64,000 nucleotides of DNA from positions 64,001 to 128,000 of the forward strand of contig JBHLMQ010000006.1 in assembly GCA_048938005.1 (NCBI GenBank). The letters are read 5' to 3'. This stretch comes from Promethearchaeota archaeon. Lineage in GTDB: Archaea; Asgardarchaeota; Lokiarchaeia; Sigyniarchaeales; SOKP01. The stretch's first letter is position 1, and every line of letters starts with the position of its first letter. The position numbers were made by a program, and so were the translations under genes. This document shows, in pieces, positions 1-64,000 of this stretch. The notes beneath the pieces are model-generated. The model saw only the letters and a list, made by a program, of their open reading frames with translations, was not told the origin of the DNA and searched no databases.

Positions 1-96
1 AACCACACACTCGAGAACTTTTTGCATATGGACTAATGTTTTATTAATTGCACTTTCTTCATTTCTGGATTGAAAAAATTTAAATAAAGAACTCAT
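1..96 (-). CDS. Partial (N-terminal) DUF47/PhoU-like phosphate transport regulator; runs off the window edge
   Basis: Not in the ORF track. ATG at 94-96 follows a GAGGT SD (acctc 107-111) and reads MSSLFKFFQSRNEESAINKTLVHMQKVLECVV; the HMxKVxECV pattern resembles DUF47 N-termini. Confidence 0.5.
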   Translation of the reverse strand, partial: MSSLFKFFQSRNEESAINKTLVHMQKVLECVV

Positions 97-136
97 TTTC
101 TTAAAAACCTCTTTTTTAATTTAATTTTGATTAATA

Positions 137-1360
137 TTATTCTAATTTCAATACTTCTTTTATGTATTGCTCTCCCGGATGTTTAAATAAAATACCTAAT
201 TCTTTAGGAAAATAAATTGTCACCGCTGAATTTTCTAAAAAAGTATTATGAACTTCATAGGTTGCAGGAATTGTAACAATCATTATTTTCTCTTGCCTAT
301 TTATTTTAATAATAACTTCAAACCGATAAAAAACCCCCATAAATTTTCGGCGATTTATTTTTCCTAAACAAGCATTTTTTTTATCTTTTATTCGATTTCC
401 TAACCTTATCTTCATATGATTAGCTCGAACTACTAATATTATTTTATCTCCATGATTAATCTTATCGAATTTGCCCTTCTTCACATATGCGGCAACCATA
501 TCATCAAAACCTATGTCTATTGGCATTGGAATTGAATCTTTATGAATTTCTGTATAGAATTTATCACTCTGCTTTGATTTTTTATAAATATCCCAAGTTG
601 GTTTATTGTTTTTTATACATTTTCCCTCAAAGATATTTATTTCACTCATGAAATTTGCAACAAAGAGATTTATTGGATTATAGTAGATTTCATTAGGTGT
701 TCCGATTTGAATAATTTTTCCTTGATCCATAACAGCTAATCTGTCAGCAACCATCATAGCTTCTTGCTCATCATTAGTTACGTGTATTACTGTCAATTCT
801 AATTCTTTAGATTTTGCCATTAATAATAGTTCTCTCCGTAATTCCATTCTAAGCCCTGCATCAAGGGCTTTTAAAGGTTCATCTAATATTAATAACTTAG
901 TTTGCTCTAGATTTAAAAGAGCTCGACATAAAGCAACTCGTTGTTTCATACCACCACTTAATTCTTCTGGTATAGCTGTATTTCTTCCTGTTAAAAGTGT
1001 CATCATCAAAACTTGATCTACAAGGATTTGTGTCTGCTTGGGATCTCTAGCATGAACCCGACTACTATATGAAATATTTTCTACAATGTTCATATGGGGA
1101 AATAAAGCATAATTTTCGAACATAAATCCCAAATTACGTTCCTCAGATGTTAGTTTTGTTACTTCTTTACTATTAAAAAATATCTTTCCATTATCCGGTT
1201 TTTCAAGACCTGCTATTATTTTAAGTAAAGTAGTTTTGCCTGCCCCTGTTGGACCAAGAATTATAAAATACTCTTTATCCTTAATTTCAAGTGAAATTTC
1301 ATCAAGAGCTTGGAAATTTCTGAAAGATTTCGAAACGTTCTTTAATTCAATTCTTACCAT
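137..1360 (-). CDS. ABC transporter ATP-binding subunit (PotA/CysA/MalK-like, C-terminal TOBE region)
   Basis: Walker A GPTGAGKTT, signature LSGGMKQR, Walker B LILDEP, H-loop HVTND; GGTGA SD upstream. Confidence 0.92.
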   Translation of the reverse strand: MVRIELKNVSKSFRNFQALDEISLEIKDKEYFIILGPTGAGKTTLLKIIAGLEKPDNGKIFFNSKEVTKLTSEERNLGFMFENYALFPHMNIVENISYSSRVHARDPKQTQILVDQVLMMTLLTGRNTAIPEELSGGMKQRVALCRALLNLEQTKLLILDEPLKALDAGLRMELRRELLLMAKSKELELTVIHVTNDEQEAMMVADRLAVMDQGKIIQIGTPNEIYYNPINLFVANFMSEINIFEGKCIKNNKPTWDIYKKSKQSDKFYTEIHKDSIPMPIDIGFDDMVAAYVKKGKFDKINHGDKIILVVRANHMKIRLGNRIKDKKNACLGKINRRKFMGVFYRFEVIIKINRQEKIMIVTIPATYEVHNTFLENSAVTIYFPKELGILFKHPGEQYIKEVLKLE

Positions 1361-1378
1361 TTATTCTCACCAATATTA

Positions 1379-2524
1379 TTATGTCAAAGAAAGTTCATTG
1401 AATAGATTTTCAGGACTCTTAAATATATGCATATCATCCATATGAATACCAATTATCAATTCCTGTCCCGGAATAAAGTTTTCCTCAAAATTTCCAGGCT
1501 TTAAGGATGAAAATCTATCTCCATTATCCAATATTAAATAAAACCTTTTAGTTGTTCCTATAAATCTTGAAATTTCTAAAATTGCATTAAATAATTGCAT
1601 TTTAGACCAATCATATGGACTGGATTCAAAATTATAATCTTTTGGAAATAGATAAACATCTTCAAAACGAAAGGCAATAACAAGATTATCATCAAGATTA
1701 AATCTATTTTTAAAATTATTGCATACGATTTGCGGGCCACCTAAACGAATCCAGACATTCATTTTTTCATTTTCTAATAGTTTCAGAACAAATCCTTGGA
1801 AAAAATTTGTTTCTCCTAAAAAATTTGCAACAAATATACTGTTTGGATTCTCATATAATTCATATGGAGTCCCCATTTGAAGTATTCTTCCGGATCTCAT
1901 AATGATTATTTTATCTGCGATTGCCATCGCTTCTTCTTGATTATGAGTTACATGTATAGCTGTTAAACCTAAATCCTTGATTAGGTTTCTTAGCTCATGA
2001 CGGAATACTTTTGATACTTTTGGATCTAATGAACCTAAGGGTTCATCCATGATTAAAATTTTAGCTCCGGTTGCTATAGCTCGAGCGATACCCAATTTCT
2101 GTAAACCTGGATTTCCGAATATGTTTGGATATTCATCTGCATAATCTAATAATCCAACCATATTTAATGCTTTTTCAGCTTCTTTTATAATATAATCATC
2201 TTCATACCCACGCATCTCTAAACCAAATGTGACATTTTCCCATACAGTTAAGTGTTCAAAAATTTCAAAATGTTGAAAAATGAAACCCATATCTCTATTT
2301 TCGGGTGGTATTCCCTGTACCTTTTTTCCCTCTATTAAAACTTCTCCGCTCGTTGGTTCTTCAAGCCCTGCAATCATTCTTAATGTAGTAGTTTTTCCAC
2401 ATCCAGTAGGTCCAAGGAGAAATACATAATCTCCATCATCAATTTTTAGAGAGACATTATCAACCGCAAGAACTCGTCCTTCATTGAAAGTTTTGCTGAC
2501 ATTTATTAATTCTATCGAAGGTAT
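1379..2524 (-). CDS. Second ABC transporter ATP-binding subunit; true start upstream of the ORF call, probably ATA at 2522-2524
   Basis: The frame extends upstream of 2377 as IPSIELINVSKTFNEGRVLAVDNVSLKIDDGDYVFLLGPTGCGKTTTLR, which contains Walker A. Walker B is LIMDEP; the signature is degenerate (FGNPGLQK). GGAGGT SD lies upstream of ATA. Confidence 0.88.
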   Translation of the reverse strand: MPSIELINVSKTFNEGRVLAVDNVSLKIDDGDYVFLLGPTGCGKTTTLRMIAGLEEPTSGEVLIEGKKVQGIPPENRDMGFIFQHFEIFEHLTVWENVTFGLEMRGYEDDYIIKEAEKALNMVGLLDYADEYPNIFGNPGLQKLGIARAIATGAKILIMDEPLGSLDPKVSKVFRHELRNLIKDLGLTAIHVTHNQEEAMAIADKIIIMRSGRILQMGTPYELYENPNSIFVANFLGETNFFQGFVLKLLENEKMNVWIRLGGPQIVCNNFKNRFNLDDNLVIAFRFEDVYLFPKDYNFESSPYDWSKMQLFNAILEISRFIGTTKRFYLILDNGDRFSSLKPGNFEENFIPGQELIIGIHMDDMHIFKSPENLFNELSLT

Positions 2525-2525
2525 T

Positions 2526-4163
2526 TTAATTACCTCCCTTTTTTTTAATTGTTCGTAAAATAAAAATCAAAAAGGCGCTAAAGATTATAACAATTACACT
2601 GGCGAATATAGCACTGGGAAATGCATTTGCCTCTACCCAATCAACTATAAGGACTGGTACGGTCCTAATACTGCCCATAACTACAATGGTAGCTCCTGTT
2701 TCCCCTAAAGAGCGAGTAAATACCATAATACAACCAGCAATAATTCCTTGTTTTATATTAGGAAGTGTTATCCTTCTAAATACCGTTAAATTTGATGCAC
2801 CTAAAGTACGAGCCGCTTCCTCAACCCCTTTATTTGAAGTTTCCAATACTCCTATAATGGGTCTTACCATGTAAGGAAAGGTAAAAGCAACATGGACGAA
2901 TAAAATCATAAAAAATCCAGACTGAAACAATCCTAAACCTGCGGGACCCCAAAATAAGAAGGTTGCAAATCCTAAAGCTGCTGAAGGTATTGCTATAGGG
3001 ATATCTAAAATTGTATCTAAAAATGTTATAATCCTACCCCACTTTCTTTTAGTAATTATAAATGCAAATGGAATTCCAAAAATGAGGTTAATCAAGACAG
3101 CCAAGGCACCTATTCCTATTGAATAAATAAAGCTCGTGTACAAATATGCCCATTTATAATCTTGCCCTAAAAACAAATCTCCTATTAAATTTTCTCCAAA
3201 TAAATCAACAATTATATAAAAAGCAGGAATAAGAATAAAACTTAGGAGAATTACTAATGCTAGAATATCTCTTAAATATCTTAAATTCCTACGACTTAAG
3301 AATCGTTCTATCCTGGGCCAAACTGATTTCACTGGAAATCCTACCTTTCGAGTTAAGAACTTAATTGAAAAAAGGAGTATAAGTGAAATTGCTATTAATA
3401 TACCTGCTAATAGTGAAGCAGATGGTATCTCTAATTGTCTTCTAAACCCTACAATCATAATGGGTGCGGTTTCAACCAAACCTGAAAGTATAATTGTAGC
3501 GCCTGTTTCACCGAGACTTCTTGTAAATGCTAGAACTGCTCCCGCAATTAATCCCTCTTTCATCATTGGTAATGTAATTGTCCGAAAAACTGTAAATCCT
3601 GGAGCTCCTAGAGTTCGAGCTGCGTCTTCATATAATGTAGAGGTTTTTTCTAATACAATTTTCATATTACGTACAATATAAGGAAATGTGAAAATTACAT
3701 GCCCAAATAAAATTAATATAAATCCCGGTTCAATCCCAAATATCCCCCAAAATAATAATACAGAAAAACCTAACGCACTCGTTGGAATTGCCATAGGTAA
3801 ATCTACTAGGGCATCAAGAATTTTTTTTCCTCTAAAATCATAGCGGGTTAATATGATTGAAATTGGAAAAGCAATTATGATATCAATTGCAACAGCAATT
3901 GCAGCAATAGTGAATGAATAACCAAGAGCGCTCAACATATTGAGCCATTGTAGATTTCCTAATAACTCATCATTAAATACATCTTGATTTATAGCTGGAA
4001 TATTTAAGAGAATAGTTGAAAAAATGTTAATTACAGGACCAATAATAACTAAAAGAAAGAAAATAATAACAATAATATCTAAGCTTTTTCGATATATAGG
4101 TTTAGAAAAAAATCTGTCTACTTTTAAATTAAAAGGTAATTTTAATTCATCAACTATATGCAT
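2526..4163 (-). CDS. ABC permease with two fused BPD_transp_1 modules (ModB/CysT/FbpB-like)
   Basis: Internal duplication: LPMAIPTSALG..EDAARTLGA..FTRSLGETGAT and IPIAIPSAALG..EEAARTLGA..FTRSLGETGAT. May start at ATT 4209-4211. Confidence 0.9.
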   Translation of the reverse strand: MHIVDELKLPFNLKVDRFFSKPIYRKSLDIIVIIFFLLVIIGPVINIFSTILLNIPAINQDVFNDELLGNLQWLNMLSALGYSFTIAAIAVAIDIIIAFPISIILTRYDFRGKKILDALVDLPMAIPTSALGFSVLLFWGIFGIEPGFILILFGHVIFTFPYIVRNMKIVLEKTSTLYEDAARTLGAPGFTVFRTITLPMMKEGLIAGAVLAFTRSLGETGATIILSGLVETAPIMIVGFRRQLEIPSASLLAGILIAISLILLFSIKFLTRKVGFPVKSVWPRIERFLSRRNLRYLRDILALVILLSFILIPAFYIIVDLFGENLIGDLFLGQDYKWAYLYTSFIYSIGIGALAVLINLIFGIPFAFIITKRKWGRIITFLDTILDIPIAIPSAALGFATFLFWGPAGLGLFQSGFFMILFVHVAFTFPYMVRPIIGVLETSNKGVEEAARTLGASNLTVFRRITLPNIKQGIIAGCIMVFTRSLGETGATIVVMGSIRTVPVLIVDWVEANAFPSAIFASVIVIIFSAFLIFILRTIKKKGGN

Positions 4164-4223
4164 CTCTTCCAGATACTGGATTTCTTTTTTATTTTTTTTG
4201 TGTGATCTAATTTTTATAACCTC

Positions 4224-5348
4224 CTATGCTGTTGCTTTACAAAGTAGCCATAAATCTGGAATTTTCAACAAAATCTCTCCATCTTTAGGTATTTTTAATT
4301 CCGGTATGTTAAGTTCGTAGGCAATTCCATTATTTTCATAATTAAAGACTTCGGGATCTAAGGGAATTGAAGGATCAATTGGTCTAAAACCATATTGTAG
4401 TGCAGATGCAACAGTTTCATTCTTATTAAGAAAATTTAGAAAGGATTCTGCTACTACTCTTTGTTCAGATGTAATCCAATTAGCATTTAATATACAAAAG
4501 GGGTGATCACTGTATAAAGTTCCTTCCTCGGGGTAAATAGCAATTATTTTGCCTCCAGTTGCGGTACTCGATATATCTCTTATTAAATTTTCGTATAAAA
4601 AAGCTATATTTAAAGCACTAGGGCCTTCACTTTTCATATAACGAGCTAAAAATCCTGTAGATTTTCCATACAATACCGCTCTTGATTCAAATTCCCTCAA
4701 CCATTGTTGATTGTTTGAATTAGTAAGATCACTTATTGATAAATTTTCTGAAGGTGTCCCTGAGACTGCAGATAATGCCATAATAACGCTCATAAAACCA
4801 GAATTTGACAGACGTGGATCAGTGTGAGCCATTCTGATATTTAAACTTTGATCTAAACTTAAATTATGAACATCTGCAAATCCTTTAATATTATGAGTTA
4901 AGTTAAAAGCTTCCCACGTAGCAATTACTATAGGAGAATATATTATTTTTACAGCATCACTAATATTAACTATAGGATCTATGCTTTTAGTTAAATCCGC
5001 CCACTTTTTATTTAATATAGGCATCCAAATCGAACTAGCAGGGCTCCAAATCGTTGGAAATATCTCACTATTTAACATAGAAATTATTGAATCTGAAGAA
5101 CCATATGGATGCATATCGATGCTAATTGGTTCATCTGGATGTGTGTTTTTCCATTCATCCATAAAATCTGAGTAAGCAACAGTCATCCAGCTTGCCTTTT
5201 CAGAACTATAAATGATCGTAATATGAATTTTCTGTCCTGCGGCCCCAAGTATAATATTGGCAGAGAGACTTCCAATAAAGAACCCTAATATAAAAATAAT
5301 CACTATATTTATTTTATTTTGCTTTTTAACTTTGCGTGATTGATTCAT
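4224..5348 (-). CDS. ABC substrate-binding protein with N-terminal membrane anchor (SBP type often fused to vWA domains)
   Basis: N-terminal TM helix; motifs SSEK..W, PTIWSPAS, SPIVIATW, HTDPRLSNSG, IYPEEGT..DHP; first gene of the ABC operon. Confidence 0.8.
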   Translation of the reverse strand: MNQSRKVKKQNKINIVIIFILGFFIGSLSANIILGAAGQKIHITIIYSSEKASWMTVAYSDFMDEWKNTHPDEPISIDMHPYGSSDSIISMLNSEIFPTIWSPASSIWMPILNKKWADLTKSIDPIVNISDAVKIIYSPIVIATWEAFNLTHNIKGFADVHNLSLDQSLNIRMAHTDPRLSNSGFMSVIMALSAVSGTPSENLSISDLTNSNNQQWLREFESRAVLYGKSTGFLARYMKSEGPSALNIAFLYENLIRDISSTATGGKIIAIYPEEGTLYSDHPFCILNANWITSEQRVVAESFLNFLNKNETVASALQYGFRPIDPSIPLDPEVFNYENNGIAYELNIPELKIPKDGEILLKIPDLWLLCKATA

Positions 5349-5569
5349 AATTTTCTAAGGGTCATTATATTTTAGTTTAAATAAAAGATCTAATATAACT
5401 ATCTAAAAAAGTGAACAAGATACCACATAATATCCCTAATATCAATACGATTAGAAACAAGGTTCCTTTGTTCATAAGACTTGCTTATTCAAACACTATA
5501 TATTTTTTTAAGATTAAAATTACACTTCTGTTTGAAAATAATTAGTTGTAAGTTATTTGAATAGTTTTA

Positions 5570-5605
5570 CTATATATCCTATATAGCCTATATAGAGATA
5601 TATAG
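5570..5605. promoter_or_regulatory. Array of four TATATA units inside an inverted repeat; candidate operator
   Basis: CTATATATC-CTATATAG-C-CTATATAG-A-GATATATAG; the outer 9-mers are perfect reverse complements; units spaced 9, 9 and 10 bp; lies upstream of the ABC operon. Confidence 0.4.
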
Positions 5606-5619
5606 CTTTGAAGCAATAA

Positions 5620-7194
5620 TTATAGTAAACTCTCTCCAACAATACTCTTATGTGGCTCTTTTCCTAAAATTTTTAATAATGTTGGGACTATATCTGTTAT
5701 TTTACAATAAGTAATGTGCTTATGTGGAATTTCTAAAGATCCTCCTATTATTAATGGAACAACCATACAATTCCGTAAGCCTCTATCATGATCATAGATA
5801 TTTTTACCCTTATGTTTTCCATGATGAATATTAAAAATCACAGTTTCATCATTACTGAGAATAATATCAGAACTTCTAGGATTTTTAAAGTGACGTGGTA
5901 TTAAATCGGGATACATCGGGTAATCAAGATGATGTGTAGCCTCCAACCATTCTTGAGTTGAGTGAAATTTATTATCCAATAAACCACTTGCAATATTATC
6001 ATCTATGTATCCAAAAATATCTTTCTCATCGTTTTCCAAGATATACCGTGTTTTATATTCTAAACCATTTCCATCATATTCAATTCTTCCCTTTATTATT
6101 TCACCAGAAGCTTTGATTTTTCTTTTAAGATATATCGTTCCTTTATTGTATGTATTCCCATTATCTCTGTAGTACATTAGATGGCTTCCAGGGATTCTAT
6201 ATAATTCGTTTAATAGGTTTATTCTTTTCGGACCGTAATTCTTGAGTTCTTTTAGACTAGGGCGAGACCAGCTATTTTTAAAATTGGAGCGATCATTACC
6301 CTTAAAATTAAAGAATCCTACACCTGAATAATCAGCAAGATCCATATTTCCCTTTAAATTTTTAAGAGGGTGATAATGAGTTAAACCATTCTGTCTAAAG
6401 AAGTTTGATAAATTTCCAACTTTATCGGCTTTGTAATTTCCATGGTCTGAAGTAATTGCTATAACAGTATCATCTAAATATCCCATTTTTTCTAAATTAT
6501 CTATTAGTATCCCTATAACTTTATCAATGTGTAATAGATTCAATTTATATATACGCGAATCGAAACCAAACTTATGCAATAAAAGATCAGATGAGATAAA
6601 CCACAGTATCGAGCAAATTGGGGGCTCTGAATTCTCAAAGAATTTTTTAGGTTTCTTGAAAGTTTCCAGCAATTTTTGCATAATTACTGAGTTGGATCTA
6701 ATCATCCTCCTTTTTACACTAGGGTAATATTTTAAAAGGAGATAATACAAGGCAAGTCTTGTTTTTCTTTCAGGAAAAACATAATTAGAACCTCTATTAA
6801 TAAATTGAGCTATACTTGCACTATTACCATCTCCCACCATTTCAAAAATCGTTCTACAATTATTTCCTATTTCATTATTAATTTTGTAGATTTGTAGATT
6901 TTTAGCAGCATAACTTCTTAAAATTGGTGGAGAGAAGTCACGTCCCATCCAATTTATTAATGGAACTCCGTGGGATGGTTCTTTCTTAAAATTTCCAGTA
7001 TAGGTTCCAGTTATTATAGATACGTGGGCAGGATAAGTAATAGGAGGAAAATCAGTTATACAGTTCTCAGAATAAATCCCCTTTTCCAATAATTTTTTCA
7101 TATTAGGGAGTAAACCTTTATTTATATAATCGAAAAAGTGTTCAGCCCTTACGTCGTCAATGATACAAAGAATAACCCTGTTGATCTTATTTAT
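5620..7194 (-). CDS. Alkaline phosphatase superfamily / type I phosphodiesterase-nucleotide pyrophosphatase; probable ATA (or TTA) start
   Basis: FPPITYPAH..IITG (Thr nucleophile), D..LHKFG, ITSDHG, YDHD. The first metal-binding motif VILCIIDDVR lies upstream of the ORF-track ATG (7101); in-frame TGA at 7201-7203. Confidence 0.85.
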   Translation of the reverse strand: MNKINRVILCIIDDVRAEHFFDYINKGLLPNMKKLLEKGIYSENCITDFPPITYPAHVSIITGTYTGNFKKEPSHGVPLINWMGRDFSPPILRSYAAKNLQIYKINNEIGNNCRTIFEMVGDGNSASIAQFINRGSNYVFPERKTRLALYYLLLKYYPSVKRRMIRSNSVIMQKLLETFKKPKKFFENSEPPICSILWFISSDLLLHKFGFDSRIYKLNLLHIDKVIGILIDNLEKMGYLDDTVIAITSDHGNYKADKVGNLSNFFRQNGLTHYHPLKNLKGNMDLADYSGVGFFNFKGNDRSNFKNSWSRPSLKELKNYGPKRINLLNELYRIPGSHLMYYRDNGNTYNKGTIYLKRKIKASGEIIKGRIEYDGNGLEYKTRYILENDEKDIFGYIDDNIASGLLDNKFHSTQEWLEATHHLDYPMYPDLIPRHFKNPRSSDIILSNDETVIFNIHHGKHKGKNIYDHDRGLRNCMVVPLIIGGSLEIPHKHITYCKITDIVPTLLKILGKEPHKSIVGESLL

Positions 7195-7327
7195 TAAGTT
7201 TCACCACTCGTAATTCTAGTTATGTATACCTATTCTTCCAAATAAATACATACTATTATAAAAAATTAACTAAGATTTTATACAAATATATAGAAAAGAG
7301 AAAAATGGTCTGAAATGTTGGGTATAA

Positions 7328-7432
7328 TGGAGCCCCCGACGGGATTTGAACCCGCGACCTGCAGATTACAAGTCTGCTGCTATACCGCTTAGCCAAATAA
7401 TAAGTTCATAAATTATTTTAAGCTACGGAGGC
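7328..7432 (-). tRNA. tRNA-Thr(UGU) with encoded CCA and a 30-nt intron in the D arm
   Basis: Acceptor GCCTCCG/CGGGGGC, anticodon arm GCAGA-CTTGTAA-TCTGC, T arm GCGGG-TTCAAAT-CCCGT, discriminator U then CCA; AT-rich insert at about 7389-7418. Confidence 0.93.
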
Positions 7433-7632
7433 TAGGGGGCTTTATAAATTTAATTTTATATTTTATATGAAAGTGTTATAAATTTTTAATTTTGTGGTTT
7501 TAGACGCTTTTAAAAACTAACCAAAATAATTAAAAGTTTACTTATCTTTTTGTTAATCAATTATCTTATTATTAATTAAAAGTTCACTTATCTTACTTAG
7601 GAATAATATATAACAAGATGAGGTAAAAAAAA

Positions 7633-7977
7633 GTGTCTCCATTCACGAAAGAGGATGTAACTTCTCTAGCATTTAAAATTTATAAGGAAAATAAGAGTTT
7701 AGATAAATCTATTTGGGAATTGGCTGAGCTTTGTGTCACGATTAATAAAAATGTTAAAGATGGATATGATATCAAACCATTAGAAACAGATAACTTAATT
7801 CTTTTAATAAGAGAAAATGTTAACGGTCAATTGATTGTTCCTTCCGAAGGTGAAATTAAAGTAGTTGCTGAAATTATTTATCATGAAAATCCCTCCAAGA
7901 GTCAACTCGATTGGTACATAGCCGAGAAACAACTTCTTTTAGAAGAAATTAAAAGATTAATTAATAATAACAGATAG
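7633..7977 (+). CDS. Small protein with two DUF2934-like helical repeats
   Basis: Repeats EDVTSLAFKIYKENKSLDKSIWELAE and GEIKVVAEIIYHENPSKSQLDWYIAE (I..A..I.....W..AE); GAGGT SD before the GTG start. Confidence 0.6.
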   Translation: MSPFTKEDVTSLAFKIYKENKSLDKSIWELAELCVTINKNVKDGYDIKPLETDNLILLIRENVNGQLIVPSEGEIKVVAEIIYHENPSKSQLDWYIAEKQLLLEEIKRLINNNR

Positions 7978-8115
7978 AAACAGATTTTCATAAACACAAA
8001 TCAAGTAATTCTTCCTTTTTCCATATATTAAATAAGGAATAGTGGGTATTATAATAAATATTATAATAATTATTTATATTAGAGATTGAAATATTATTTT
8101 TTATTGGTTTGAAAA

Positions 8116-11022
8116 TTGCCAAGTCCAAAAAAGAAAAAATCAGATGATAAGGCTCAGAAATCACTCTTTTCTTTCGTTAGTGAAAAAGAAGAGGGAAAAG
8201 AAAAGCTGAAAGAAATGATTAAGGAAAGAAAAACAGAAGAAATAGAAGAAGAGAAGAAAATTAAGGAAAAGGCACATAGAGTAGTGGAAATTACAAAAGA
8301 GGTTCCTGCTCCCTTGTCTTTTAGAGGAGATGATAAACCATTTGGCTTAAAAGAGGGGAATATCAAGTTAGCCAAGGTACTGCGCGAAAATGTTTCTTCA
8401 AAATATATTCGTTACCTAATTGAAAAAGATGAAATTGTTGAAAATATAGAGAGAGGGTTTTTACTTGATGTAGATTATGACGGTGGACAAAATAAAGCAT
8501 ACTGTAAATTTTATGATTTAGATTCTGATGATATAAAGATTTGGATCGATACCACTGATCATGAGCCTTATTGTTTAAGTAAAGAACCTATTTCAGAATT
8601 AGAAAAACTATATTATACTGAAAAAACGGGACAGAAAACAAAACTGACTGATTATCAAGGATTTAATCGGTTTGAAGAAATAAAGCGGTTTGATTTGTTA
8701 GATGATCAAGAGATTGACATGATTAAGATTTATGGTAAAACACCAACGAATATTGGAGGCTCTGGAATAAATATACGTAATATTTTAGGAAACAATGAAA
8801 AAAAAGCTTGGGAAGCTGATATTCGGTATCACCTTAATTATATATTTGATAGGCAATTAATTCCAGGTTTAATTTATAAAATTGAAAACGGTAAGCTTGA
8901 AAAATTATCTTTTGAGAAAATTGATGAAAATTCGAAAAAAATGGCTAATGAGCTTCGAGAATTATTTAAAAATGAAACTCCAGAAATTCAAGAATTTTCT
9001 GAGGAATTTTTAGATATTTTTATAACTCCAATCCCAGAAGTTAAACGTTTAGCTATGGACATTGAAGTTATGGTCGGCGAAAGAGATTATAAAATCCCTG
9101 ATCCCCATTTAGCTAAGCAAGAAGTTATTAGCGTTTCATTTGTAGCGACAGATGGATTAAAATTAGTTTATATGCTTGAACGAGAAGGATATACATTCGA
9201 AAAAATGCATAAGAAATTCCCTTCTGACGCTAAAATTATGTTCTTCAAATCAGAGAAAGAGTTATTAATAGAAACTTTTCGCCTTATATGGGAGTATCCT
9301 ATAGTTATTACTTTTAATGGAGATAATTTTGACTTAAATTATTTATACCATAGAGCTGAAAAATTAAAAATCGAAAAGGATCTAAATCCTATTCATGTAA
9401 AAAGAGGTTTTGGGATTCTATCTAAAGCTGAATGTGATTTAAGAAAAGGAATACATATTGACTTATTTAATCTATTTTTCAATAGAAGTATTTCTGGTTA
9501 CGCATTTAGTGGCGCTTATGAGAGTGCCTCTCTTAATGCTATTAGTGCTGCCTTATTAGGAGAAGAAAAATTTAAGCATGATGAGATAATTCATGAAATG
9601 GAATATGATATTCTTTCTTGGTATAATCTTAAAGATTCTATATTAACCTTAGAATTAACAAAATTTAACAATTCACTAGTATGGAATCTAATCATTTTAT
9701 TATGCCGAATAACCAAGATGCCTATTCATGATATGGTTCGGAGGCAAATTTCAACATGGATTCAAAATATCTTTTATTTTGAACATAGGAGAAAAAAAGC
9801 TCTAATTCCTCGTCGATCAGAAATAAAGGAGTCAAAACCAGGAGGAATCCTGTCCTCTAAATTTGATGACGAAAAATTTTTAGGAGCTTACGTAGTAGAT
9901 CCGGTCCCAGGGATTCACTACGATGTAGTTGTTATGGATTTTGCAAGCCTATATCCTTCTATTATAAAAGAATATAATTTATCATACGAAACAGTCTTAT
10001 GCCCTCATAAAGATGATGAAGATAACCTTGTAAAAGGTACTCCTTATCACATATGTACTCATAAAATGGGAATCTTTGCATATGTTGTAGGTTTTTTTAG
10101 AGATATAAGAGTAAAATACTTTAAACCGAAATCAGGAGATAAAAATTTAACCGAAAAGCAAAGAAATTATTATCAAACAATCCAACAAGCTCTCAAAGTA
10201 TTCATCAACGGCTCGTATGGCGTTTTTGGATCCCAGAATTTCCCTTTATTTTGTTTACCTGTAGCAGAAAGCACTACAGGAATAGGACAATATTCTATTA
10301 AACAAACTATCAATAAGGCTGAACAATTGGGAGTAGAAGTATTATATGGTGATACAGATTCCGTTTTTCTGAAAAATCCTACAAAAGATCAAATGAAAGA
10401 AATTTCTGATTGGAGTAAAAAAGAACTTGATCTTGATTTGGAAGAGGAAAAAACATATCAATTCTTAGCCCTCTCTGAGAGAAAAAAGAATTATGTTGGG
10501 ATTTATAAGGATACTAAATATACAGATATAAAAGGTTTAGTAGCTAAAAAGAAAAATACTCCTGAATTTATTAAGACCGTATTTAGCGAAATGATTGAGA
10601 TATTGAAAAATATTACTAACAATGATGAATTTTTGAAAGCTAAGGATAAAATTATAGAAATTGTAAGAGATAACCTAAAGAAAATAGGAAAACCAGATAC
10701 TTTTACTTTAGAAGATTATGCGATCAATATTGCTATACAAAAGAACCTTAGAAGTTACACTAAAGTCGTTCCACAGCATGTGAGAGCAGCACTAGAAATA
10801 CGAGATGTAACAGGAAAAGAATATCAGAAAGGGGAAACAATAAGTTTTATCAAAAGTAAGGGGGCGATCGGAGCAAAAGCAATCGAATTAGCCAAACTCC
10901 AAGATGTTGATACCAAAAAATATAAGGAACTTTTAATATCCGCTTTAGAACAAGTGCTAGATGCACTCGGTATTACATTTGATGAAATTAAGGGTATTAA
11001 AAAGATGGATGCTTTTTTTTAA
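8116..11022 (+). CDS. polB: Family B DNA polymerase, PolB1 type, intact exonuclease and polymerase motifs
   Basis: ExoI MDIEV, ExoII FNGDNFDLNYL, ExoIII YNLKDS; motif A DFASLYPSII, B QQALKVFINGSYG, C YGDTDS; N-terminal FLLDVDYDG..KAYCKFYD typical of PolB1; TTG start. Confidence 0.95.
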   Translation: MPSPKKKKSDDKAQKSLFSFVSEKEEGKEKLKEMIKERKTEEIEEEKKIKEKAHRVVEITKEVPAPLSFRGDDKPFGLKEGNIKLAKVLRENVSSKYIRYLIEKDEIVENIERGFLLDVDYDGGQNKAYCKFYDLDSDDIKIWIDTTDHEPYCLSKEPISELEKLYYTEKTGQKTKLTDYQGFNRFEEIKRFDLLDDQEIDMIKIYGKTPTNIGGSGINIRNILGNNEKKAWEADIRYHLNYIFDRQLIPGLIYKIENGKLEKLSFEKIDENSKKMANELRELFKNETPEIQEFSEEFLDIFITPIPEVKRLAMDIEVMVGERDYKIPDPHLAKQEVISVSFVATDGLKLVYMLEREGYTFEKMHKKFPSDAKIMFFKSEKELLIETFRLIWEYPIVITFNGDNFDLNYLYHRAEKLKIEKDLNPIHVKRGFGILSKAECDLRKGIHIDLFNLFFNRSISGYAFSGAYESASLNAISAALLGEEKFKHDEIIHEMEYDILSWYNLKDSILTLELTKFNNSLVWNLIILLCRITKMPIHDMVRRQISTWIQNIFYFEHRRKKALIPRRSEIKESKPGGILSSKFDDEKFLGAYVVDPVPGIHYDVVVMDFASLYPSIIKEYNLSYETVLCPHKDDEDNLVKGTPYHICTHKMGIFAYVVGFFRDIRVKYFKPKSGDKNLTEKQRNYYQTIQQALKVFINGSYGVFGSQNFPLFCLPVAESTTGIGQYSIKQTINKAEQLGVEVLYGDTDSVFLKNPTKDQMKEISDWSKKELDLDLEEEKTYQFLALSERKKNYVGIYKDTKYTDIKGLVAKKKNTPEFIKTVFSEMIEILKNITNNDEFLKAKDKIIEIVRDNLKKIGKPDTFTLEDYAINIAIQKNLRSYTKVVPQHVRAALEIRDVTGKEYQKGETISFIKSKGAIGAKAIELAKLQDVDTKKYKELLISALEQVLDALGITFDEIKGIKKMDAFF

Positions 11023-11042
11023 TTTTTCTTACATTTAATACT

Positions 11043-12125
11043 TCACAATAGATAATACAAACATCCCATAATTAAGGCACAAAAAATAGGATTTAAGATA
11101 TTATCATCAATTTTTAAATTTAAAAAGTCAATAATAAAAAAAACTATAGCTCCACTGCTAGCAATAATTATAATCTTGCTGAAATTTAATGTAGATTCGA
11201 ATATTAATAACATTAATATACTTATTCCGAAAGACGCCAAAAAACCAGCAATATATCCAACCACTGTCTTATCTGAAGATTTAGGGAAATAAATTTTTCC
11301 AAATCGAAGCCCAAAAACTGAGGCGGCACCATCACCGATAGTAGCTATTAAGCTAGCAGCAGCAAATACTCCAAACGGAAAGAAAAAAATAGGTGCAAAG
11401 GATAATACTAATATTGTAGGTTTAATAAATTCATAATTTTCCTTACGTTTCATCGATTTTCCTAACAAGTTCAAAACATTATCAGGTATTAAATGAAAAA
11501 AATTTCGACTCTCAAAAATATATGAGAGTCTTATATAATCTAAAGCACCAAATATTAAAATTCCCGAATATCCTGCAGTTAAAATTAAAAATTTTCCAAA
11601 TTCCTCACCAGTAATACCCCAAATGTTGTCGGCATTCCCTATCCCATCCCAAATATATACTGAAAAAATCCAGAGAAGAATTATTATTCCTGCTGGAAAT
11701 AAATGTAAGGCTTTCCGATGCAAATCAGTTTTTAAAATTTGCTTTCTTTCACTTGTTATACCATTATTTTTTTCATCAAATCTTTTAAGAAAGGCTTCAA
11801 TGTTTCTTTTTTCTTTGATATCTGGTTTCCTTTTTACAACAAATTGAAATTGATAATATAATATTAGAAATATCAACCCAGGTGTAAAGATACATATGAA
11901 AAATGTAGATAAGACTTGAAACAATCCAAAGTCCGTATTTTCGGTCCAAAAAAAAATAGGATATATCAACCCAGCTAATATCCATAGAACAAAAGTCAAA
12001 ATACTATTCAAAAAATTATGCTGTTCTGGATATTTTTTTCTTAATTCGATAGCATAATAAAATAAACCACCACCACAAATGACAAAGAGAATCGTTACAG
12101 GTAGAGTGATTATATTGTATACCAT
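11043..12125 (-). CDS. Membrane CTP-dependent isoprenoid-alcohol/diacylglycerol kinase family protein (phytol/dolichol kinase-like)
   Basis: LHRKALHL, GDGAASVFGLRFG, SDKTVVG and IDDN motifs; multiple TM helices. Confidence 0.75.
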   Translation of the reverse strand: MVYNIITLPVTILFVICGGGLFYYAIELRKKYPEQHNFLNSILTFVLWILAGLIYPIFFWTENTDFGLFQVLSTFFICIFTPGLIFLILYYQFQFVVKRKPDIKEKRNIEAFLKRFDEKNNGITSERKQILKTDLHRKALHLFPAGIIILLWIFSVYIWDGIGNADNIWGITGEEFGKFLILTAGYSGILIFGALDYIRLSYIFESRNFFHLIPDNVLNLLGKSMKRKENYEFIKPTILVLSFAPIFFFPFGVFAAASLIATIGDGAASVFGLRFGKIYFPKSSDKTVVGYIAGFLASFGISILMLLIFESTLNFSKIIIIASSGAIVFFIIDFLNLKIDDNILNPIFCALIMGCLYYLL

Positions 12126-12288
12126 GATAAAATTAATTAAATCACTATCTCAAAAATATGTTTTGTAAAAATAATTGATTTAAGTTGAGTAAAGAAAATA
12201 ACTGTTTATGATATTTAGACTTTTTAATTTTAAATTGATTATTGAAAAATTAATATTAAAAATGGTTAAAAAGAGAATAAAAAAAAAA

Positions 12289-12576
12289 TTATAATCCCAT
12301 AAGAAGGATATCATCTATGGTCTTGCGAAGTTTCTTTAAATTTTCATCCCCAATGGCTTTATCAACTTGGACTTTTAAATCTAAAGCAGTACTAATAGCT
12401 TTAAAGATTGAATTTTGTATAAGGCTATTAAAGCTACTTTTTTCTCCCTTCACTTCTTTAAATTCTTCTACTCGTCTAAGCATTGCGTCTTCATAATCTT
12501 TCGCTGTTGACGTCCTTAGCTCCGCTAATTTTCGGATTTTTATGCCATCTTTATCTTCAAAGGTTTCTTCAGGCAT
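12289..12576 (-). CDS. Hypothetical 95-aa helical protein abutting tes
   Basis: Its ATG directly follows the tes stop (TAA ATG), with a GGTGA SD inside the tes 3' end. Confidence 0.7.
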   Translation of the reverse strand: MPEETFEDKDGIKIRKLAELRTSTAKDYEDAMLRRVEEFKEVKGEKSSFNSLIQNSIFKAISTALDLKVQVDKAIGDENLKKLRKTIDDILLMGL

Positions 12577-14313
12577 TTATTTATCACCTTCCTTTTCAAT
12601 TCCACCATTACGGGCTACTTCTTGCTGAACCTCTTCAACAGCCTGACCTGTAGAGGTATCAAATTCATCCCTTACTTTTGCTGTAAGTTGCTTGGCAATT
12701 TGTTTCTCAATAATAGGTCTATGAATAGTGTTCATTGTACAGAATGAAATCTCTTTAACTGTCTTATCAGGCATTGCTATCCCAAAATGCACAATACACC
12801 TTTTAGTTCTTTCAATATCCATATTATAGGCATCCTGAAAATGCATGCTCGAAAGTAGCAATGCGCCATAGCTAAATGAACTCACACTCTCCCAATCTCC
12901 ACGCATTACTAGCCTTGAAAACATCTCCATGAGCTTTCCTGGTTTTTTCATATATTGTAATACTCCAAGTAAAAATCTCGCTCGAAGCTGCGTTTTGTCT
13001 AAAAAATTAAGTCCTTTATCAAGTGTCTTACCAAAATCACCAAATATATCTTCAAAAATTTTAATTGGTTTCTTCTCTTTATGCTTTATTTTAGCCCAAA
13101 AACGGTTTGCGAAATCTATAACTTTTAATGGGTCAAAATATTCCATTATAGGCATCATTTCCCCACTATCAGGGTCTGTGACTAAATATGAAGCAAAACC
13201 GCAATCAGGATGACATGTAAACTCTATAGGGTCGACATCTGCTAAATAAGCTATAACTCTACCGAATTCCACAATGGTACTTAGCGGATACCATGCATTT
13301 TCCATACTAATCTTTCCTCCGGTTTGTTTCTCGATCTCTTTGAGAATATCTGCATTTGTTATTCGAAGATCTTCTCTCTCTTCAAATGCAATTCGTCCAC
13401 AAAGCGATACGGGTTGAAATGTTATCCCCCGTACAACATCCACATTATCAATAGCATATTGAATAATATTACCAACTTCGATGTCTGTAACTCCTTTAGC
13501 AATTGTAGCAACCAACACTATGGAATCTAAACCCGCTTTACGGCAATTTTCTATAACTCTTTGTTTGTATGCCATAAGGTTCTTAATTCCGCGAGTTTTT
13601 TCGTATGTAGCATCATTTATGCCATCGAATTGGAAGTATAATGTATCTAAACCCGCTTGTTTTACCTTTTTAGTCCATTCTAGGCCACCATTTTTCTTTT
13701 GGAAGCCATAACCATTTGTAGCTACGATAACCTCTTTAAATCCGTTATCTTTTGCCATTTTGCAAATTTCAGGAAAGTCCTTTCTAACAGTAGGTTCTCC
13801 ACCGGTAAACATTATAGCAATTGCTGGAATTGGTTTACTTCTAAAATGTTTCATAATTCTATCGATTTCTTCCAATGTAGGTTCAACTAAATAGCCAGAT
13901 TTTTGTACATTCGCATAACAAAAGTTACAATTAAAATTACAGCGATTTGTTAAATCTATTAAAGCTAATGAGCAAGTTGAAATGTGTTGTTCACATAAGC
14001 CACAATTATATGGACAGCCCCTTGGATCTTCACCAATAAAATCAGGAGGATTAGTTTCACCATCTTTATCAAATTTCCAAACAATGTTTCCATCTTTATC
14101 TCTTATAGCCCAATGTGTCCATTTATAATATTTAGCACTCGAACTAAGTTTATCTTTGAAAAATCCATGTTCTTCACATGATTTTTTCATCCAAATTTGA
14201 TCATCTTCTTCATAAACTTCAGCATCAATAGGTTCTAAACATTCTGGACAAACACTTCGCGTTTTTCGATAATATGGTACACTTAAATACTCATCATCGT
14301 CTAAATGGTACAT
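12577..14313 (-). CDS. tes: Radical SAM tetraether lipid synthase (Tes / GDGT-MAS, MJ0619 family)
   Basis: N-terminal SVCPEC..KKSCEEHG metal site, CPYNCGLCEQH auxiliary cluster, RCNFNCNFCYA radical-SAM motif, CHPDCG, MHFQDAYNMDIERTKRC, SFCTMN. Confidence 0.88.
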   Translation of the reverse strand: MYHLDDDEYLSVPYYRKTRSVCPECLEPIDAEVYEEDDQIWMKKSCEEHGFFKDKLSSSAKYYKWTHWAIRDKDGNIVWKFDKDGETNPPDFIGEDPRGCPYNCGLCEQHISTCSLALIDLTNRCNFNCNFCYANVQKSGYLVEPTLEEIDRIMKHFRSKPIPAIAIMFTGGEPTVRKDFPEICKMAKDNGFKEVIVATNGYGFQKKNGGLEWTKKVKQAGLDTLYFQFDGINDATYEKTRGIKNLMAYKQRVIENCRKAGLDSIVLVATIAKGVTDIEVGNIIQYAIDNVDVVRGITFQPVSLCGRIAFEEREDLRITNADILKEIEKQTGGKISMENAWYPLSTIVEFGRVIAYLADVDPIEFTCHPDCGFASYLVTDPDSGEMMPIMEYFDPLKVIDFANRFWAKIKHKEKKPIKIFEDIFGDFGKTLDKGLNFLDKTQLRARFLLGVLQYMKKPGKLMEMFSRLVMRGDWESVSSFSYGALLLSSMHFQDAYNMDIERTKRCIVHFGIAMPDKTVKEISFCTMNTIHRPIIEKQIAKQLTAKVRDEFDTSTGQAVEEVQQEVARNGGIEKEGDK

Positions 14314-14579
14314 TTTCTGTATACTCCAAATTAAAAAATTTTAATAAAATAGTTATTTATCCAAAAATGCATTTGATTATTTTTAAATTTTTTACGATGA
14401 ATACGATTCTTAAGAATAATATTATTAAAGTTCGTAAAACTTAAAAATTAATCGATTTGAGTCTCTCATACCCTTTATTGGAGAATATTATTTTTGAAAA
14501 TTAAATTCAAGTAAATGTTAATAATTAGAAAAACCAAGTAAATACTTAAGAAAATATTACTAAAATTTATTAGAAAAAA

Positions 14580-15959
14580 ATGAAGACTATGAGCTCTGGT
14601 TTTATAAATAACCAAAATATGATTTTAGCTACGGATTTTTATCAATTAACGATGGGAGCGGCCTATTATCAATATAATCTGGAAAATAATATTGATGAAA
14701 AAGATGATATTGCTACTTTTGAATTATTTATTCGACAATTTCCTAGAAATCGTAATTATTTAATTTTTGCAGGTTTAGAACAAGCAGTTCACTTCCTATT
14801 AAATGCTAGATTTACAGAGCGTACTATTGAATTTTTAAGAGAGAAAGCAGTTTTTAAAAATATTGATGCAAATTTTTTCAATGAGTACTTACCTAATTTT
14901 AAATTCAATTTGAATGTCTGGGCAATGAAGGAAGGAAACTTTTTCTTCCCAAATGAACCAATTATAAGAGTAGAGGGTCCTATGTTTCATGCTCAAATTG
15001 TTGAAACATATTTGCTTAATGTAATTAATTATCAAACTCTTGTTGCTTCTAAAGCATCAAGAATTAAAAATATAGCTCCAGATAAAGTTCTTCTTGAATT
15101 TGGCACAAGACGATCACATAGTCCACTTGCTGGTGTATATGCTGCCCGAGCAAGCTATATTGCAGGATTTAACGCTACCAGCAATGTAGTTGCAGATCTG
15201 GAATTATCAATTAATTCTACTGGCACTATGGCTCACAGTTTTGTTCAAAAATTCGAGAGCGAATTAGACAGTTTTGACTCATATTATAAAATTTATGATA
15301 AAGACTCTATCCTATTAATAGACACATACCATACTGAGAAAGCAGCTGAAAAATCTTGTAAGTTTGGAAATAATATAAAAGGAGTTCGAATAGATTCTGG
15401 CGATCTAATTGATCATGCCAAAAAAGTTCGAAAAATTTTGGATGATAATGGATGTGAAAAAGTGTTAATTGTAGCAAGTTCAGATTTGAATGAATATAAG
15501 ATAAAAGAGATTATTGATAGAAATGCTCCCATAGATGCTTTTGGTATTGGAACTGAATTAGCAACCTCTAGTGACGATCCCACGATTTCTGGAGTATATA
15601 AATTAATAGAATATAATAATATACCTAAAATAAAGATAAGTGAAGAAAAATTAACCTATCCTGGAGTAAAACAGGTTTATAGGATATACGACAAAGATGG
15701 GATGTTTAAAGAAGATTTATTAGCTTTGGAAAACGAAACTGCACCTCCCAATTCAGAAGCGTTATTAATTCCTGTAATAAAGAATGGTGAATTAATTAAC
15801 CCTTACCCTAAATTAGATAATATCCAGAATTATTATTTAGAGAATATAAAGAAACTACCTGATACTTATAAGAAATTGAAGGAAGCCAAAATATTCAAAT
15901 TGAAAGTTTCTAAAAAATTAGAGCAACTTACAAATTCATTAGCACAAAAATATCCTTAA
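14580..15959 (+). CDS. pncB: Nicotinate phosphoribosyltransferase
   Basis: LATDFYQLTM, EFGTRR, GTMAHS, LLIDTY, GVRIDSGD, FGIGT, GVYKL. Confidence 0.95.
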   Translation: MKTMSSGFINNQNMILATDFYQLTMGAAYYQYNLENNIDEKDDIATFELFIRQFPRNRNYLIFAGLEQAVHFLLNARFTERTIEFLREKAVFKNIDANFFNEYLPNFKFNLNVWAMKEGNFFFPNEPIIRVEGPMFHAQIVETYLLNVINYQTLVASKASRIKNIAPDKVLLEFGTRRSHSPLAGVYAARASYIAGFNATSNVVADLELSINSTGTMAHSFVQKFESELDSFDSYYKIYDKDSILLIDTYHTEKAAEKSCKFGNNIKGVRIDSGDLIDHAKKVRKILDDNGCEKVLIVASSDLNEYKIKEIIDRNAPIDAFGIGTELATSSDDPTISGVYKLIEYNNIPKIKISEEKLTYPGVKQVYRIYDKDGMFKEDLLALENETAPPNSEALLIPVIKNGELINPYPKLDNIQNYYLENIKKLPDTYKKLKEAKIFKLKVSKKLEQLTNSLAQKYP

Positions 15960-15991
15960 AAAGATACTTCAATAATATAAAATCATACTTT

Positions 15992-16831
15992 TTAATGATT
16001 TAACCTCGTAAGGTTAGCACATATATCCCAAAGTTTTTTTGCAACAGAAGTATCATAGGTAATTTCTTTAGATTTTGCCTCATTCTTATCTATAAAAAAC
16101 TTTCCGCTTACACCTTCTACTTCAGGAGAAGAAGCAAGATAAATTGAAGTCTTAGCTCCTTCTTCTGGGCTCTTAGCAAGACTAAAGATAATTTTTGTAA
16201 AAAATTTAATGATTCCTTTATAATAGCGAGTAATATTGGTCTTTATGAATCCTGGATGAAGACAATTTACTGTAATTCCAGTACCTTTTAACCGCCTAGC
16301 AAATTCATATGTGATAAGAATAAGAGCAGTTTTGGATCGAGAATACGCCTTCCATGATCTAAAGTATTTTTTAGATTGAAGTTTTTCAAAATTAATAGAT
16401 TTGCTTTGCACATTCGATGCAACATTAATTACTCTAGCAGGGCTACTGTTTTTTAGAGTTGGAATTAACAAATTTGTTAGTAAAAAAGGGGCTAAAGTGT
16501 TAATAGCAAATGCTTTTTCAATACCATCCACTGTTTCATATCTTTTACTGGGATTGACTCCTGCATTATTTATTAGGACATTTAATTTATCATATTTTTT
16601 TTTGAAATCTGAAACAAAGTCTCGAATAGATTGCTGTGAAGAAAGATCTGCTAGCATTAATTCAATTAACTCATTTCCACTTTCATTTATTATTTCAAAC
16701 TGTGCTTCTTCGCCTCGAGATTTATCGCGACAAAGCATTATAATATGTGCTCCTAATTGAGCCAGTCCTAATGCTGTTGCTTTACCTATTCCTGAATTAG
16801 CTCCTGTTACAATACAGATTTTATCTTTCAT
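15992..16831 (-). CDS. Short-chain dehydrogenase/reductase, retinol dehydrogenase/WWOX-like
   Basis: TGANSGIG, NNAG, YSRSK, LHPGFIKT, SPEEGA. Confidence 0.9.
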   Translation of the reverse strand: MKDKICIVTGANSGIGKATALGLAQLGAHIIMLCRDKSRGEEAQFEIINESGNELIELMLADLSSQQSIRDFVSDFKKKYDKLNVLINNAGVNPSKRYETVDGIEKAFAINTLAPFLLTNLLIPTLKNSSPARVINVASNVQSKSINFEKLQSKKYFRSWKAYSRSKTALILITYEFARRLKGTGITVNCLHPGFIKTNITRYYKGIIKFFTKIIFSLAKSPEEGAKTSIYLASSPEVEGVSGKFFIDKNEAKSKEITYDTSVAKKLWDICANLTRLNH

Positions 16832-16960
16832 GTAATTAGATATTTAGTTACTAAAAACTGTAGTTATTAAATCCCTAGGTATGAATAAATTAAAATATTT
16901 CTGATTTCAAAATGAAGAGAGAAAAATTAAAGATTTTAAATAGGACTCTTAGTGTATTGA

Positions 16961-17908
16961 TTATTTCCTCGCAGCTTTTCTAACATTCTTTACTATATAA
17001 CCCCAAAAATTATCTTTATCCAATTTACCATTAAAGTTGATTTTATCTCCTTTTTTAAAACTGTTTTCACTCTGTAGTTTTTCACTAATTCTCACTTTTA
17101 AATTTTCAACATTTTCGATATCTTCTTCACGATAATCACTTGCTTTTTTCAATTTAGGACCAAACTTAATATTTTTAAGCGAAGCTATAAAAAATCTTGT
17201 TATATTCCCTTGAAATTCAGATTCTCTTTCAAGGATCTCCGTAATTTCACCTTCATATACAGTTATAGATGAATTAAGAAAATTCATTAATTTGGCGCCC
17301 GACGATGTCTCATCGATAAGAACTGCGGCTTCTTGTATTTTCTCAACTTTTTCCCCAACTTGCGCTCCTGCAAGTTTAATAGTTTTAATTTTTTCTTCAA
17401 AATCATCCGGTATAGCAGTTAAAGTCCAATCTTTAAGTTTAAACCAATTTTGTTTTAATGAAAAAATAAATCCAATCCAAAAATGACTGCAAAATCCCAT
17501 ATTCGCCCCAATCCGACAATCGCAATCACGCTCAGGATTATCTATATTTTTTGGAGTAATGGATAAAAATGATTGTACTTCCCAATTCCACCCTTTAAAT
17601 AATAACTCAATTTCATGATCATCAGGATTTACTATTTTTATTTCGGCGATACTTTCTCTATTTTCACCATTAATTTTCTTTATTGCTAAATCAATTCCAT
17701 TAGATATTATTTCAATTTCTTTTTGTTGTAATAGTTCATTATATTCTTCTTCTGCTAACGAATCAAGAATATAATCAATTAATTCCAATTTCTTAAGCTT
17801 TGAAAATCCTTTAATTTCAAAATCTCGGCATATTTGTTTCAAATTATCCAAATTTAAGTATTGTAAAAGAAAATTCAAGTAAGTTCTATTATCTATAGAT
17901 CTATTCAT
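16961..17908 (-). CDS. Putative nucleic-acid-binding protein: SAP/Rho-N-like helix-extension-helix + SWIM Zn finger + C-terminal OB-like domain
   Basis: LNLDNLKQICRDFEIKGFSKLKKLELIDYI (SAP/Rho-N pattern); CDC-x7-CSH (SWIM); beta-rich C-terminus GEITEI..FKKGDKINFNGKL. Confidence 0.6.
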   Translation of the reverse strand: MNRSIDNRTYLNFLLQYLNLDNLKQICRDFEIKGFSKLKKLELIDYILDSLAEEEYNELLQQKEIEIISNGIDLAIKKINGENRESIAEIKIVNPDDHEIELLFKGWNWEVQSFLSITPKNIDNPERDCDCRIGANMGFCSHFWIGFIFSLKQNWFKLKDWTLTAIPDDFEEKIKTIKLAGAQVGEKVEKIQEAAVLIDETSSGAKLMNFLNSSITVYEGEITEILERESEFQGNITRFFIASLKNIKFGPKLKKASDYREEDIENVENLKVRISEKLQSENSFKKGDKINFNGKLDKDNFWGYIVKNVRKAARK

Positions 17909-18121
17909 TTTATTTCAAGCCCAATAATTATAAAATACTAATTCTCCAAGAATTATTTTGATTTATTGCTTATAATTATAACTGCTGTAAAAATTCTTTC
18001 ATCATATTATTATTAGAAAATCTAATTGTAGTAAAGCGTGAAAATGATAGGAATCTCCCAAAAAAGTGTAATTTAAGCGGGATCAATTTTTTAAATATAA
18101 AGAAAGTAAAATAAAAATCGT

Positions 18122-18736
18122 TTAATCTGTCATAGTCCCTCTAACAAGAAAATCTGTCAGATTCTTAATAAGTTTTTCCTCTTCAAGTTCAAAATCACTC
18201 CGAATCCACCAATTAAATACTCCCAGTACTGTAGATGTCCAAACTCTAGCTGTTACACTGGGATTTTGGCTACGAGCTCCATATTCTACTAGCTTTAAGA
18301 TAATTTTTTCTACTTCATCTGTAAACTTATCAATAATCTCATTTCTTTTCGCTCTGTATTTATTATTAATCCCACCCATTTGTTCAAGAAAAATGAGGAA
18401 AGTCTCTTTTTTTGCTTTAAATATCTTTGCATATCCTCGAAAGAGGTTCTTAACAGCAGAGATTGGGGGGATTCTATTTTCTTGGAAATAAATGAATAAT
18501 TCTCTAAACTTCCCGATCATAAGCTCAGCTAATCCACTAATTATGACTTCAAATATTTCCTCCTTACTTTTAAAATAATTATAAAAATTTCCTACTGAAG
18601 TTCCAGCCTTTTTTGTAATATCTTTTATCCGAGTGTTATTAAATCCTTTTTCTTCAAAAACAGAGAGTGCTGATATTAAATATAGGTTTCTCTTTTCCTT
18701 CTTAATTATTTCAGACTTTCTTGCTCTTAAAGACAT
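18122..18736 (-). CDS. TetR/AcrR family transcriptional regulator (FadR-like candidate)
   Basis: ALSVFEEKGFNNTRIKDITKKAGTSVGNFYNYFKSKEEIF helix-turn-helix. Confidence 0.92.
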   Translation of the reverse strand: MSLRARKSEIIKKEKRNLYLISALSVFEEKGFNNTRIKDITKKAGTSVGNFYNYFKSKEEIFEVIISGLAELMIGKFRELFIYFQENRIPPISAVKNLFRGYAKIFKAKKETFLIFLEQMGGINNKYRAKRNEIIDKFTDEVEKIILKLVEYGARSQNPSVTARVWTSTVLGVFNWWIRSDFELEEEKLIKNLTDFLVRGTMTD

Positions 18737-18989
18737 TTATAATCATCTCAAAAAATATTATATAATTTATATCAAAGCAAAATTCATTAGAAATGTTATT
18801 ACATGTTAAGAAATTAAGTTAAAATTTATTACTTTTTATTTTTCAAATTTCAATAGGTTTATTAATTTTCTTACAATTTTTTAATAAAATTCGATTAATG
18901 GAAGTAGGAAAATGATGAGAATTATATAAATGTGCTATTTTAATATCTTTTCTAAAATAATTCGTTGTAAAATAAAGATAAGGATCTAA

Positions 18990-19007
18990 TGAATGAATAT
19001 TCATTCA
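18990..19007. promoter_or_regulatory. Perfect 18-bp palindromic operator TGAATGAATATTCATTCA, followed by an extra half-site TGAATGAC (19009-19016)
   Basis: Self-reverse-complementary; sits in the divergent intergenic region upstream of the TetR gene. Confidence 0.8.
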
Positions 19008-19146
19008 GTGAATGACGATTCGGAAAAATCCACCATTGGAAGCGTATGAAAATATTTATATAGTAAAGTATCTTTCTTATTAAAAAATAATTATTTAATT
19101 AAAAAAACATTTGAATAAAAGATTAACACTAAAGGTGAAAATATAA

Positions 19147-19356
19147 ATGAGTATTCTGAACCCGGATTTCTTATTAAAGTTTGGCGAGATAAAATTCGCG
19201 GAAGAAAATAGTATTCTTATTAATGATTTTGAGCTTTCTTTAAAGAAATATTTATCGACCCGCGATAAAATTCCACGAGGACGTTATAAGTTCGGTGAAA
19301 TTGACAATTCTGCTGTAAAGGATTTTACACGTTCATTTTTGAGTTATTTTGAATAA
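19147..19356 (+). CDS. Hypothetical 69-aa protein divergent from TetR
   Basis: ATG preceded by an AGGTGA SD; no recognisable motif. Confidence 0.5.
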   Translation: MSILNPDFLLKFGEIKFAEENSILINDFELSLKKYLSTRDKIPRGRYKFGEIDNSAVKDFTRSFLSYFE

Positions 19357-19503
19357 ATTTTTAATATTATTTTTTAACCAACTTAAATAATATTTTTCTT
19401 GTTTTTATTTACTTATTTCTGATATTGAAAACATTAATTTAAAGAATGAATTCTTTAAATTTATAATTACTTTTCTAAAAAATATATTATCAGGTAAATT
19501 TAA

Positions 19504-20340
19504 ATGGAATATATGAATGAAATAGAAGAAGTTTTTATTGAAACCAATGGAATTAAACTTCATACTATCATTGTTGGATCTGGAGAACCCTTAATCTTAC
19601 TACATGGCTTTCCAGAGTTTTGGTATTGTTGGTCAAAAGTAATCCCCTTCCTTAAAGACGACTTTAAATTGATAATCCCCGATATGAGAGGGTATAATTT
19701 ATCTGAAAAACCTGAAAGCGTTGAAAATTATAAGGTAGAAATTCTAATAGAAGATATTAAAGGATTGAGTGAATCATTGAAATTAGGAAAGTTCAATCTT
19801 GCGGGACATGATTGGGGAGGTACTGTAGCATGGATATTTGCCGAAAAATATCCTGATCTATTAAATAAGTTAATTATATTGAATGCTCCACACCATAAAA
19901 TTTTTCAACATTTATTAAGAACTAATAAAGAGCAGCAAGAAGCAAGTTACTATATTTTTAAGTTTTTAAAGCCAAATGGAGAGAAGTTCATAATTGAGAA
20001 TGACTATGAAGCACTGAAAGAAGTAGTATTTACAGAAAGCTTTACTGAGTTTGATAAAGAAAAATACCTTGAAGCGTGGTCTAAACCTGGGGCAATACTG
20101 GGAGGAGTGAATTATTACAGGGCAAATACAAGCTTTAAGCAATGGACAGGTATCATTGAGACACCTACATTAATACTTTGGGGAATGAATGACATTGCTT
20201 TAAAACCTCAATTATTAGATGGATTGTCCGATTATGTTAAAGATTTAAGAATAGAACGTAATGAAGAATCTTCTCATTGGATTACTCACGACGCTCCTAA
20301 ATTTGTCTCTTCAAAAATCCGGGAATTCATTCAAAATTAA
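19504..20340 (+). CDS. Alpha/beta hydrolase, epoxide hydrolase-like
   Basis: HGFPE oxyanion motif, DMRGY, GHDWGG (Asp nucleophile), NYY, SHW. Confidence 0.9.
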   Translation: MEYMNEIEEVFIETNGIKLHTIIVGSGEPLILLHGFPEFWYCWSKVIPFLKDDFKLIIPDMRGYNLSEKPESVENYKVEILIEDIKGLSESLKLGKFNLAGHDWGGTVAWIFAEKYPDLLNKLIILNAPHHKIFQHLLRTNKEQQEASYYIFKFLKPNGEKFIIENDYEALKEVVFTESFTEFDKEKYLEAWSKPGAILGGVNYYRANTSFKQWTGIIETPTLILWGMNDIALKPQLLDGLSDYVKDLRIERNEESSHWITHDAPKFVSSKIREFIQN

Positions 20341-20560
20341 TTATCTTTAGGGAAAACCTTTTTATTTTTATTTAAAATATTTTTCATACAAAATCTTTGT
20401 AAGATGGCAAAATATATGAGAAGATAACCTGACATTGGATATTATAGAATGAAATCAATAAATTTATAAGTTTCATTTATTGGTTACAATATAATAAGCT
20501 TTGAAAAAATTTTAATTCTTATTTTGAATTCTATCAATTAGATAAAAAAACATATTAAAA

Positions 20561-21028
20561 ATGGAAGAAGACAATAAACAATTCTCTTGGACGACAAAAC
20601 TCGATTGGTTAAATATTTTATCAAAGCTTAACCTAGGGAGTATTAGCCAGATTCCAGAATTCAAAAGGGATAAAGCACTCAGAAGAATTACTAAGTTCTA
20701 TGGTACAGAAGCACTTATGGAATTTGAACCAAATTATTTAGATAAACTTGTTGTAAATGAATTAAAAGAATTAATGAAAAAAGAATTACTACTAAATGTG
20801 AGAAAACAAGAAAGAATAGAAAAAGACATTCGGAATAAAATAATCCCAATGAAAAGGGGTGGTATTATTAGGCTTGATCCTAATGATCTTAAAGACTTTA
20901 AAGGAGATCCTGAGGAAATTCAGGATATGTTGAAATATTTCTATAAAAAGTTCCTAGGAAAGGACGATGATGATAATGATGACGAAAGGGATAATTACAA
21001 GGAAGATAATACAGGATATTACATTTAA
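20561..21028 (+). CDS. Hypothetical protein with acidic tail ending in GYYI
   Basis: Open frame with TATA-like upstream sequence; C-terminus DDDDNDDERDNYKEDNTGYYI. Confidence 0.7.
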   Translation: MEEDNKQFSWTTKLDWLNILSKLNLGSISQIPEFKRDKALRRITKFYGTEALMEFEPNYLDKLVVNELKELMKKELLLNVRKQERIEKDIRNKIIPMKRGGIIRLDPNDLKDFKGDPEEIQDMLKYFYKKFLGKDDDDNDDERDNYKEDNTGYYI

Positions 21029-21070
21029 AAAACTTACTTCTTAAAGTTAATAAAAAATTAATAAAAAAAA

Positions 21071-22675
21071 TTAATATATTTTACGATTTAACAGCTTTAA
21101 ATCTACTCGTTTTATCTTTCTATAACTAAAAAAGAAAATTAGATAAATAAATCCCGACCAAATCATCCACGATAAAACTTGGTATACATCCATGTTTAAA
21201 ATATAATTAATAAAATCCTCCAAAACATAAAATCCAAAATCATTCAAATCGCTAGGAAAGTCTACTATTTTTGGATTCAGATCAATCGCAATAACTTCAT
21301 GTGTATTATTTTTTAAAGTTTCAAATACGTTAGCTATAGTTAGATTTGTTGGATCAGCTAACCTCACTTTAATAAATGTATTTAAATCCTCATTTGAATG
21401 AATATCACTACCTCCTATACATGTTAGATTATTATTTAAACAATAAGTCCTTATTTGTTGATATTTAGTACTATAACTACCGCCATTTACAATTTCAAAT
21501 CCATCAATACCCCAATCTCTTAATTGACTTAGATTATATGGAATCCCATATCCTCCATGTGGATTTGGATCATAATTATAATGATTTACAGTTATATATC
21601 CTCCCTGTGATTTCACATAAGCTATCAAATCAGACGCGTTCATCGCAACCGGTCCTCCAGGAGTATAAGATTCAAGTGGTACAATTTCTTCAGCAATCCC
21701 AAAATAATTCATATGAATATCATTCTCGTGATCTGTCCATTCTTCTGCTATGAACACAACAAAATTCAATCCATGTTGAGCTACATAATTTTGAGCCATT
21801 GTAGCACCTCTTATATTATCATGGTCAGAAAAAGCAGCCCCTGATATGCCTTGTTGGATGTACCAATGAATTCTTTCTTCAACTGTTAACCATCCATCTG
21901 AAAATGTAGTATGAACATGAAAATCGAATAAAAATTCATCATCATCGAGTGGTCCTATAGGAACTATTTCGTGGGGTGTAAAAGGAGTAGAGATTAAAAC
22001 GATATTACTGCAAATTAGTAAAGCACCAATTCCAAAGTAAAAAATTGTTTCTCGCATTACTCGCTTTTTTACTTTCTTTCTTGTTTTTCGGAATAAGGAT
22101 TTCTTAGATAAGTTAAGTGTAAGGTTTGGATGCAATAATTTGATAATAGTATAAGCTACTTTTATGAAAATGAGAATAAGGCTAATATGAAATCCTAATT
22201 GAATAGGCACCATAAAATTTCTACTTACAAAGAAATAACCTTGAAAAGCATAACCAATAAGAATGTATATTCCAATTATCAAAACAGCTAGCATCAACAC
22301 TTTAAAAGAAAAAGAAATGATATCTGCTAAGGGGTAAGTGATATATCTATATTTCTCTGAATTAAACTTACCCCTTCTTTTTAAGTATAAATAAATTCCT
22401 CTTAGAATCGGATAAAAAATCAAAAAAAGATACATCCATGTAAATTCATACTCTAAAACATAGGCAATTGCATAAAAAGGCTCTATAAAATATCTTTGCA
22501 CTGGCAATTCACTTGAAAATTCTGACGAAACATCGACTTGTCCAAGAGCATCATAGAATATTACCGTTCTTTGACCAATGATTGATAAAACAACGAGGAA
22601 AACAAGCCATACTAAGAAAGCAACAGAAATAATCGTGAAAAATTTATTATTTTTTATTAAAGATCGAATCTTCAT
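21071..22675 (-). CDS. Membrane-anchored PHP-domain phosphoesterase
   Basis: Several N-terminal TM helices and one C-terminal; PHP motifs DFHVHTTFSDG, SDHDN, AEEW, HMN, VNH, GGSDIH. Confidence 0.82.
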   Translation of the reverse strand: MKIRSLIKNNKFFTIISVAFLVWLVFLVVLSIIGQRTVIFYDALGQVDVSSEFSSELPVQRYFIEPFYAIAYVLEYEFTWMYLFLIFYPILRGIYLYLKRRGKFNSEKYRYITYPLADIISFSFKVLMLAVLIIGIYILIGYAFQGYFFVSRNFMVPIQLGFHISLILIFIKVAYTIIKLLHPNLTLNLSKKSLFRKTRKKVKKRVMRETIFYFGIGALLICSNIVLISTPFTPHEIVPIGPLDDDEFLFDFHVHTTFSDGWLTVEERIHWYIQQGISGAAFSDHDNIRGATMAQNYVAQHGLNFVVFIAEEWTDHENDIHMNYFGIAEEIVPLESYTPGGPVAMNASDLIAYVKSQGGYITVNHYNYDPNPHGGYGIPYNLSQLRDWGIDGFEIVNGGSYSTKYQQIRTYCLNNNLTCIGGSDIHSNEDLNTFIKVRLADPTNLTIANVFETLKNNTHEVIAIDLNPKIVDFPSDLNDFGFYVLEDFINYILNMDVYQVLSWMIWSGFIYLIFFFSYRKIKRVDLKLLNRKIY

Positions 22676-22732
22676 AATAACTATTTTTATTGAACTTATT
22701 AATAAACTTTAAAACAAAGTCAACTGAGGTAA

Positions 22733-23950
22733 CTAATCTAATGGAGCTACTATATAATTGTCTAATGTTGTTAACGAAGACTCAAATTTTTGGTAAATTT
22801 TAATATCTATAATAGGGAATGTATTACAAAGTTTTCTTCTTAAATCTTTTTCGTTAATCTTGCATGATTTAGAAGGTTTTTTACCTTTTAGAATCAGATA
22901 TAATACTGGCATTTGAGGGTTAGATGGATGAAGATCATAATTCAGATAATTTATTGAGGATGATAATTTTTCATTTAAATATGGTTCAATATCATTCTTA
23001 TTTCTTATTTCAAAATTGAAATTAATTGTTACCCAGAGATATTTTCGATTAATTAAACGAATTTTTTTAACTTGTTTTACGAATTTTTCAAATTTTTTTG
23101 AAATTTCTACTAAAAAAATACCTCTTTTAAAGGAATTATCTATGGAACATACAGCCTCTGAAGATCCTGGGTTATATATCCAATCTTCAAGAACAAATTG
23201 TTTATGGAAATGACCTAAAGCTAAATAATCAACCCGATGTCGTAAGGGGTGGATATCTTCTAATTTGATGCCGGAAACATTTTCCATTTGACCTTCGATG
23301 CCAAAATGCTGTAAAAGAATGTTAAATAGACCATTATCCTTTATTATCGCCTTTCTTATTCTTGAAAGATAAGAAATTGGCTGTTCACCAAGATAGCGAG
23401 TACCATAAATCATTACATTTTTAACTTGTATTTTACCCCCTTTTTTTGTATTAAAACAAAAAGGCTTAAACATCTCTTCAGAAGGCGCTTCTAAATCAGC
23501 ATCAAGAAGGATTATCAATCCTAAACTATTTAAAAGTTTTAACCATGACTGACCTCGTCTTTCGAATCTAACTCCTCTTGAAAATTTACGGATATCATGA
23601 TTACCCTCTATTGCTATGATTAAAATAGTTCCATTTGTAAATTCTTTGAAATCCTTCAATATATTAACAATTTTAGTTAATTTTCCTGGTAAGATTTCTA
23701 ATGAAGTAAATACATCTCCACCTAATAAAATAAAATCAACATGATGCTTAATTGCTAATTCTAATATTTCTTGGAAAGCTTGAATAAAATCATTTGATCT
23801 ATAATCGTTGCGATATTGAGCAGCGCCGAGATGTATATCACTGGCATGAATAAATTTAACCGAATCATGGTTTGTATATTTTAGAACTATTGAATTTCCT
23901 AATTTCGTTTCAAAACAGTTCTCGATTGTCATAAATAAAAAATGGTTCAA
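22733..23950 (-). CDS. Mre11/SbcD-like metallophosphoesterase nuclease, stand-alone
   Basis: FIHASDIHLG, GGDVF, IEGNHD, LQHFG, YLALGHFH, NPGS; the exact start is uncertain. Confidence 0.85.
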   Translation of the reverse strand: MNHFLFMTIENCFETKLGNSIVLKYTNHDSVKFIHASDIHLGAAQYRNDYRSNDFIQAFQEILELAIKHHVDFILLGGDVFTSLEILPGKLTKIVNILKDFKEFTNGTILIIAIEGNHDIRKFSRGVRFERRGQSWLKLLNSLGLIILLDADLEAPSEEMFKPFCFNTKKGGKIQVKNVMIYGTRYLGEQPISYLSRIRKAIIKDNGLFNILLQHFGIEGQMENVSGIKLEDIHPLRHRVDYLALGHFHKQFVLEDWIYNPGSSEAVCSIDNSFKRGIFLVEISKKFEKFVKQVKKIRLINRKYLWVTINFNFEIRNKNDIEPYLNEKLSSSINYLNYDLHPSNPQMPVLYLILKGKKPSKSCKINEKDLRRKLCNTFPIIDIKIYQKFESSLTTLDNYIVAPLD

Positions 23951-24096
23951 TTTTTTATGTACAATTAATAATTATATCAGAACCAGCTTTTTAAGTAATA
24001 AAAGTCTAAAAAAGTAGTGAAGAGTAAGTAACTGAAATTACAAACAAAATTATTATTATTTTTAAAATTATTCGACTTACTATAATCTAAATCTAT

Positions 24097-24684
24097 TTGA
24101 AAATCAAAATGGAAAGTGAAGAATCTAAGTACGAAATTGGTGTGATTCATGGAAGATTCCAAGTTTTGCATAATGACCATATAAAATATCTTCTAGCGGG
24201 TAAAAAATTATGCAACCATCTTATAGTGGGTATTACAAATCCAGATCCTTCCTTAACAAGAGATTCAGAAGCAAATCCTCATAGGAGTACTCCCATAGCG
24301 AATCCATTAACTTATTATGAACGTTATATAATGGTACAAGATGCACTAATAGAGCAAGGTTTAAAATTTCCGGAGTTTTCCATTGTGCCATTCCCAATAA
24401 ATATTCCAGACCTTATTAAATATTATGTCCCAATCAACGCTATTTTCTTTCTAACTATATATGATGATTGGGGTCGTCTAAAAAAGAATTTTTTAGAATC
24501 ATTAGGGTTGAAAATTCATGTTCTATGGGAAGTAACTCTCGAGAATAAAGGACTTAGCTCAAGTGATATTCGTGAAGCCATGATTCAAGGTAAACAATGG
24601 GAACAGTTCGTACCAATAAGTGTGGCAAGACTTATGAAAGAATGGAATATAATTACTCGTCTTAAAAAATTAAGTCGATTATAA
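24097..24684 (+). CDS. Nicotinamide/nicotinate-nucleotide adenylyltransferase (NadM-like)
   Basis: GRFQVLHNDH (HxGH variant), ANPLTYYER, SSSDIR, W...VP; the start may be ATG 24109. Confidence 0.85.
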   Translation: MKIKMESEESKYEIGVIHGRFQVLHNDHIKYLLAGKKLCNHLIVGITNPDPSLTRDSEANPHRSTPIANPLTYYERYIMVQDALIEQGLKFPEFSIVPFPINIPDLIKYYVPINAIFFLTIYDDWGRLKKNFLESLGLKIHVLWEVTLENKGLSSSDIREAMIQGKQWEQFVPISVARLMKEWNIITRLKKLSRL

Positions 24685-24795
24685 ACATAAAAATTATACT
24701 AAGATTAATTTGTTTAATTTATAACCAAATCTGAATATTAACAAATAATTATTAATATTAATTGAACCATATAAAAATTAAATTAAACGTTACTG

Positions 24796-25530
24796 GTGGT
24801 ATCAATAGTTTTATTTCAGAATCCTATTACACGAATTATATTAGTTTACGTAATTCAAGGAATTATGCTGATTTTTTTTTCCTCACTGGCTTACCAAATA
24901 GTAAGAAGAAGAAGACAACGCTTAAATCTAATATTTAGTGGATTCTTTATAAGTATGATTATTGCTTTTATTCTCAATATGATTTATTTCGTTATCAACG
25001 TCGAATATGAGGAAATCGTTATATTTCTTCATTTTTTATCTTGGTTCTTTGTAACTTTTGGATTAATTTTTATTTTAATTGTAAATATGATAATATTAGA
25101 ATCAACTATTATCTTCTCAGTAAAAAGGCAAAATAGATATATTTTATTATTTGGACTATTACATTTCTTTGGGATGTTAATAATTTTATTAGTTTCCAAC
25201 GGAGTTTCGATAAATCCACAAGGATATCCAGTTTGGAAACTGCAATTTTTTATTTATATGGCGTCAATCGTAACTGTGTTTGAAATTATTCCAATAATTT
25301 ATACTATGTGGAAAATATATATTAGCTTTGAAACCAAAGAATTGAAGAGGAGATGGCTCTATTATTTAATAGGCTCATTAGGCTTAATTATTTGTAATTT
25401 ATATTCGATAATGATATCACATTTATTGAATATTGCTGAATTTAGGGATTTTATAATGATATTAGGGGTTTCAGTTCTATTATGGGTTTCTTTGATGTAT
25501 TATGGAATTGGTGCGAAATTAAAAAAATAA
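24796..25530 (+). CDS. Stand-alone protein with about 7 TM helices (HisKA_7TM-like sensor module)
   Basis: Seven hydrophobic segments with basic cytoplasmic loops (RRRRQRLN, ELKRRW); no soluble output domain. Confidence 0.65.
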   Translation: MVSIVLFQNPITRIILVYVIQGIMLIFFSSLAYQIVRRRRQRLNLIFSGFFISMIIAFILNMIYFVINVEYEEIVIFLHFLSWFFVTFGLIFILIVNMIILESTIIFSVKRQNRYILLFGLLHFFGMLIILLVSNGVSINPQGYPVWKLQFFIYMASIVTVFEIIPIIYTMWKIYISFETKELKRRWLYYLIGSLGLIICNLYSIMISHLLNIAEFRDFIMILGVSVLLWVSLMYYGIGAKLKK

Positions 25531-25686
25531 AAGGTTCCCCTGTGTTTATTAAAATAAATAGTATATATACTAATTAATGTTTCACGATCTTTTTATTTAT
25601 TTCATGTAAAAGAATCGAAAACCTTATAAAGACTTATATGAAGTATTAATTAGTATTTAAAGAATTCATCACTCCACAAATTTACT

Positions 25687-26781
25687 ATGCAAACTGCCAG
25701 CAAAAAGTATATATTAACACAAGAGGATAAACTCTATTTTCAAAAATTTGTAGCTAAAGATGGAGAAGAATATGGATTAAGATTTGGAAATCCTAATGAT
25801 GCGATAACTATTTCTAGGATCTTCAAAGAAATTTATGGTTTTGAATATGTTAATCCCATAGTATACAATATCAATCTTTTAAAAAGAGAGTTATCAAAAA
25901 AAAATAATCTGTGGTTTATTGGTGAATCAATAAAAAATAATGAAATTGCTGGAGCGGGATTAATAGAAGTTGATAGATACATTGCACATGCCAGTAAAGC
26001 TGTAACTAAGAAAAAATATCAAGGTCAAGGAATCACAACAAAAATAGGAGCTGCGGGTATTTTAACAGTAACAAAAATGCCTCAATTTGATAATGTGTTA
26101 AGACTTGATTCTGATGTAAGAAGCTCTTCGATTCGATCTCAAAAACTTATCGAAAATGCTGGGGCTGTGCCTTATGGTTTAATTCCTGCATATAACAATT
26201 TTGGAGATAAAAGACATTATAATTTGGATGAAAATAAGCCGTTTCCTCCACAAACAGAAGAAGGAGCATTCCTATATTCCATTTTATTTAAAAATTTATG
26301 GAATAAAAGAGATAAAAATGTCTATTTATTAAATAATGAGGACGTTATCTTTTTCTATGAATTTATTAAAAAAATATCAAAAAAAATGAATAATGATATC
26401 TTAATACTTGAAAATGGTATAAAAAATAAAGGTTATGAATTGTATGGTGTTTCTAAGGAACCATACAACGGGATTGTGAAACTATACGGCTATATTAAAG
26501 AAAAATCTTTAAACAATCTACTAAAAACGTATCGTGACTGGCGAATTATTCTATGGAGAATCCCAACAATTAAAAATGGAATTTCTTCAATGTGTCTTGC
26601 TTTAAGTAAAGGGTTTAAGATAGTTGGTTATGATATTGGCTTTAATAATATAAATTGGACATTATATGATTCGGTTATTTTTGCATATTATCCTAAATGT
26701 AATTATGGATGTTTAGAAGTAAACTGCACTAATACTCCCAAACCATTAGTAAAAAAGATAAAGGAATCATTTAGGTCTTAA
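25687..26781 (+). CDS. GNAT-fold acetyltransferase-like protein with C-terminal extension
   Basis: AVTKKKYQGQGITTKI acetyl-CoA-binding motif; SQKLIENAG. Confidence 0.6.
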   Translation: MQTASKKYILTQEDKLYFQKFVAKDGEEYGLRFGNPNDAITISRIFKEIYGFEYVNPIVYNINLLKRELSKKNNLWFIGESIKNNEIAGAGLIEVDRYIAHASKAVTKKKYQGQGITTKIGAAGILTVTKMPQFDNVLRLDSDVRSSSIRSQKLIENAGAVPYGLIPAYNNFGDKRHYNLDENKPFPPQTEEGAFLYSILFKNLWNKRDKNVYLLNNEDVIFFYEFIKKISKKMNNDILILENGIKNKGYELYGVSKEPYNGIVKLYGYIKEKSLNNLLKTYRDWRIILWRIPTIKNGISSMCLALSKGFKIVGYDIGFNNINWTLYDSVIFAYYPKCNYGCLEVNCTNTPKPLVKKIKESFRS

Positions 26782-26815
26782 AAAATTTAATCTGGTTATC
26801 CGTTATCACTTTCAA

Positions 26816-27271
26816 TTATGTTAATAAAGATACTACTTTTTCTTCCAAAGTTTGTGTACCAGTTCCGAAGATTTTATTAATTATTATCTTAAAAGGCTCA
26901 AACTGACCAATTTTCGTAAGATTACAGCCATCATATTGAGAGATAAATCTTTTTAATAATTTTTCCAATAAGGGTAAAATAGTTTTATGTAAATATTTCT
27001 CAAGTCTATAATCCTTATCCAAAACTATGAAAGCTACGATCTCTTGTACATCCCTATATAAGTCTTTTATCGAACCTTTCTTAAAAATTATGGAATATTT
27101 ATCACTTTCAAAATATTCTACTGGTTCCATTAAGCATTCAGCAAAGGATAAGAGTCCACTCATTAGCCCGCTTGAACAAACTAAATTTGTCTTTTGTTTA
27201 CTAGCCCTATGATAGCTAGTGAAGATAATGGGAATTCCATGGAAGAGTATACCAGCTTCTCGAATCAACAT
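26816..27271 (-). CDS. Longin/profilin-like small protein (putative eukaryotic signature fold)
   Basis: beta-beta(GIPI)-alpha(SGLMSGLLSFAE)-beta-beta-beta-alpha order; C-terminal LEKLLKRFISQY..FEPFK..I pattern seen in Asgard longin-like proteins. Confidence 0.55.
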   Translation of the reverse strand: MLIREAGILFHGIPIIFTSYHRASKQKTNLVCSSGLMSGLLSFAECLMEPVEYFESDKYSIIFKKGSIKDLYRDVQEIVAFIVLDKDYRLEKYLHKTILPLLEKLLKRFISQYDGCNLTKIGQFEPFKIIINKIFGTGTQTLEEKVVSLLT

Positions 27272-27527
27272 AGTGAACTATGACGTAAATTAAACCAAAT
27301 CGCTATTATAATATATTCTTATAAGAATATTCCTAATACACGACGAAACTCATATATTTAAATCTAATTGTTTGTGGTAATATTCCGTCGCAATAGTACG
27401 ACATTATTGTAAAAGAGAATTTTGTCGAAGAAATAATCTTAATTTATACAATATTAATTGTTTTACCAAAAATACAAGTATGAAAAAAAGTAGAGGTAAG
27501 GATATTTAAATCTAATTCCATATAAAT

Positions 27528-28742
27528 TTAATTCATTGTATTACTATCTAAATCTGTATCTAACTTGTTTAATGCATGGTGGCATATCTCTATACAACCA
27601 TTAAGATTTTTTGACAAGCACTTTTCTGGTGTATCGGTTGAACTATGGATAAATTTTGAATCCTTTTTTGAATTAAACCAACAAACTTGTAATTCTTTTT
27701 TTAGTTTTTTAGCAAAAAATTTAAATATTATATGGTCACTCAAAAATGATATTGATTTTGTTTCCTTTATCAAAGAAATCTCTTTCTCTCTTGCGATATC
27801 TTCTAAAATATTATTTAGACTTTTATTTAAGATAGTTTTTTTAAAAATTCCAACTTTATCAATCAATCCAATATAAGATCCAACCATATCGATATTTATA
27901 TTATAAGATTTATTGAGGTTATAATTCTTATCTAACCACTCAAAATTTCTGGCACAATAATTTTTTGTGCCCCATAACCCAAACTCTTCAGCACCAGCCC
28001 ATAAAAAGATTAAATCTATATTATTAAGCGGGTTGGTATGAAAAATTTTTGCTAACTCGATTAATATGGCTGTACCACTGGCATTATCAATTGAACCATT
28101 TGATTTATTATTAATTCTAATACTAAGGAAAAATCCTAAAAAGACTAAAAATGTTATACAACTCAGTAATTTAGCAATAAAATGAAGATCTATGATATAA
28201 CTTATTGGAAAATAAATGGAAAAATAAGAAACATAAATTAAAAACATGTATTTTAAGAACCTTTCAGGATAATTAAAACAAGCGGAATCATAATGGGCAG
28301 AAAAAATAGCAACTGGTCCTTCCATAAAATTTGTTTTAGCCTTAACCTTAGTAAGAATATTTTGTGAACAAAATTGCTTTTTAAATGATCTTACTCTGCC
28401 TAAATTTGATTTATAGTCTATAAAATCTATAATGTTTTTTATGAAATAAATTACTATTAACATGAATATTAACTTAAAAAACTCAAATCCCCCAACGAGA
28501 ATACTGCTTAAAACGGCAATAAACATTAAAAAATTAACACTTAAAAAACATACCCATAAATTACGCAAAAATGGGGGCCATAAAAAATATTCTGTTTCAA
28601 ATTTTATACTTTCTTCTTTTAACATATCTTTTATATAGTTAATAGTCTTTAATTCTCCTTTAGTTCCTGCCTTTCGCCCAAATGCTAGAGATTTTACATG
28701 ATTGAGTGCTGCTTGTTTGTTATATAAAGATGAAGATGAAAT
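27528..28742 (-). CDS. M28 family peptidase with inserted TM helices; probable ATT start
   Basis: SAHYDS, GSIDNASG, GAEEFGLWG, NIDMVG, SDH, IHSSTDT. The N-terminal M28 motif RKAGTKGE..INYI lies upstream of the first ATG (28625); in-frame TGA at 28749-28751. Confidence 0.82.
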   Translation of the reverse strand: MSSSSLYNKQAALNHVKSLAFGRKAGTKGELKTINYIKDMLKEESIKFETEYFLWPPFLRNLWVCFLSVNFLMFIAVLSSILVGGFEFFKLIFMLIVIYFIKNIIDFIDYKSNLGRVRSFKKQFCSQNILTKVKAKTNFMEGPVAIFSAHYDSACFNYPERFLKYMFLIYVSYFSIYFPISYIIDLHFIAKLLSCITFLVFLGFFLSIRINNKSNGSIDNASGTAILIELAKIFHTNPLNNIDLIFLWAGAEEFGLWGTKNYCARNFEWLDKNYNLNKSYNINIDMVGSYIGLIDKVGIFKKTILNKSLNNILEDIAREKEISLIKETKSISFLSDHIIFKFFAKKLKKELQVCWFNSKKDSKFIHSSTDTPEKCLSKNLNGCIEICHHALNKLDTDLDSNTMN

Positions 28743-28937
28743 ATTGTATCATCTCTACATTATAAATTTCGAATAAAATATTTTGTTTCGAACTACTTTA
28801 AGAAGAAATTATTATTATAAGTTCGTAAAATTTATTGTATAAGATAATTTTCGAAGGAATAAGGCAATCTCCTAATTTTACCTTGATAATTAAAAAAAAA
28901 ATAATTAAAATTTCGAAATTTTTATATGTTATATTTA

Positions 28938-29258
28938 TTATTCAGGCATTTTCATTCCTATTGTTGCCAAGGCTTCTCCTGGTTCTAACCAAACCTCATA
29001 TGAATATTCAAACCCCTCGATTTCATTGTACATAGCTAAAATCTCATTACCGCGAGTTAGAGCTTCTTCGAGTTTCCCTTTATTTACTCGGGATATAGTA
29101 ACAACTTTTATTCCAAATGTTGTCGTTTTAACAGCAGCATTTACAAGAGTCTCTCCTAATGATTCATCATCAGGATATTTACTTAATTGCTCTAGAAACT
29201 TTTTTGCTGCCTCGGGTGCTTTATGGCTTGGAAAGATAGCAGTTGTAAAGGTATACAT
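28938..29258 (-). CDS. Hypothetical 106-aa protein (possible dimeric alpha-beta barrel)
   Basis: GAGGTGG SD before the ATG; alternating beta/alpha pattern. Confidence 0.7.
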   Translation of the reverse strand: MYTFTTAIFPSHKAPEAAKKFLEQLSKYPDDESLGETLVNAAVKTTTFGIKVVTISRVNKGKLEEALTRGNEILAMYNEIEGFEYSYEVWLEPGEALATIGMKMPE

Positions 29259-29454
29259 ATTTTACCACCTCTATTATTATTTTATTTTTAAATAACATTA
29301 GATTTTAAGGCAAACGTTAAATTATTTCCGTGATATAAAAATCTTTACATTTTTAGCAAAAATGAAGAAATGGAATGTCATTTAAAAACAAAAAGAAACC
29401 GATCTAAAATGAAAGATATAGCTCTAGTTGATAAATCATTAATCATAACTCTAT

Positions 29455-30573
29455 TTATTTATTTTTTAGTTTATTTTTTTCCACTAGAATCATATTGTAA
29501 AGATCATCCATAGTTTGAGGAGGAACATATTGTTCTTCCTTTTTCTGAAGTGATATAGCTTCAGAAGGACATACAGCAACACAATTCCCGCAACCAATAC
29601 ATCGCTTTCTTTCTATTGAAGAAATGTCATCCTTTAATGTTATAGCTTTTAACTGGCATCGATCGATACATGTTTCACATCCGGTGCATAAATCAGGATC
29701 TACTTCAGCATAATAATTAGAAACCACATAATTTGCAGGATCTGGTACTTTTAATAAACCTCCTATCCCTCCATCACAACAATAGCAGCAACTACATATA
29801 AAGTCTATGTTTTGAGCATTATTTGGTCGAAAAATCAAGCCCTCTTCCTGATTTTGGTGTAATATTTTAAGAGTTTCTTCTTTGCTAATTTGGGTACCCC
29901 ATCCCTGATCAATATAATGTTGAGCCATATTCCCGAAGGTAATACAATTACTTTTGTGATTAGTCATTTTACATGGTTCTCCGTGGATTTCCATTTCTTG
30001 ACGGCAAATACAATTAACTTTAAGAAAAGGACCTTCATGTTTTTCTATGATTTTTTTTACATTATCATAAGGGGCAATATAATGCTCTGGTATAATGTCA
30101 ATATCAACTGGAATAATACGCAACTGCCCATAATCCGTTGGGTTAGCTTTTTCTCGCCATATTTCACTTAAATACTCATTTAAATCCTTTAAAAATTCCT
30201 TCGTAAGACTATTAACTTGGTATTCATACATACCGACTATTAATGGTGCAGTACCGAAAAATTTCTTATTTTCAACTCGTTTAGATATGATGGAACCCTT
30301 TTTTGCCATGATATCCAAAATTTTTTCTAATTCTTTTAAAGTTATTCCCGTATTCTTAGTTTGTTCATAAATTTGATCTAATGCCTCTATATCTCTATAC
30401 CAGCCAAAATTTAAAAATGTAGCAATTTTGGCTTCTTCAGGTGTAAAAAGATGCCTTAGAACGCGAATGTCTGATCCTGATTCTGCGCGAGGGAATCCAA
30501 TTGGCATTTGATCTAGATGCTTTTGTAATTTTCTATAAACATCAAGATCCTCAACATTATTTCCTTCAGCCAT
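29455..30573 (-). CDS. 4Fe-4S dicluster-containing protein with N-terminal HTH-like region
   Basis: CICR, ICSCCYCC, and two ferredoxin motifs CTGCETCIDRC and CIGCGNCVAVCP. Confidence 0.85.
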   Translation of the reverse strand: MAEGNNVEDLDVYRKLQKHLDQMPIGFPRAESGSDIRVLRHLFTPEEAKIATFLNFGWYRDIEALDQIYEQTKNTGITLKELEKILDIMAKKGSIISKRVENKKFFGTAPLIVGMYEYQVNSLTKEFLKDLNEYLSEIWREKANPTDYGQLRIIPVDIDIIPEHYIAPYDNVKKIIEKHEGPFLKVNCICRQEMEIHGEPCKMTNHKSNCITFGNMAQHYIDQGWGTQISKEETLKILHQNQEEGLIFRPNNAQNIDFICSCCYCCDGGIGGLLKVPDPANYVVSNYYAEVDPDLCTGCETCIDRCQLKAITLKDDISSIERKRCIGCGNCVAVCPSEAISLQKKEEQYVPPQTMDDLYNMILVEKNKLKNK

Positions 30574-30774
30574 ATTTTATTCATCCTAGTAATATTCGAT
30601 TTACAAATTACGTAATATTCTTAGTCTGCTTTTTATAAATTCTTTTTCATTTTGAAAAAGAAGATGAGCTCAACTAGAACTAATTAATAAAAATTCTAAA
30701 AAAGTTGAATTATGTAAATTTTATCCATGTCTTACATAAATAAATAAAAAATATAAGAAAAAAATGTAATAAAT

Positions 30775-32214
30775 TTATTTCTTCTTCCTTTTAGGCTCAA
30801 TTTTCTTAATTATAATTGATTCTGCGTGGATCTTGCAGTTTTTAAGGATTACTTTAAAACCTCCAGCACCACCTACTCCAGGGATTGTCATTCCAACAGT
30901 TCCCATTGGAACCATCGCACCCTCTTCTTCCCATTCCTCTTCTACTTCTTCTACACCACCAATAACAGCCTTAAACTCTTCAGTTTCTATAATTGGATGA
31001 CCAACTTTTTCCAACCATGATGGTAATTCACTCAAATCAGAAACATCCTCTTCAGTTGCAATTTTATCCCTTAAATCTTCTGGAAGGAATTCATATACTC
31101 GATCCTTAACTGTTTTACCCATCCATACGATTGTATAAATTCCTCCATCCAATCCTGATTTTATACCATCATATTTCTGGTATTTAGGTGAAATAATGTA
31201 TTGTATGCTTATACCGTTAAAACCAGGCATTTGTTTTCCTCCACCTGTCTGATTAGCCATTGCACTAAAAGGTAAACCATTAATAGCAACTCCATCAAAA
31301 CTTCTATCGATAATTCCATGACCTGCTCCTGTCTCTGGAATAAAGAAATCAATTGCTTCAAAACAACCGCATGAGGTATGGGGATATTCCATTCCCGAAT
31401 AAAGATAAATTCTATTGATTTCTCCTAGTGATCGCTTTTTTATCATCTCGTTAACTCCAGAAAATTCACCCGCTAATTCGTTTAAACATTCACCCATTGG
31501 AACTTCAAAAAGAGGTCCTTTCGGATCGACTCTAGCTGCAGCTCTTGCATCAAACCATGAAATAGAGCCACATAAACTCATCCGATTTGGTGTTATGCAA
31601 CAAGCATGAGTCGGAGCGAAACTCTGACATAAAACACACCCATAAAACATATCAACATCTTCATCATTGATGCTTCGGGCTCTTTCATCTCTTTTCTTAT
31701 AAATTTCTAATGCAAAATCATATGGTTCTTTAATTTTTTCAGGATCAGTATAGAATGTAACTTGAGCTTTTTTAATAATTGGAAGTTCAGCTTTATACAG
31801 TCTAATTAAAATAGTTCCAAGCATCTGAAAATTATCAAATCCTTTTTCTACAGCAGATTTAGAAATTCGCATCCAATTGGTATATCTTTGGTTTAAATGC
31901 ATTATTCCATTTACAAAATTGCAAAACTCATGAACCCTCCTTTCAAATACAGCTTCTAAATCTTCTTCAAGCTCAGGTCCGGCAACTTCTACCAAAATTC
32001 CAATAGGATGTCTTGATCCTACTTCCATTTCTTTTATATCAGGTCCAATGAGAGTTACCTTTCCATCTTCAATTTCTTTGTCTGGTTTTACTCTTACGAG
32101 CTCAAAATGCCGTTCTATTTTTGGACCACCAAGTTCAACATACATTTGGTTTCCTCGAATTCTTTCACCTTCATAAACTGGTCCAACATCTACAGGCATG
32201 TCAGCAAAACTCAT
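30775..32214 (-). CDS. cdhC: Acetyl-CoA decarbonylase/synthase beta subunit (ACS)
   Basis: PVDVGPVYEGERIR, VFERRVH, GCVLCQSFAPTHAC, HTSCGCFE A-cluster ligands, GGGKQ. Confidence 0.95.
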   Translation of the reverse strand: MSFADMPVDVGPVYEGERIRGNQMYVELGGPKIERHFELVRVKPDKEIEDGKVTLIGPDIKEMEVGSRHPIGILVEVAGPELEEDLEAVFERRVHEFCNFVNGIMHLNQRYTNWMRISKSAVEKGFDNFQMLGTILIRLYKAELPIIKKAQVTFYTDPEKIKEPYDFALEIYKKRDERARSINDEDVDMFYGCVLCQSFAPTHACCITPNRMSLCGSISWFDARAAARVDPKGPLFEVPMGECLNELAGEFSGVNEMIKKRSLGEINRIYLYSGMEYPHTSCGCFEAIDFFIPETGAGHGIIDRSFDGVAINGLPFSAMANQTGGGKQMPGFNGISIQYIISPKYQKYDGIKSGLDGGIYTIVWMGKTVKDRVYEFLPEDLRDKIATEEDVSDLSELPSWLEKVGHPIIETEEFKAVIGGVEEVEEEWEEEGAMVPMGTVGMTIPGVGGAGGFKVILKNCKIHAESIIIKKIEPKRKKK

Positions 32215-32249
32215 ATTTAAATTCTCCTCATATATTTTTGTTTACATTT

Positions 32250-32789
32250 TTATAATTTTTCAATTAAATTTTCTAAAAATATTTTCCATTCTGCATCACT
32301 TAAATTTGGCAAGCTAAATCTTGCATTTGGATGAGAATATTTATCTAAATCAATTGTTTTTACCCAATTTGTGAAATTTTTCAGCCGAGATAATGTTTGA
32401 GAGACATAAAAAACTAAATGACCTCCAAAAATTGCCATAGAATATTGTCCTTCTCCATCTAATCCAAGCCAATCTTTATCACACAATCGATTTGTGATAT
32501 TTATCAAAGACATATCGTATAATTTGTCATCAGTTATTCTCTCCTTTAAATATACATACGAATGACCTGTAGCAACTACATGACAGTCTATCTTATTGGC
32601 AATTTCTACAAAGTAATCTACAACTTTTTTACCATTGAGTTCCCAATTTAGGCATTCTGCGCCTATGACAAAAATCTTCTTCTGTGGATTCTTCAAAAAA
32701 TTAGCCATGACTGTTGGATCAGAAACAGATGTACCCATTTCAGGGCCTGGAATGTTTGCTTTTTGATATGGACGTGCCATTTCACTCAA
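32250..32789 (-). CDS. cdhB: CO dehydrogenase/ACDS epsilon subunit
   Basis: PYQKANIPGP, WLGLDGEGQY, LSRLKNF, YSHPNARFSLPNL; directly upstream of cdhC; TTG start. Confidence 0.9.
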   Translation of the reverse strand: MSEMARPYQKANIPGPEMGTSVSDPTVMANFLKNPQKKIFVIGAECLNWELNGKKVVDYFVEIANKIDCHVVATGHSYVYLKERITDDKLYDMSLINITNRLCDKDWLGLDGEGQYSMAIFGGHLVFYVSQTLSRLKNFTNWVKTIDLDKYSHPNARFSLPNLSDAEWKIFLENLIEKL

Positions 32790-32933
32790 TTTCCTCTGTT
32801 TTTATTTTTAAATAGAACTTTTAAAATACTTATTATACTTAGAATTATTAAAGACAATTTAAAAAAATTGTTTTTATTAAGTTTAAGCTAAAATAAATAG
32901 TCTTATAAGTATTACAAAAGTGTAAAATTAATC

Positions 32934-33233
32934 ATGTGTGAGTTTAAAATAATAAATGAAACCGATGATTCTCAAATAGGAGAGGATATTTTAGTTTTAT
33001 CATATACAGAAAATAACGAATTGATATTTAAAGATGTATTAGGGATGGGTGAAAAATTAGAGTCTGCGCTAATATTGGATGTAAATACCTTAAATCAGAC
33101 TTGTATTGTTCTCCAACATCCTCTTATTAGAGAATTTTTGGATTTAATACGTAGTATGGACGCTCAAAACGTCTATAAAGTTAAAATTGAAAAATTCATA
33201 AAAAGCCTTGAAGATCTTAAGAAAACTCTTTAA
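32934..33233 (+). CDS. cooT: CooT family nickel-binding protein with C-terminal helical extension
   Basis: N-terminal MCE motif, EDI...L.FKDVLG pattern; divergent from cdhB/cdhC. Confidence 0.75.
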   Translation: MCEFKIINETDDSQIGEDILVLSYTENNELIFKDVLGMGEKLESALILDVNTLNQTCIVLQHPLIREFLDLIRSMDAQNVYKVKIEKFIKSLEDLKKTL

Positions 33234-33298
33234 AATTAATAAAAAAGTAAATTTGTTAATCTTAGAACTTTTTAATGAAGTTTTCTTCTTAGATAAAT

Positions 33299-34156
33299 AT
33301 GGAAGTCAAGTTCTATGAAGATATTAATAAATTTTATAATCTTGTTTACGATTTCTTAGTGAAGAAGGAAGCTGAAAACAACTTGATTTTTTCAATTCTT
33401 AATACTATTAAAATTAATCCTAAAAGATATGGAGAAGAAAAGCCAATTTTAATAACTGTAAGTGAAAAAAGCGACCTAAAACTTGTATCTTTGAGAACTC
33501 CGCCTTATAATCAACTTCTTTCCTATACAGATGATTTAAAATCTATTGACATATTAGCCGAAATCCTTCTTCAAAAGAAGATGGAATTACCTGGTGTTTT
33601 GGGCTTAAAAGAGGGAGCAAAAAAATTTGCTCAATTATGGTGTGAAAATAAAAAATTGAAATCTCAACTAATTAGAAATGAAAGAGTTTACAAATTAGAA
33701 AAAGTTGCTGCTGAAACTTTAGGAAGTAGAGATTTCATTATAGGATCTGAAGAGGATCAATTAATAATATTAAATTGGGCAAAAGATTTTATTCTAGAAG
33801 CGTTACCCGAAAGAGATGAATCTCATTTAAAAAAATCTCAAGAAGCCCTTATAGATGATATTAAAAATGAAAAGATTTTCTTGTTGTTGGATAGTAATAA
33901 AGTAGTTTCGATGGCTAGAAAGGCTGGTAAAACACCTAATGGAAATTTAGTGAATTTAGTCTATACACCACGAGAATTAAGAAGAAGGGGATATGCAACT
34001 GAATGTGTAGCGAAACTTAGTAAACATCTTTTGGACGAGGGAAATAAATTTTGTTTTTTATTTACTGATTTAATGAATCCCGTCTCTAATAGTATATATC
34101 AAAAAATTGGTTATCGTCCTATAATTGATATTGATGAATATAAATTCACAATATAA
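33299..34156 (+). CDS. GNAT family acetyltransferase (FR47-like C-terminal domain)
   Basis: VYTPRELRRRGYA, CFLFTDLMNPVSNSIYQKIGY. Confidence 0.9.
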   Translation: MEVKFYEDINKFYNLVYDFLVKKEAENNLIFSILNTIKINPKRYGEEKPILITVSEKSDLKLVSLRTPPYNQLLSYTDDLKSIDILAEILLQKKMELPGVLGLKEGAKKFAQLWCENKKLKSQLIRNERVYKLEKVAAETLGSRDFIIGSEEDQLIILNWAKDFILEALPERDESHLKKSQEALIDDIKNEKIFLLLDSNKVVSMARKAGKTPNGNLVNLVYTPRELRRRGYATECVAKLSKHLLDEGNKFCFLFTDLMNPVSNSIYQKIGYRPIIDIDEYKFTI

Positions 34157-34246
34157 TAAATAAAGCATTAAAACAATAAAATAAAAAAAAAAGACACGAG
34201 AAAGTCTCCTGATTTTCTCCTGAATATTATTAGTAATTTTCTTTCT

Positions 34247-34528
34247 TTATTTTTTTGGAGGAAGAATTTCAATCTCAATCGATGATACATTGTTACTACT
34301 GCCATCGCTATTTGTTATAGTTTCAGTTCCGATTAATATTTCCCCATAGGTACATCCTTTCACAAATTTATTAATCAGAATTTCCGCTACATCTACAGCT
34401 CGGGAAATTGAGCGTCCTCGAGCTAATAGTCTAACTGGTTTCTCATTCAAAACTACCATTGCAGCCATTACATAACTCATTGATTTTTTTCTGCCAATAA
34501 AAACTTTTGAATCATCTTCTTTAGCCAA
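34247..34528 (-). CDS. albA: DNA/RNA-binding protein Alba
   Basis: VFIGRKKSMSYV, LARGRSISRAVDVAE, IGTE..VSSIEI; TTG start with GGTGA SD. Confidence 0.93.
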   Translation of the reverse strand: MAKEDDSKVFIGRKKSMSYVMAAMVVLNEKPVRLLARGRSISRAVDVAEILINKFVKGCTYGEILIGTETITNSDGSSNNVSSIEIEILPPKK

Positions 34529-34750
34529 AATTTGTCACCTTATCACTGATTTGCTTTAATTATTCTTTCTTTTAGTTTAATTCTTTTGTTTTCCTTTGTT
34601 ATTGTTTACAATAGGTTAATTATCTATAGATAATTAAGTTCTATAAAATAAGTTTAGATTTTAATATTACGCAATTTCAAATTTATTTTTTCAATATGAT
34701 ATAACAAAAAACAATTAAAAACTAAAACAAAAATTTAAAAAAAAATTTTA

Positions 34751-36433
34751 TTATGCATCCCAACCTCCTTTTGCTCGCGCTTCTTCAATATCTTTTTCCA
34801 CACGTTCTTTTAATACAACATAATCTGTTTTAGCGACTCTATTTAAGGGAAATTCATCCAAGAATACAACCAAGGAGGGCCTCTTATAAGCGGCCATGCC
34901 TTTACAATGTCCATATACTTGTTCCTCCGTTAAGGTTTCGCCTTCTCTAACTTTAATATACGCTACAATTCCATCTGTAAATACTTCATGTTTCGCACCA
35001 ACCACACCAACAAACTCAACTTGTGGTATTTCAGCAATAAATCCTTCAACCTCTGGGGGAAAGACTTGAAAACCCTTAGGCTTAATAAGGTATTTTCGTC
35101 GACCTGAGAGATGAAGTCCGCTTTCATCTTTAAAACCTAAATCGCCAGTATAGAGTACTCCATCTGTAGATAAGGTAGCTCGTGTAGCCTCTTCGTTTCC
35201 AAAATACCCAAGAAAGTTTTGTGGTCCTTGAAAGCAAATCTCCCCAATTTCTCCATCTGGTAATTCCTCACCTGTAGATCCATCTTCTTTCATAGGTTTT
35301 CGTATGCTCATAGGATAAATTGGATAATCTGTCCCTAAGCCAGCAAGTATATCATCAACAGTTCCATCTAAAGGAGTAAATGTACAAAATCCTGATGATT
35401 CCGTTAGCCCAAAACCGCTACCAAATTTAGGTGCCATTGATGATAGCCTCTCAAGGAAGGGTCTATCTACTGCTTGACCTCCATAAAGTGCAAATTTTAA
35501 GGAACTTAGATCATAATCACTGTAATTCGGTAATCGCCATTCCATTACAAATAGCGCCGGGATTTGACCAAATGTTGTGATTTTATATTTCTGTATAGCA
35601 TCTAAAGTTTTTACCGGATCAAATATATGCAAAACTACGCAAGTTGCACCAGCGAACATAGGAGTCATAAATTGTTCCGTAGTTCCACCCACATGTGAAG
35701 GGGGGAGGTTTACGAGCATTTTATCGTCATCTTCGATATCAAATCCTTTTGCCAAGCACATATTTTGGCAAGTTATGCTTTTATTAGTCAACATTGCTGG
35801 CTTAGGCCAACCTGTAGAGCCTGTCGTGAAGACAATCATAACTGGATCTTCTTCTCCTACTTTAACACATTCTTCCATAAATCCTTTCATAGATTCAGGA
35901 TTTTTCATAGCTTCTATAATCTCATTTCTCGCCTCTTCTGCAATTTGATACGCTGGAATTATTCCGCTTCTATATTTATCATCTGGAGCACTAAATTGTA
36001 CTACATATTCTAACCAAGGATTATTCTTTTTTACAGCTGCTCCAATCATCCCAAAATTCGCAGCTGAAGTTTTTCCAAGATGGCAATACATCTTACATTT
36101 CTCCTTTAGTAAATCTAAGTTCTTCATTATTTCTGGTGGTTTTAATCTTAAGTCCATTGGAGTCCACATTACACCCAATTTAGCACAGGCATATCCTAAA
36201 ATAATATGTTCATATAGGAATGGTAGAGATGTTGCTATTATATCTCCCTTTCTAAAGCCCATGTTATAAAGTTTGAACGCCATTCCTGTAATCGCTTCAT
36301 TAAACTCCTTATATGTTACCTCTTTTTCAGTATCATAAATTATAAATGCGGTTTTATCAGGTCTTTCTTTAGCCCATTTTTCGATCACACTACAGATTGT
36401 ATGGGGATGTTGATTAAATTCTTCCCAAGACAT
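34751..36433 (-). CDS. Class I adenylate-forming acyl-CoA synthetase
   Basis: FTTGSTGWPK, GFGLTE, YTGDLG, GRRK, VFPPEVE, terminal Lys in RVAKTD. Confidence 0.92.
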   Translation of the reverse strand: MSWEEFNQHPHTICSVIEKWAKERPDKTAFIIYDTEKEVTYKEFNEAITGMAFKLYNMGFRKGDIIATSLPFLYEHIILGYACAKLGVMWTPMDLRLKPPEIMKNLDLLKEKCKMYCHLGKTSAANFGMIGAAVKKNNPWLEYVVQFSAPDDKYRSGIIPAYQIAEEARNEIIEAMKNPESMKGFMEECVKVGEEDPVMIVFTTGSTGWPKPAMLTNKSITCQNMCLAKGFDIEDDDKMLVNLPPSHVGGTTEQFMTPMFAGATCVVLHIFDPVKTLDAIQKYKITTFGQIPALFVMEWRLPNYSDYDLSSLKFALYGGQAVDRPFLERLSSMAPKFGSGFGLTESSGFCTFTPLDGTVDDILAGLGTDYPIYPMSIRKPMKEDGSTGEELPDGEIGEICFQGPQNFLGYFGNEEATRATLSTDGVLYTGDLGFKDESGLHLSGRRKYLIKPKGFQVFPPEVEGFIAEIPQVEFVGVVGAKHEVFTDGIVAYIKVREGETLTEEQVYGHCKGMAAYKRPSLVVFLDEFPLNRVAKTDYVVLKERVEKDIEEARAKGGWDA

Positions 36434-36510
36434 TTTTTATTTCACTTTATTTTAATTTAATTTGGATTGAGTATATAAAATTAAGATATAAGACTAAAAA
36501 AATGTTTTTT

Positions 36511-37287
36511 TTAATAGAATTGTTTTTTAAAATCCTTAAGATATTGATCTTTATCTTCATGCTCATACCATGCTGAACCAATTTTCTCTAATTCATAAGC
36601 TTCATTATAAGATTTGTCTGCCAAATGATTACTGCATAATTTAATAGCATTCATAACTGTTTGATTTTTAGTAAAAAGAAATTTGGCTTTATCCAGCGCA
36701 ACTTTCATTAACTCATCCCGATCTTCTACAATCTGATCTATCAAACCGATTTCTAATGCTCTTTCAACACTGATTTTTTCAGCAAACATTAGTATTTTTT
36801 TTGTCCAGGGGATCCCAATGACTCTTGTCATTAATACAATAATACCTGTACCTGGAAAAATACCTAAGTTGATCTCGGGCATCATGAAAAAAGATTTTCT
36901 AATAGCTATCTTATAATCTGAACAAAGTGCATACGCAACTCCATCACCCATAGCTTTACCATTAATAGCACATACAACAGGTTTTCCATAATATAACAAA
37001 TCTTGGATAGATTTTGCCGTTTTTTCATATTCTTTTACAGCAACTTGGTCACTTCCATCAATTTCATCAATATCCATGCCTGTCGTGAAAGATGATCCAT
37101 TTCCAGTTAATATTATTCCTCTAATTTTTTCTGAATTTTGGCAGAATTCTATTGTTTTTTTAAGATTCTTTAACATTTCGGTAGTAATCGCGTTTCCTCT
37201 ATGAACTCGATTCAATTTTATAATTCCAAACTTTTTTTTTATTGAAAATTCAATAAAAACTCCAAAATCATTAGTTTCTGATGACAT
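36511..37287 (-). CDS. Enoyl-CoA hydratase/isomerase (crotonase) paralog 1
   Basis: SFTTGMDI, KPVVCAINGKAMGDG, MPEI. Confidence 0.9.
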   Translation of the reverse strand: MSSETNDFGVFIEFSIKKKFGIIKLNRVHRGNAITTEMLKNLKKTIEFCQNSEKIRGIILTGNGSSFTTGMDIDEIDGSDQVAVKEYEKTAKSIQDLLYYGKPVVCAINGKAMGDGVAYALCSDYKIAIRKSFFMMPEINLGIFPGTGIIVLMTRVIGIPWTKKILMFAEKISVERALEIGLIDQIVEDRDELMKVALDKAKFLFTKNQTVMNAIKLCSNHLADKSYNEAYELEKIGSAWYEHEDKDQYLKDFKKQFY

Positions 37288-37309
37288 ATTAATTCAATTT
37301 AAATTTTTC

Positions 37310-38086
37310 TTACTCAAATTTTATTTTAAAATCCTCAATATATTTTTCTTTATCTTCATATTCATACCAAGATGAACCATATTTCTCAATTTCGTAAGCT
37401 AGAGTATAGGATTTATCGGCCAAATGGTTACTGCATAATTTGATAGCATTTAGAACTGTTTGATTTTTTGTAAAAAGGAACTTAGCTTTATCTAATGCTG
37501 CTTTCATCAAATTTTCTTTATCGCTTACAATTCGATCTATCAGTCCTATTTTCAGAGCTTTTTGAGTATCAATTCGCTCAGAAAACATACACATTTTTTT
37601 AGTCCAAGGAATTCCAAGTATTCTTGAAAAAAGGACCAAACATGCGGCACCAGTAAAGATTCCAGAAAATATCTCTGGCATTTGAAAAAAACTTTCCTTA
37701 GTAGCAATTCGATAATCGCAACTTGTTAAAAACACTACACCTTCACCCATGGTTCGTCCATTTACCGCACAAATAGCTGGTTTACCATAATAGATTAATT
37801 TACAGATATTTGCCGCAGTCCCTTCCAAATATTTCACTGCTTCATGATCGCTCCCATCAATAGCTCCTAAGTCAACTCCAGTACTAAAAGAAGTTCCATT
37901 ATTTGTTAGAATTAATCCCCTTATTTTATCTTCTTTTTGGCAGTATTCTACAGCTTTTTTTAAATTTTCGAATTGTTTAATATCAAATGCATTTGATCTA
38001 TGAAGTCTATTAAGTGTTATAATCCCAAATCGCTTTTTTACTGTGAAATCGATATATTCTCCAAATTGTAAATTATTAGAAGACAT
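37310..38086 (-). CDS. Enoyl-CoA hydratase/isomerase (crotonase) paralog 2
   Basis: SFSTGVDL, KPAICAVNGRTMGEG, MPEI; same length (258 aa) as its neighbour. Confidence 0.9.
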   Translation of the reverse strand: MSSNNLQFGEYIDFTVKKRFGIITLNRLHRSNAFDIKQFENLKKAVEYCQKEDKIRGLILTNNGTSFSTGVDLGAIDGSDHEAVKYLEGTAANICKLIYYGKPAICAVNGRTMGEGVVFLTSCDYRIATKESFFQMPEIFSGIFTGAACLVLFSRILGIPWTKKMCMFSERIDTQKALKIGLIDRIVSDKENLMKAALDKAKFLFTKNQTVLNAIKLCSNHLADKSYTLAYEIEKYGSSWYEYEDKEKYIEDFKIKFE

Positions 38087-38198
38087 AATTTACATTAATT
38101 TTCAATTAATAAAAAACAATAATAAATTAATTCAATATAAATGATTTATGGAGAAGTAAAACTTGATAGAAAACAAAAACTCATTAAATTAAATATAG

Positions 38199-40280
38199 AT
38201 GCCAGTTCATATCACTGATTTTATTGAGGAAGAATCTGGTGTAATAAAAAAAAGAGATTTAAAGAAATCATCAAACTTAAAACAAGTCTTTTCATTAATA
38301 AATCAACATTTATATGGAAAGCTAAAATACACCGATACCGATACTAGAACACGTTCTAAACAAATTATAAACCTTCTATTATGCAAGTTAGTTGATGAAA
38401 TTAATAAAAAATCTGAAGAAGAAGTTGAATTTTTTATAAGAATTGGCGAATCTGATAAGCAGTTATTAAAAAGAATTCAAGCCTTTTTCAATGTAAATGT
38501 ACGAGAGAAATATAAAGATATAATTGATGAAAATGAACAAATCAAATTAAATAAAGAACTTGTACATTTAGTTGTAAAAGAATTAGAGTATATCTCACTT
38601 CTTCAATCATCTAAAGATATTTTAAGTGATGCTTTCGAAATTTTTGTTAGTAAGATTTTAAAAGATGAAGCAGGGCAATTCTTTACCCCTCCCAATATAA
38701 TAAAATTTATGGTAAATTATTTAGATCCTGTTGTCGATTCAAAAATTTTAGATCCTGCATGCGGTCATGGAGGTTTCCTACTTGAAGCAAAAGATCTATT
38801 ATGGTCTAAAATTGAATCAGAAGAAAAAAGAATTGAATCAATCTCAAACCTCTTTGGCATTGATAAGGATTTATTTCTGGCAAAAATTAGTAAATTATAT
38901 TTAGAAATATTAAGTAATGGAAAATCTAACATTTTTTGTGAAGATTCTTTAGATTCAAAAAGCTATAGACCTCCAGCAAAGCAAATAATAAAAAATGATA
39001 CATTTGATTATATTTTTACTAATCCACCATTCGGTGTCAAAATTCCAATAAATAATAAAGAAATTTTAACCGATTATCGACTAGGACATGCTTGGAAAAA
39101 TATTGATGGCAGATGGAAAATGCAAAATAAATTAATGAAACAACAAGCTCCTCAAGTTTTGTTTATTGAAAGGTGTATTCAATTACTTAATAATGGTGGC
39201 AAATTAGGTATAGTTTTGCCAGAAGGAATATTCGGAAATCCTACAGATCGCTATATTTGGGAATATTTAATTACTAATGGTAAAATATTAGCTATAGTTT
39301 CTTTAGATCAGAATACATTTCAACCTTATACATGCAATAAAACAAGTATTCTATTTTTTCAAAAATTAAATAATGTTCCAGAGGATTATATAATTGATTT
39401 TGCAATTGTAGAAAACGTTGGACATGATAAAGATGGTAAAATTTTATACAAACTGAATAATGATGGAAGCAAAAAATTAGATTCTAAAGATAATCCGATA
39501 GTAAATGATGATCTCATAGATTTACATTTAGCAATAAAAGATGCTGAAGAATTTAATTATTTAAAGGAACAAAAAATCTTTAAAATTAAATACAGCCAAG
39601 TTAAAGATAAAATTTTCATCCCCATTTATTATACTGGGGTAGAAAAAACTTTAAAGAAGCTTGAAAATGATAAGAATTTCACTCTTGCTACAATTCAAGA
39701 TTTGGTGGATAAGAAAATAATCTATAGTAATAAAGGTGGTTATCTCCCTCGAGGAGATGAGATTGGTTCACATGTATATGGCTTAGGTGATATCCCTTTT
39801 ATTCGAACAAGCGAATTAAACAACTGGGAGATAAACTTAGATTCCTATAAAAAAACTAGTGAGGAAGTATATGAACAGTACAAATCTAAGCAGAACATTG
39901 AAGCAGGTGACATTCTAATAGTTAAAGATGGTGGCCCTAATTTAATAGGTAAAACAGCATATATAACAGAACTGGATACTAAAATAATTATCCAAAGCCA
40001 TATATTCCAGATTAAAACTTTAGAGAATGATGAATTCATCGATTCCTACCTATTACTATACTTATTAAATTTAGAAATTGTCCAAAAACAAATACAAGCA
40101 ATAACCTTTGTTCAGGGTACGATAGCCACTATAGGCAATCGAATAATGGAATTAGGTTTACCTATACCTTCTGATTTTAATAAAAGGAGGGAAATATCAG
40201 ATTATATAAAAAAAATTATAAAATCTAAAATAGAAATCAAAAAAGAAATTCAAAAAATATCACATTATCATGAATATTGA
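38199..40280 (+). CDS. N6-adenine DNA methyltransferase (HsdM-like) fused to an HsdS-like target recognition domain
   Basis: GQFFTP, motif I DPACGHGGFL, motif IV TNPPFG, LFIERC, GIVLPEG; TRD-like IPFIRTSEL..GDILI..IGK..LPIP. Confidence 0.88.
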   Translation: MPVHITDFIEEESGVIKKRDLKKSSNLKQVFSLINQHLYGKLKYTDTDTRTRSKQIINLLLCKLVDEINKKSEEEVEFFIRIGESDKQLLKRIQAFFNVNVREKYKDIIDENEQIKLNKELVHLVVKELEYISLLQSSKDILSDAFEIFVSKILKDEAGQFFTPPNIIKFMVNYLDPVVDSKILDPACGHGGFLLEAKDLLWSKIESEEKRIESISNLFGIDKDLFLAKISKLYLEILSNGKSNIFCEDSLDSKSYRPPAKQIIKNDTFDYIFTNPPFGVKIPINNKEILTDYRLGHAWKNIDGRWKMQNKLMKQQAPQVLFIERCIQLLNNGGKLGIVLPEGIFGNPTDRYIWEYLITNGKILAIVSLDQNTFQPYTCNKTSILFFQKLNNVPEDYIIDFAIVENVGHDKDGKILYKLNNDGSKKLDSKDNPIVNDDLIDLHLAIKDAEEFNYLKEQKIFKIKYSQVKDKIFIPIYYTGVEKTLKKLENDKNFTLATIQDLVDKKIIYSNKGGYLPRGDEIGSHVYGLGDIPFIRTSELNNWEINLDSYKKTSEEVYEQYKSKQNIEAGDILIVKDGGPNLIGKTAYITELDTKIIIQSHIFQIKTLENDEFIDSYLLLYLLNLEIVQKQIQAITFVQGTIATIGNRIMELGLPIPSDFNKRREISDYIKKIIKSKIEIKKEIQKISHYHEY

Positions 40281-40707
40281 AACATTTTCAATAAAATATT
40301 ATGAGAAAGTTATTGAACTTTGGAGAAAAACTGGAATCAGTCTAGGATCTTCTGACACTAAAGAAGGACTCGAGAGAATGGTTCAACGAAATCCTAAACT
40401 CTTTTTAATTGGTAAAATAAACGAAAAATTGATAAGTGTAGTTATGGGTGGATTTGATGGGAGAAGAGGATATGTTCATCATCTAGCAGTAGATCCAGCT
40501 TATCAAAAGAAAGGATATGGTAAGTTGATGATGGATGAATTAATGAAGAAATTTCAGGAATTGGAAGTTCATAAAGTTCATTTATTTATTGAAAAACATA
40601 ATAAAACAGTCGTTGATTTTTACCAAAATTTGGGATGGGACATTAGAGATGATTTGATGATGATGAGTTATATCCCAGATAAAAATTTATACAAAATGAG
40701 AATATAG
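40270..40707 (+). CDS. GNAT acetyltransferase (YpeA-like)
   Basis: MGGFDGRRGYVHHLAVDPAYQKKGYG, N..VVDFYQNLGW; overlaps the MTase stop. Confidence 0.9.
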   Translation: MNIETFSIKYYEKVIELWRKTGISLGSSDTKEGLERMVQRNPKLFLIGKINEKLISVVMGGFDGRRGYVHHLAVDPAYQKKGYGKLMMDELMKKFQELEVHKVHLFIEKHNKTVVDFYQNLGWDIRDDLMMMSYIPDKNLYKMRI

Positions 40708-40823
40708 TAACTAAACAGTTTTCGATTTCTACGAAATTTGTATTTCAGTTTTAGATTATTTTTAAAATTTTATATAATATTGAAATGAATAATATTACAT
40801 ATTCTTACAAAATTCAAATTTGA

Positions 40824-42611
40824 TTGAAAATGAGTGATGAGATTACAGAATACTGGATGAAAAATTGGCCAAAAGAAACACCTAGAAATATTGATTATGA
40901 TGAGATTCCTTTAGGGGACCTTTTAAGTAGAACTGCGTTAAAATATCCCGATTCGCAAGCGGTTTTTTTTGAGGGGTTTCGAATGACATATCTCGAATTA
41001 GATACACTAGTGGATCAATTTGCTACTGGACTATCTAAATTGGGAATAACAAAAGGAGATGTAGTATGTATTGACTTACCTAACGTTCCTCAATACGTGA
41101 TCGCCCATTGGGCAGTTATTAGACTTGGAGCAATTTCGAATCCTATCCTTCCAGTTAATAGATTTGTAGAAATTGCGCATCAAGTTAACGATTCAAAAGC
41201 CAAAATTTTGATAATCTTAGATTTTTTATACGAAGAATATATTCTTGGAAAAGACCTTAGTAAAATGTCTACAATAAAAAGCATAATATTAACTGGCAGT
41301 GCAGAATACTTACCTAAAATGAAAGCTAAGATAGGAACTGCTTTAGGAATAGTTCCAAGAATGAAAAAGTGGCCAGAAAAAGTTAATAACATCATGTTTC
41401 ATAAATTTCAAGATGTTTTGCAAAGTGGGCTACCGATAAATGTGCCTAAAGTAGATATTGATATCAAGAAAGAATCTAGCATTTTAATATATACTGGTGG
41501 AACAACCGGGGTTCCAAAAGGGGTTATGACTTCTCATTTTAATATGATCGCAAATACTATACAAATTGTTACATGGGCATATACTCAAGTACCTGAAATG
41601 GAAGCAGTAAAAGGAAAAGGAGGAATGTTGCTCGTAGTACCATTAGCTCATTCTTATGGAAATATAGCAATGACTGTTGCTATACATCAAGGATGGAAAT
41701 TGATCCTAGTACCACGTCCGCCAGATAAGATATCAAATATTTTAAAAATAATTATGAAAGAGAAAGCTACATATATGCCTGGAGTTCCTACACTTTTTAT
41801 AAAAGTTAATCAAGACCCTGATTCCGCCAAATATAAGAATAAACTTAGCTCACTAATAGCCTGTATAAGTGGTGCTTCTGCTTTGCCTTTTGAAGTTAAA
41901 AATACATTTGAAGAACTGACGAGTGCCATTATTGTTGAAGGTTACGGAGTGTCAGAATGTTCTCCCATAATAACCATAAATCCATTCATAAAAGTACTTC
42001 AAAAAATAAACACTGTTGGTTTTCCGCTGTCCGACACGTTAATTAAGATTGTTGACATTGAAGAGGGAAAAAAAATTCTCCCCCAATGTCCTAACGAAAA
42101 TTGTGATAAATGTGGAGAAGATGAGCAACAATATATAGGAGAAATATGCGGATCTGGACCACAGGTTATGCTAGGTTACTTAGGAAGAAAAGAAGATACG
42201 GATTATGCATTAAGAAAAGATTCAAAAGGAATAATCTGGTATTATACAGCGGATATAGGCTGTATTGATAAAGAGGGATATTTACATATCAAAGATAGAA
42301 AACGTGATATGATAAAAAGAAAGGGTCACGCTGTATTCCCTAGTGAGATAGAAGATCTAATTTATATGAATGAAGCTGTGAATGAAGTAGGGGTTATTGG
42401 TGTCCCTAATCCAGAAACTGGACAAGAAATAAAAGCATTTATATCGTTAAAATCTGAATATCAGGGGAAAATAATTGAAGAAGATATTTTAGAATGGTGT
42501 AAGGCAAATATCAGTCCGTTTAAATATCCTAGAATAATTGAGATCGTATCCGAATTACCTAAATCTGTGATTGGTAAAATTTTAAAAAGAGAATTACGAA
42601 AGGAAGAGTAA
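40824..42611 (+). CDS. Long-chain fatty-acid--CoA ligase (FadD-like)
   Basis: YTGGTTGVPKG, EGYGVSE, TADIG, DRKRDMI, LPKSVIGKILKR. Confidence 0.93.
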   Translation: MKMSDEITEYWMKNWPKETPRNIDYDEIPLGDLLSRTALKYPDSQAVFFEGFRMTYLELDTLVDQFATGLSKLGITKGDVVCIDLPNVPQYVIAHWAVIRLGAISNPILPVNRFVEIAHQVNDSKAKILIILDFLYEEYILGKDLSKMSTIKSIILTGSAEYLPKMKAKIGTALGIVPRMKKWPEKVNNIMFHKFQDVLQSGLPINVPKVDIDIKKESSILIYTGGTTGVPKGVMTSHFNMIANTIQIVTWAYTQVPEMEAVKGKGGMLLVVPLAHSYGNIAMTVAIHQGWKLILVPRPPDKISNILKIIMKEKATYMPGVPTLFIKVNQDPDSAKYKNKLSSLIACISGASALPFEVKNTFEELTSAIIVEGYGVSECSPIITINPFIKVLQKINTVGFPLSDTLIKIVDIEEGKKILPQCPNENCDKCGEDEQQYIGEICGSGPQVMLGYLGRKEDTDYALRKDSKGIIWYYTADIGCIDKEGYLHIKDRKRDMIKRKGHAVFPSEIEDLIYMNEAVNEVGVIGVPNPETGQEIKAFISLKSEYQGKIIEEDILEWCKANISPFKYPRIIEIVSELPKSVIGKILKRELRKEE

Positions 42612-42662
42612 TATTATATAATCATTTATTTTTTTTATTTAAGAAAAGAAAAAATAATAATT

Positions 42663-43685
42663 TTAAGATATATTCGAACATAATTTTTTCAATAATATTT
42701 CTGCTTTTTTTGTATAGCCACTAACAATATCATCAACATTGAGTATAGAATCGATTAAACCACACGTTTGTCCTACTGGAACAGCTCCATCAACTACATC
42801 GCCTTTTGTATACACTATTTCATAAGCAATAAGGTCTTTTAGGTATTCATCCATCTCGTAAGCTAATTCTTGCGCTATTTTTTCTTCTTTCGTCATTACT
42901 TTACCATGTTCTAAGCAATATTTATTTTTCAATAATCTAATAGGTCCAAAACCTCCGGTAGTAAGCATCGTATCTCGAGCTGTAGCAGGAAGGATTAGAT
43001 CTTTGTAGTTTTGCCGGAATTCACTTTGATTAGAAGCGATAAATCGTGTTCCCATGGCAATAGCATCAGCCCCCATAGCCAACCCCGCCGCTACTCCCTC
43101 TGGACTAGCAAAACCTCCACATCCTACCAATAATTTATTGGGGTATTTCTGAGCAACTTGTTGTAATAAAACTAATGTAGTTACACCTTCATAACTTTGG
43201 TGGCCACCACCTTCAGTTCCTGTTGCCACAATGCCATCGCAACCTGATTCTACTATCTTATCCACTAACCATAAAGCGGGTCCAACATGAAAATGATACA
43301 TATCAGGTGCTTTTTCTTTCCACATTTTGCCTGCTAAACGGGGACCTCCAGCACTAGTTAAACCATATATTAATTGTTCCCTTAGTTTAGGGTTCTCATT
43401 ACGCCATTGTGGAATCCTTCTTAGCAAAGCTCTATGATCTGTCTGAATTCGAGCAACACGAACGTTTAAACCAAATGGTTTATCCGTATGTTCGATAACA
43501 TAATCTAATTGCTCTTTGAAATCTTTAACTGAATTTTTTCCTCTTAATGTAGCATGACTTACAACTCCTAATCCACCCGCCTCAGAAACTGCAATAGCTA
43601 ATTCAGTTGTATAGAATGGACCCATTGGAGCACTAATAATAGGGTATTTTATCCCAAACTTTTCAGTTATTCTTGTTTTAATCAT
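42663..43685 (-). CDS. FMN-dependent nitronate monooxygenase / FabK-like enoyl-thioester reductase family protein
   Basis: YPIISAPMG, AVSEAGGLG, GTEGGGH, GCGGF, AMGTRF, GQTCGLI. Confidence 0.88.
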   Translation of the reverse strand: MIKTRITEKFGIKYPIISAPMGPFYTTELAIAVSEAGGLGVVSHATLRGKNSVKDFKEQLDYVIEHTDKPFGLNVRVARIQTDHRALLRRIPQWRNENPKLREQLIYGLTSAGGPRLAGKMWKEKAPDMYHFHVGPALWLVDKIVESGCDGIVATGTEGGGHQSYEGVTTLVLLQQVAQKYPNKLLVGCGGFASPEGVAAGLAMGADAIAMGTRFIASNQSEFRQNYKDLILPATARDTMLTTGGFGPIRLLKNKYCLEHGKVMTKEEKIAQELAYEMDEYLKDLIAYEIVYTKGDVVDGAVPVGQTCGLIDSILNVDDIVSGYTKKAEILLKKLCSNIS

Positions 43686-43829
43686 TTTTTATTATACCTT
43701 AAAAATTAAAATAATAATTGAATATAACTTCCTTTTTAATAATAAAAAAGCTATCTAAATTAATTATGTTGAATGATAAGGTTTACTTTAAAATTAATAA
43801 AAATGGGATAATAAATAAAAATAGATTAG

Positions 43830-44540
43830 TTAGAATTTATAACCACATTTCTTGCAGACATTAATTTTGGAATATAGTGGGCTGTGTCCGACGTAGCTAA
43901 GCACTTTACTTTTATCTTCTTCTACTTTTAAATCCTTCCCTCTTGCGCCGCACATTGGACAAATCAAGCGTTCTTTACTGGTATATTCCATTGGTTCGGC
44001 TGGTTTTAATGCGGACAATTCTGTTTCTGCCTTTTCTAGTTTAACTTTTTGTTCATCAAAAGTTTTTTCTTTTTCTTTAAGATTTTCATTCAATTTCGTT
44101 ATTTCTTGCTTTAAATCATCCATTTCTTGTTTTAAATCATTTATTTCTGCGTTTAATTTATTCAATTCATCATCTTTTAAAGTAATTGTTTTTTTCAAAT
44201 CATAAATTTCGCTGTTTAATTTATCAATTTTGTTAGCCGTATTTTCTAGCTCAGAGATTTTTCCTCTAGTATCTTCTAATTTAGAACTCAAAATATCTCT
44301 TGATTTTCCTAAGTTTGCTATTTCTTCATCCTTCTTTGCTAAAATGTCTTTAAGTTCACTAATCTCTGCTTCATACGTACTAACTTTATTTTGTAATGCT
44401 TTTACTATTTTATTATCTAGATCAGTAGTAAGATCTTTCATTTCATCTTGAGAAATAACTACTACACCTCTATCGCATCTCAAATAATTAATATAATTGT
44501 AATTAAAATTTGGAATTTGATTAATTGAAATTTTTAGCAA
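43830..44540 (-). CDS. Long coiled-coil protein with C-terminal Zn ribbon; the true start is probably near 44456 or 44441
   Basis: Heptad-rich central region; CPMCG..CKKCG; GAGGTG SD at 44465-44470, downstream of the ORF-track start. Confidence 0.75.
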   Translation of the reverse strand: MLKISINQIPNFNYNYINYLRCDRGVVVISQDEMKDLTTDLDNKIVKALQNKVSTYEAEISELKDILAKKDEEIANLGKSRDILSSKLEDTRGKISELENTANKIDKLNSEIYDLKKTITLKDDELNKLNAEINDLKQEMDDLKQEITKLNENLKEKEKTFDEQKVKLEKAETELSALKPAEPMEYTSKERLICPMCGARGKDLKVEEDKSKVLSYVGHSPLYSKINVCKKCGYKF

Positions 44541-44742
44541 TATACTATATATATTTACAAGAATTTTATAATAGAATTTATATTTAAGCTTTTATTTTGC
44601 GATGTTTTCTATGATAAAAAAGATATTTGACTTTACTGTAATACTATTTGCCAGATTTTTGAGAAATTAAATATTAATTAAACATTTGAAATTATAATTA
44701 CACAATATAAAAGTAAAAAAATATTGAATTAGTGAAGAATAA

Positions 44743-45999
44743 TTGAGAAAAGTAGCAATTATTGGAATAGGAATTACACCTTTTAAAGCAAGGTATTTAG
44801 ATAAAACTTATTTTGAATTAGCTTATGATGCTACAAAATTAGCACTCGAAGACGCTAATAAAAACGGAGCAGAAATCATACACAAAGATCTCCAATCGAC
44901 GGTTTATGGAATTTATAATGAGTTATTTGAGCGACAATTTATGCCGGATATCTTTACAAATTCATATTTAGGTATGAATAATAAACCGGGAACCAGAGTT
45001 GCCACAGGAGGCGCTACAGGAGGATATACAGTTCGAATGGCTTATGCTGAAGTAGCTTCTGGATTGTCTGATTTATGTCTTTGTATCGGTCTTGAAAAAT
45101 GTAATGATTGTTATGATGAACAGACAGGAACTACCACCCCTGAAGTTCTTAATGCTATTGCTTACTCTTCAGATATGACTTATGAGTACCCAATGGGTAT
45201 GATGGCAGCAAGCTCTTATGTATCGATGGTAAATGCACATTATGAAGAATTTGGCAATCCTACCGAAGAACAAATGGCGTATGTGAGTGTGAAAAATCAT
45301 GGTAATGCAATGCTAAATCCTAAAGCCCAATCTCCAATGAAGCTGACTATTGAAGATGTGATATACTCAAGAATTATTTGTTATCCGTTTAAAATGTTGG
45401 ATTGTTGTCTCTATTCTGAAGCATCTGCAGCATTAATTCTAGCCAATGAAGAAAAAGTTAGAGAATTAGGAGTTGAGAATCCAATATGGATTACAGGAGT
45501 TGCAGCTGCGAACACAGATTGCTTCATTGGTAATCGAGAAAGTGTAGGGAGGCTATATTCTAATATTTACGCAGCAAAAGTAGCATATAAAATGGCAGGT
45601 CTTGATTATAATAAAATTAAGGAACAAATTGATGTTGCAGAATTACATGATGCCTTTAGTGGACAAGAAGTAATTTCTTATGAGGAACTAGGATTTGTAC
45701 CATTTGGAGAGGGTGGTCCATGGATTGAAAACTCTTTTGAAAAGCCCGGTGAAGGCCCTTGGTTGGAAGGAGAATTACCATGTTGTCCTTCAGGAGGATT
45801 AATTGGTTGTGGACATGCCGTTGGGGCTACAGGAATCATGTCAACTGGTGAAGCGGCACTTCAACTAAGAGGCAAAGCAGGCAAACATCAAGTATCCATT
45901 GAAAAGGGCAGAGCAATATCTCATTCTATAGGGGGTCCTGGAGCAGCGTATGCTGCTGTTATTGTAATGACAAATGAGGAGGGGTTGAAAAAGCCATGA
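44743..45999 (+). CDS. SCPx-type thiolase-fold protein lacking the canonical nucleophilic Cys
   Basis: KNHGNA..NPKAQ, ELHDAF, SGGLIGCGHAVGATG; the position normally holding CxSG reads TGGATGG. Confidence 0.85.
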   Translation: MRKVAIIGIGITPFKARYLDKTYFELAYDATKLALEDANKNGAEIIHKDLQSTVYGIYNELFERQFMPDIFTNSYLGMNNKPGTRVATGGATGGYTVRMAYAEVASGLSDLCLCIGLEKCNDCYDEQTGTTTPEVLNAIAYSSDMTYEYPMGMMAASSYVSMVNAHYEEFGNPTEEQMAYVSVKNHGNAMLNPKAQSPMKLTIEDVIYSRIICYPFKMLDCCLYSEASAALILANEEKVRELGVENPIWITGVAAANTDCFIGNRESVGRLYSNIYAAKVAYKMAGLDYNKIKEQIDVAELHDAFSGQEVISYEELGFVPFGEGGPWIENSFEKPGEGPWLEGELPCCPSGGLIGCGHAVGATGIMSTGEAALQLRGKAGKHQVSIEKGRAISHSIGGPGAAYAAVIVMTNEEGLKKP

Positions 46000-46490
46000 G
46001 TGAAAAATTTGAAGCACATGAAATAAGAGATAAAATTGTCATAAATTATAAATATACAATGGGTGGACATTCCAAATTTTTCATTGAGTTAATGAATAAT
46101 AAAAAAATTTTAGCAACAAAATGTAAGAAATGCGGTAAAGTATGGATGCCTCCAAGAATTAATTGTTCCGATTGCTTCGAAGACACTGAATGGATAGAAT
46201 TAAAACCTGAAGGTGAAATTTTGGTCAGCACGATTGCTTGGTTTACAACCTCCGCTTTTATTCAAAATGTACCCTATGCAATGGGTTTCATTAAGTTGAA
46301 AGGTGCCGACACTGGAATGCTCCAAGGTATCTTTTCGGAAAATTTAGTTCCTATTAAAATTAAAAAAGGGAAGAAAGTTAAGGCAGTATTCAATAAGAAT
46401 AGAGAAGGAATTATGACTGATTTCTTTTTCGTACCAGAAGAAGAATATGAGAGCTGGATTAATAAACCAGAGTTCGAGGGAGGTGGATAA
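45996..46490 (+). CDS. DUF35 Zn-ribbon/OB-fold acyl-CoA-binding protein
   Basis: KCKKCGKVWMPPRINCSDC, PYAMGFIKLKGA; overlaps the thiolase stop (ATGA). Confidence 0.9.
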   Translation: MSEKFEAHEIRDKIVINYKYTMGGHSKFFIELMNNKKILATKCKKCGKVWMPPRINCSDCFEDTEWIELKPEGEILVSTIAWFTTSAFIQNVPYAMGFIKLKGADTGMLQGIFSENLVPIKIKKGKKVKAVFNKNREGIMTDFFFVPEEEYESWINKPEFEGGG

Positions 46491-46493
46491 AAA

Positions 46494-46865
46494 ATGGATA
46501 CTGTAAAAGATAATTTAAAAAAAATACTTTTAGGAATGGAAGATAATTTAAAAGTAGAGGACATGTTTACCACTAATGTTGGTGGAAAAGACGTTGCTTG
46601 GGATAAGATATTCCAATTCAACTTGGATAATGAGGATCCATTCTTTTTAGTAATTAAAGACAAAAAAGTGAAAATTACAGATGGCACAGTCTTAGATCCC
46701 GATGTTATATTAACAGGTGATCCAAATTCGATAGTAAACATATGCAATGGGAAGGGAGACTTTACTCATGCTATTTCTAGAGAAGAGATAAAAGTAGCAG
46801 AAGGTAAAGTAATGGATGTCATCCGACTTACTAAAGCTATAACAATTGTTTTAAAAACTAAATAA
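46494..46865 (+). CDS. SCP2 sterol/lipid-binding domain protein
   Basis: IFQFNL..F.LVIKD..V..G..PDVIL..G....A.....IKV.G pattern; third gene of the thiolase operon. Confidence 0.8.
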   Translation: MDTVKDNLKKILLGMEDNLKVEDMFTTNVGGKDVAWDKIFQFNLDNEDPFFLVIKDKKVKITDGTVLDPDVILTGDPNSIVNICNGKGDFTHAISREEIKVAEGKVMDVIRLTKAITIVLKTK

Positions 46866-46898
46866 TTTTTTTTTACAATTTTTTAATTGCTCATTTGT

Positions 46899-46931
46899 TA
46901 TCAAACCTGTAAATTCAGAATAGGTGTGATA
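46899..46931. other. Imperfect stem-loop downstream of the SCP2 gene
   Basis: TATCA-A-ACCTGT ... ATAGGT-G-TGATA arms around a 9-nt loop. Confidence 0.35.
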
Positions 46932-47147
46932 GGTTCACTATCTGATTACTTTATTTTATCTTCTCAAGAGTTTTTTATCTCATCTTGTTAGTTTGTAATA
47001 TAAGTTCTATGATTAAAAATTATCTATATTTTCGACTAAAGAATAGAAATATTTATATATTTACCTATGAAATATATCCACACTAGAATTTATCCAAAAA
47101 TAATTTTTTTATTTATATAATTTAATTAAAATTTGAGGTTATTATAA

Positions 47148-47969
47148 ATGAGAAGAGAAATAGCTGTAATAGGGATGATAGTTTGCGTAGCAGGAGGATT
47201 ACTAGGGGGATGGTTTATACCTTCACCTATTACTGCACCATCGTCAAGATTAGTAGATCTAATAAAACAACGAGGTAAACTGATTGTTGGAACTAGTGCT
47301 GATTACCCTCCCTTCGAATTTTGGAACTTAACTAAAATACCAAATGAGATTGAAGGTTTTGATATTGACTTAAGTCAGTTGATTGCTGATGCACTTGGCG
47401 TTACTCTTGAAATGACTGACATTAGTTTTGATGCCTTGATTGGGAGTTGTCAAGCAGGCACAATCGACATGATTGCGGCTGCAATGACCTACGATCCTAC
47501 GACAGAAGTAGGACAACAACGCGCAAAACAACTTGCACCTTCTATACCTTATATTAGTGTAGCTCAGGTTGTCATCGTAGTGGATTCTTCACCACTCACA
47601 ACAATTGATAGTTTAGATAATCTTACTGGATCGGGATTGAATATTGGCTGCCAATCGGGTACTGTAATGCAAGCTGAATTGGCTCTTATATCCGGTATTA
47701 CTGTCACAGCATTTTCTAGTGCTATCTTGCTTATTCAAGATCTAGTCAGTGGTACGGGTATAGACGCAGCATATGTAGATGAACCAATTTTTGACGCGTG
47801 GAATGCTACATATAGCCTTAGGGTCATCTTAACAACGGGAACTGATCCTCTATCACTATGGTGCAGACATGAGAATCCAGACTTGTTGTACATAATTAAC
47901 ACAGCCATCCTTGATGCATCTGTACCGAATGGAACACTGTTTGAAATAATAGACAAGTGGTTTGGATAA
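47148..47969 (+). CDS. Polar amino acid ABC transporter substrate-binding protein
   Basis: GKLIVGTSADYPPFE, GFDIDL, FDALI, G.QSGT; N-terminal TM. Confidence 0.92.
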   Translation: MRREIAVIGMIVCVAGGLLGGWFIPSPITAPSSRLVDLIKQRGKLIVGTSADYPPFEFWNLTKIPNEIEGFDIDLSQLIADALGVTLEMTDISFDALIGSCQAGTIDMIAAAMTYDPTTEVGQQRAKQLAPSIPYISVAQVVIVVDSSPLTTIDSLDNLTGSGLNIGCQSGTVMQAELALISGITVTAFSSAILLIQDLVSGTGIDAAYVDEPIFDAWNATYSLRVILTTGTDPLSLWCRHENPDLLYIINTAILDASVPNGTLFEIIDKWFG

Positions 47970-47974
47970 GCTAT

Positions 47975-48025
47975 GTTCTAATCCTCCCTGAAATAATTTT
48001 TCATATTTCAGTAAGAGGATAGGAC
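47975..48025 (+). other. Long RNA hairpin between the SBP and permease genes
   Basis: GTTCTA/TAGGAC, ATCCTC/GAGGAT and CTGAAATA/TATTTCAG nested pairings; a second hairpin at about 48051-48088. Confidence 0.55.
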
Positions 48026-48223
48026 GTAATTATACTATTCACAGCATTTGGTCTATTGATGAGATCTATACAGGTTATATCAAAGACTAATTTTTTTTTT
48101 TTTATATTCATAAATATTAAAAAAACTATAACTATTAATTTAACCAAACAAGGTTTTTCTTATAAGACTATGTTTAATACTCAAAAATTATAAAGAAAAA
48201 ATTTTCATTATTAGGTAACAACC

Positions 48224-49318
48224 ATGTTGTTTCAAGCTGAATTAGAATTTACCCGGTTATTTATAGGAATAGTCATTTCTATTATTATTTTTGCATTTGG
48301 TATTTTCGGCATGAGATGGTATGCAAGGAAAAAATATAGATCTTCTGATGAAGTATGGGATACTTCTCTCAAGACGGCGTTTGTAGTAAATACAATTTGG
48401 CTGATAATAGATATTCCCATTATTATTCTGTTTAGTTTCCTGTTTACTGAAAACCTACTTCTTTATCTTATAATACAATTTTATAAATATATTATAATTG
48501 ATCTCTTTATTGGTACTTTAGCTGTTACTAAATTTTATAAAAAAAAACTAGCAGAAGCATTTGATTTTGTTATAATCGTTCAGCTCACACTTTTTGTCAT
48601 ATCTATTATTTTAATAATAACTTTCACTTCAATCCCTAATTTTTTATATATACCATTAATTTTTAGATATATTGTGACAATAGGATTGCCCTATACAATG
48701 CTTTTAACTGCTCTAGGTCTATTATGTGGATTTGGATTGGGTATATTGCTAGCAATTATGCGTGTTTACGGGGGTATAGAGCTCAAATGGTTTTCAAGTG
48801 GATACGAAAAATTATTCCGTGGTATTCCACTTCTGGTTCTGATTTATATCTTTGTTTTTGGAATGCCGGGCTTATTTTGGTATTTAGCACCACTTGATGC
48901 AAGGCTTGCTAGTGTAGTTTTAGCACTTGCACTTCGTAGTGGTGCCTACCAGTCTCAGATCTTTCGCGGGGCTATCTTGTCCGTGAATCCTGGACAGATG
49001 GAAGCAGCTCGTGCATTGGGTATGAAAGGTTTCCAAGCTTTCCGACACGTTGTAATGCCTCAAGCCTTAAGGTTAGCTGTACCCAGCTGGTCCAATGAAT
49101 ATGCGGTGGTTATTAAAGATTCATCCTTCGCTTCTGCAATTGGAATTATTGATATGACACAAGTGGCTTATCTTTTTTCTCTAGGTTACCATGAGCTCTG
49201 GGCTTTATCGTATGGCGTTCTCGCTGTCCTATACTTACTGTTTACTTATCCAGTAACTAAAGTGTTTGGTGAACGACAATCTAAAAAACTTAAGAATTTA
49301 GGAATGGGAGGTGGTTAG
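48224..49318 (+). CDS. Polar amino acid ABC permease with N-terminal membrane extension
   Basis: FRGIPLLV, SGAYQSQIFRGAI, GQMEAARALG, PQALR, IKDSS. Confidence 0.9.
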   Translation: MLFQAELEFTRLFIGIVISIIIFAFGIFGMRWYARKKYRSSDEVWDTSLKTAFVVNTIWLIIDIPIIILFSFLFTENLLLYLIIQFYKYIIIDLFIGTLAVTKFYKKKLAEAFDFVIIVQLTLFVISIILIITFTSIPNFLYIPLIFRYIVTIGLPYTMLLTALGLLCGFGLGILLAIMRVYGGIELKWFSSGYEKLFRGIPLLVLIYIFVFGMPGLFWYLAPLDARLASVVLALALRSGAYQSQIFRGAILSVNPGQMEAARALGMKGFQAFRHVVMPQALRLAVPSWSNEYAVVIKDSSFASAIGIIDMTQVAYLFSLGYHELWALSYGVLAVLYLLFTYPVTKVFGERQSKKLKNLGMGGG

Positions 49319-49332
49319 AAATAGTTGAATCT

Positions 49333-50112
49333 ATGCTACGTGTATTAGATGTGTGGAAATCATATGAAGATTTGCAGGTCCTTAAGGGAGTCTCATTCGA
49401 GTTAGCAGAGAGAGAGGTTAAAGTTATCTTTGGACCGAGTGGTTCTGGAAAAAGCACACTTCTCCGTTGTATTAATATGCTGAATCCACCAGATAAAGGT
49501 CAAGTATATCTCCGCGGACAGGACATTACAGTTCCTGGAGTCGATATTAATGCGGTGCGGACTAGAATTGGTATGGTGTTCCAACATTTCAATCTATTTG
49601 CTCACCTTAAAGCAATAGATAATGTTAGTATTGGTCTTCGTAGAGTTAAAGGTCTATCAAAGGAATTAGCACACCAGAAAGCGCTTGAGGTCTTACATCG
49701 TGTCAAAATGGCAGAGTGGGCTGATCATTATCCCGCAGAACTGTCTGGGGGTCAACAACAACGTATAGGTATTGCACGTGCCTTAGCCATGGAGCCGGAT
49801 GTGATTTTATTTGATGAACCAACCTCTGCTTTAGATCCTGAATTGATCGGTGAAGTGCTTCAAGTAATGTTAGAGATTGCTAAAGCTGGAACCACAATGA
49901 TAGTTGTTACTCACGAAATGGGATTCGCTAAAGCTGTCGCATCAGAAATGATTTTTCTTGATGATGGAATAGTCATTGAACGTGGAACTCCAAAACATTT
50001 CTTTGTTTCGCCTAAATCTGAACGCGTGAAGCACTTCCTCAAACAAATTAATGTTTTATATGGAACTCATGAAGAACTTCTAAAGTTATCTAACGAGGAG
50101 GAAAGTAAGTGA
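49333..50112 (+). CDS. Polar amino acid ABC ATP-binding protein (GlnQ-like)
   Basis: GPSGSGKST, GMVFQHFNLF, LSGGQQQR, LFDEPTSALDPEL, VTHEMGFA. Confidence 0.95.
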   Translation: MLRVLDVWKSYEDLQVLKGVSFELAEREVKVIFGPSGSGKSTLLRCINMLNPPDKGQVYLRGQDITVPGVDINAVRTRIGMVFQHFNLFAHLKAIDNVSIGLRRVKGLSKELAHQKALEVLHRVKMAEWADHYPAELSGGQQQRIGIARALAMEPDVILFDEPTSALDPELIGEVLQVMLEIAKAGTTMIVVTHEMGFAKAVASEMIFLDDGIVIERGTPKHFFVSPKSERVKHFLKQINVLYGTHEELLKLSNEEESK

Positions 50113-50927
50113 AAATCTTATCCAAGATTATAATAATTTTTTCGGTACTTTCCATTACAGTTTTATTATTTTGGGTATTTTGTAGCGTACTTGAATTGGA
50201 CTTTTGTATCGACTTCTATTCTATATTATATTATTGGGATCATATTTTCTCAGGATTTTTGTTGACAATGTGGTTGTATGGATGGGCGCTTATAATGGGC
50301 TTTTTCCTTGGTCTTATGCTGGCAATTCTCCGCCAATATGGAGGTCCAATTCTTTCACGAGTTGCTACGGGATATATCGAAATTATGCGTGGTACTCCTT
50401 TGCTTGTACAATTACTATTTTTATACTTTCTCCCTTCTAGTCTAAATATCCCTGTTGGGGATTGGAGTTTAGAGGCCAGCTTCAGAATGCTAGATAGAGA
50501 TATCACTATCATCCTCTTGAACCACCGAACTTTAATTGGTCTCCTTACGCTAGGTCTTAATAGTGCTGCCTATCAAGCAGAATACCTTCGTGGGGCAATA
50601 TTGTCTGTTGGTAGTGATCAATTAATGGCTGCACAATCGTTAGGTATGTCTCGTTTAGCTGGTATTCGGCATGTCGTATTACCGCAAGCTCTCCGTCGGG
50701 TTATCCCTGCTTGGTCTAATGAAGCTGCTTATCTTCCGAAGTATACTATTGTTGTTTATTTCATTGGAGTGCAGGATCTTTTTGCCGAATCACACTATAC
50801 AGTTGCATTTACATTTCTACCACTTGCTACATATGCCCTTACCGCTATCATCTTTTTAGTTATAATTACTATCATCTCCAAGGTATTGGATACTATTCAC
50901 AAACGGACAATGATTCCCGGCTTATAG
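50109..50927 (+). CDS. Polar amino acid ABC permease
   Basis: RGTPLLVQL, SAAYQAEYLRGAI, PQALRR. Confidence 0.92.
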   Translation: MKILSKIIIIFSVLSITVLLFWVFCSVLELDFCIDFYSILYYWDHIFSGFLLTMWLYGWALIMGFFLGLMLAILRQYGGPILSRVATGYIEIMRGTPLLVQLLFLYFLPSSLNIPVGDWSLEASFRMLDRDITIILLNHRTLIGLLTLGLNSAAYQAEYLRGAILSVGSDQLMAAQSLGMSRLAGIRHVVLPQALRRVIPAWSNEAAYLPKYTIVVYFIGVQDLFAESHYTVAFTFLPLATYALTAIIFLVIITIISKVLDTIHKRTMIPGL

Positions 50928-51034
50928 TCTTTCAAAATATAACCGAAATTTATATTTATCTTTTTTAATTCTTTTTAAATACTTCTGATAATTCGATATC
51001 TGAATTTTTTTTTAATAAAATAATTCATTTAAAA

Positions 51035-51875
51035 ATGAAATCAAAAATTTATGTAATTAAAAGAGAATCACGTGAAGCTACTCAAGCGTTAGTTTTGAGA
51101 ACCCTAAAATTGATATCTTTAAAAGATATTATCAATAATTTAGAGGAAAAGATCTTAATAAATCCAAATTGGTTAGCCCTAGATCATTTTAGTACCGGAA
51201 ACATAACTTCAAAGGACACATTAGAAGGAATTATTCTTTACCTCATAAAAGAGGCTAATGTAGAGCCAAAAAAGATTATTGTTGCTGATGGTGGTTCCTT
51301 TGGAGTATTGGATAAAATTTTTTGAATTAAATGAGATTAATCGATTGGAGGAATATGGAATTAAAATTAAGAACTTGAACGGTGATGAATTTAAAAAAAA
51401 TATCAAAATCGACAATTCTCTTTCATTAAAAAGTGTAAATATCGCAAGAACGGCTTTAGACGCGAGTTGCATTATTTCGGTTCCCTCATTAAAAACACAT
51501 AATATGGCTAAAACAACATTAAGTATGAAAAATATGATGGGGACTATTATGCCTAAAAGTATAATGCATTCTAACATCCATAAAAAAATAGCAGATTTAG
51601 TCTCTATATTGCGGCCTAAAATGAAATTTCAAGTTATTGATGGAATTATTGGCTCAAATGGATGGGAATTAGGAGGAAAGCCAATTCAAATGGATCTAAT
51701 TATTGCTGGAGAAGATCCTGTAGTTGTTGATAGAGTAAGGAGTGCTATAATGGGATATGGGATGGATAAAGTGAAATATTTGAAATATGGTGAGCAGAAA
51801 GGACTTGGTACAGCAAATTTAGACAATATTGAAATAATAGGAAAAACCATAGATGAAGTTCATCATAAGTTTTAG
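51035..51875 (+). pseudogene. DUF362 domain protein split into two frames (51035-51325 and the +1 frame to 51875)
   Basis: The first half has ILINPN and IIVADG; the second has IISVPSLKTH..TLSMKNMMG, IDGIIG, GEDPV. The break is at ATT TTT TGA (51317-51325). Confidence 0.75.
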
Positions 51876-51948
51876 TTTTTTCTTTAACCTCTTGTTATAT
51901 AATTTTTATAATACTTTTTTATTTTTATGAAACATTATAGAGATTTAA

Positions 51949-53022
51949 TTGATTATTGATAAAGTCTTGATTAAATTGAGAATTGTTGATTTACGTTCTG
52001 ATACCGTAACAAAACCATCTCCCGAAATGTGGGAAGCATTAAAATCGCTAGATAATTCTAAATTAGGTGATGATGTTGAAAGAGAAGACCCTACTGTAAA
52101 TGAGTTAGAAGAAAAATCTGCAAAGATTGTTGGAAAAGAATCTGCTCTCTTTGTAACTTCTGGTACTCAAGGCAATCTTATATCATTACTATCTCAAACT
52201 AATCCAGGAGATCAAATTATGGTTGAAAAACTTAGCCATATTATTGGACATGAGGTTGGAAGTGCTGCTAGGATTGGTGGATTGACGATTTATTCATATC
52301 CTTCTGATAAAGGTGTTCCTGATTTAGATGAACTTCAAGAAATGATCACAGATCGAGAAGATATACATGAACCCCCAACAAGCCTTTTATGTGCTGAGGA
52401 TACCCATAATTTTCATGGAGGTATAATAATTGAACCAGAAGAATTGAGGAAAATGATGCAATTTTCTGAAAAAAATGACTTAAGATTTCATCTTGATGGA
52501 GCAAGAATATTTAATGCTTCTGTAGCTCTTAATAAACCTGTTACGGATTTTACTCAATATGTTGATAGTGTGATGTTTTGTTTATCAAAAGGGCTCTCAT
52601 GTCCAGTTGGTTCTATTGTTGCCGGATCTCATGACTTTATTGAAAAAGCTAGGAGATACCGTAAAATGTTAGGTGGTGGAATGAGACAAGCAGGAGTCAT
52701 TGCATGTTTTGGTTTAGTTGCTCTTGACACTAATTGGATAAAACGGTTAGCAGAAGATCATAAAAACGCAAAGCTACTTGCTGAAGGAATAGAAGGATAT
52801 AAATTATCTATTCAAGTTCAAATTCCAGAAACAAATATCTTTTGGGTAAGTTTCCCAAAAAATGCTCCAATGGACAAAATAATGGCTGAATTTTATCAAA
52901 ATGGCATTAAAGTTTACAATTTCAATTATAATGTTCGTTTTGTTACACATTATGGAATAAATGAAGAAGATATCCGATATAGTATAGAAAAGATTGAACA
53001 AATTTTAAAGAAGTTTTTATAA
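51949..53022 (+). CDS. ltaE: Low-specificity L-threonine aldolase (start probably TTG 51976)
   Basis: DLRSDTVT, GDD..EDPT, SGTQGN, HLDGARIFNA, CLSKGL (PLP Lys), GGGMRQAG. Confidence 0.93.
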   Translation: MIIDKVLIKLRIVDLRSDTVTKPSPEMWEALKSLDNSKLGDDVEREDPTVNELEEKSAKIVGKESALFVTSGTQGNLISLLSQTNPGDQIMVEKLSHIIGHEVGSAARIGGLTIYSYPSDKGVPDLDELQEMITDREDIHEPPTSLLCAEDTHNFHGGIIIEPEELRKMMQFSEKNDLRFHLDGARIFNASVALNKPVTDFTQYVDSVMFCLSKGLSCPVGSIVAGSHDFIEKARRYRKMLGGGMRQAGVIACFGLVALDTNWIKRLAEDHKNAKLLAEGIEGYKLSIQVQIPETNIFWVSFPKNAPMDKIMAEFYQNGIKVYNFNYNVRFVTHYGINEEDIRYSIEKIEQILKKFL

Positions 53023-53072
53023 TAATTTTCACAAAAAATTTTAGATCAATAAAAAAGAAAAAATTTATTTGT

Positions 53073-53603
53073 TTAATCTTTACGTAAATCCAAGTCTTTA
53101 GCATCATCTTCAATTGCATCATAGTATTCAATATCCATCATTCCACCCTTAATATCTTCTGCCCAATGAACTTTTATTGGCATCCCTATATAAGTTTCCT
53201 TAAATTCAACATTGGGATCTAATTGTGAGGGGTAAGATGTATCTGCTCCATCTAATTGCGCACAAACTATAGGTCTTTCTATAACTTCACCAGTCTCAGG
53301 ATCTTTTAAATAACTTACAGTATATGAAGCTACTCTTCCAGTTTCACGCAAATCTACCCATCTATCAGGTTTAACGAGACATTTACCACAGATTTGGCGA
53401 GGTGGAAAATATATTCGATTGCAACTACTACATTGTAAGCCTATTAACTTTTTTTGTTTTAGCTTATCCAGAAATGGTTTCATATGAGTGATATTAAATT
53501 TAAATTTATAATTGGACAAATACCAACTTGCTGGCATAGTTCTTGTTCTAATATATTCTTTTTTAACATAATCCATTGTTTTTCTTAATATTCTTTTAGA
53601 CAT
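53073..53603 (-). CDS. DUF35 Zn-ribbon/OB-fold protein
   Basis: QCSSCNRIYFPPRQICGKC, LDGADT, IGMPIKVHW. Confidence 0.9.
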   Translation of the reverse strand: MSKRILRKTMDYVKKEYIRTRTMPASWYLSNYKFKFNITHMKPFLDKLKQKKLIGLQCSSCNRIYFPPRQICGKCLVKPDRWVDLRETGRVASYTVSYLKDPETGEVIERPIVCAQLDGADTSYPSQLDPNVEFKETYIGMPIKVHWAEDIKGGMMDIEYYDAIEDDAKDLDLRKD

Positions 53604-53622
53604 TTTATATTACCTCCATTTT

Positions 53623-54870
53623 TTATTTAATTTTTCTAACTGGTTCATCAGCCATAACCATCATTGTAACCAAATTAACCCAACCACCCCATCCATGACC
53701 AATTGCGGTATGAACTGTCTTTGGAACTTGATTGCTTGCTTTCCCCATAATCTGTAAAGCTGCCTCTGCAGGCCTTTCCATTGCTGCTGCTCCTATAGCG
53801 TTTGTGGAATTAACACCTCCAGAACAACATATTGGTAATTCACCATTTAACGCAGTTACTCCAGTTTCATACATTTCTGAAGCTTTATTTTCTTCGAACA
53901 GACCCAATTTTTCAACCCACATAAGCTCTTGGTTAGGAAATGGTGAATACACCTCAGCATAATCAATTTCTTTTCTTGGAAAAGAAACACCCGCTTGTTT
54001 AAACGCTAATTCAGAAGTTTTTTGAGCACCTAATTGTTCAGAAAGGTCTAATTGTCCTGATCCACTTCCGTTAAAACCAAGAAGGGCTGTTTCAGTTGCT
54101 ATACTGCCTACTCCATTTACATAAACAGGAATTTCACATAAATCTTTAGCTTTTTCCTCAGTCGTAAATAACATTGCACAAGCTCCATCGGATGCTGGGC
54201 ATACCATTCCATACCTTAGGGGGTATGAAATATAGGGAGTATCTAAAACATCTTCAATTGTAAGATCTGGCATTTTAAGGTGAGCCCACCATGTTTTTGC
54301 GGCATTATGTCTATTCTGAACGACGACTCTAGCTAAGTCTTCTTCTGTAATTTTACTTTTTCGCATATAATTAGTAGCCTGATAAGAAGCAATTCCTATA
54401 GCCGCACCACCAGACAAAATAGTTGTCAATTGATCCAAAGGAATACCTAATGAATTCATTACAGAAATTTCACCATATGCTACACTTGCAAGTCCCGTAG
54501 TTGTATTACCTTGAGATTGTTGTTCAAAAGCTACAGCTAATACTGTATCTATTCCAGGTAAACCAGCAGCAACCGAATAATATCCTGCGATAGCTACAGA
54601 ACCACCTGTAGTACCTCCTGTTGTGACTCTCATTAATGGTTTATTGCGAGCACCCAACCAATCTGTCATCCATAGTTCAGGAATATTTGAACCTTCAAAT
54701 GCTGGCATATTCCCATTTACAGAAGCATCAATATCTTTAATATCAAAACTTGGAATTTTTTTTAAGCAATCTTCTATCGCTTCATTTATCAATTCTGGCA
54801 TGCTTACATCTGAACGTTTTGAAGCATGTTCACTGAACCCAGCACTTGCAACACATACTTGTCTTCCCAT
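53623..54870 (-). CDS. Thiolase-fold protein, Ltp3-like (putative aldolase subunit)
   Basis: KRSDVSMPELINEAI, FEG..PELW..LGA..KPLMRV.TGG..GGS, EVYSPF, STNAIGA; no nucleophilic Cys. Confidence 0.8.
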   Translation of the reverse strand: MGRQVCVASAGFSEHASKRSDVSMPELINEAIEDCLKKIPSFDIKDIDASVNGNMPAFEGSNIPELWMTDWLGARNKPLMRVTTGGTTGGSVAIAGYYSVAAGLPGIDTVLAVAFEQQSQGNTTTGLASVAYGEISVMNSLGIPLDQLTTILSGGAAIGIASYQATNYMRKSKITEEDLARVVVQNRHNAAKTWWAHLKMPDLTIEDVLDTPYISYPLRYGMVCPASDGACAMLFTTEEKAKDLCEIPVYVNGVGSIATETALLGFNGSGSGQLDLSEQLGAQKTSELAFKQAGVSFPRKEIDYAEVYSPFPNQELMWVEKLGLFEENKASEMYETGVTALNGELPICCSGGVNSTNAIGAAAMERPAEAALQIMGKASNQVPKTVHTAIGHGWGGWVNLVTMMVMADEPVRKIK

Positions 54871-54872
54871 TT

Positions 54873-56015
54873 CTAATTACCTCCCTCTAATACATATACT
54901 ATATTATTTTGGGCACACATACCTATTTGACCTGTAGCAATAGCTTTTTTAGCTCCCTTAACTTGATAACCATCTGCTTCTTGCTTAAGTTGTTTAGCAG
55001 CTTCAATAATTCTAATCAATCCTGTAGCACATGGTGGATTCCCCCCAAGAGCACCTCCAGAAGGATTGATTGGAAGTTCACCATCAATTTCAGAATTTAA
55101 TTTTACGCCATTACCCTTCTCTGCAAATCCTAAAGCTTCAGAAAAAATTAATTCTTCATGTGCATAGCTTTCAAATACCTCAGCAACATCAATTTCATCT
55201 TTCGGATTTTTGATTCCTGCTGCATTAAATGCCATTTTCCCTGCTAATTCCATAGATTTACTAATAGATAAATCTCGATCTCCAAGATAATAGGCTTCTT
55301 GACTATAGCCTACGCCAGTAATCCAAACTGGATTATCTATAATCTTTAATGCTTGCCTTTCTGGAGCTAATAATAACGCAGCTACTCCATCACAAGGTTC
55401 AGCTACCATTAGTTCTGTTACCGGATCTGCATAAATCTCAGAATCTAGGACTTCTTTTGCAGTTATATTTGCATTTTGCGCTTCTGCTAAAGCTAAGGGA
55501 TTCCTAGCTGCATTTTTTCTATTTTTGACAGCAACTTTCGCTATATCTTCAACACCCACTCCAAATCTTTCCAAATATGCCCTCATCTGAAAACCAGCAG
55601 AAGTGATGTCATTTACATATGCAAGAGGGCGTTCCCATGTGGGATCTGTCTCATATAAACGAGTAGAATGGTAAGGAAAACATGATGCCATGCTTCCACC
55701 CCAGACAACCGCCAATTTATGATTACCAGATAAAATCCTCATTAAACCATATAAAACAGCATGAGCACCATCCATTTCCACCTTAGACTCATCTACTAAG
55801 TATCCTCCCCCCACTTCTACAGTTAAAGAATTTGATATAGTCCGTCCATCATAATAATCATTTGTAGCTGAGATTACAGTAGATATATCTTTCTTTTTCA
55901 AACCTGCACTATCTAAAGCTCCTCGTACAGCCTCAAAAATCATTTCATATCTCCCATAATTAGCATCTGAATACAACTTCACTTGATTATATCCTACAAT
56001 TCCAACTCTCTCCAT
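54873..56015 (-). CDS. Thiolase-fold protein, Ltp4-like (putative aldolase subunit)
   Basis: DYYDGR.IS, ESKVEMDGAHAV, NPSGGAL.GNP..ATGLIRI; no nucleophilic Cys. Confidence 0.8.
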   Translation of the reverse strand: MERVGIVGYNQVKLYSDANYGRYEMIFEAVRGALDSAGLKKKDISTVISATNDYYDGRTISNSLTVEVGGGYLVDESKVEMDGAHAVLYGLMRILSGNHKLAVVWGGSMASCFPYHSTRLYETDPTWERPLAYVNDITSAGFQMRAYLERFGVGVEDIAKVAVKNRKNAARNPLALAEAQNANITAKEVLDSEIYADPVTELMVAEPCDGVAALLLAPERQALKIIDNPVWITGVGYSQEAYYLGDRDLSISKSMELAGKMAFNAAGIKNPKDEIDVAEVFESYAHEELIFSEALGFAEKGNGVKLNSEIDGELPINPSGGALGGNPPCATGLIRIIEAAKQLKQEADGYQVKGAKKAIATGQIGMCAQNNIVYVLEGGN

Positions 56016-56023
56016 TTATGGTA

Positions 56024-56491
56024 TCACCTCTCATTCCTCACGAAACCCTTTATATCTGAAGGATCTCCTTTTGGTATTTCCTCCCACTGGATTCTTAATT
56101 TCATTCCTGTTTTTACTTCTTCTTGTTCAAGATCTAATAGGCGGTAAATTATTGCCGTATTACTTCCATCAATTTGTACCATACCAATAATTTGAGGTTT
56201 TTTAACTTTTCTACAAGCTCTATCATTAACCTTATAATGGGTTATTGTATAATTCTTTAGGGTTCCAGTATCAGGCAAATCCACCCAATTCTCTTCAAAA
56301 TGTATTTTTTCATTACATTTTCCACAAATTTTTCTTGGTGGAACAAAAACATCTCCACATTTGGGGCATTTATTTCCAATTATTTTTTTATTTTTAAGAG
56401 TATCATAAAATTTGTCCAAGTAACGACCAACCCAAAAAGCAAATTCCGCTCTTATAAACCCCTTATTAGCAACAATTATTTTATCAGTCAT
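56024..56491 (-). CDS. DUF35 Zn-ribbon/OB-fold protein
   Basis: KCPKCGDVFVPPRKICGKC, IDGSNT, GMKLRIQW. Confidence 0.9.
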   Translation of the reverse strand: MTDKIIVANKGFIRAEFAFWVGRYLDKFYDTLKNKKIIGNKCPKCGDVFVPPRKICGKCNEKIHFEENWVDLPDTGTLKNYTITHYKVNDRACRKVKKPQIIGMVQIDGSNTAIIYRLLDLEQEEVKTGMKLRIQWEEIPKGDPSDIKGFVRNER

Positions 56492-56665
56492 AATGTTAAT
56501 TTTTTTTCAAATGTAATTTTAATAATGATTAATATTGTGATGAGTGGTATTTATAATTTTGAAAACATCCAATTCCAGATTCTTTTATTTTTATTGACTT
56601 ATTAAATAATTTTAAGAGAAATGGTCAATATTAACACTAAAAGAATTTAATTTATATTTTAAGAG

Positions 56666-57955
56666 TTGACTAAATTGGTTATAAAAAAAGGAAATGTACA
56701 ATGTATTAATGATGAGATACTTGAAAAATTATCTTTAAAGAATCGTTATAAATTTTTGAATTACAATTTGATGTCTTATTTGCCAAAAGAACAGTTTGAT
56801 TTTCTTAATAAAACTCAAAAGTTTTTATTAGATTTTGAAAAGAAGAAGAGTATCACTCATAATGAAGATTTTTATGATTGGATTCCCGAAATCGGTAAGG
56901 AAGGCTTGGTTACCCGAATAAGTAATTTCGATTTTCTTGATTTGAATTATGAACCTTATGGGCTAACAGCTGAATTTATGAGAATATTAGCTACTGATTT
57001 TTTTGATCCACAACTTACAATGGGAATGGGAGCTAACGTTTTAGCAATTAATCCCCTATTAGTACATCACGAGAATGTTGGGATTCGCTTAAAAGCATTG
57101 AAAGAATTAATATTGGGGCAAAAAGTTGGTTGTATATGTATAACGGAACCCGAACGTGGTTCTGATGCAGTTCATATGCTTACTACTTGTGATGAACAAG
57201 AAGATGGAAGTTTTATTGTAAACGGAGAAAAAATTTATCAAACAAATGGAGCAAAAGCAGATTGGGCAGTAATGTATGCTGTCGCTGAAAAGAATAATGG
57301 CAATACGATGGCACAATTTTTGGTTGATACATCTTGGAATGGCTGGAAAGTAGAGAGAATAAATATCCCTTGGACTCCACGAATTTATCTTGGTAAAGAG
57401 ACTTTTACAAATTTAAGAATCCCTTCTGAATATGTTTTGGGCAAACCAGGTAAAGGTAGAGAACATCTTTTTGAAGGATTGAATTTGGAACGATTAGGAA
57501 TTGTCATTCTTAATGCAGCAGAATCTTGGAATGCTATAACTCATGCTGTCATTTATGCAAACATGAGAAAACAATTTGATCAGGAAATTTTAAAATTCCA
57601 GGGAGTTGGATTTCCTTTAGCAGATTTATGGGCAGAGACTATGAATCTTACTCTATCCACTTTAAATGTATGCCAAATGGTAGATAAAAAAGTAGAACAA
57701 TTTGGAGCCCTTCCTAAGGAATTTAGCTTGGCTTTAATGGCTACAGCATCTCAATTAAAATCAATAAGTGCTAAATTAAGTCAAAAGGCAGCATACGAAT
57801 GTGCAAATCTCATGGGTGGTGCAGGTGTATGTGATAACACATTAATGCAAGATTTACTAGGTGTCACTAGAATACAGGAAATTGGAGGGGGAACAAGACA
57901 AATTCAGCAATATATCATGAGTTTAACTCTACGACAATTATTTAAATTACTCTGA
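56666..57955 (+). CDS. Acyl-CoA dehydrogenase (isovaleryl/long-chain type catalytic Glu placement)
   Basis: CITEPERGSD, NGEK..TNG, GLNLERL, RKQF..I..FQ, MGGAG, IGGGT. Confidence 0.9.
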   Translation: MTKLVIKKGNVQCINDEILEKLSLKNRYKFLNYNLMSYLPKEQFDFLNKTQKFLLDFEKKKSITHNEDFYDWIPEIGKEGLVTRISNFDFLDLNYEPYGLTAEFMRILATDFFDPQLTMGMGANVLAINPLLVHHENVGIRLKALKELILGQKVGCICITEPERGSDAVHMLTTCDEQEDGSFIVNGEKIYQTNGAKADWAVMYAVAEKNNGNTMAQFLVDTSWNGWKVERINIPWTPRIYLGKETFTNLRIPSEYVLGKPGKGREHLFEGLNLERLGIVILNAAESWNAITHAVIYANMRKQFDQEILKFQGVGFPLADLWAETMNLTLSTLNVCQMVDKKVEQFGALPKEFSLALMATASQLKSISAKLSQKAAYECANLMGGAGVCDNTLMQDLLGVTRIQEIGGGTRQIQQYIMSLTLRQLFKLL

Positions 57956-58199
57956 TATAATTTCCTTTATTTTTTTTTCCTATTTTCTAAAATCATTTTA
58001 TAAATTTAATCTAACTTTCTAAGATTGATATAACATTATAATAATTGATAATAATGGGAATCTTTTAATTTAGTTTTTTGAGAAGATATAATATAGAAGT
58101 CTTAAAAAAAAAAGTCAATTTTTATAAACTTTCATGAACATAGTAAATAATTGGTTACCATATTTTAATACAAAAAATTTCTAAAAAGTGATAATTTAG

Positions 58200-59933
58200 A
58201 TGAGTCAACAAACTAGTAATGAAAAATTTTGGTTAAAATCCTATGATAAACATGTTCCTCCAACATTAACTTATCCAACAGAGGATCTTGGGACATTATT
58301 AACTCAAAATATGAAAAACTATGCTGATAAAGTAGGTTTTTATTTTATGGATCGCACTTTTCTTTTCACAGAAATTTTGGAATATTCCCAAAAATTTGCT
58401 ACATTTTTACAAAAAAATGGTATGAAAAAAGGTGATGTATTAGCCATTGCTTTACCAAATACTCCTCAATATTTATTTTCTGTTTATGGAGCTTATATAG
58501 CAGGAGGTACTGTTACAGGATGTTCACTCCTATTAAGTCCAGATGAAATTGCATATCAAATGAAAGATTCAGGTGCTAAATTTCTAGTTACTATGGATAT
58601 TGTTCATGAAATGCTATTTTCAAAGATCTATGATCGCTTACCAGATTTGAAAGTGATAGTTCCAACAAATATTGCAGAATTTATGGGTATTTCAAAGATT
58701 AAATTGTTCATGGGAAAATTATTTAAAAAGGATCTAAGGGAAAAACTACGTAAGGGTAAAATTATCCCTTGGCCAGGAAAAACTGTAATCCCATTTCTAA
58801 AGGCATTAGATACTGAAATTGATTTGGAAAAAGTTGATATCGATCCTAAAAAAGATTTGGCTTTGATAATATATACGGGTGGCACTACAGGAGTTCCTAA
58901 AGGAGTAGAAGTTGTTCACTCGAATTTGATAGCAAATCTTCATCAATTTGATGTCTGGCTCAATAGAGAGAAAGGTAAAGAAATACTTCTTGCAGCATTT
59001 CCCTTCTTTCACATTGCTGGATTCATTACTGGTCTTTTCTTGAACTTTTTAGGCGGAGCACAAATATTAATAGCAGATCCAAGAAATAATGATCATATAA
59101 TAAAGGAAATCATTGATAAGAAACCTACAAGTTTTGGAAATGTGCCAACTCTGTTTTTAATGATTCAGAAGAATCCACTATCGAAAAAAATCCCACCAGA
59201 AGTATTAGATAACATTTCATTATATGTAAGTGGTGCTGCACCCTTTCCAGCAGAAGCAATAAGAGAATTTGAGAGACAATTCCATACAGAAAATAAGTTT
59301 TTAGAGGTTTACGGATTGACTGAAACTGCGATAGTAACCGGTAATCCTATGTTTGGTGAGAAAAAGCTTGGAACTGTTGGATTACCATGGCCAGATACAG
59401 AGATTAAGTTAATAGATTTAGATACTGGAGAAGAAATAAGAGAGATTGGGCAAACAGGTGAAATTTTAATAAAAGGTCCTCAAGTTGTTAAGCAATATCA
59501 TAATAAACCTGAAGCTACTGCTGCTGCATTTGATAATGAGGGTTATTTCCACTCAGGTGATGTTGGTGTTTTCGATGATGATGGCTATTTAAAGATTGTT
59601 GATCGTACGAAAGACATGCTTAGTGTAAGCGGTTTTAAGGTGTATAGTGTCCATGTTGAAGAAGTAATGACTAAACATCCTGATATTCAAATCCTCGCAA
59701 TAATAGGAGTTCCTAATCCTGATAGACCTGGAGCTGAAATAGTAAAGGCAATTATTCAATTAAAAGAAGGTGTTGAAGCAATTGATAAAGTTAAAGATAG
59801 TATTAAAAAATATGCTGAAGAAAACCTTTCAAAATACGAAGTTCCTAAGATCTGGGATTTTCGGGAAGAACTTCCTTTAACTATGGTTGGTAAAGTAAAG
59901 AAAAAAGCACTTCGCGAAGAATTAAAAAAATAA
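58200..59933 (+). CDS. Long-chain fatty-acid--CoA ligase
   Basis: YTGGTTGVPKG, EVYGLTE, HSGDVG, DRTKDM, LPLTMVGKV. Confidence 0.93.
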   Translation: MSQQTSNEKFWLKSYDKHVPPTLTYPTEDLGTLLTQNMKNYADKVGFYFMDRTFLFTEILEYSQKFATFLQKNGMKKGDVLAIALPNTPQYLFSVYGAYIAGGTVTGCSLLLSPDEIAYQMKDSGAKFLVTMDIVHEMLFSKIYDRLPDLKVIVPTNIAEFMGISKIKLFMGKLFKKDLREKLRKGKIIPWPGKTVIPFLKALDTEIDLEKVDIDPKKDLALIIYTGGTTGVPKGVEVVHSNLIANLHQFDVWLNREKGKEILLAAFPFFHIAGFITGLFLNFLGGAQILIADPRNNDHIIKEIIDKKPTSFGNVPTLFLMIQKNPLSKKIPPEVLDNISLYVSGAAPFPAEAIREFERQFHTENKFLEVYGLTETAIVTGNPMFGEKKLGTVGLPWPDTEIKLIDLDTGEEIREIGQTGEILIKGPQVVKQYHNKPEATAAAFDNEGYFHSGDVGVFDDDGYLKIVDRTKDMLSVSGFKVYSVHVEEVMTKHPDIQILAIIGVPNPDRPGAEIVKAIIQLKEGVEAIDKVKDSIKKYAEENLSKYEVPKIWDFREELPLTMVGKVKKKALREELKK

Positions 59934-60051
59934 GGAACTAAATAATTAAACTTTTTTTTATATCTTTTCTTTAAATGGGCTATAAGCTTAAGTATAAATA
60001 TTCAAAAATTGAAAAATTATTCATTATTAAAAATAAATTTTTATTATAATT

Positions 60052-60867
60052 ATGCGAATAGAAGATTTTGAAGATATTATTTATGAAAAGGAAGATAATG
60101 GTATATGTACAGTAACTATTTCAAGACCTGAAGCTAGGAATGCCGTAACGCATATTACTTTCTTAGAAATATATACAGTTTTAGAAGATATAGAGAATGA
60201 TAAAAATGCTAAAGTGCTTATAATTACAGGAGATCCTAAGGGAAATGCTTTTACATCTGGAGGTTATTTTAGAACAGAAATGCTTGAAAAGATGAAGAAA
60301 TATCCTGAAATAGACCTTATGGATATTGCTCAAAAAAAAGTGTGTATGAAATTTTGGAATTTCACGAAACCTGTCATTGCTGCAATTAATGGAATGGCAA
60401 TAGGGGGTGGTATTACAATGCCCTTAGCTGGTGCTGATCTTATCTACATGGCAGAGGATGCATGGTTTGGATTTTATTTCAGTAAAAGAGCAATTATCCC
60501 TGAATTTGCAAGTACCTTTCTTTTGCCCTTTTATATTGGGTTTCAAAAAGCTAAAGAAATCATCTATTTTGGACAAAAATTAACCGCTCAAGAATCCTAT
60601 GAGCTTGGAATTGTGAATAAAGTTTTACCAAAGGAAGAATTGATACCATATGCTAAAGAACAAGCGTTAAAACTAATCCCCCCTAAAGGCCCAATTCTAG
60701 CAATTAAACTAATGAAAAAAACAATGCATTCATATTTTAGGGAGATTTTAGATAAAACTTTAGATTTGGAAAACAGAGCGTTAAGAAAAACATTTTCATC
60801 TTATGATTTTAACGAATCAATGAAGGCTCTTAAGGAGAAAAGAGATCCTATTTTTAAAGGTTGTTAA
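60052..60867 (+). CDS. Enoyl-CoA hydratase/isomerase family protein
   Basis: RPEARNA, AFTSGG, KPVIAAINGMAIGGG, IIPE, EKRDPIFKG. Confidence 0.9.
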   Translation: MRIEDFEDIIYEKEDNGICTVTISRPEARNAVTHITFLEIYTVLEDIENDKNAKVLIITGDPKGNAFTSGGYFRTEMLEKMKKYPEIDLMDIAQKKVCMKFWNFTKPVIAAINGMAIGGGITMPLAGADLIYMAEDAWFGFYFSKRAIIPEFASTFLLPFYIGFQKAKEIIYFGQKLTAQESYELGIVNKVLPKEELIPYAKEQALKLIPPKGPILAIKLMKKTMHSYFREILDKTLDLENRALRKTFSSYDFNESMKALKEKRDPIFKGC

Positions 60868-60979
60868 AATTAATACTATTCTGAAGTTTAAAATCAGAAC
60901 CATAAAATTTTATAAAATTCTTAGTTGAATAATAATAACACTTTAATTATTTTGATTTTATAATAAAAGGGATTTTTAT

Positions 60980-62533
60980 ATGGAAAATATAGATTTTGAT
61001 GAAAGGCAGGTAATTTCAACTTATCCTGTTATTGTTATTGGTGCCGGTTTAGGTGGACTAGGCGCTGCATGTCAACTTGCATCTCTCGATAAAAAAGTTC
61101 TATTACTTGAAAAGCATAATGTACCTGGAGGATTTGCAACTTCATTTGTGAGGGGACGATTTGAGTTTGAAGGTGCATTACATGAAATAAGTGATATTGG
61201 TACTGAAGGAAATAGAGGTAGTCTATATCGATTTTTCGAGAGAATCGGTGTTGTTCCTGACAAAATTAAGTTTAAACAAATTCCAGAATTTTATCGTAGT
61301 GTATTTTTAGATGGATATGATGTGACTATGCCTATTAATTTAGAAGAATATACTAATAAATTGATTGAGCTCTTTCCTGGAGAAAAAAAAGGAATAGAAG
61401 ATTTCATGGAAATGTGTCAAGCTGTATTCGAAGGAATTAAATTTGTAGCTCGCGCTAGAGGAAGGTTTTCTCCACCGGAAATCTTAAAAGAGCATCCATG
61501 GTTAGCCCGTATATCTGGTCTTACGTTATCTGAAGTATATCAGAAATTTTTCAAAGATGAGAGGCTAATTGCTGTAGTATCTCAATTATGGGGTTATTTA
61601 GGCCTCCCACCTTCCAGAGTAAATGCCTATGCTTATATTGCCATGCTAATTATTTATTTAATCCATGGTGCTGCTTTTCCTATGGGAAGATCTCATGCTC
61701 TAACTAGCGCAATGGTAAAATCTTTTGAAGAATTAGGTGGTGAAATCAGATATAACGCACTAGTAAATCGTATTCTCGTAGAAAATGGAAGGGTATGTGG
61801 AATAGAGCTGTTAAATGGAGATATATATCGCTGTGAAGCTGTAATTTCAAATGCGAATCCAATTTGTACAACAATGAAAATGTTACCAGAAGATATCGTT
61901 CCGGTAAGTTATAAAAAAAAAATCTATGCTGCTGATATTGGACCATCAGGATTTTCAGTATATATAGGCCTTAATGCTTCATATAAGGAATTAGGATTTA
62001 CTGCTCATGAAACCTTTATTAACGAAACATACAATTTAGAAGAAGGTTATAAATCATTCACTAAATTAGAACCTCCTAATTACATGGTTGCGGCCTGTTA
62101 TAATCATGTTTATGAAGATATATCTCCTCCTGGAACAACACAACTTGTTCTTACTACTTTACAAATGGGCAAATTATGGCAGAGTGTCGCCCCTGATCAA
62201 TATTATAAAATTAAGGACTTCATTGCCGACAAAATGGTAAATTTGGTTGAGAAGACGATTTGTCCTAATATTCGGGATTATATTGAAGTCGCTGAAGTAG
62301 CAACCCCACTTACTTATTATCGTTATTCAAAGAATTTAGAAGGAGCGATCTATGGGTATACTCAGGATATTTTGAATGGCCCAACACTGAGACTGAAAAG
62401 CAGAGGTTCAATTCCAGGTTTGTATCAAGCTGGAGCTTGGACAAATATTGGAGGGGGATATTCATCATCCATTCTTGGAGGTAGGATTGCTGCTGGAATG
62501 TATTTAAGAGATAAGAAAGAGGGGAGGTGGTAA
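60980..62533 (+). CDS. FAD-dependent oxidoreductase, phytoene desaturase/retinol saturase (CrtI-like) family
   Basis: VIGAGLGGL, LEKHNVPGG..SF.RG.FEFE, TPLTY.RY..N..GAIYG, GLYQAG.W..GGG. Confidence 0.88.
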   Translation: MENIDFDERQVISTYPVIVIGAGLGGLGAACQLASLDKKVLLLEKHNVPGGFATSFVRGRFEFEGALHEISDIGTEGNRGSLYRFFERIGVVPDKIKFKQIPEFYRSVFLDGYDVTMPINLEEYTNKLIELFPGEKKGIEDFMEMCQAVFEGIKFVARARGRFSPPEILKEHPWLARISGLTLSEVYQKFFKDERLIAVVSQLWGYLGLPPSRVNAYAYIAMLIIYLIHGAAFPMGRSHALTSAMVKSFEELGGEIRYNALVNRILVENGRVCGIELLNGDIYRCEAVISNANPICTTMKMLPEDIVPVSYKKKIYAADIGPSGFSVYIGLNASYKELGFTAHETFINETYNLEEGYKSFTKLEPPNYMVAACYNHVYEDISPPGTTQLVLTTLQMGKLWQSVAPDQYYKIKDFIADKMVNLVEKTICPNIRDYIEVAEVATPLTYYRYSKNLEGAIYGYTQDILNGPTLRLKSRGSIPGLYQAGAWTNIGGGYSSSILGGRIAAGMYLRDKKEGRW

Positions 62534-62536
62534 TAA

Positions 62537-63736
62537 ATGGAGAAAGACATAATGGCAGATATAAAAAAATATCAAAAAGCTGAAAAGTTAAAAAAGTGGC
62601 GAGATGAAGTCCAACCAATACCATGGTATTTTGATGGTTTAGAAAATCTCTGTGACAGAATTCACCCAGAAAAGCAATCAGTACAAATTTCTGATATAAA
62701 ACAACTTTCTTGGGATACAAAATTATATAGACTCATTTCGGCTAATCCAAACAAACTACTTGCTCCTTTCAGAGCTGGATATTATATTGGTATTAATGTA
62801 GAAATAAATGATGTTCGAACCTCACGTCCTTATTCACTTGTATCTTCACCAAATCAATTAGCATATTATGACGTAGCTATTAAAAGAAAAGAGGGAGGTT
62901 TTGTAAGCCCCTATATTCTTGATAATTTAAAGGAAGGCGATGTTTTAGAAATAACAGAACCTATGGGAAATTTCTATTATAATAGAATATTCCATGGAAA
63001 AAATTTAGTGTTTATCGCGGGGGGTTCTGGCATAGCTCCTTTTATTTCAATATTAAGGGATATTTCTGAAAGAGCTTTACCTTTAAATGTATGGTTGATT
63101 TTTGGCTGTTTAACAGAGAAAGATATTTTATTCAGGGAAGAGCTTGAAGATATACAAGTTAGGCGCCCAAATATTCGGATTAAATATATCCTATCAGAAC
63201 CTGGACCAGATTGGACTGGAACTTGTGGATTTATTACTAAAGAAGAGATCCTAAAAGAAATTGGATCAAAACACAATAAATTTTTCTACGTGGTAGGAAA
63301 TCGCCCGATGTATTTCTTTATACAGGAACAATTAGGAGCAATGGGAGTTCCTATTCATCGTGTTATTTATGAATCCTATGGTGTCCCAGATAATGTTACA
63401 GAAGTAATAGGCTGGCCTGATGGCATAAATGCTTTAAAAAATGTCCAAATAACAATCGAATTTATGAAACAAGGAAAGAAATTTAAAGAAGTGTTTAAGG
63501 CACCTTGTGGTGAACCAATCTTAAATAGCATTGAACGAGAAAAAGTACTAGAACAAGAAATTAATAATGGCTGTCGTTCAGGCGCCTGTGCTTTGTGTAG
63601 AACTAAACTTATATCGGGTAAAGTATTTGTGCTCCCAGAAGTGACGATAAGAGAAATTGATCAAAAATTTGGGTTTATCCACCCTTGCGTGTCATATCCA
63701 CTTACTGATATTCATCTAGATTTATCCTTAACCTAA
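62537..63736 (+). CDS. FAD/NAD(P)H-binding oxidoreductase with C-terminal 2Fe-2S ferredoxin (PaaE/KshB-like reductase)
   Basis: RPYSLVS, GFVS, IAGGSGIAP, ESYG, CRSGACALC..CV. Confidence 0.9.
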   Translation: MEKDIMADIKKYQKAEKLKKWRDEVQPIPWYFDGLENLCDRIHPEKQSVQISDIKQLSWDTKLYRLISANPNKLLAPFRAGYYIGINVEINDVRTSRPYSLVSSPNQLAYYDVAIKRKEGGFVSPYILDNLKEGDVLEITEPMGNFYYNRIFHGKNLVFIAGGSGIAPFISILRDISERALPLNVWLIFGCLTEKDILFREELEDIQVRRPNIRIKYILSEPGPDWTGTCGFITKEEILKEIGSKHNKFFYVVGNRPMYFFIQEQLGAMGVPIHRVIYESYGVPDNVTEVIGWPDGINALKNVQITIEFMKQGKKFKEVFKAPCGEPILNSIEREKVLEQEINNGCRSGACALCRTKLISGKVFVLPEVTIREIDQKFGFIHPCVSYPLTDIHLDLSLT

Positions 63737-63842
63737 ATAAAAAAAATTGAAATCTTATATTATTTTTTAACAAATAATAATACAATTAATCATAATAAAT
63801 AGAATAACATACTTTTAAAATGAAAAAAATTAAGTGAAAAGA

Positions 63843-64000
63843 ATGACAGTGAAAGTGTTATCAAAAGAATGGGTTGAAGCTGTTTGTAAAGCTATAAATA
63901 ATAATCCGAATTATAAACCATCAGCGCTTACTTGGGAAGGAGATGTGCTTCTTGTTTTCGAACCAAGTGGTAATTTGGATCATGAAGTGAGAGTATTTCT
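63843..64000 (+). CDS. Partial SCP2 sterol/lipid-binding domain protein; runs off the window edge
   Basis: Not in the ORF track. ATG 63843 reads MTVKVLSKEWVEAVCKAINNNPNYKPSALTWEGDVLLVFEP, matching the S.EW....IN....Y...A..WEGD pattern of archaeal SCP2 proteins. Confidence 0.7.
   Translation, partial: MTVKVLSKEWVEAVCKAINNNPNYKPSALTWEGDVLLVFEPSGNLDHEVRVF

What the first reader, a model, noticed from the sequence alone, without database searches (positions are those of the whole stretch)
53073..56491. DUF35-Ltp4-like-Ltp3-like-DUF35 operon: an actinobacterial sterol side-chain aldolase-type module in an Asgard archaeon
Seen: four tightly packed minus-strand genes, two thiolase-fold proteins flanked by two DUF35 proteins. 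Neither thiolase has the nucleophilic Cys (TTGGTTGG; VEMDGAH) and one has Tyr in EVYSPF. Known: Mycobacterium/Rhodococcus Ltp3 and Ltp4 are non-canonical thiolase-fold proteins needed to degrade C24-branched sterol side chains and sit next to a DUF35 gene; the related Ltp2-DUF35 complex is a retro-aldolase. From recall, KR.DVSM..L..EAI, FEG...PEL, KPL.RV and ES.VEMD match Ltp3 and Ltp4. Inference: this archaeon encodes a heteromeric aldolase that removes branches from steroid, hopanoid or isoprenoid acyl-CoAs. I know of no characterised archaeal example.
Basis: partly seen in the sequence, partly recalled or inferred. Interest (0 to 1): 0.85.

Follow-up and report, generated by a model that had tools for sequence, protein, structure and literature searches.

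The report
Cysteine-less thiolase-like four-gene module
An Asgard (Loki-type) archaeon carries a conserved four-gene unit encoding two thiolase-shaped proteins that lack the thiolase catalytic residues plus two small zinc-ribbon partner proteins; it is related to bacterial genes linked to plant-sterol side-chain breakdown and probably cuts carbon-carbon bonds in CoA-bound acids by a different chemistry, on an unknown substrate.

Summary
Four tightly packed minus-strand genes, DUF35a, beta (380 aa), alpha (415 aa) and DUF35b, lie at 53073-56491. Both thiolase-fold proteins lack the nucleophilic Cys, the HDCF His/Cys and the GHP His. Alpha has Tyr308 at the position of the catalytic tyrosine of the Ltp2 and Sal aldolases.

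The family assignment holds at class level:
- Alpha's best NCBIfam model is PRK08313. Beta matches PRK07937 among its top four.
- A Streptomyces ligase/EchA19-like/double-DUF35/beta/alpha cluster passes both model cut-offs. The Asgard proteins do not.
- In two trees the Asgard proteins fall in the alpha and beta clades with the Streptomyces pair, apart from Cys-bearing thiolases.
- Gene order is invariant in 20 of 20 modules examined. A complex model supports an alpha-beta dimer (0.95 against 0.00 for controls).

The steroid, hopanoid or isoprenoid substrate is unsupported:
- Flanking genes vary between genomes.
- Orthologues occur in 51 of 68 genomes of the window's own family and 3 of 19 of one other family.
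- The nearest non-Asgard relatives are uncultivated sediment Actinomycetota.
- Ltp3/Ltp4 biochemistry is itself only genetic.

My best reading is a heteromeric, Cys-independent C-C lyase (retro-aldolase type) acting on acyl-CoAs, with a catalytic alpha, a degenerate beta and an unknown substrate. It is a new variant of a known but poorly characterised kind, of moderate interest.

The parts
56024..56491 (-). DUF35a: 155-aa zinc-ribbon (CPKC...CGKC) plus OB-fold protein, first gene of the module, next to beta
   Evidence: ORF. Pfam OB_ChsH2_C 38.9 bits and zf-ChsH2 27.4 bits. Conserved in first position in 20 of 20 modules.
54873..56015 (-). beta: 380-aa SCP2-type thiolase-fold protein without Cys, His or Tyr at the catalytic positions (VEMDGAHA, EVFESY, GGNPP); probably the non-catalytic partner
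   Evidence: The active-site positions vary across 47 beta-class proteins. Beta clade 97*. Modelled dimer with alpha 0.95 against 0.00.
53623..54870 (-). alpha: 415-aa SCP2-type thiolase-fold protein, no nucleophilic Cys (TTGGTTGG). Tyr308 (EVYSPF) sits at the Ltp2/Sal catalytic-Tyr position and Asn357 at the thiolase GHP His position. Probably the catalytic subunit.
   Evidence: Conservation: E306 55/55, Y308 45/55, N357 54/55. Alignment to a YDHF protein. AF2 model pLDDT 87.8.
53073..53603 (-). DUF35b: 176-aa zinc-ribbon (CSSC...CGKC) plus OB-fold protein, last gene, next to alpha
   Evidence: ORF. Pfam zf-ChsH2 30.1 bits; OB_ChsH2_C 20.2 bits, below the cut-off. Conserved in last position.
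56492..56665 (.). 174-bp intergenic region between the module and the divergent acyl-CoA dehydrogenase gene; presumed promoter region, not analysed
   Evidence: Coordinates; inference only.
56666..60867 (+). Context only, seen in the window's own genus: acyl-CoA dehydrogenase-like (429 aa), acyl-CoA ligase (577 aa), enoyl-CoA hydratase (271 aa)
   Evidence: Pfam and NCBIfam. Found beside the module only in L032 and L036, both of the window's genus g1, out of 16 orthologous loci.

Best explanation
The four genes encode one complex: a heterodimer of two paralogous SCP2-type thiolase-fold proteins, alpha and beta, with a DUF35 zinc-ribbon/OB protein bound to each. This follows the DUF35 - dimer - DUF35 layout solved for Ltp2-ChsH2 and Sal-Shy, and the gene order DUF35a-beta-alpha-DUF35b mirrors it. 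The complex cannot perform thiolysis, because neither subunit has the nucleophilic Cys, the HDCF His/Cys or the GHP His. Alpha keeps a conserved Glu306-x-Tyr308 and Asn357. Tyr308 sits where the catalytic base Tyr of the steroid aldolases Ltp2 (YDHF) and Sal (YDCY) sits. I therefore infer that alpha catalyses retro-aldol cleavage of a 3-hydroxyacyl-CoA into an aldehyde or ketone plus a short acyl-CoA, or the reverse aldol addition. I infer that beta is a degenerate structural partner. The module belongs to the same alpha/beta class as the actinobacterial PRK08313/PRK07937 (Ltp3/Ltp4-type) pair but is a separate lineage. Shown here: gene structure, loss of the catalytic residues, class membership and conserved order. 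Inferred: complex architecture, aldolase chemistry and which subunit is active. Unknown: the substrate. My sub-confidences are about 0.85 for a non-thiolytic alpha/beta + DUF35 complex of this class, about 0.5 for aldolase chemistry, and 0.1 or less for a steroid or hopanoid substrate.
For: - Genes and domains.
- Catalytic residues are missing in both proteins, while two Cys-bearing paralogues (C6, C12) exist elsewhere in the genome.
- Alpha class, n=55: E306 55/55, Y308 45/55, N357 54/55. Beta class, n=47: the equivalent of Y308 is S16/F9/C6/H4/D3/Y3/T3/E2 (42 of the 47 counted in these eight residues), and Asn at the GHP position is present in only 27/47.
- Y308 aligns with the Tyr of a YDHF motif in a Streptomyces PRK07855-family protein (665 bits, cut-off 469) and with the His of HDCF.
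- PMC12329534 (sections read) states that this Tyr is the catalytic base in TcLtp2 and CtSal, and that Sal has Gly at the nucleophile position.
- NCBIfam: the best model for alpha is PRK08313, 360 bits. The genome's best PRK07937 matches are beta and beta2.
- The Streptomyces cluster ligase / EchA19-like / double DUF35 (313-319 aa) / beta-like (567 > 419) / alpha-like (712 > 514) shows the same parts list.
- Trees: in FastTree (129 rows) an 'Asn-class' clade of 102 rows has 99* support. In IQ-TREE quick (73 rows) Cys thiolases stand apart (98*), beta is one clade (97*), win_ALPHA shares a 96* clade with the Streptomyces alpha and win_BETA a clade (90) with the Streptomyces beta.
- Order DUF35a-beta-alpha-DUF35b holds in 17 of 17 orthologous modules and 3 of 3 distant ones, and in the bacterial sister group.
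- Complex model alpha+beta: score 0.95, best of 3 controls 0.00. That mark was reached by 58 of 80 solved complexes and 2 of 110 mismatched pairs. The three runs agree in at least 95% of contacts, and the partner's pLDDT is 93. The pass may reflect likeness to solved thiolase homodimers.
Against: - No enzyme of the alpha/beta class has been assayed in anything I read; Ltp3/Ltp4 evidence is genetic only.
- Alpha lacks the second catalytic residue of both characterised aldolases (Cys304 of Sal is Pro310 here; the Tyr344 loop of Ltp2 holds Asn357), so the acid catalyst is unidentified.
- Y308 is replaced by Q, F or H in 10 of 55 class members.
- Monophyly of alpha is weak (SH-aLRT 68). Only quick or FastTree trees were obtained.
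- The fold search does not place alpha nearer the aldolases. The top matches are the thiolases 7yvy, 4yzo and 6et9; Ltp2 (6ok1) ranks 21 and Sal (9myr) ranks 44.
- Both proteins score below the NCBIfam cut-offs.
- I could not compare them with Rv3522/Rv3523 or the Rhodococcus proteins themselves.
- The DUF35 contacts were not modelled.
Confidence: 0.55

Rival explanations
1. The complex acts on CoA esters but with other chemistry than aldol cleavage, for example decarboxylation of a malonyl- or beta-carboxyacyl-CoA (as weakly shown for TbSLP), a non-covalent Claisen-type transfer coupled to the neighbouring BKACE enzymes, or an isomerase or hydrolase reaction.
For: TbSLP, a Cys-less relative with a YDCF motif, slowly decarboxylates malonyl-CoA (PMC12329534, discussion read). 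BKACE genes lie next to the module in 6 of 16 orthologous loci and in a bacterial relative, L171. The general acid expected of an aldolase is not identifiable.
Against: The only assayed Cys-less relatives with this Tyr and a defined physiological reaction (Ltp2, Sal) are aldolases. CtSal showed no malonyl-CoA decarboxylation. BKACE adjacency is not universal.
Confidence: 0.2
2. The complex is a non-catalytic acyl-CoA or lipid binding or scaffolding complex: a pseudoenzyme pair that holds or hands over substrates for neighbouring enzymes.
For: All canonical thiolase catalytic residues are lost in both subunits. DUF35 proteins act as assembly mediators in archaeal complexes (bioRxiv 10.1101/2024.07.05.601840, section 8 read). 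SCP2 genes lie nearby.
Against: Alpha keeps invariant or near-invariant polar residues at the active-site positions (E306, Y308, N357, R366, Q373), whereas beta does not. This asymmetry is what a pair with one live active site would show.
Confidence: 0.15
3. One reading: an aldolase that removes branches from steroid, hopanoid or isoprenoid acyl-CoAs. This is a special case of the best explanation.
For: The module belongs to the same class as the Ltp3/Ltp4-type pair. In the window's genus a CrtI-family FAD oxidoreductase, a ligase, an acyl-CoA dehydrogenase and a hydratase lie beside it. A tertiary-alcohol retro-aldol step would solve the beta-methyl block of isoprenoid acids (my inference).
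Against: These neighbours are found in 2 of 16 orthologous loci beyond the window. Five of the 16 loci have unrelated flanks. No steroid-ring catabolic genes were looked for or seen. The closest relatives come from uncultivated Actinomycetota.
Confidence: 0.1
4. Ordinary ketothiolases with DUF35 partners, serving fatty-acid synthesis, beta-oxidation or the mevalonate pathway, as 'KT/DUF35 pairs' in Asgard genomes have been counted.
For: Sources annotate homologues as 'acetyl-CoA C-acetyltransferase'. The preprint 10.1101/2024.07.05.601840 (section 9 read) reports on average 3.8 KT/DUF35 pairs in the 67% of 62 screened Asgard genomes that carry more than one pair.
Against: There is no nucleophilic Cys, no HDCF and no GHP His in either protein. 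Cys-bearing SCP2-type and type-I thiolases exist elsewhere in the genome. An HMG-CoA synthase homologue lies on another contig.
Confidence: 0.03

Closest known systems
[quoted passage not shown]
   Same: Two adjacent paralogous Cys-less SCP2-type thiolase-fold genes (alpha with E-x-Y and S/T-N-P, beta with x-E/D-x-D-G) plus two DUF35 domains. Same alpha and beta clades. The motifs KR.DVS, FEG..PEL, KP.LRV and ES.VEMDGA are shared.
   Different: Alpha is about 37-40% identical to the Streptomyces alpha and beta about 32% to the Streptomyces beta. Scores are below the NCBIfam cut-offs. The two DUF35 domains are separate proteins, both with Cys4 ribbons and flanking the pair, instead of one fused protein upstream whose N-terminal half lacks the Cys ligands. 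Alpha carries an extra stretch of about 25 residues at 118-160, modelled with low confidence. There is no EchA19/FadD19-type context in most genomes. The host is an uncultivated archaeon found in sediment and mangrove metagenomes. I used Streptomyces proteins as stand-ins; the link to the names Ltp3/Ltp4 is by NCBIfam description, EchA19-like neighbour, papers and my recall.
Ltp2-ChsH2(DUF35) and Sal-Shy(DUF35) steroid side-chain aldolases (PDB 6ok1, 9myr)
   Same: SCP2-type thiolase fold without the nucleophilic Cys. Tyr at the first position of the HDCF-equivalent motif. DUF35 partner. The Ltp2-type is sister to alpha+beta in my tree (SH-aLRT 92).
   Different: Those are homodimers whose DUF35 is a domain of the hydratase. 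Their second catalytic residue (Tyr344 or Cys304) is not present here. PRK07855 scores only 98 to 107 bits on alpha and beta (cut-off 469). Structural rank is 21 and 44, behind true thiolases.
Archaeal thiolase/DUF35 complexes (thiolase-HMGCS-DUF35 of Methanothermococcus, 6esq/6et9; Saci_1121/1120 fatty-acid synthase core)
   Same: Archaeal SCP2-type thiolase fold with an adjacent DUF35 gene. Among the closest solved structures by sequence profile and by fold.
   Different: Those thiolases are homodimeric, Cys-dependent Claisen enzymes. Here there are two different subunits, no Cys and two DUF35 proteins.
ST0096 of Sulfolobus tokodaii (PDB 4yzo), a 'thiolase-like protein'
   Same: Best PDB sequence hit for alpha (E 6.6e-35). 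It also lacks the nucleophilic Cys (TSGSGGS).
   Different: It keeps the His of HDxx and of GHP, so it belongs to the other Cys-less class seen in this genome (TGGATGG/HDAF/GH, for example window 44743-45999), not to alpha/beta.

Membership tests
alpha/beta Cys-less thiolase-fold class (Ltp3/Ltp4 type; NCBIfam PRK08313 + PRK07937) | SCP2-type thiolase fold in both proteins | tested here: met
   Pfam Thiolase_C_1 at 85 and 95 bits. AF2 model of alpha, TM 0.75-0.85 to SCP2-type thiolases.
alpha/beta Cys-less thiolase-fold class (Ltp3/Ltp4 type; NCBIfam PRK08313 + PRK07937) | No nucleophilic Cys; Asn in place of the GHP His; alpha with E-x-Y; beta with D-G in the nucleophile loop | tested here: met
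   Motif table and class conservation.
alpha/beta Cys-less thiolase-fold class (Ltp3/Ltp4 type; NCBIfam PRK08313 + PRK07937) | Adjacent alpha and beta genes with two DUF35 domains | tested here: met
   Window; 20 of 20 Asgard modules; Streptomyces beta-alpha preceded by a 313-319 aa double DUF35.
alpha/beta Cys-less thiolase-fold class (Ltp3/Ltp4 type; NCBIfam PRK08313 + PRK07937) | Placement inside the alpha and beta clades, away from Cys thiolases | tested here: met
   Caveats: quick or FastTree methods only, rows chosen from hits to alpha, alpha monophyly only 68.
alpha/beta Cys-less thiolase-fold class (Ltp3/Ltp4 type; NCBIfam PRK08313 + PRK07937) | Score above the curated NCBIfam cut-offs (orthologue-level membership) | tested here: not met
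   Alpha 360 against 514; beta 196 against 419. The Streptomyces proteins pass: 712 and 567.
alpha/beta Cys-less thiolase-fold class (Ltp3/Ltp4 type; NCBIfam PRK08313 + PRK07937) | Direct likeness to Rv3523/Rv3522 or the Rhodococcus Ltp3/Ltp4 sequences | not tested
   Those sequences could not be fetched by name with the tools. Streptomyces family members were used instead.
alpha/beta Cys-less thiolase-fold class (Ltp3/Ltp4 type; NCBIfam PRK08313 + PRK07937) | [quoted passage not shown] | not testable with these tools
   This is a genetic phenotype in Rhodococcus (cited in PMC10832528 and PMC6273163; passages read).
Ltp2 / Sal steroid aldolases | Catalytic Tyr at the first position of the YDHF / YDCY motif | tested here: met
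   Alpha Y308 aligns with the Y of YDHF in a Streptomyces PRK07855 protein. The motif's role is from PMC12329534.
Ltp2 / Sal steroid aldolases | Second catalytic residue (Tyr344 in Ltp2 or Cys304 in Sal) | tested here: not met
   Pro310 at the Cys304 position; Asn357 in the Tyr344/Gln352 loop.
Ltp2 / Sal steroid aldolases | Family-level sequence score (PRK07855) | tested here: not met
   98 bits (alpha) and 107 bits (beta) against a cut-off of 469.
Thiolytic SCP2-type thiolases, including archaeal KT/DUF35 | Nucleophilic Cys, HDCF His and Cys, GHP His | tested here: not met
   All four positions are replaced in both proteins.

The most novel reading that the evidence does not exclude
Loki-type Asgard archaea, together with uncultivated sediment Actinomycetota, run a thiolase-independent way of shortening or lengthening acyl chains. 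An alpha/beta aldolase interconverts 3-hydroxyacyl-CoA with an aldehyde plus acetyl-CoA. It works with FabK-like enoyl reductases, hydratases, acyl-CoA ligases and, in this genome, aldehyde:ferredoxin oxidoreductase. On this reading, much of what has been counted as 'ketothiolase/DUF35 pairs' for archaeal fatty-acid synthesis is a different chemistry.
Probability: 0.12. Interest if true: 0.85.

Novelty: new variant of a known kind. Interest (0 to 1): 0.5.

Why it matters
Asgard archaea are the closest known relatives of eukaryotes, and their acyl-lipid metabolism bears on the 'lipid divide'.

- A recent preprint counts several ketothiolase/DUF35 pairs per Asgard genome and takes them as a sign of fatty-acid synthesis. 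In this genome only 2 of 9 SCP2-type thiolase-fold proteins keep the nucleophilic Cys. At least two four-gene modules are of the Cys-less alpha/beta type, so such counts overstate thiolase capacity.
- The alpha/beta class is widespread: 82 clusters at 50% identity below E 1e-30. As far as I could find, none has been biochemically characterised.
- A compact, self-contained archaeal four-gene version, with separate DUF35 proteins and no mycobacterial host, is a convenient system for establishing what the Ltp3/Ltp4-type enzymes actually do.

Tried and rejected
- **Housekeeping role.** The 81-93% identity of the top 120 homologue clusters suggested a core function. I rejected this. Orthologues (at least 68% identity) were found in 51 of 68 other genomes of the window's family f1, 3 of 19 of family f14, and 0 of the other 213 genomes of the phylum sample. 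Six of 22 congeners have only weak paralogue hits, two of them in genomes 99% complete.
- **Mevalonate thiolase/HMGCS/DUF35 trio.** Rejected. Both long proteins are SCP2-thiolase type, and the only HMG-CoA synthase N-domain match lies on contig C60.
- **Fold comparison to separate aldolase from thiolase.** Uninformative: all SCP2-type structures match with TM 0.75-0.85.
- **Function from conserved neighbours.** No universal partner emerged. The most recurrent are FabK-like NMO proteins, BKACE enzymes and acyl-CoA ligases. In five loci the neighbours are unrelated genes such as SepF, alpha-amylase, MFS transporters, nitroreductase and PAP2.
- **One-to-one orthology of DUF35a and DUF35b with the two halves of the Streptomyces double DUF35.** Not resolved.
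- **Expression.** No RNA holder was listed.
- **Better trees.** 'Careful' and mixture-model trees gave no answer from the script machine, so only FastTree and IQ-TREE quick trees are reported. No AU test was run.
- **Literature.** Five full-text searches found no paper on an alpha/beta Ltp3/Ltp4 structure or assay, and none on archaeal Cys-less thiolase pairs. Wilbrink et al. 2012 was not readable here and is known to me only through citing passages and recall.

Full report
**What is there.** One search finds four minus-strand ORFs at exactly the reported coordinates. They are DUF35a (56024-56491, 155 aa), beta (54873-56015, 380 aa), alpha (53623-54870, 415 aa) and DUF35b (53073-53603, 176 aa). 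The gaps between them are 8, 2 and 19 nt. Pfam assigns Thiolase_C_1 and Thiolase_N to both long proteins, and the ChsH2-type zinc ribbon plus OB fold (former DUF35) to both short ones. The OB match of DUF35b is below the Pfam cut-off. Both DUF35 proteins keep a CxxC...CxxC ribbon. The window is contig C31:64001-128000 of a 3.7-Mb, 101-contig genome. The best homologues carry labels of Promethearchaeota (Loki-type Asgard). Of the 19 rows with an NCBI organism label, 14 are Promethearchaeota or Promethearchaeia, 2 Thorarchaeota, 1 Hodarchaeota and 2 'metagenome'. One search gives the taxonomy.

**Catalytic residues.** The genome encodes nine SCP2-type thiolase-fold proteins and two type-I thiolases.
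- Two of the nine (on C6 and C12) have the canonical GACASSG / EVHDCF / KGHPVG pattern.
- Aligned to these and to 107 full-length representatives and in a focused alignment, alpha reads TTGGTTGG / EVYSPF / STNAIG and beta reads VEMDGAHA / EVFESY / GGNPP.
- Neither has the nucleophilic Cys, the HDCF His and Cys, or the GHP His.
- Seven of the nine SCP2-type proteins lack the Cys. They fall into two kinds: a 'GHH' kind that keeps both His residues (for example window 44743-45999) and the alpha/beta kind.

**A class of paired proteins.** A full HMMER scan of 1.84 billion representatives gave 3291 hits at E up to 1e-3, of which 82 were below 1e-30. One Asgard cluster sits at 82% identity, and the next hit is at 45%.
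- The motif table sorts the hits into an alpha pattern (x-T-G-G-T-T-G / E-x-Y-x-P-F / S/T-N-P) and a beta pattern (x-E/D-x-D-G-x-x-A / E-V/I-x-D/E / x-N-P).
- In 55 alpha-class proteins, E306 is present in 55, Y308 in 45 (otherwise Q4, F4, H2) and N357 in 54.
- In 47 beta-class proteins, the residue matching Y308 is S16, F9, C6, H4, D3, Y3, T3 or E2, and the Asn is kept in only 27.
- One subunit therefore has a conserved polar site and the other does not.

**Link to Ltp3/Ltp4.**
- NCBIfam gives PRK08313 as alpha's best model: 360 bits against a cut-off of 514. For beta it gives PRK06065 (216), PRK06066 (201), PRK06064 (196) and PRK07937 'lipid-transfer protein' (196 against a cut-off of 419).
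- Across the whole genome, the best PRK08313 matches are alpha2 and alpha, and the best PRK07937 matches are beta and beta2. None passes its cut-off.
- The GC-rich representative P0126 proved to be from Streptomyces: 80 of the 80 loci kept, out of at least 600 matches.
- There the genes are a divergent acyl-CoA ligase (PRK07798), a hydratase scoring 376 bits on the EchA19 model (cut-off 400), a 313-319 aa double DUF35, a 349-356 aa beta-like protein (PRK07937, 567 bits, passes) and a 391 aa alpha-like protein (PRK08313, 712 bits, passes).
- Passages of PMC10832528 and PMC6273163 name FadD19, EchA19 and the 'aldol-lyases Ltp3 and Ltp4' as the functions specific to C24-branched sterol side chains, citing Wilbrink et al. 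2012, a knock-out study.
- That PRK08313 and PRK07937 are the families of Rv3523 and Rv3522 is my recall. I could not fetch those sequences.

**Trees.**
- FastTree, 129 rows. Rows dropped beforehand: representatives under 365 or over 450 aa, and six with evident frameshifts. Cys-bearing thiolases are basal, then the GHH kind. A clade of 102 rows with Asn at the GHP position has 99* support and splits into alpha-type and beta-type groups.
- IQ-TREE quick, LG+G4, 73 rows that I chose to represent each clade.
  - Cys thiolases stand apart (98*).
  - Two Streptomyces PRK07855 (Ltp2-type) proteins, one with a YDHF motif, are sister (92) to alpha+beta (90).
  - Beta is one clade (97*). Alpha is one side of a branch with only 68.
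  - win_ALPHA lies in a 20-row clade (96*) with the Streptomyces alpha. win_BETA lies in a 13-row clade (90) with the Streptomyces beta.
- The alpha and beta subtrees repeat the same branching order: main Asgard clade, then L047/L048, then a bacterial representative. This fits co-inheritance of the pair.
- More careful runs did not return.

**Why aldolase chemistry.** I read sections 9 and 11 of PMC12329534.
- In TcLtp2 the catalytic base is Tyr294 of a YDHF motif and the acid is Tyr344.
- In CtSal they are Tyr302 and Cys304 of YDCY.
- These motifs correspond to HDCF of SCP2 thiolases. Sal has Gly at the nucleophile position.
- Alpha's Y308 aligns with that Tyr, but position +2 is Pro, and the loop that holds Tyr344 in Ltp2 and Gln352 in Sal holds Asn357.
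- Alpha thus shares the base but not the acid of either known aldolase. The chemistry is inferred, not shown.

**Complex.**
- Both solved aldolases are DUF35 - dimer - DUF35 assemblies (abstract and sections of PMC12329534).
- Here there are two different subunits and two different DUF35 proteins, in the gene order DUF35a-beta-alpha-DUF35b. I infer that each DUF35 caps the subunit encoded next to it.
- The alpha+beta model scored 0.95 in each of three runs, against 0.00 for the best of three controls. That mark was reached by 58 of 80 solved complexes and 2 of 110 mismatched pairs. The runs agree in at least 95% of contacts. The partner's pLDDT is 93. My own alignments were used, so the calibration counts hold only roughly.
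- The interface (alpha 74-106, beta 71-98, among others) is the usual thiolase dimer interface, so the pass may come from likeness to solved homodimers.
- The four-chain complex exceeded the size limit and was not modelled.

**Distribution and context.**
- In 300 other genomes of the phylum sample, orthologues at E below 1e-180 and at least 68% identity occur in 51 of 68 genomes of the window's family f1, 3 of 19 of f14 and 0 of the other 213. Weaker paralogues are common: 247 of 301 genomes have some match at E up to 1e-20.
- In 20 loci of about 20 kb, all 17 orthologous modules and 3 distant ones (43-47% identity) keep the same four-gene order. The flanks do not.
  - The acyl-CoA dehydrogenase, ligase, hydratase, CrtI-like and FNR-like set of the window recurs in 2 loci of the same genus.
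  - A BKACE gene is near in 6 loci.
  - A FabK-like NMO gene is near in 8.
  - A ligase is adjacent in 3.
  - Five loci have unrelated neighbours.
- A second module (beta2, alpha2 and two DUF35) lies 15 kb downstream, just outside the window. Around it are enoyl-CoA hydratase, aldehyde:ferredoxin oxidoreductase, Fe-alcohol dehydrogenase, SCP2 and BKACE genes. One genome has three modules within 12 kb (L045).
- The nearest non-Asgard alpha (P0122, 45% identity) belongs to a family labelled Geothermincolia, 'Solincola' or Actinomycetota bacterium.
- Where my crude ORF calls in GC-rich DNA allow, metagenome contigs of that family show the same gene order. An NMO-like gene lies directly downstream in L161 and L178, and a BKACE gene directly upstream in L171.
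- DNA runs that hold the stretch are labelled sediment, mangrove and soil metagenomes. No RNA run was listed.

**Structure.** The AF2 model of alpha (pLDDT 87.8) is a standard thiolase fold. It has low confidence at 61-70, 121-160 and 261-270. The 121-160 stretch includes an insert absent from the Streptomyces alpha. Foldseek ranks Pyrococcus thiolase 7yvy, S. tokodaii ST0096 (4yzo) and the Methanothermococcus thiolase first. Ltp2 is 21st and Sal 44th. A profile search of the PDB finds no solved member of the alpha/beta class.

**Verdict.**
- The Asgard module is a distinct lineage below orthologue thresholds, with split DUF35 proteins and no sterol context.
- The reaction of the whole class is unproven.
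- The most likely function is a Cys-independent C-C lyase on acyl-CoAs with one catalytic subunit. The substrate is open.
- The finding is of moderate interest. It mainly corrects the reading of 'thiolase/DUF35 pairs' in Asgard genomes, and it offers a tractable route to the biochemistry of Ltp3/Ltp4-type enzymes.

Noticed in passing
window 44743-46865 (+): A three-gene unit. It holds a 418-aa Cys-less thiolase-fold protein of a different kind (TGGATGG, but HDAF and GH kept; best NCBIfam PRK06064, 296 bits, below cut-off), a DUF35 protein (164 aa) and an SCP2 protein (123 aa). The thiolase-fold protein is 86-93% conserved and lies near the alpha/beta module in L032, L041 and L046.
   Followed up: partly
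L001 6425-9693 (= G000:C31:132425-135693), just beyond the window end: A second paralogous module in the order beta2-alpha2-DUF35-DUF35. Neighbours are an enoyl-CoA hydratase, aldehyde:ferredoxin oxidoreductase, Fe-alcohol dehydrogenase, SCP2, two BKACE genes, and a 473-aa Cys-less thiolase-like protein with a degenerate DUF35.
   Followed up: partly
whole genome G000: Only 2 of 9 SCP2-type thiolase-fold proteins keep the nucleophilic Cys. Published counts of 'ketothiolase/DUF35 pairs' in Asgard genomes may therefore include many non-thiolases.
   Followed up: partly
window 51949-53022 (+): A PLP-dependent aldolase of the GntG / low-specificity threonine aldolase family (361 bits, cut-off 230), convergent with the module. 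The same arrangement occurs in four other loci of the window's genus (L032, L033, L036, L037).
   Followed up: no
window 60980-63736 (+): A CrtI/phytoene-desaturase-family FAD oxidoreductase (517 aa), followed by an FNR-like reductase with a 2Fe-2S domain (399 aa), downstream of the ligase and hydratase. The pair recurs beside the module in L032, L036 and L037.
   Followed up: no
window 42663-43685 (-) and L042-L044, L048, L050, L161, L178: FabK-like NMO-family proteins (156-198 bits on TIGR03151, cut-off 453) are the neighbour of the module that recurs most widely, including in the bacterial sister group.
   Followed up: partly
L041 (G183:C95) and L045 (G144:C6): Some genomes carry two tandem copies of the module separated by a ligase (L041), or three alpha/beta modules of different subtypes within about 12 kb (L045).
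   Followed up: no
alpha2-type matches (for example G144:C6:75368-76522): Many alpha2-type matches are flagged '1 TGA' or '1 TAA' inside the match. This is probably the alignment of the longer query running through the stop codon at the C-terminus. I did not check it.
   Followed up: no
window 38199-40707 (+): An N6-adenine DNA methylase of the Eco57I/MmeI type (693 aa), followed by a GNAT acetyltransferase. Unrelated to the finding.
   Followed up: no
G000:C12:5405-6844 and C60:52700-53194: A 479-aa ORF lies directly upstream of the Cys-bearing thiolase on C12 and was not annotated. The only HMG-CoA synthase N-domain match is in a 558-aa frame on C60, with no SCP2-type thiolase found on that contig.
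   Followed up: no
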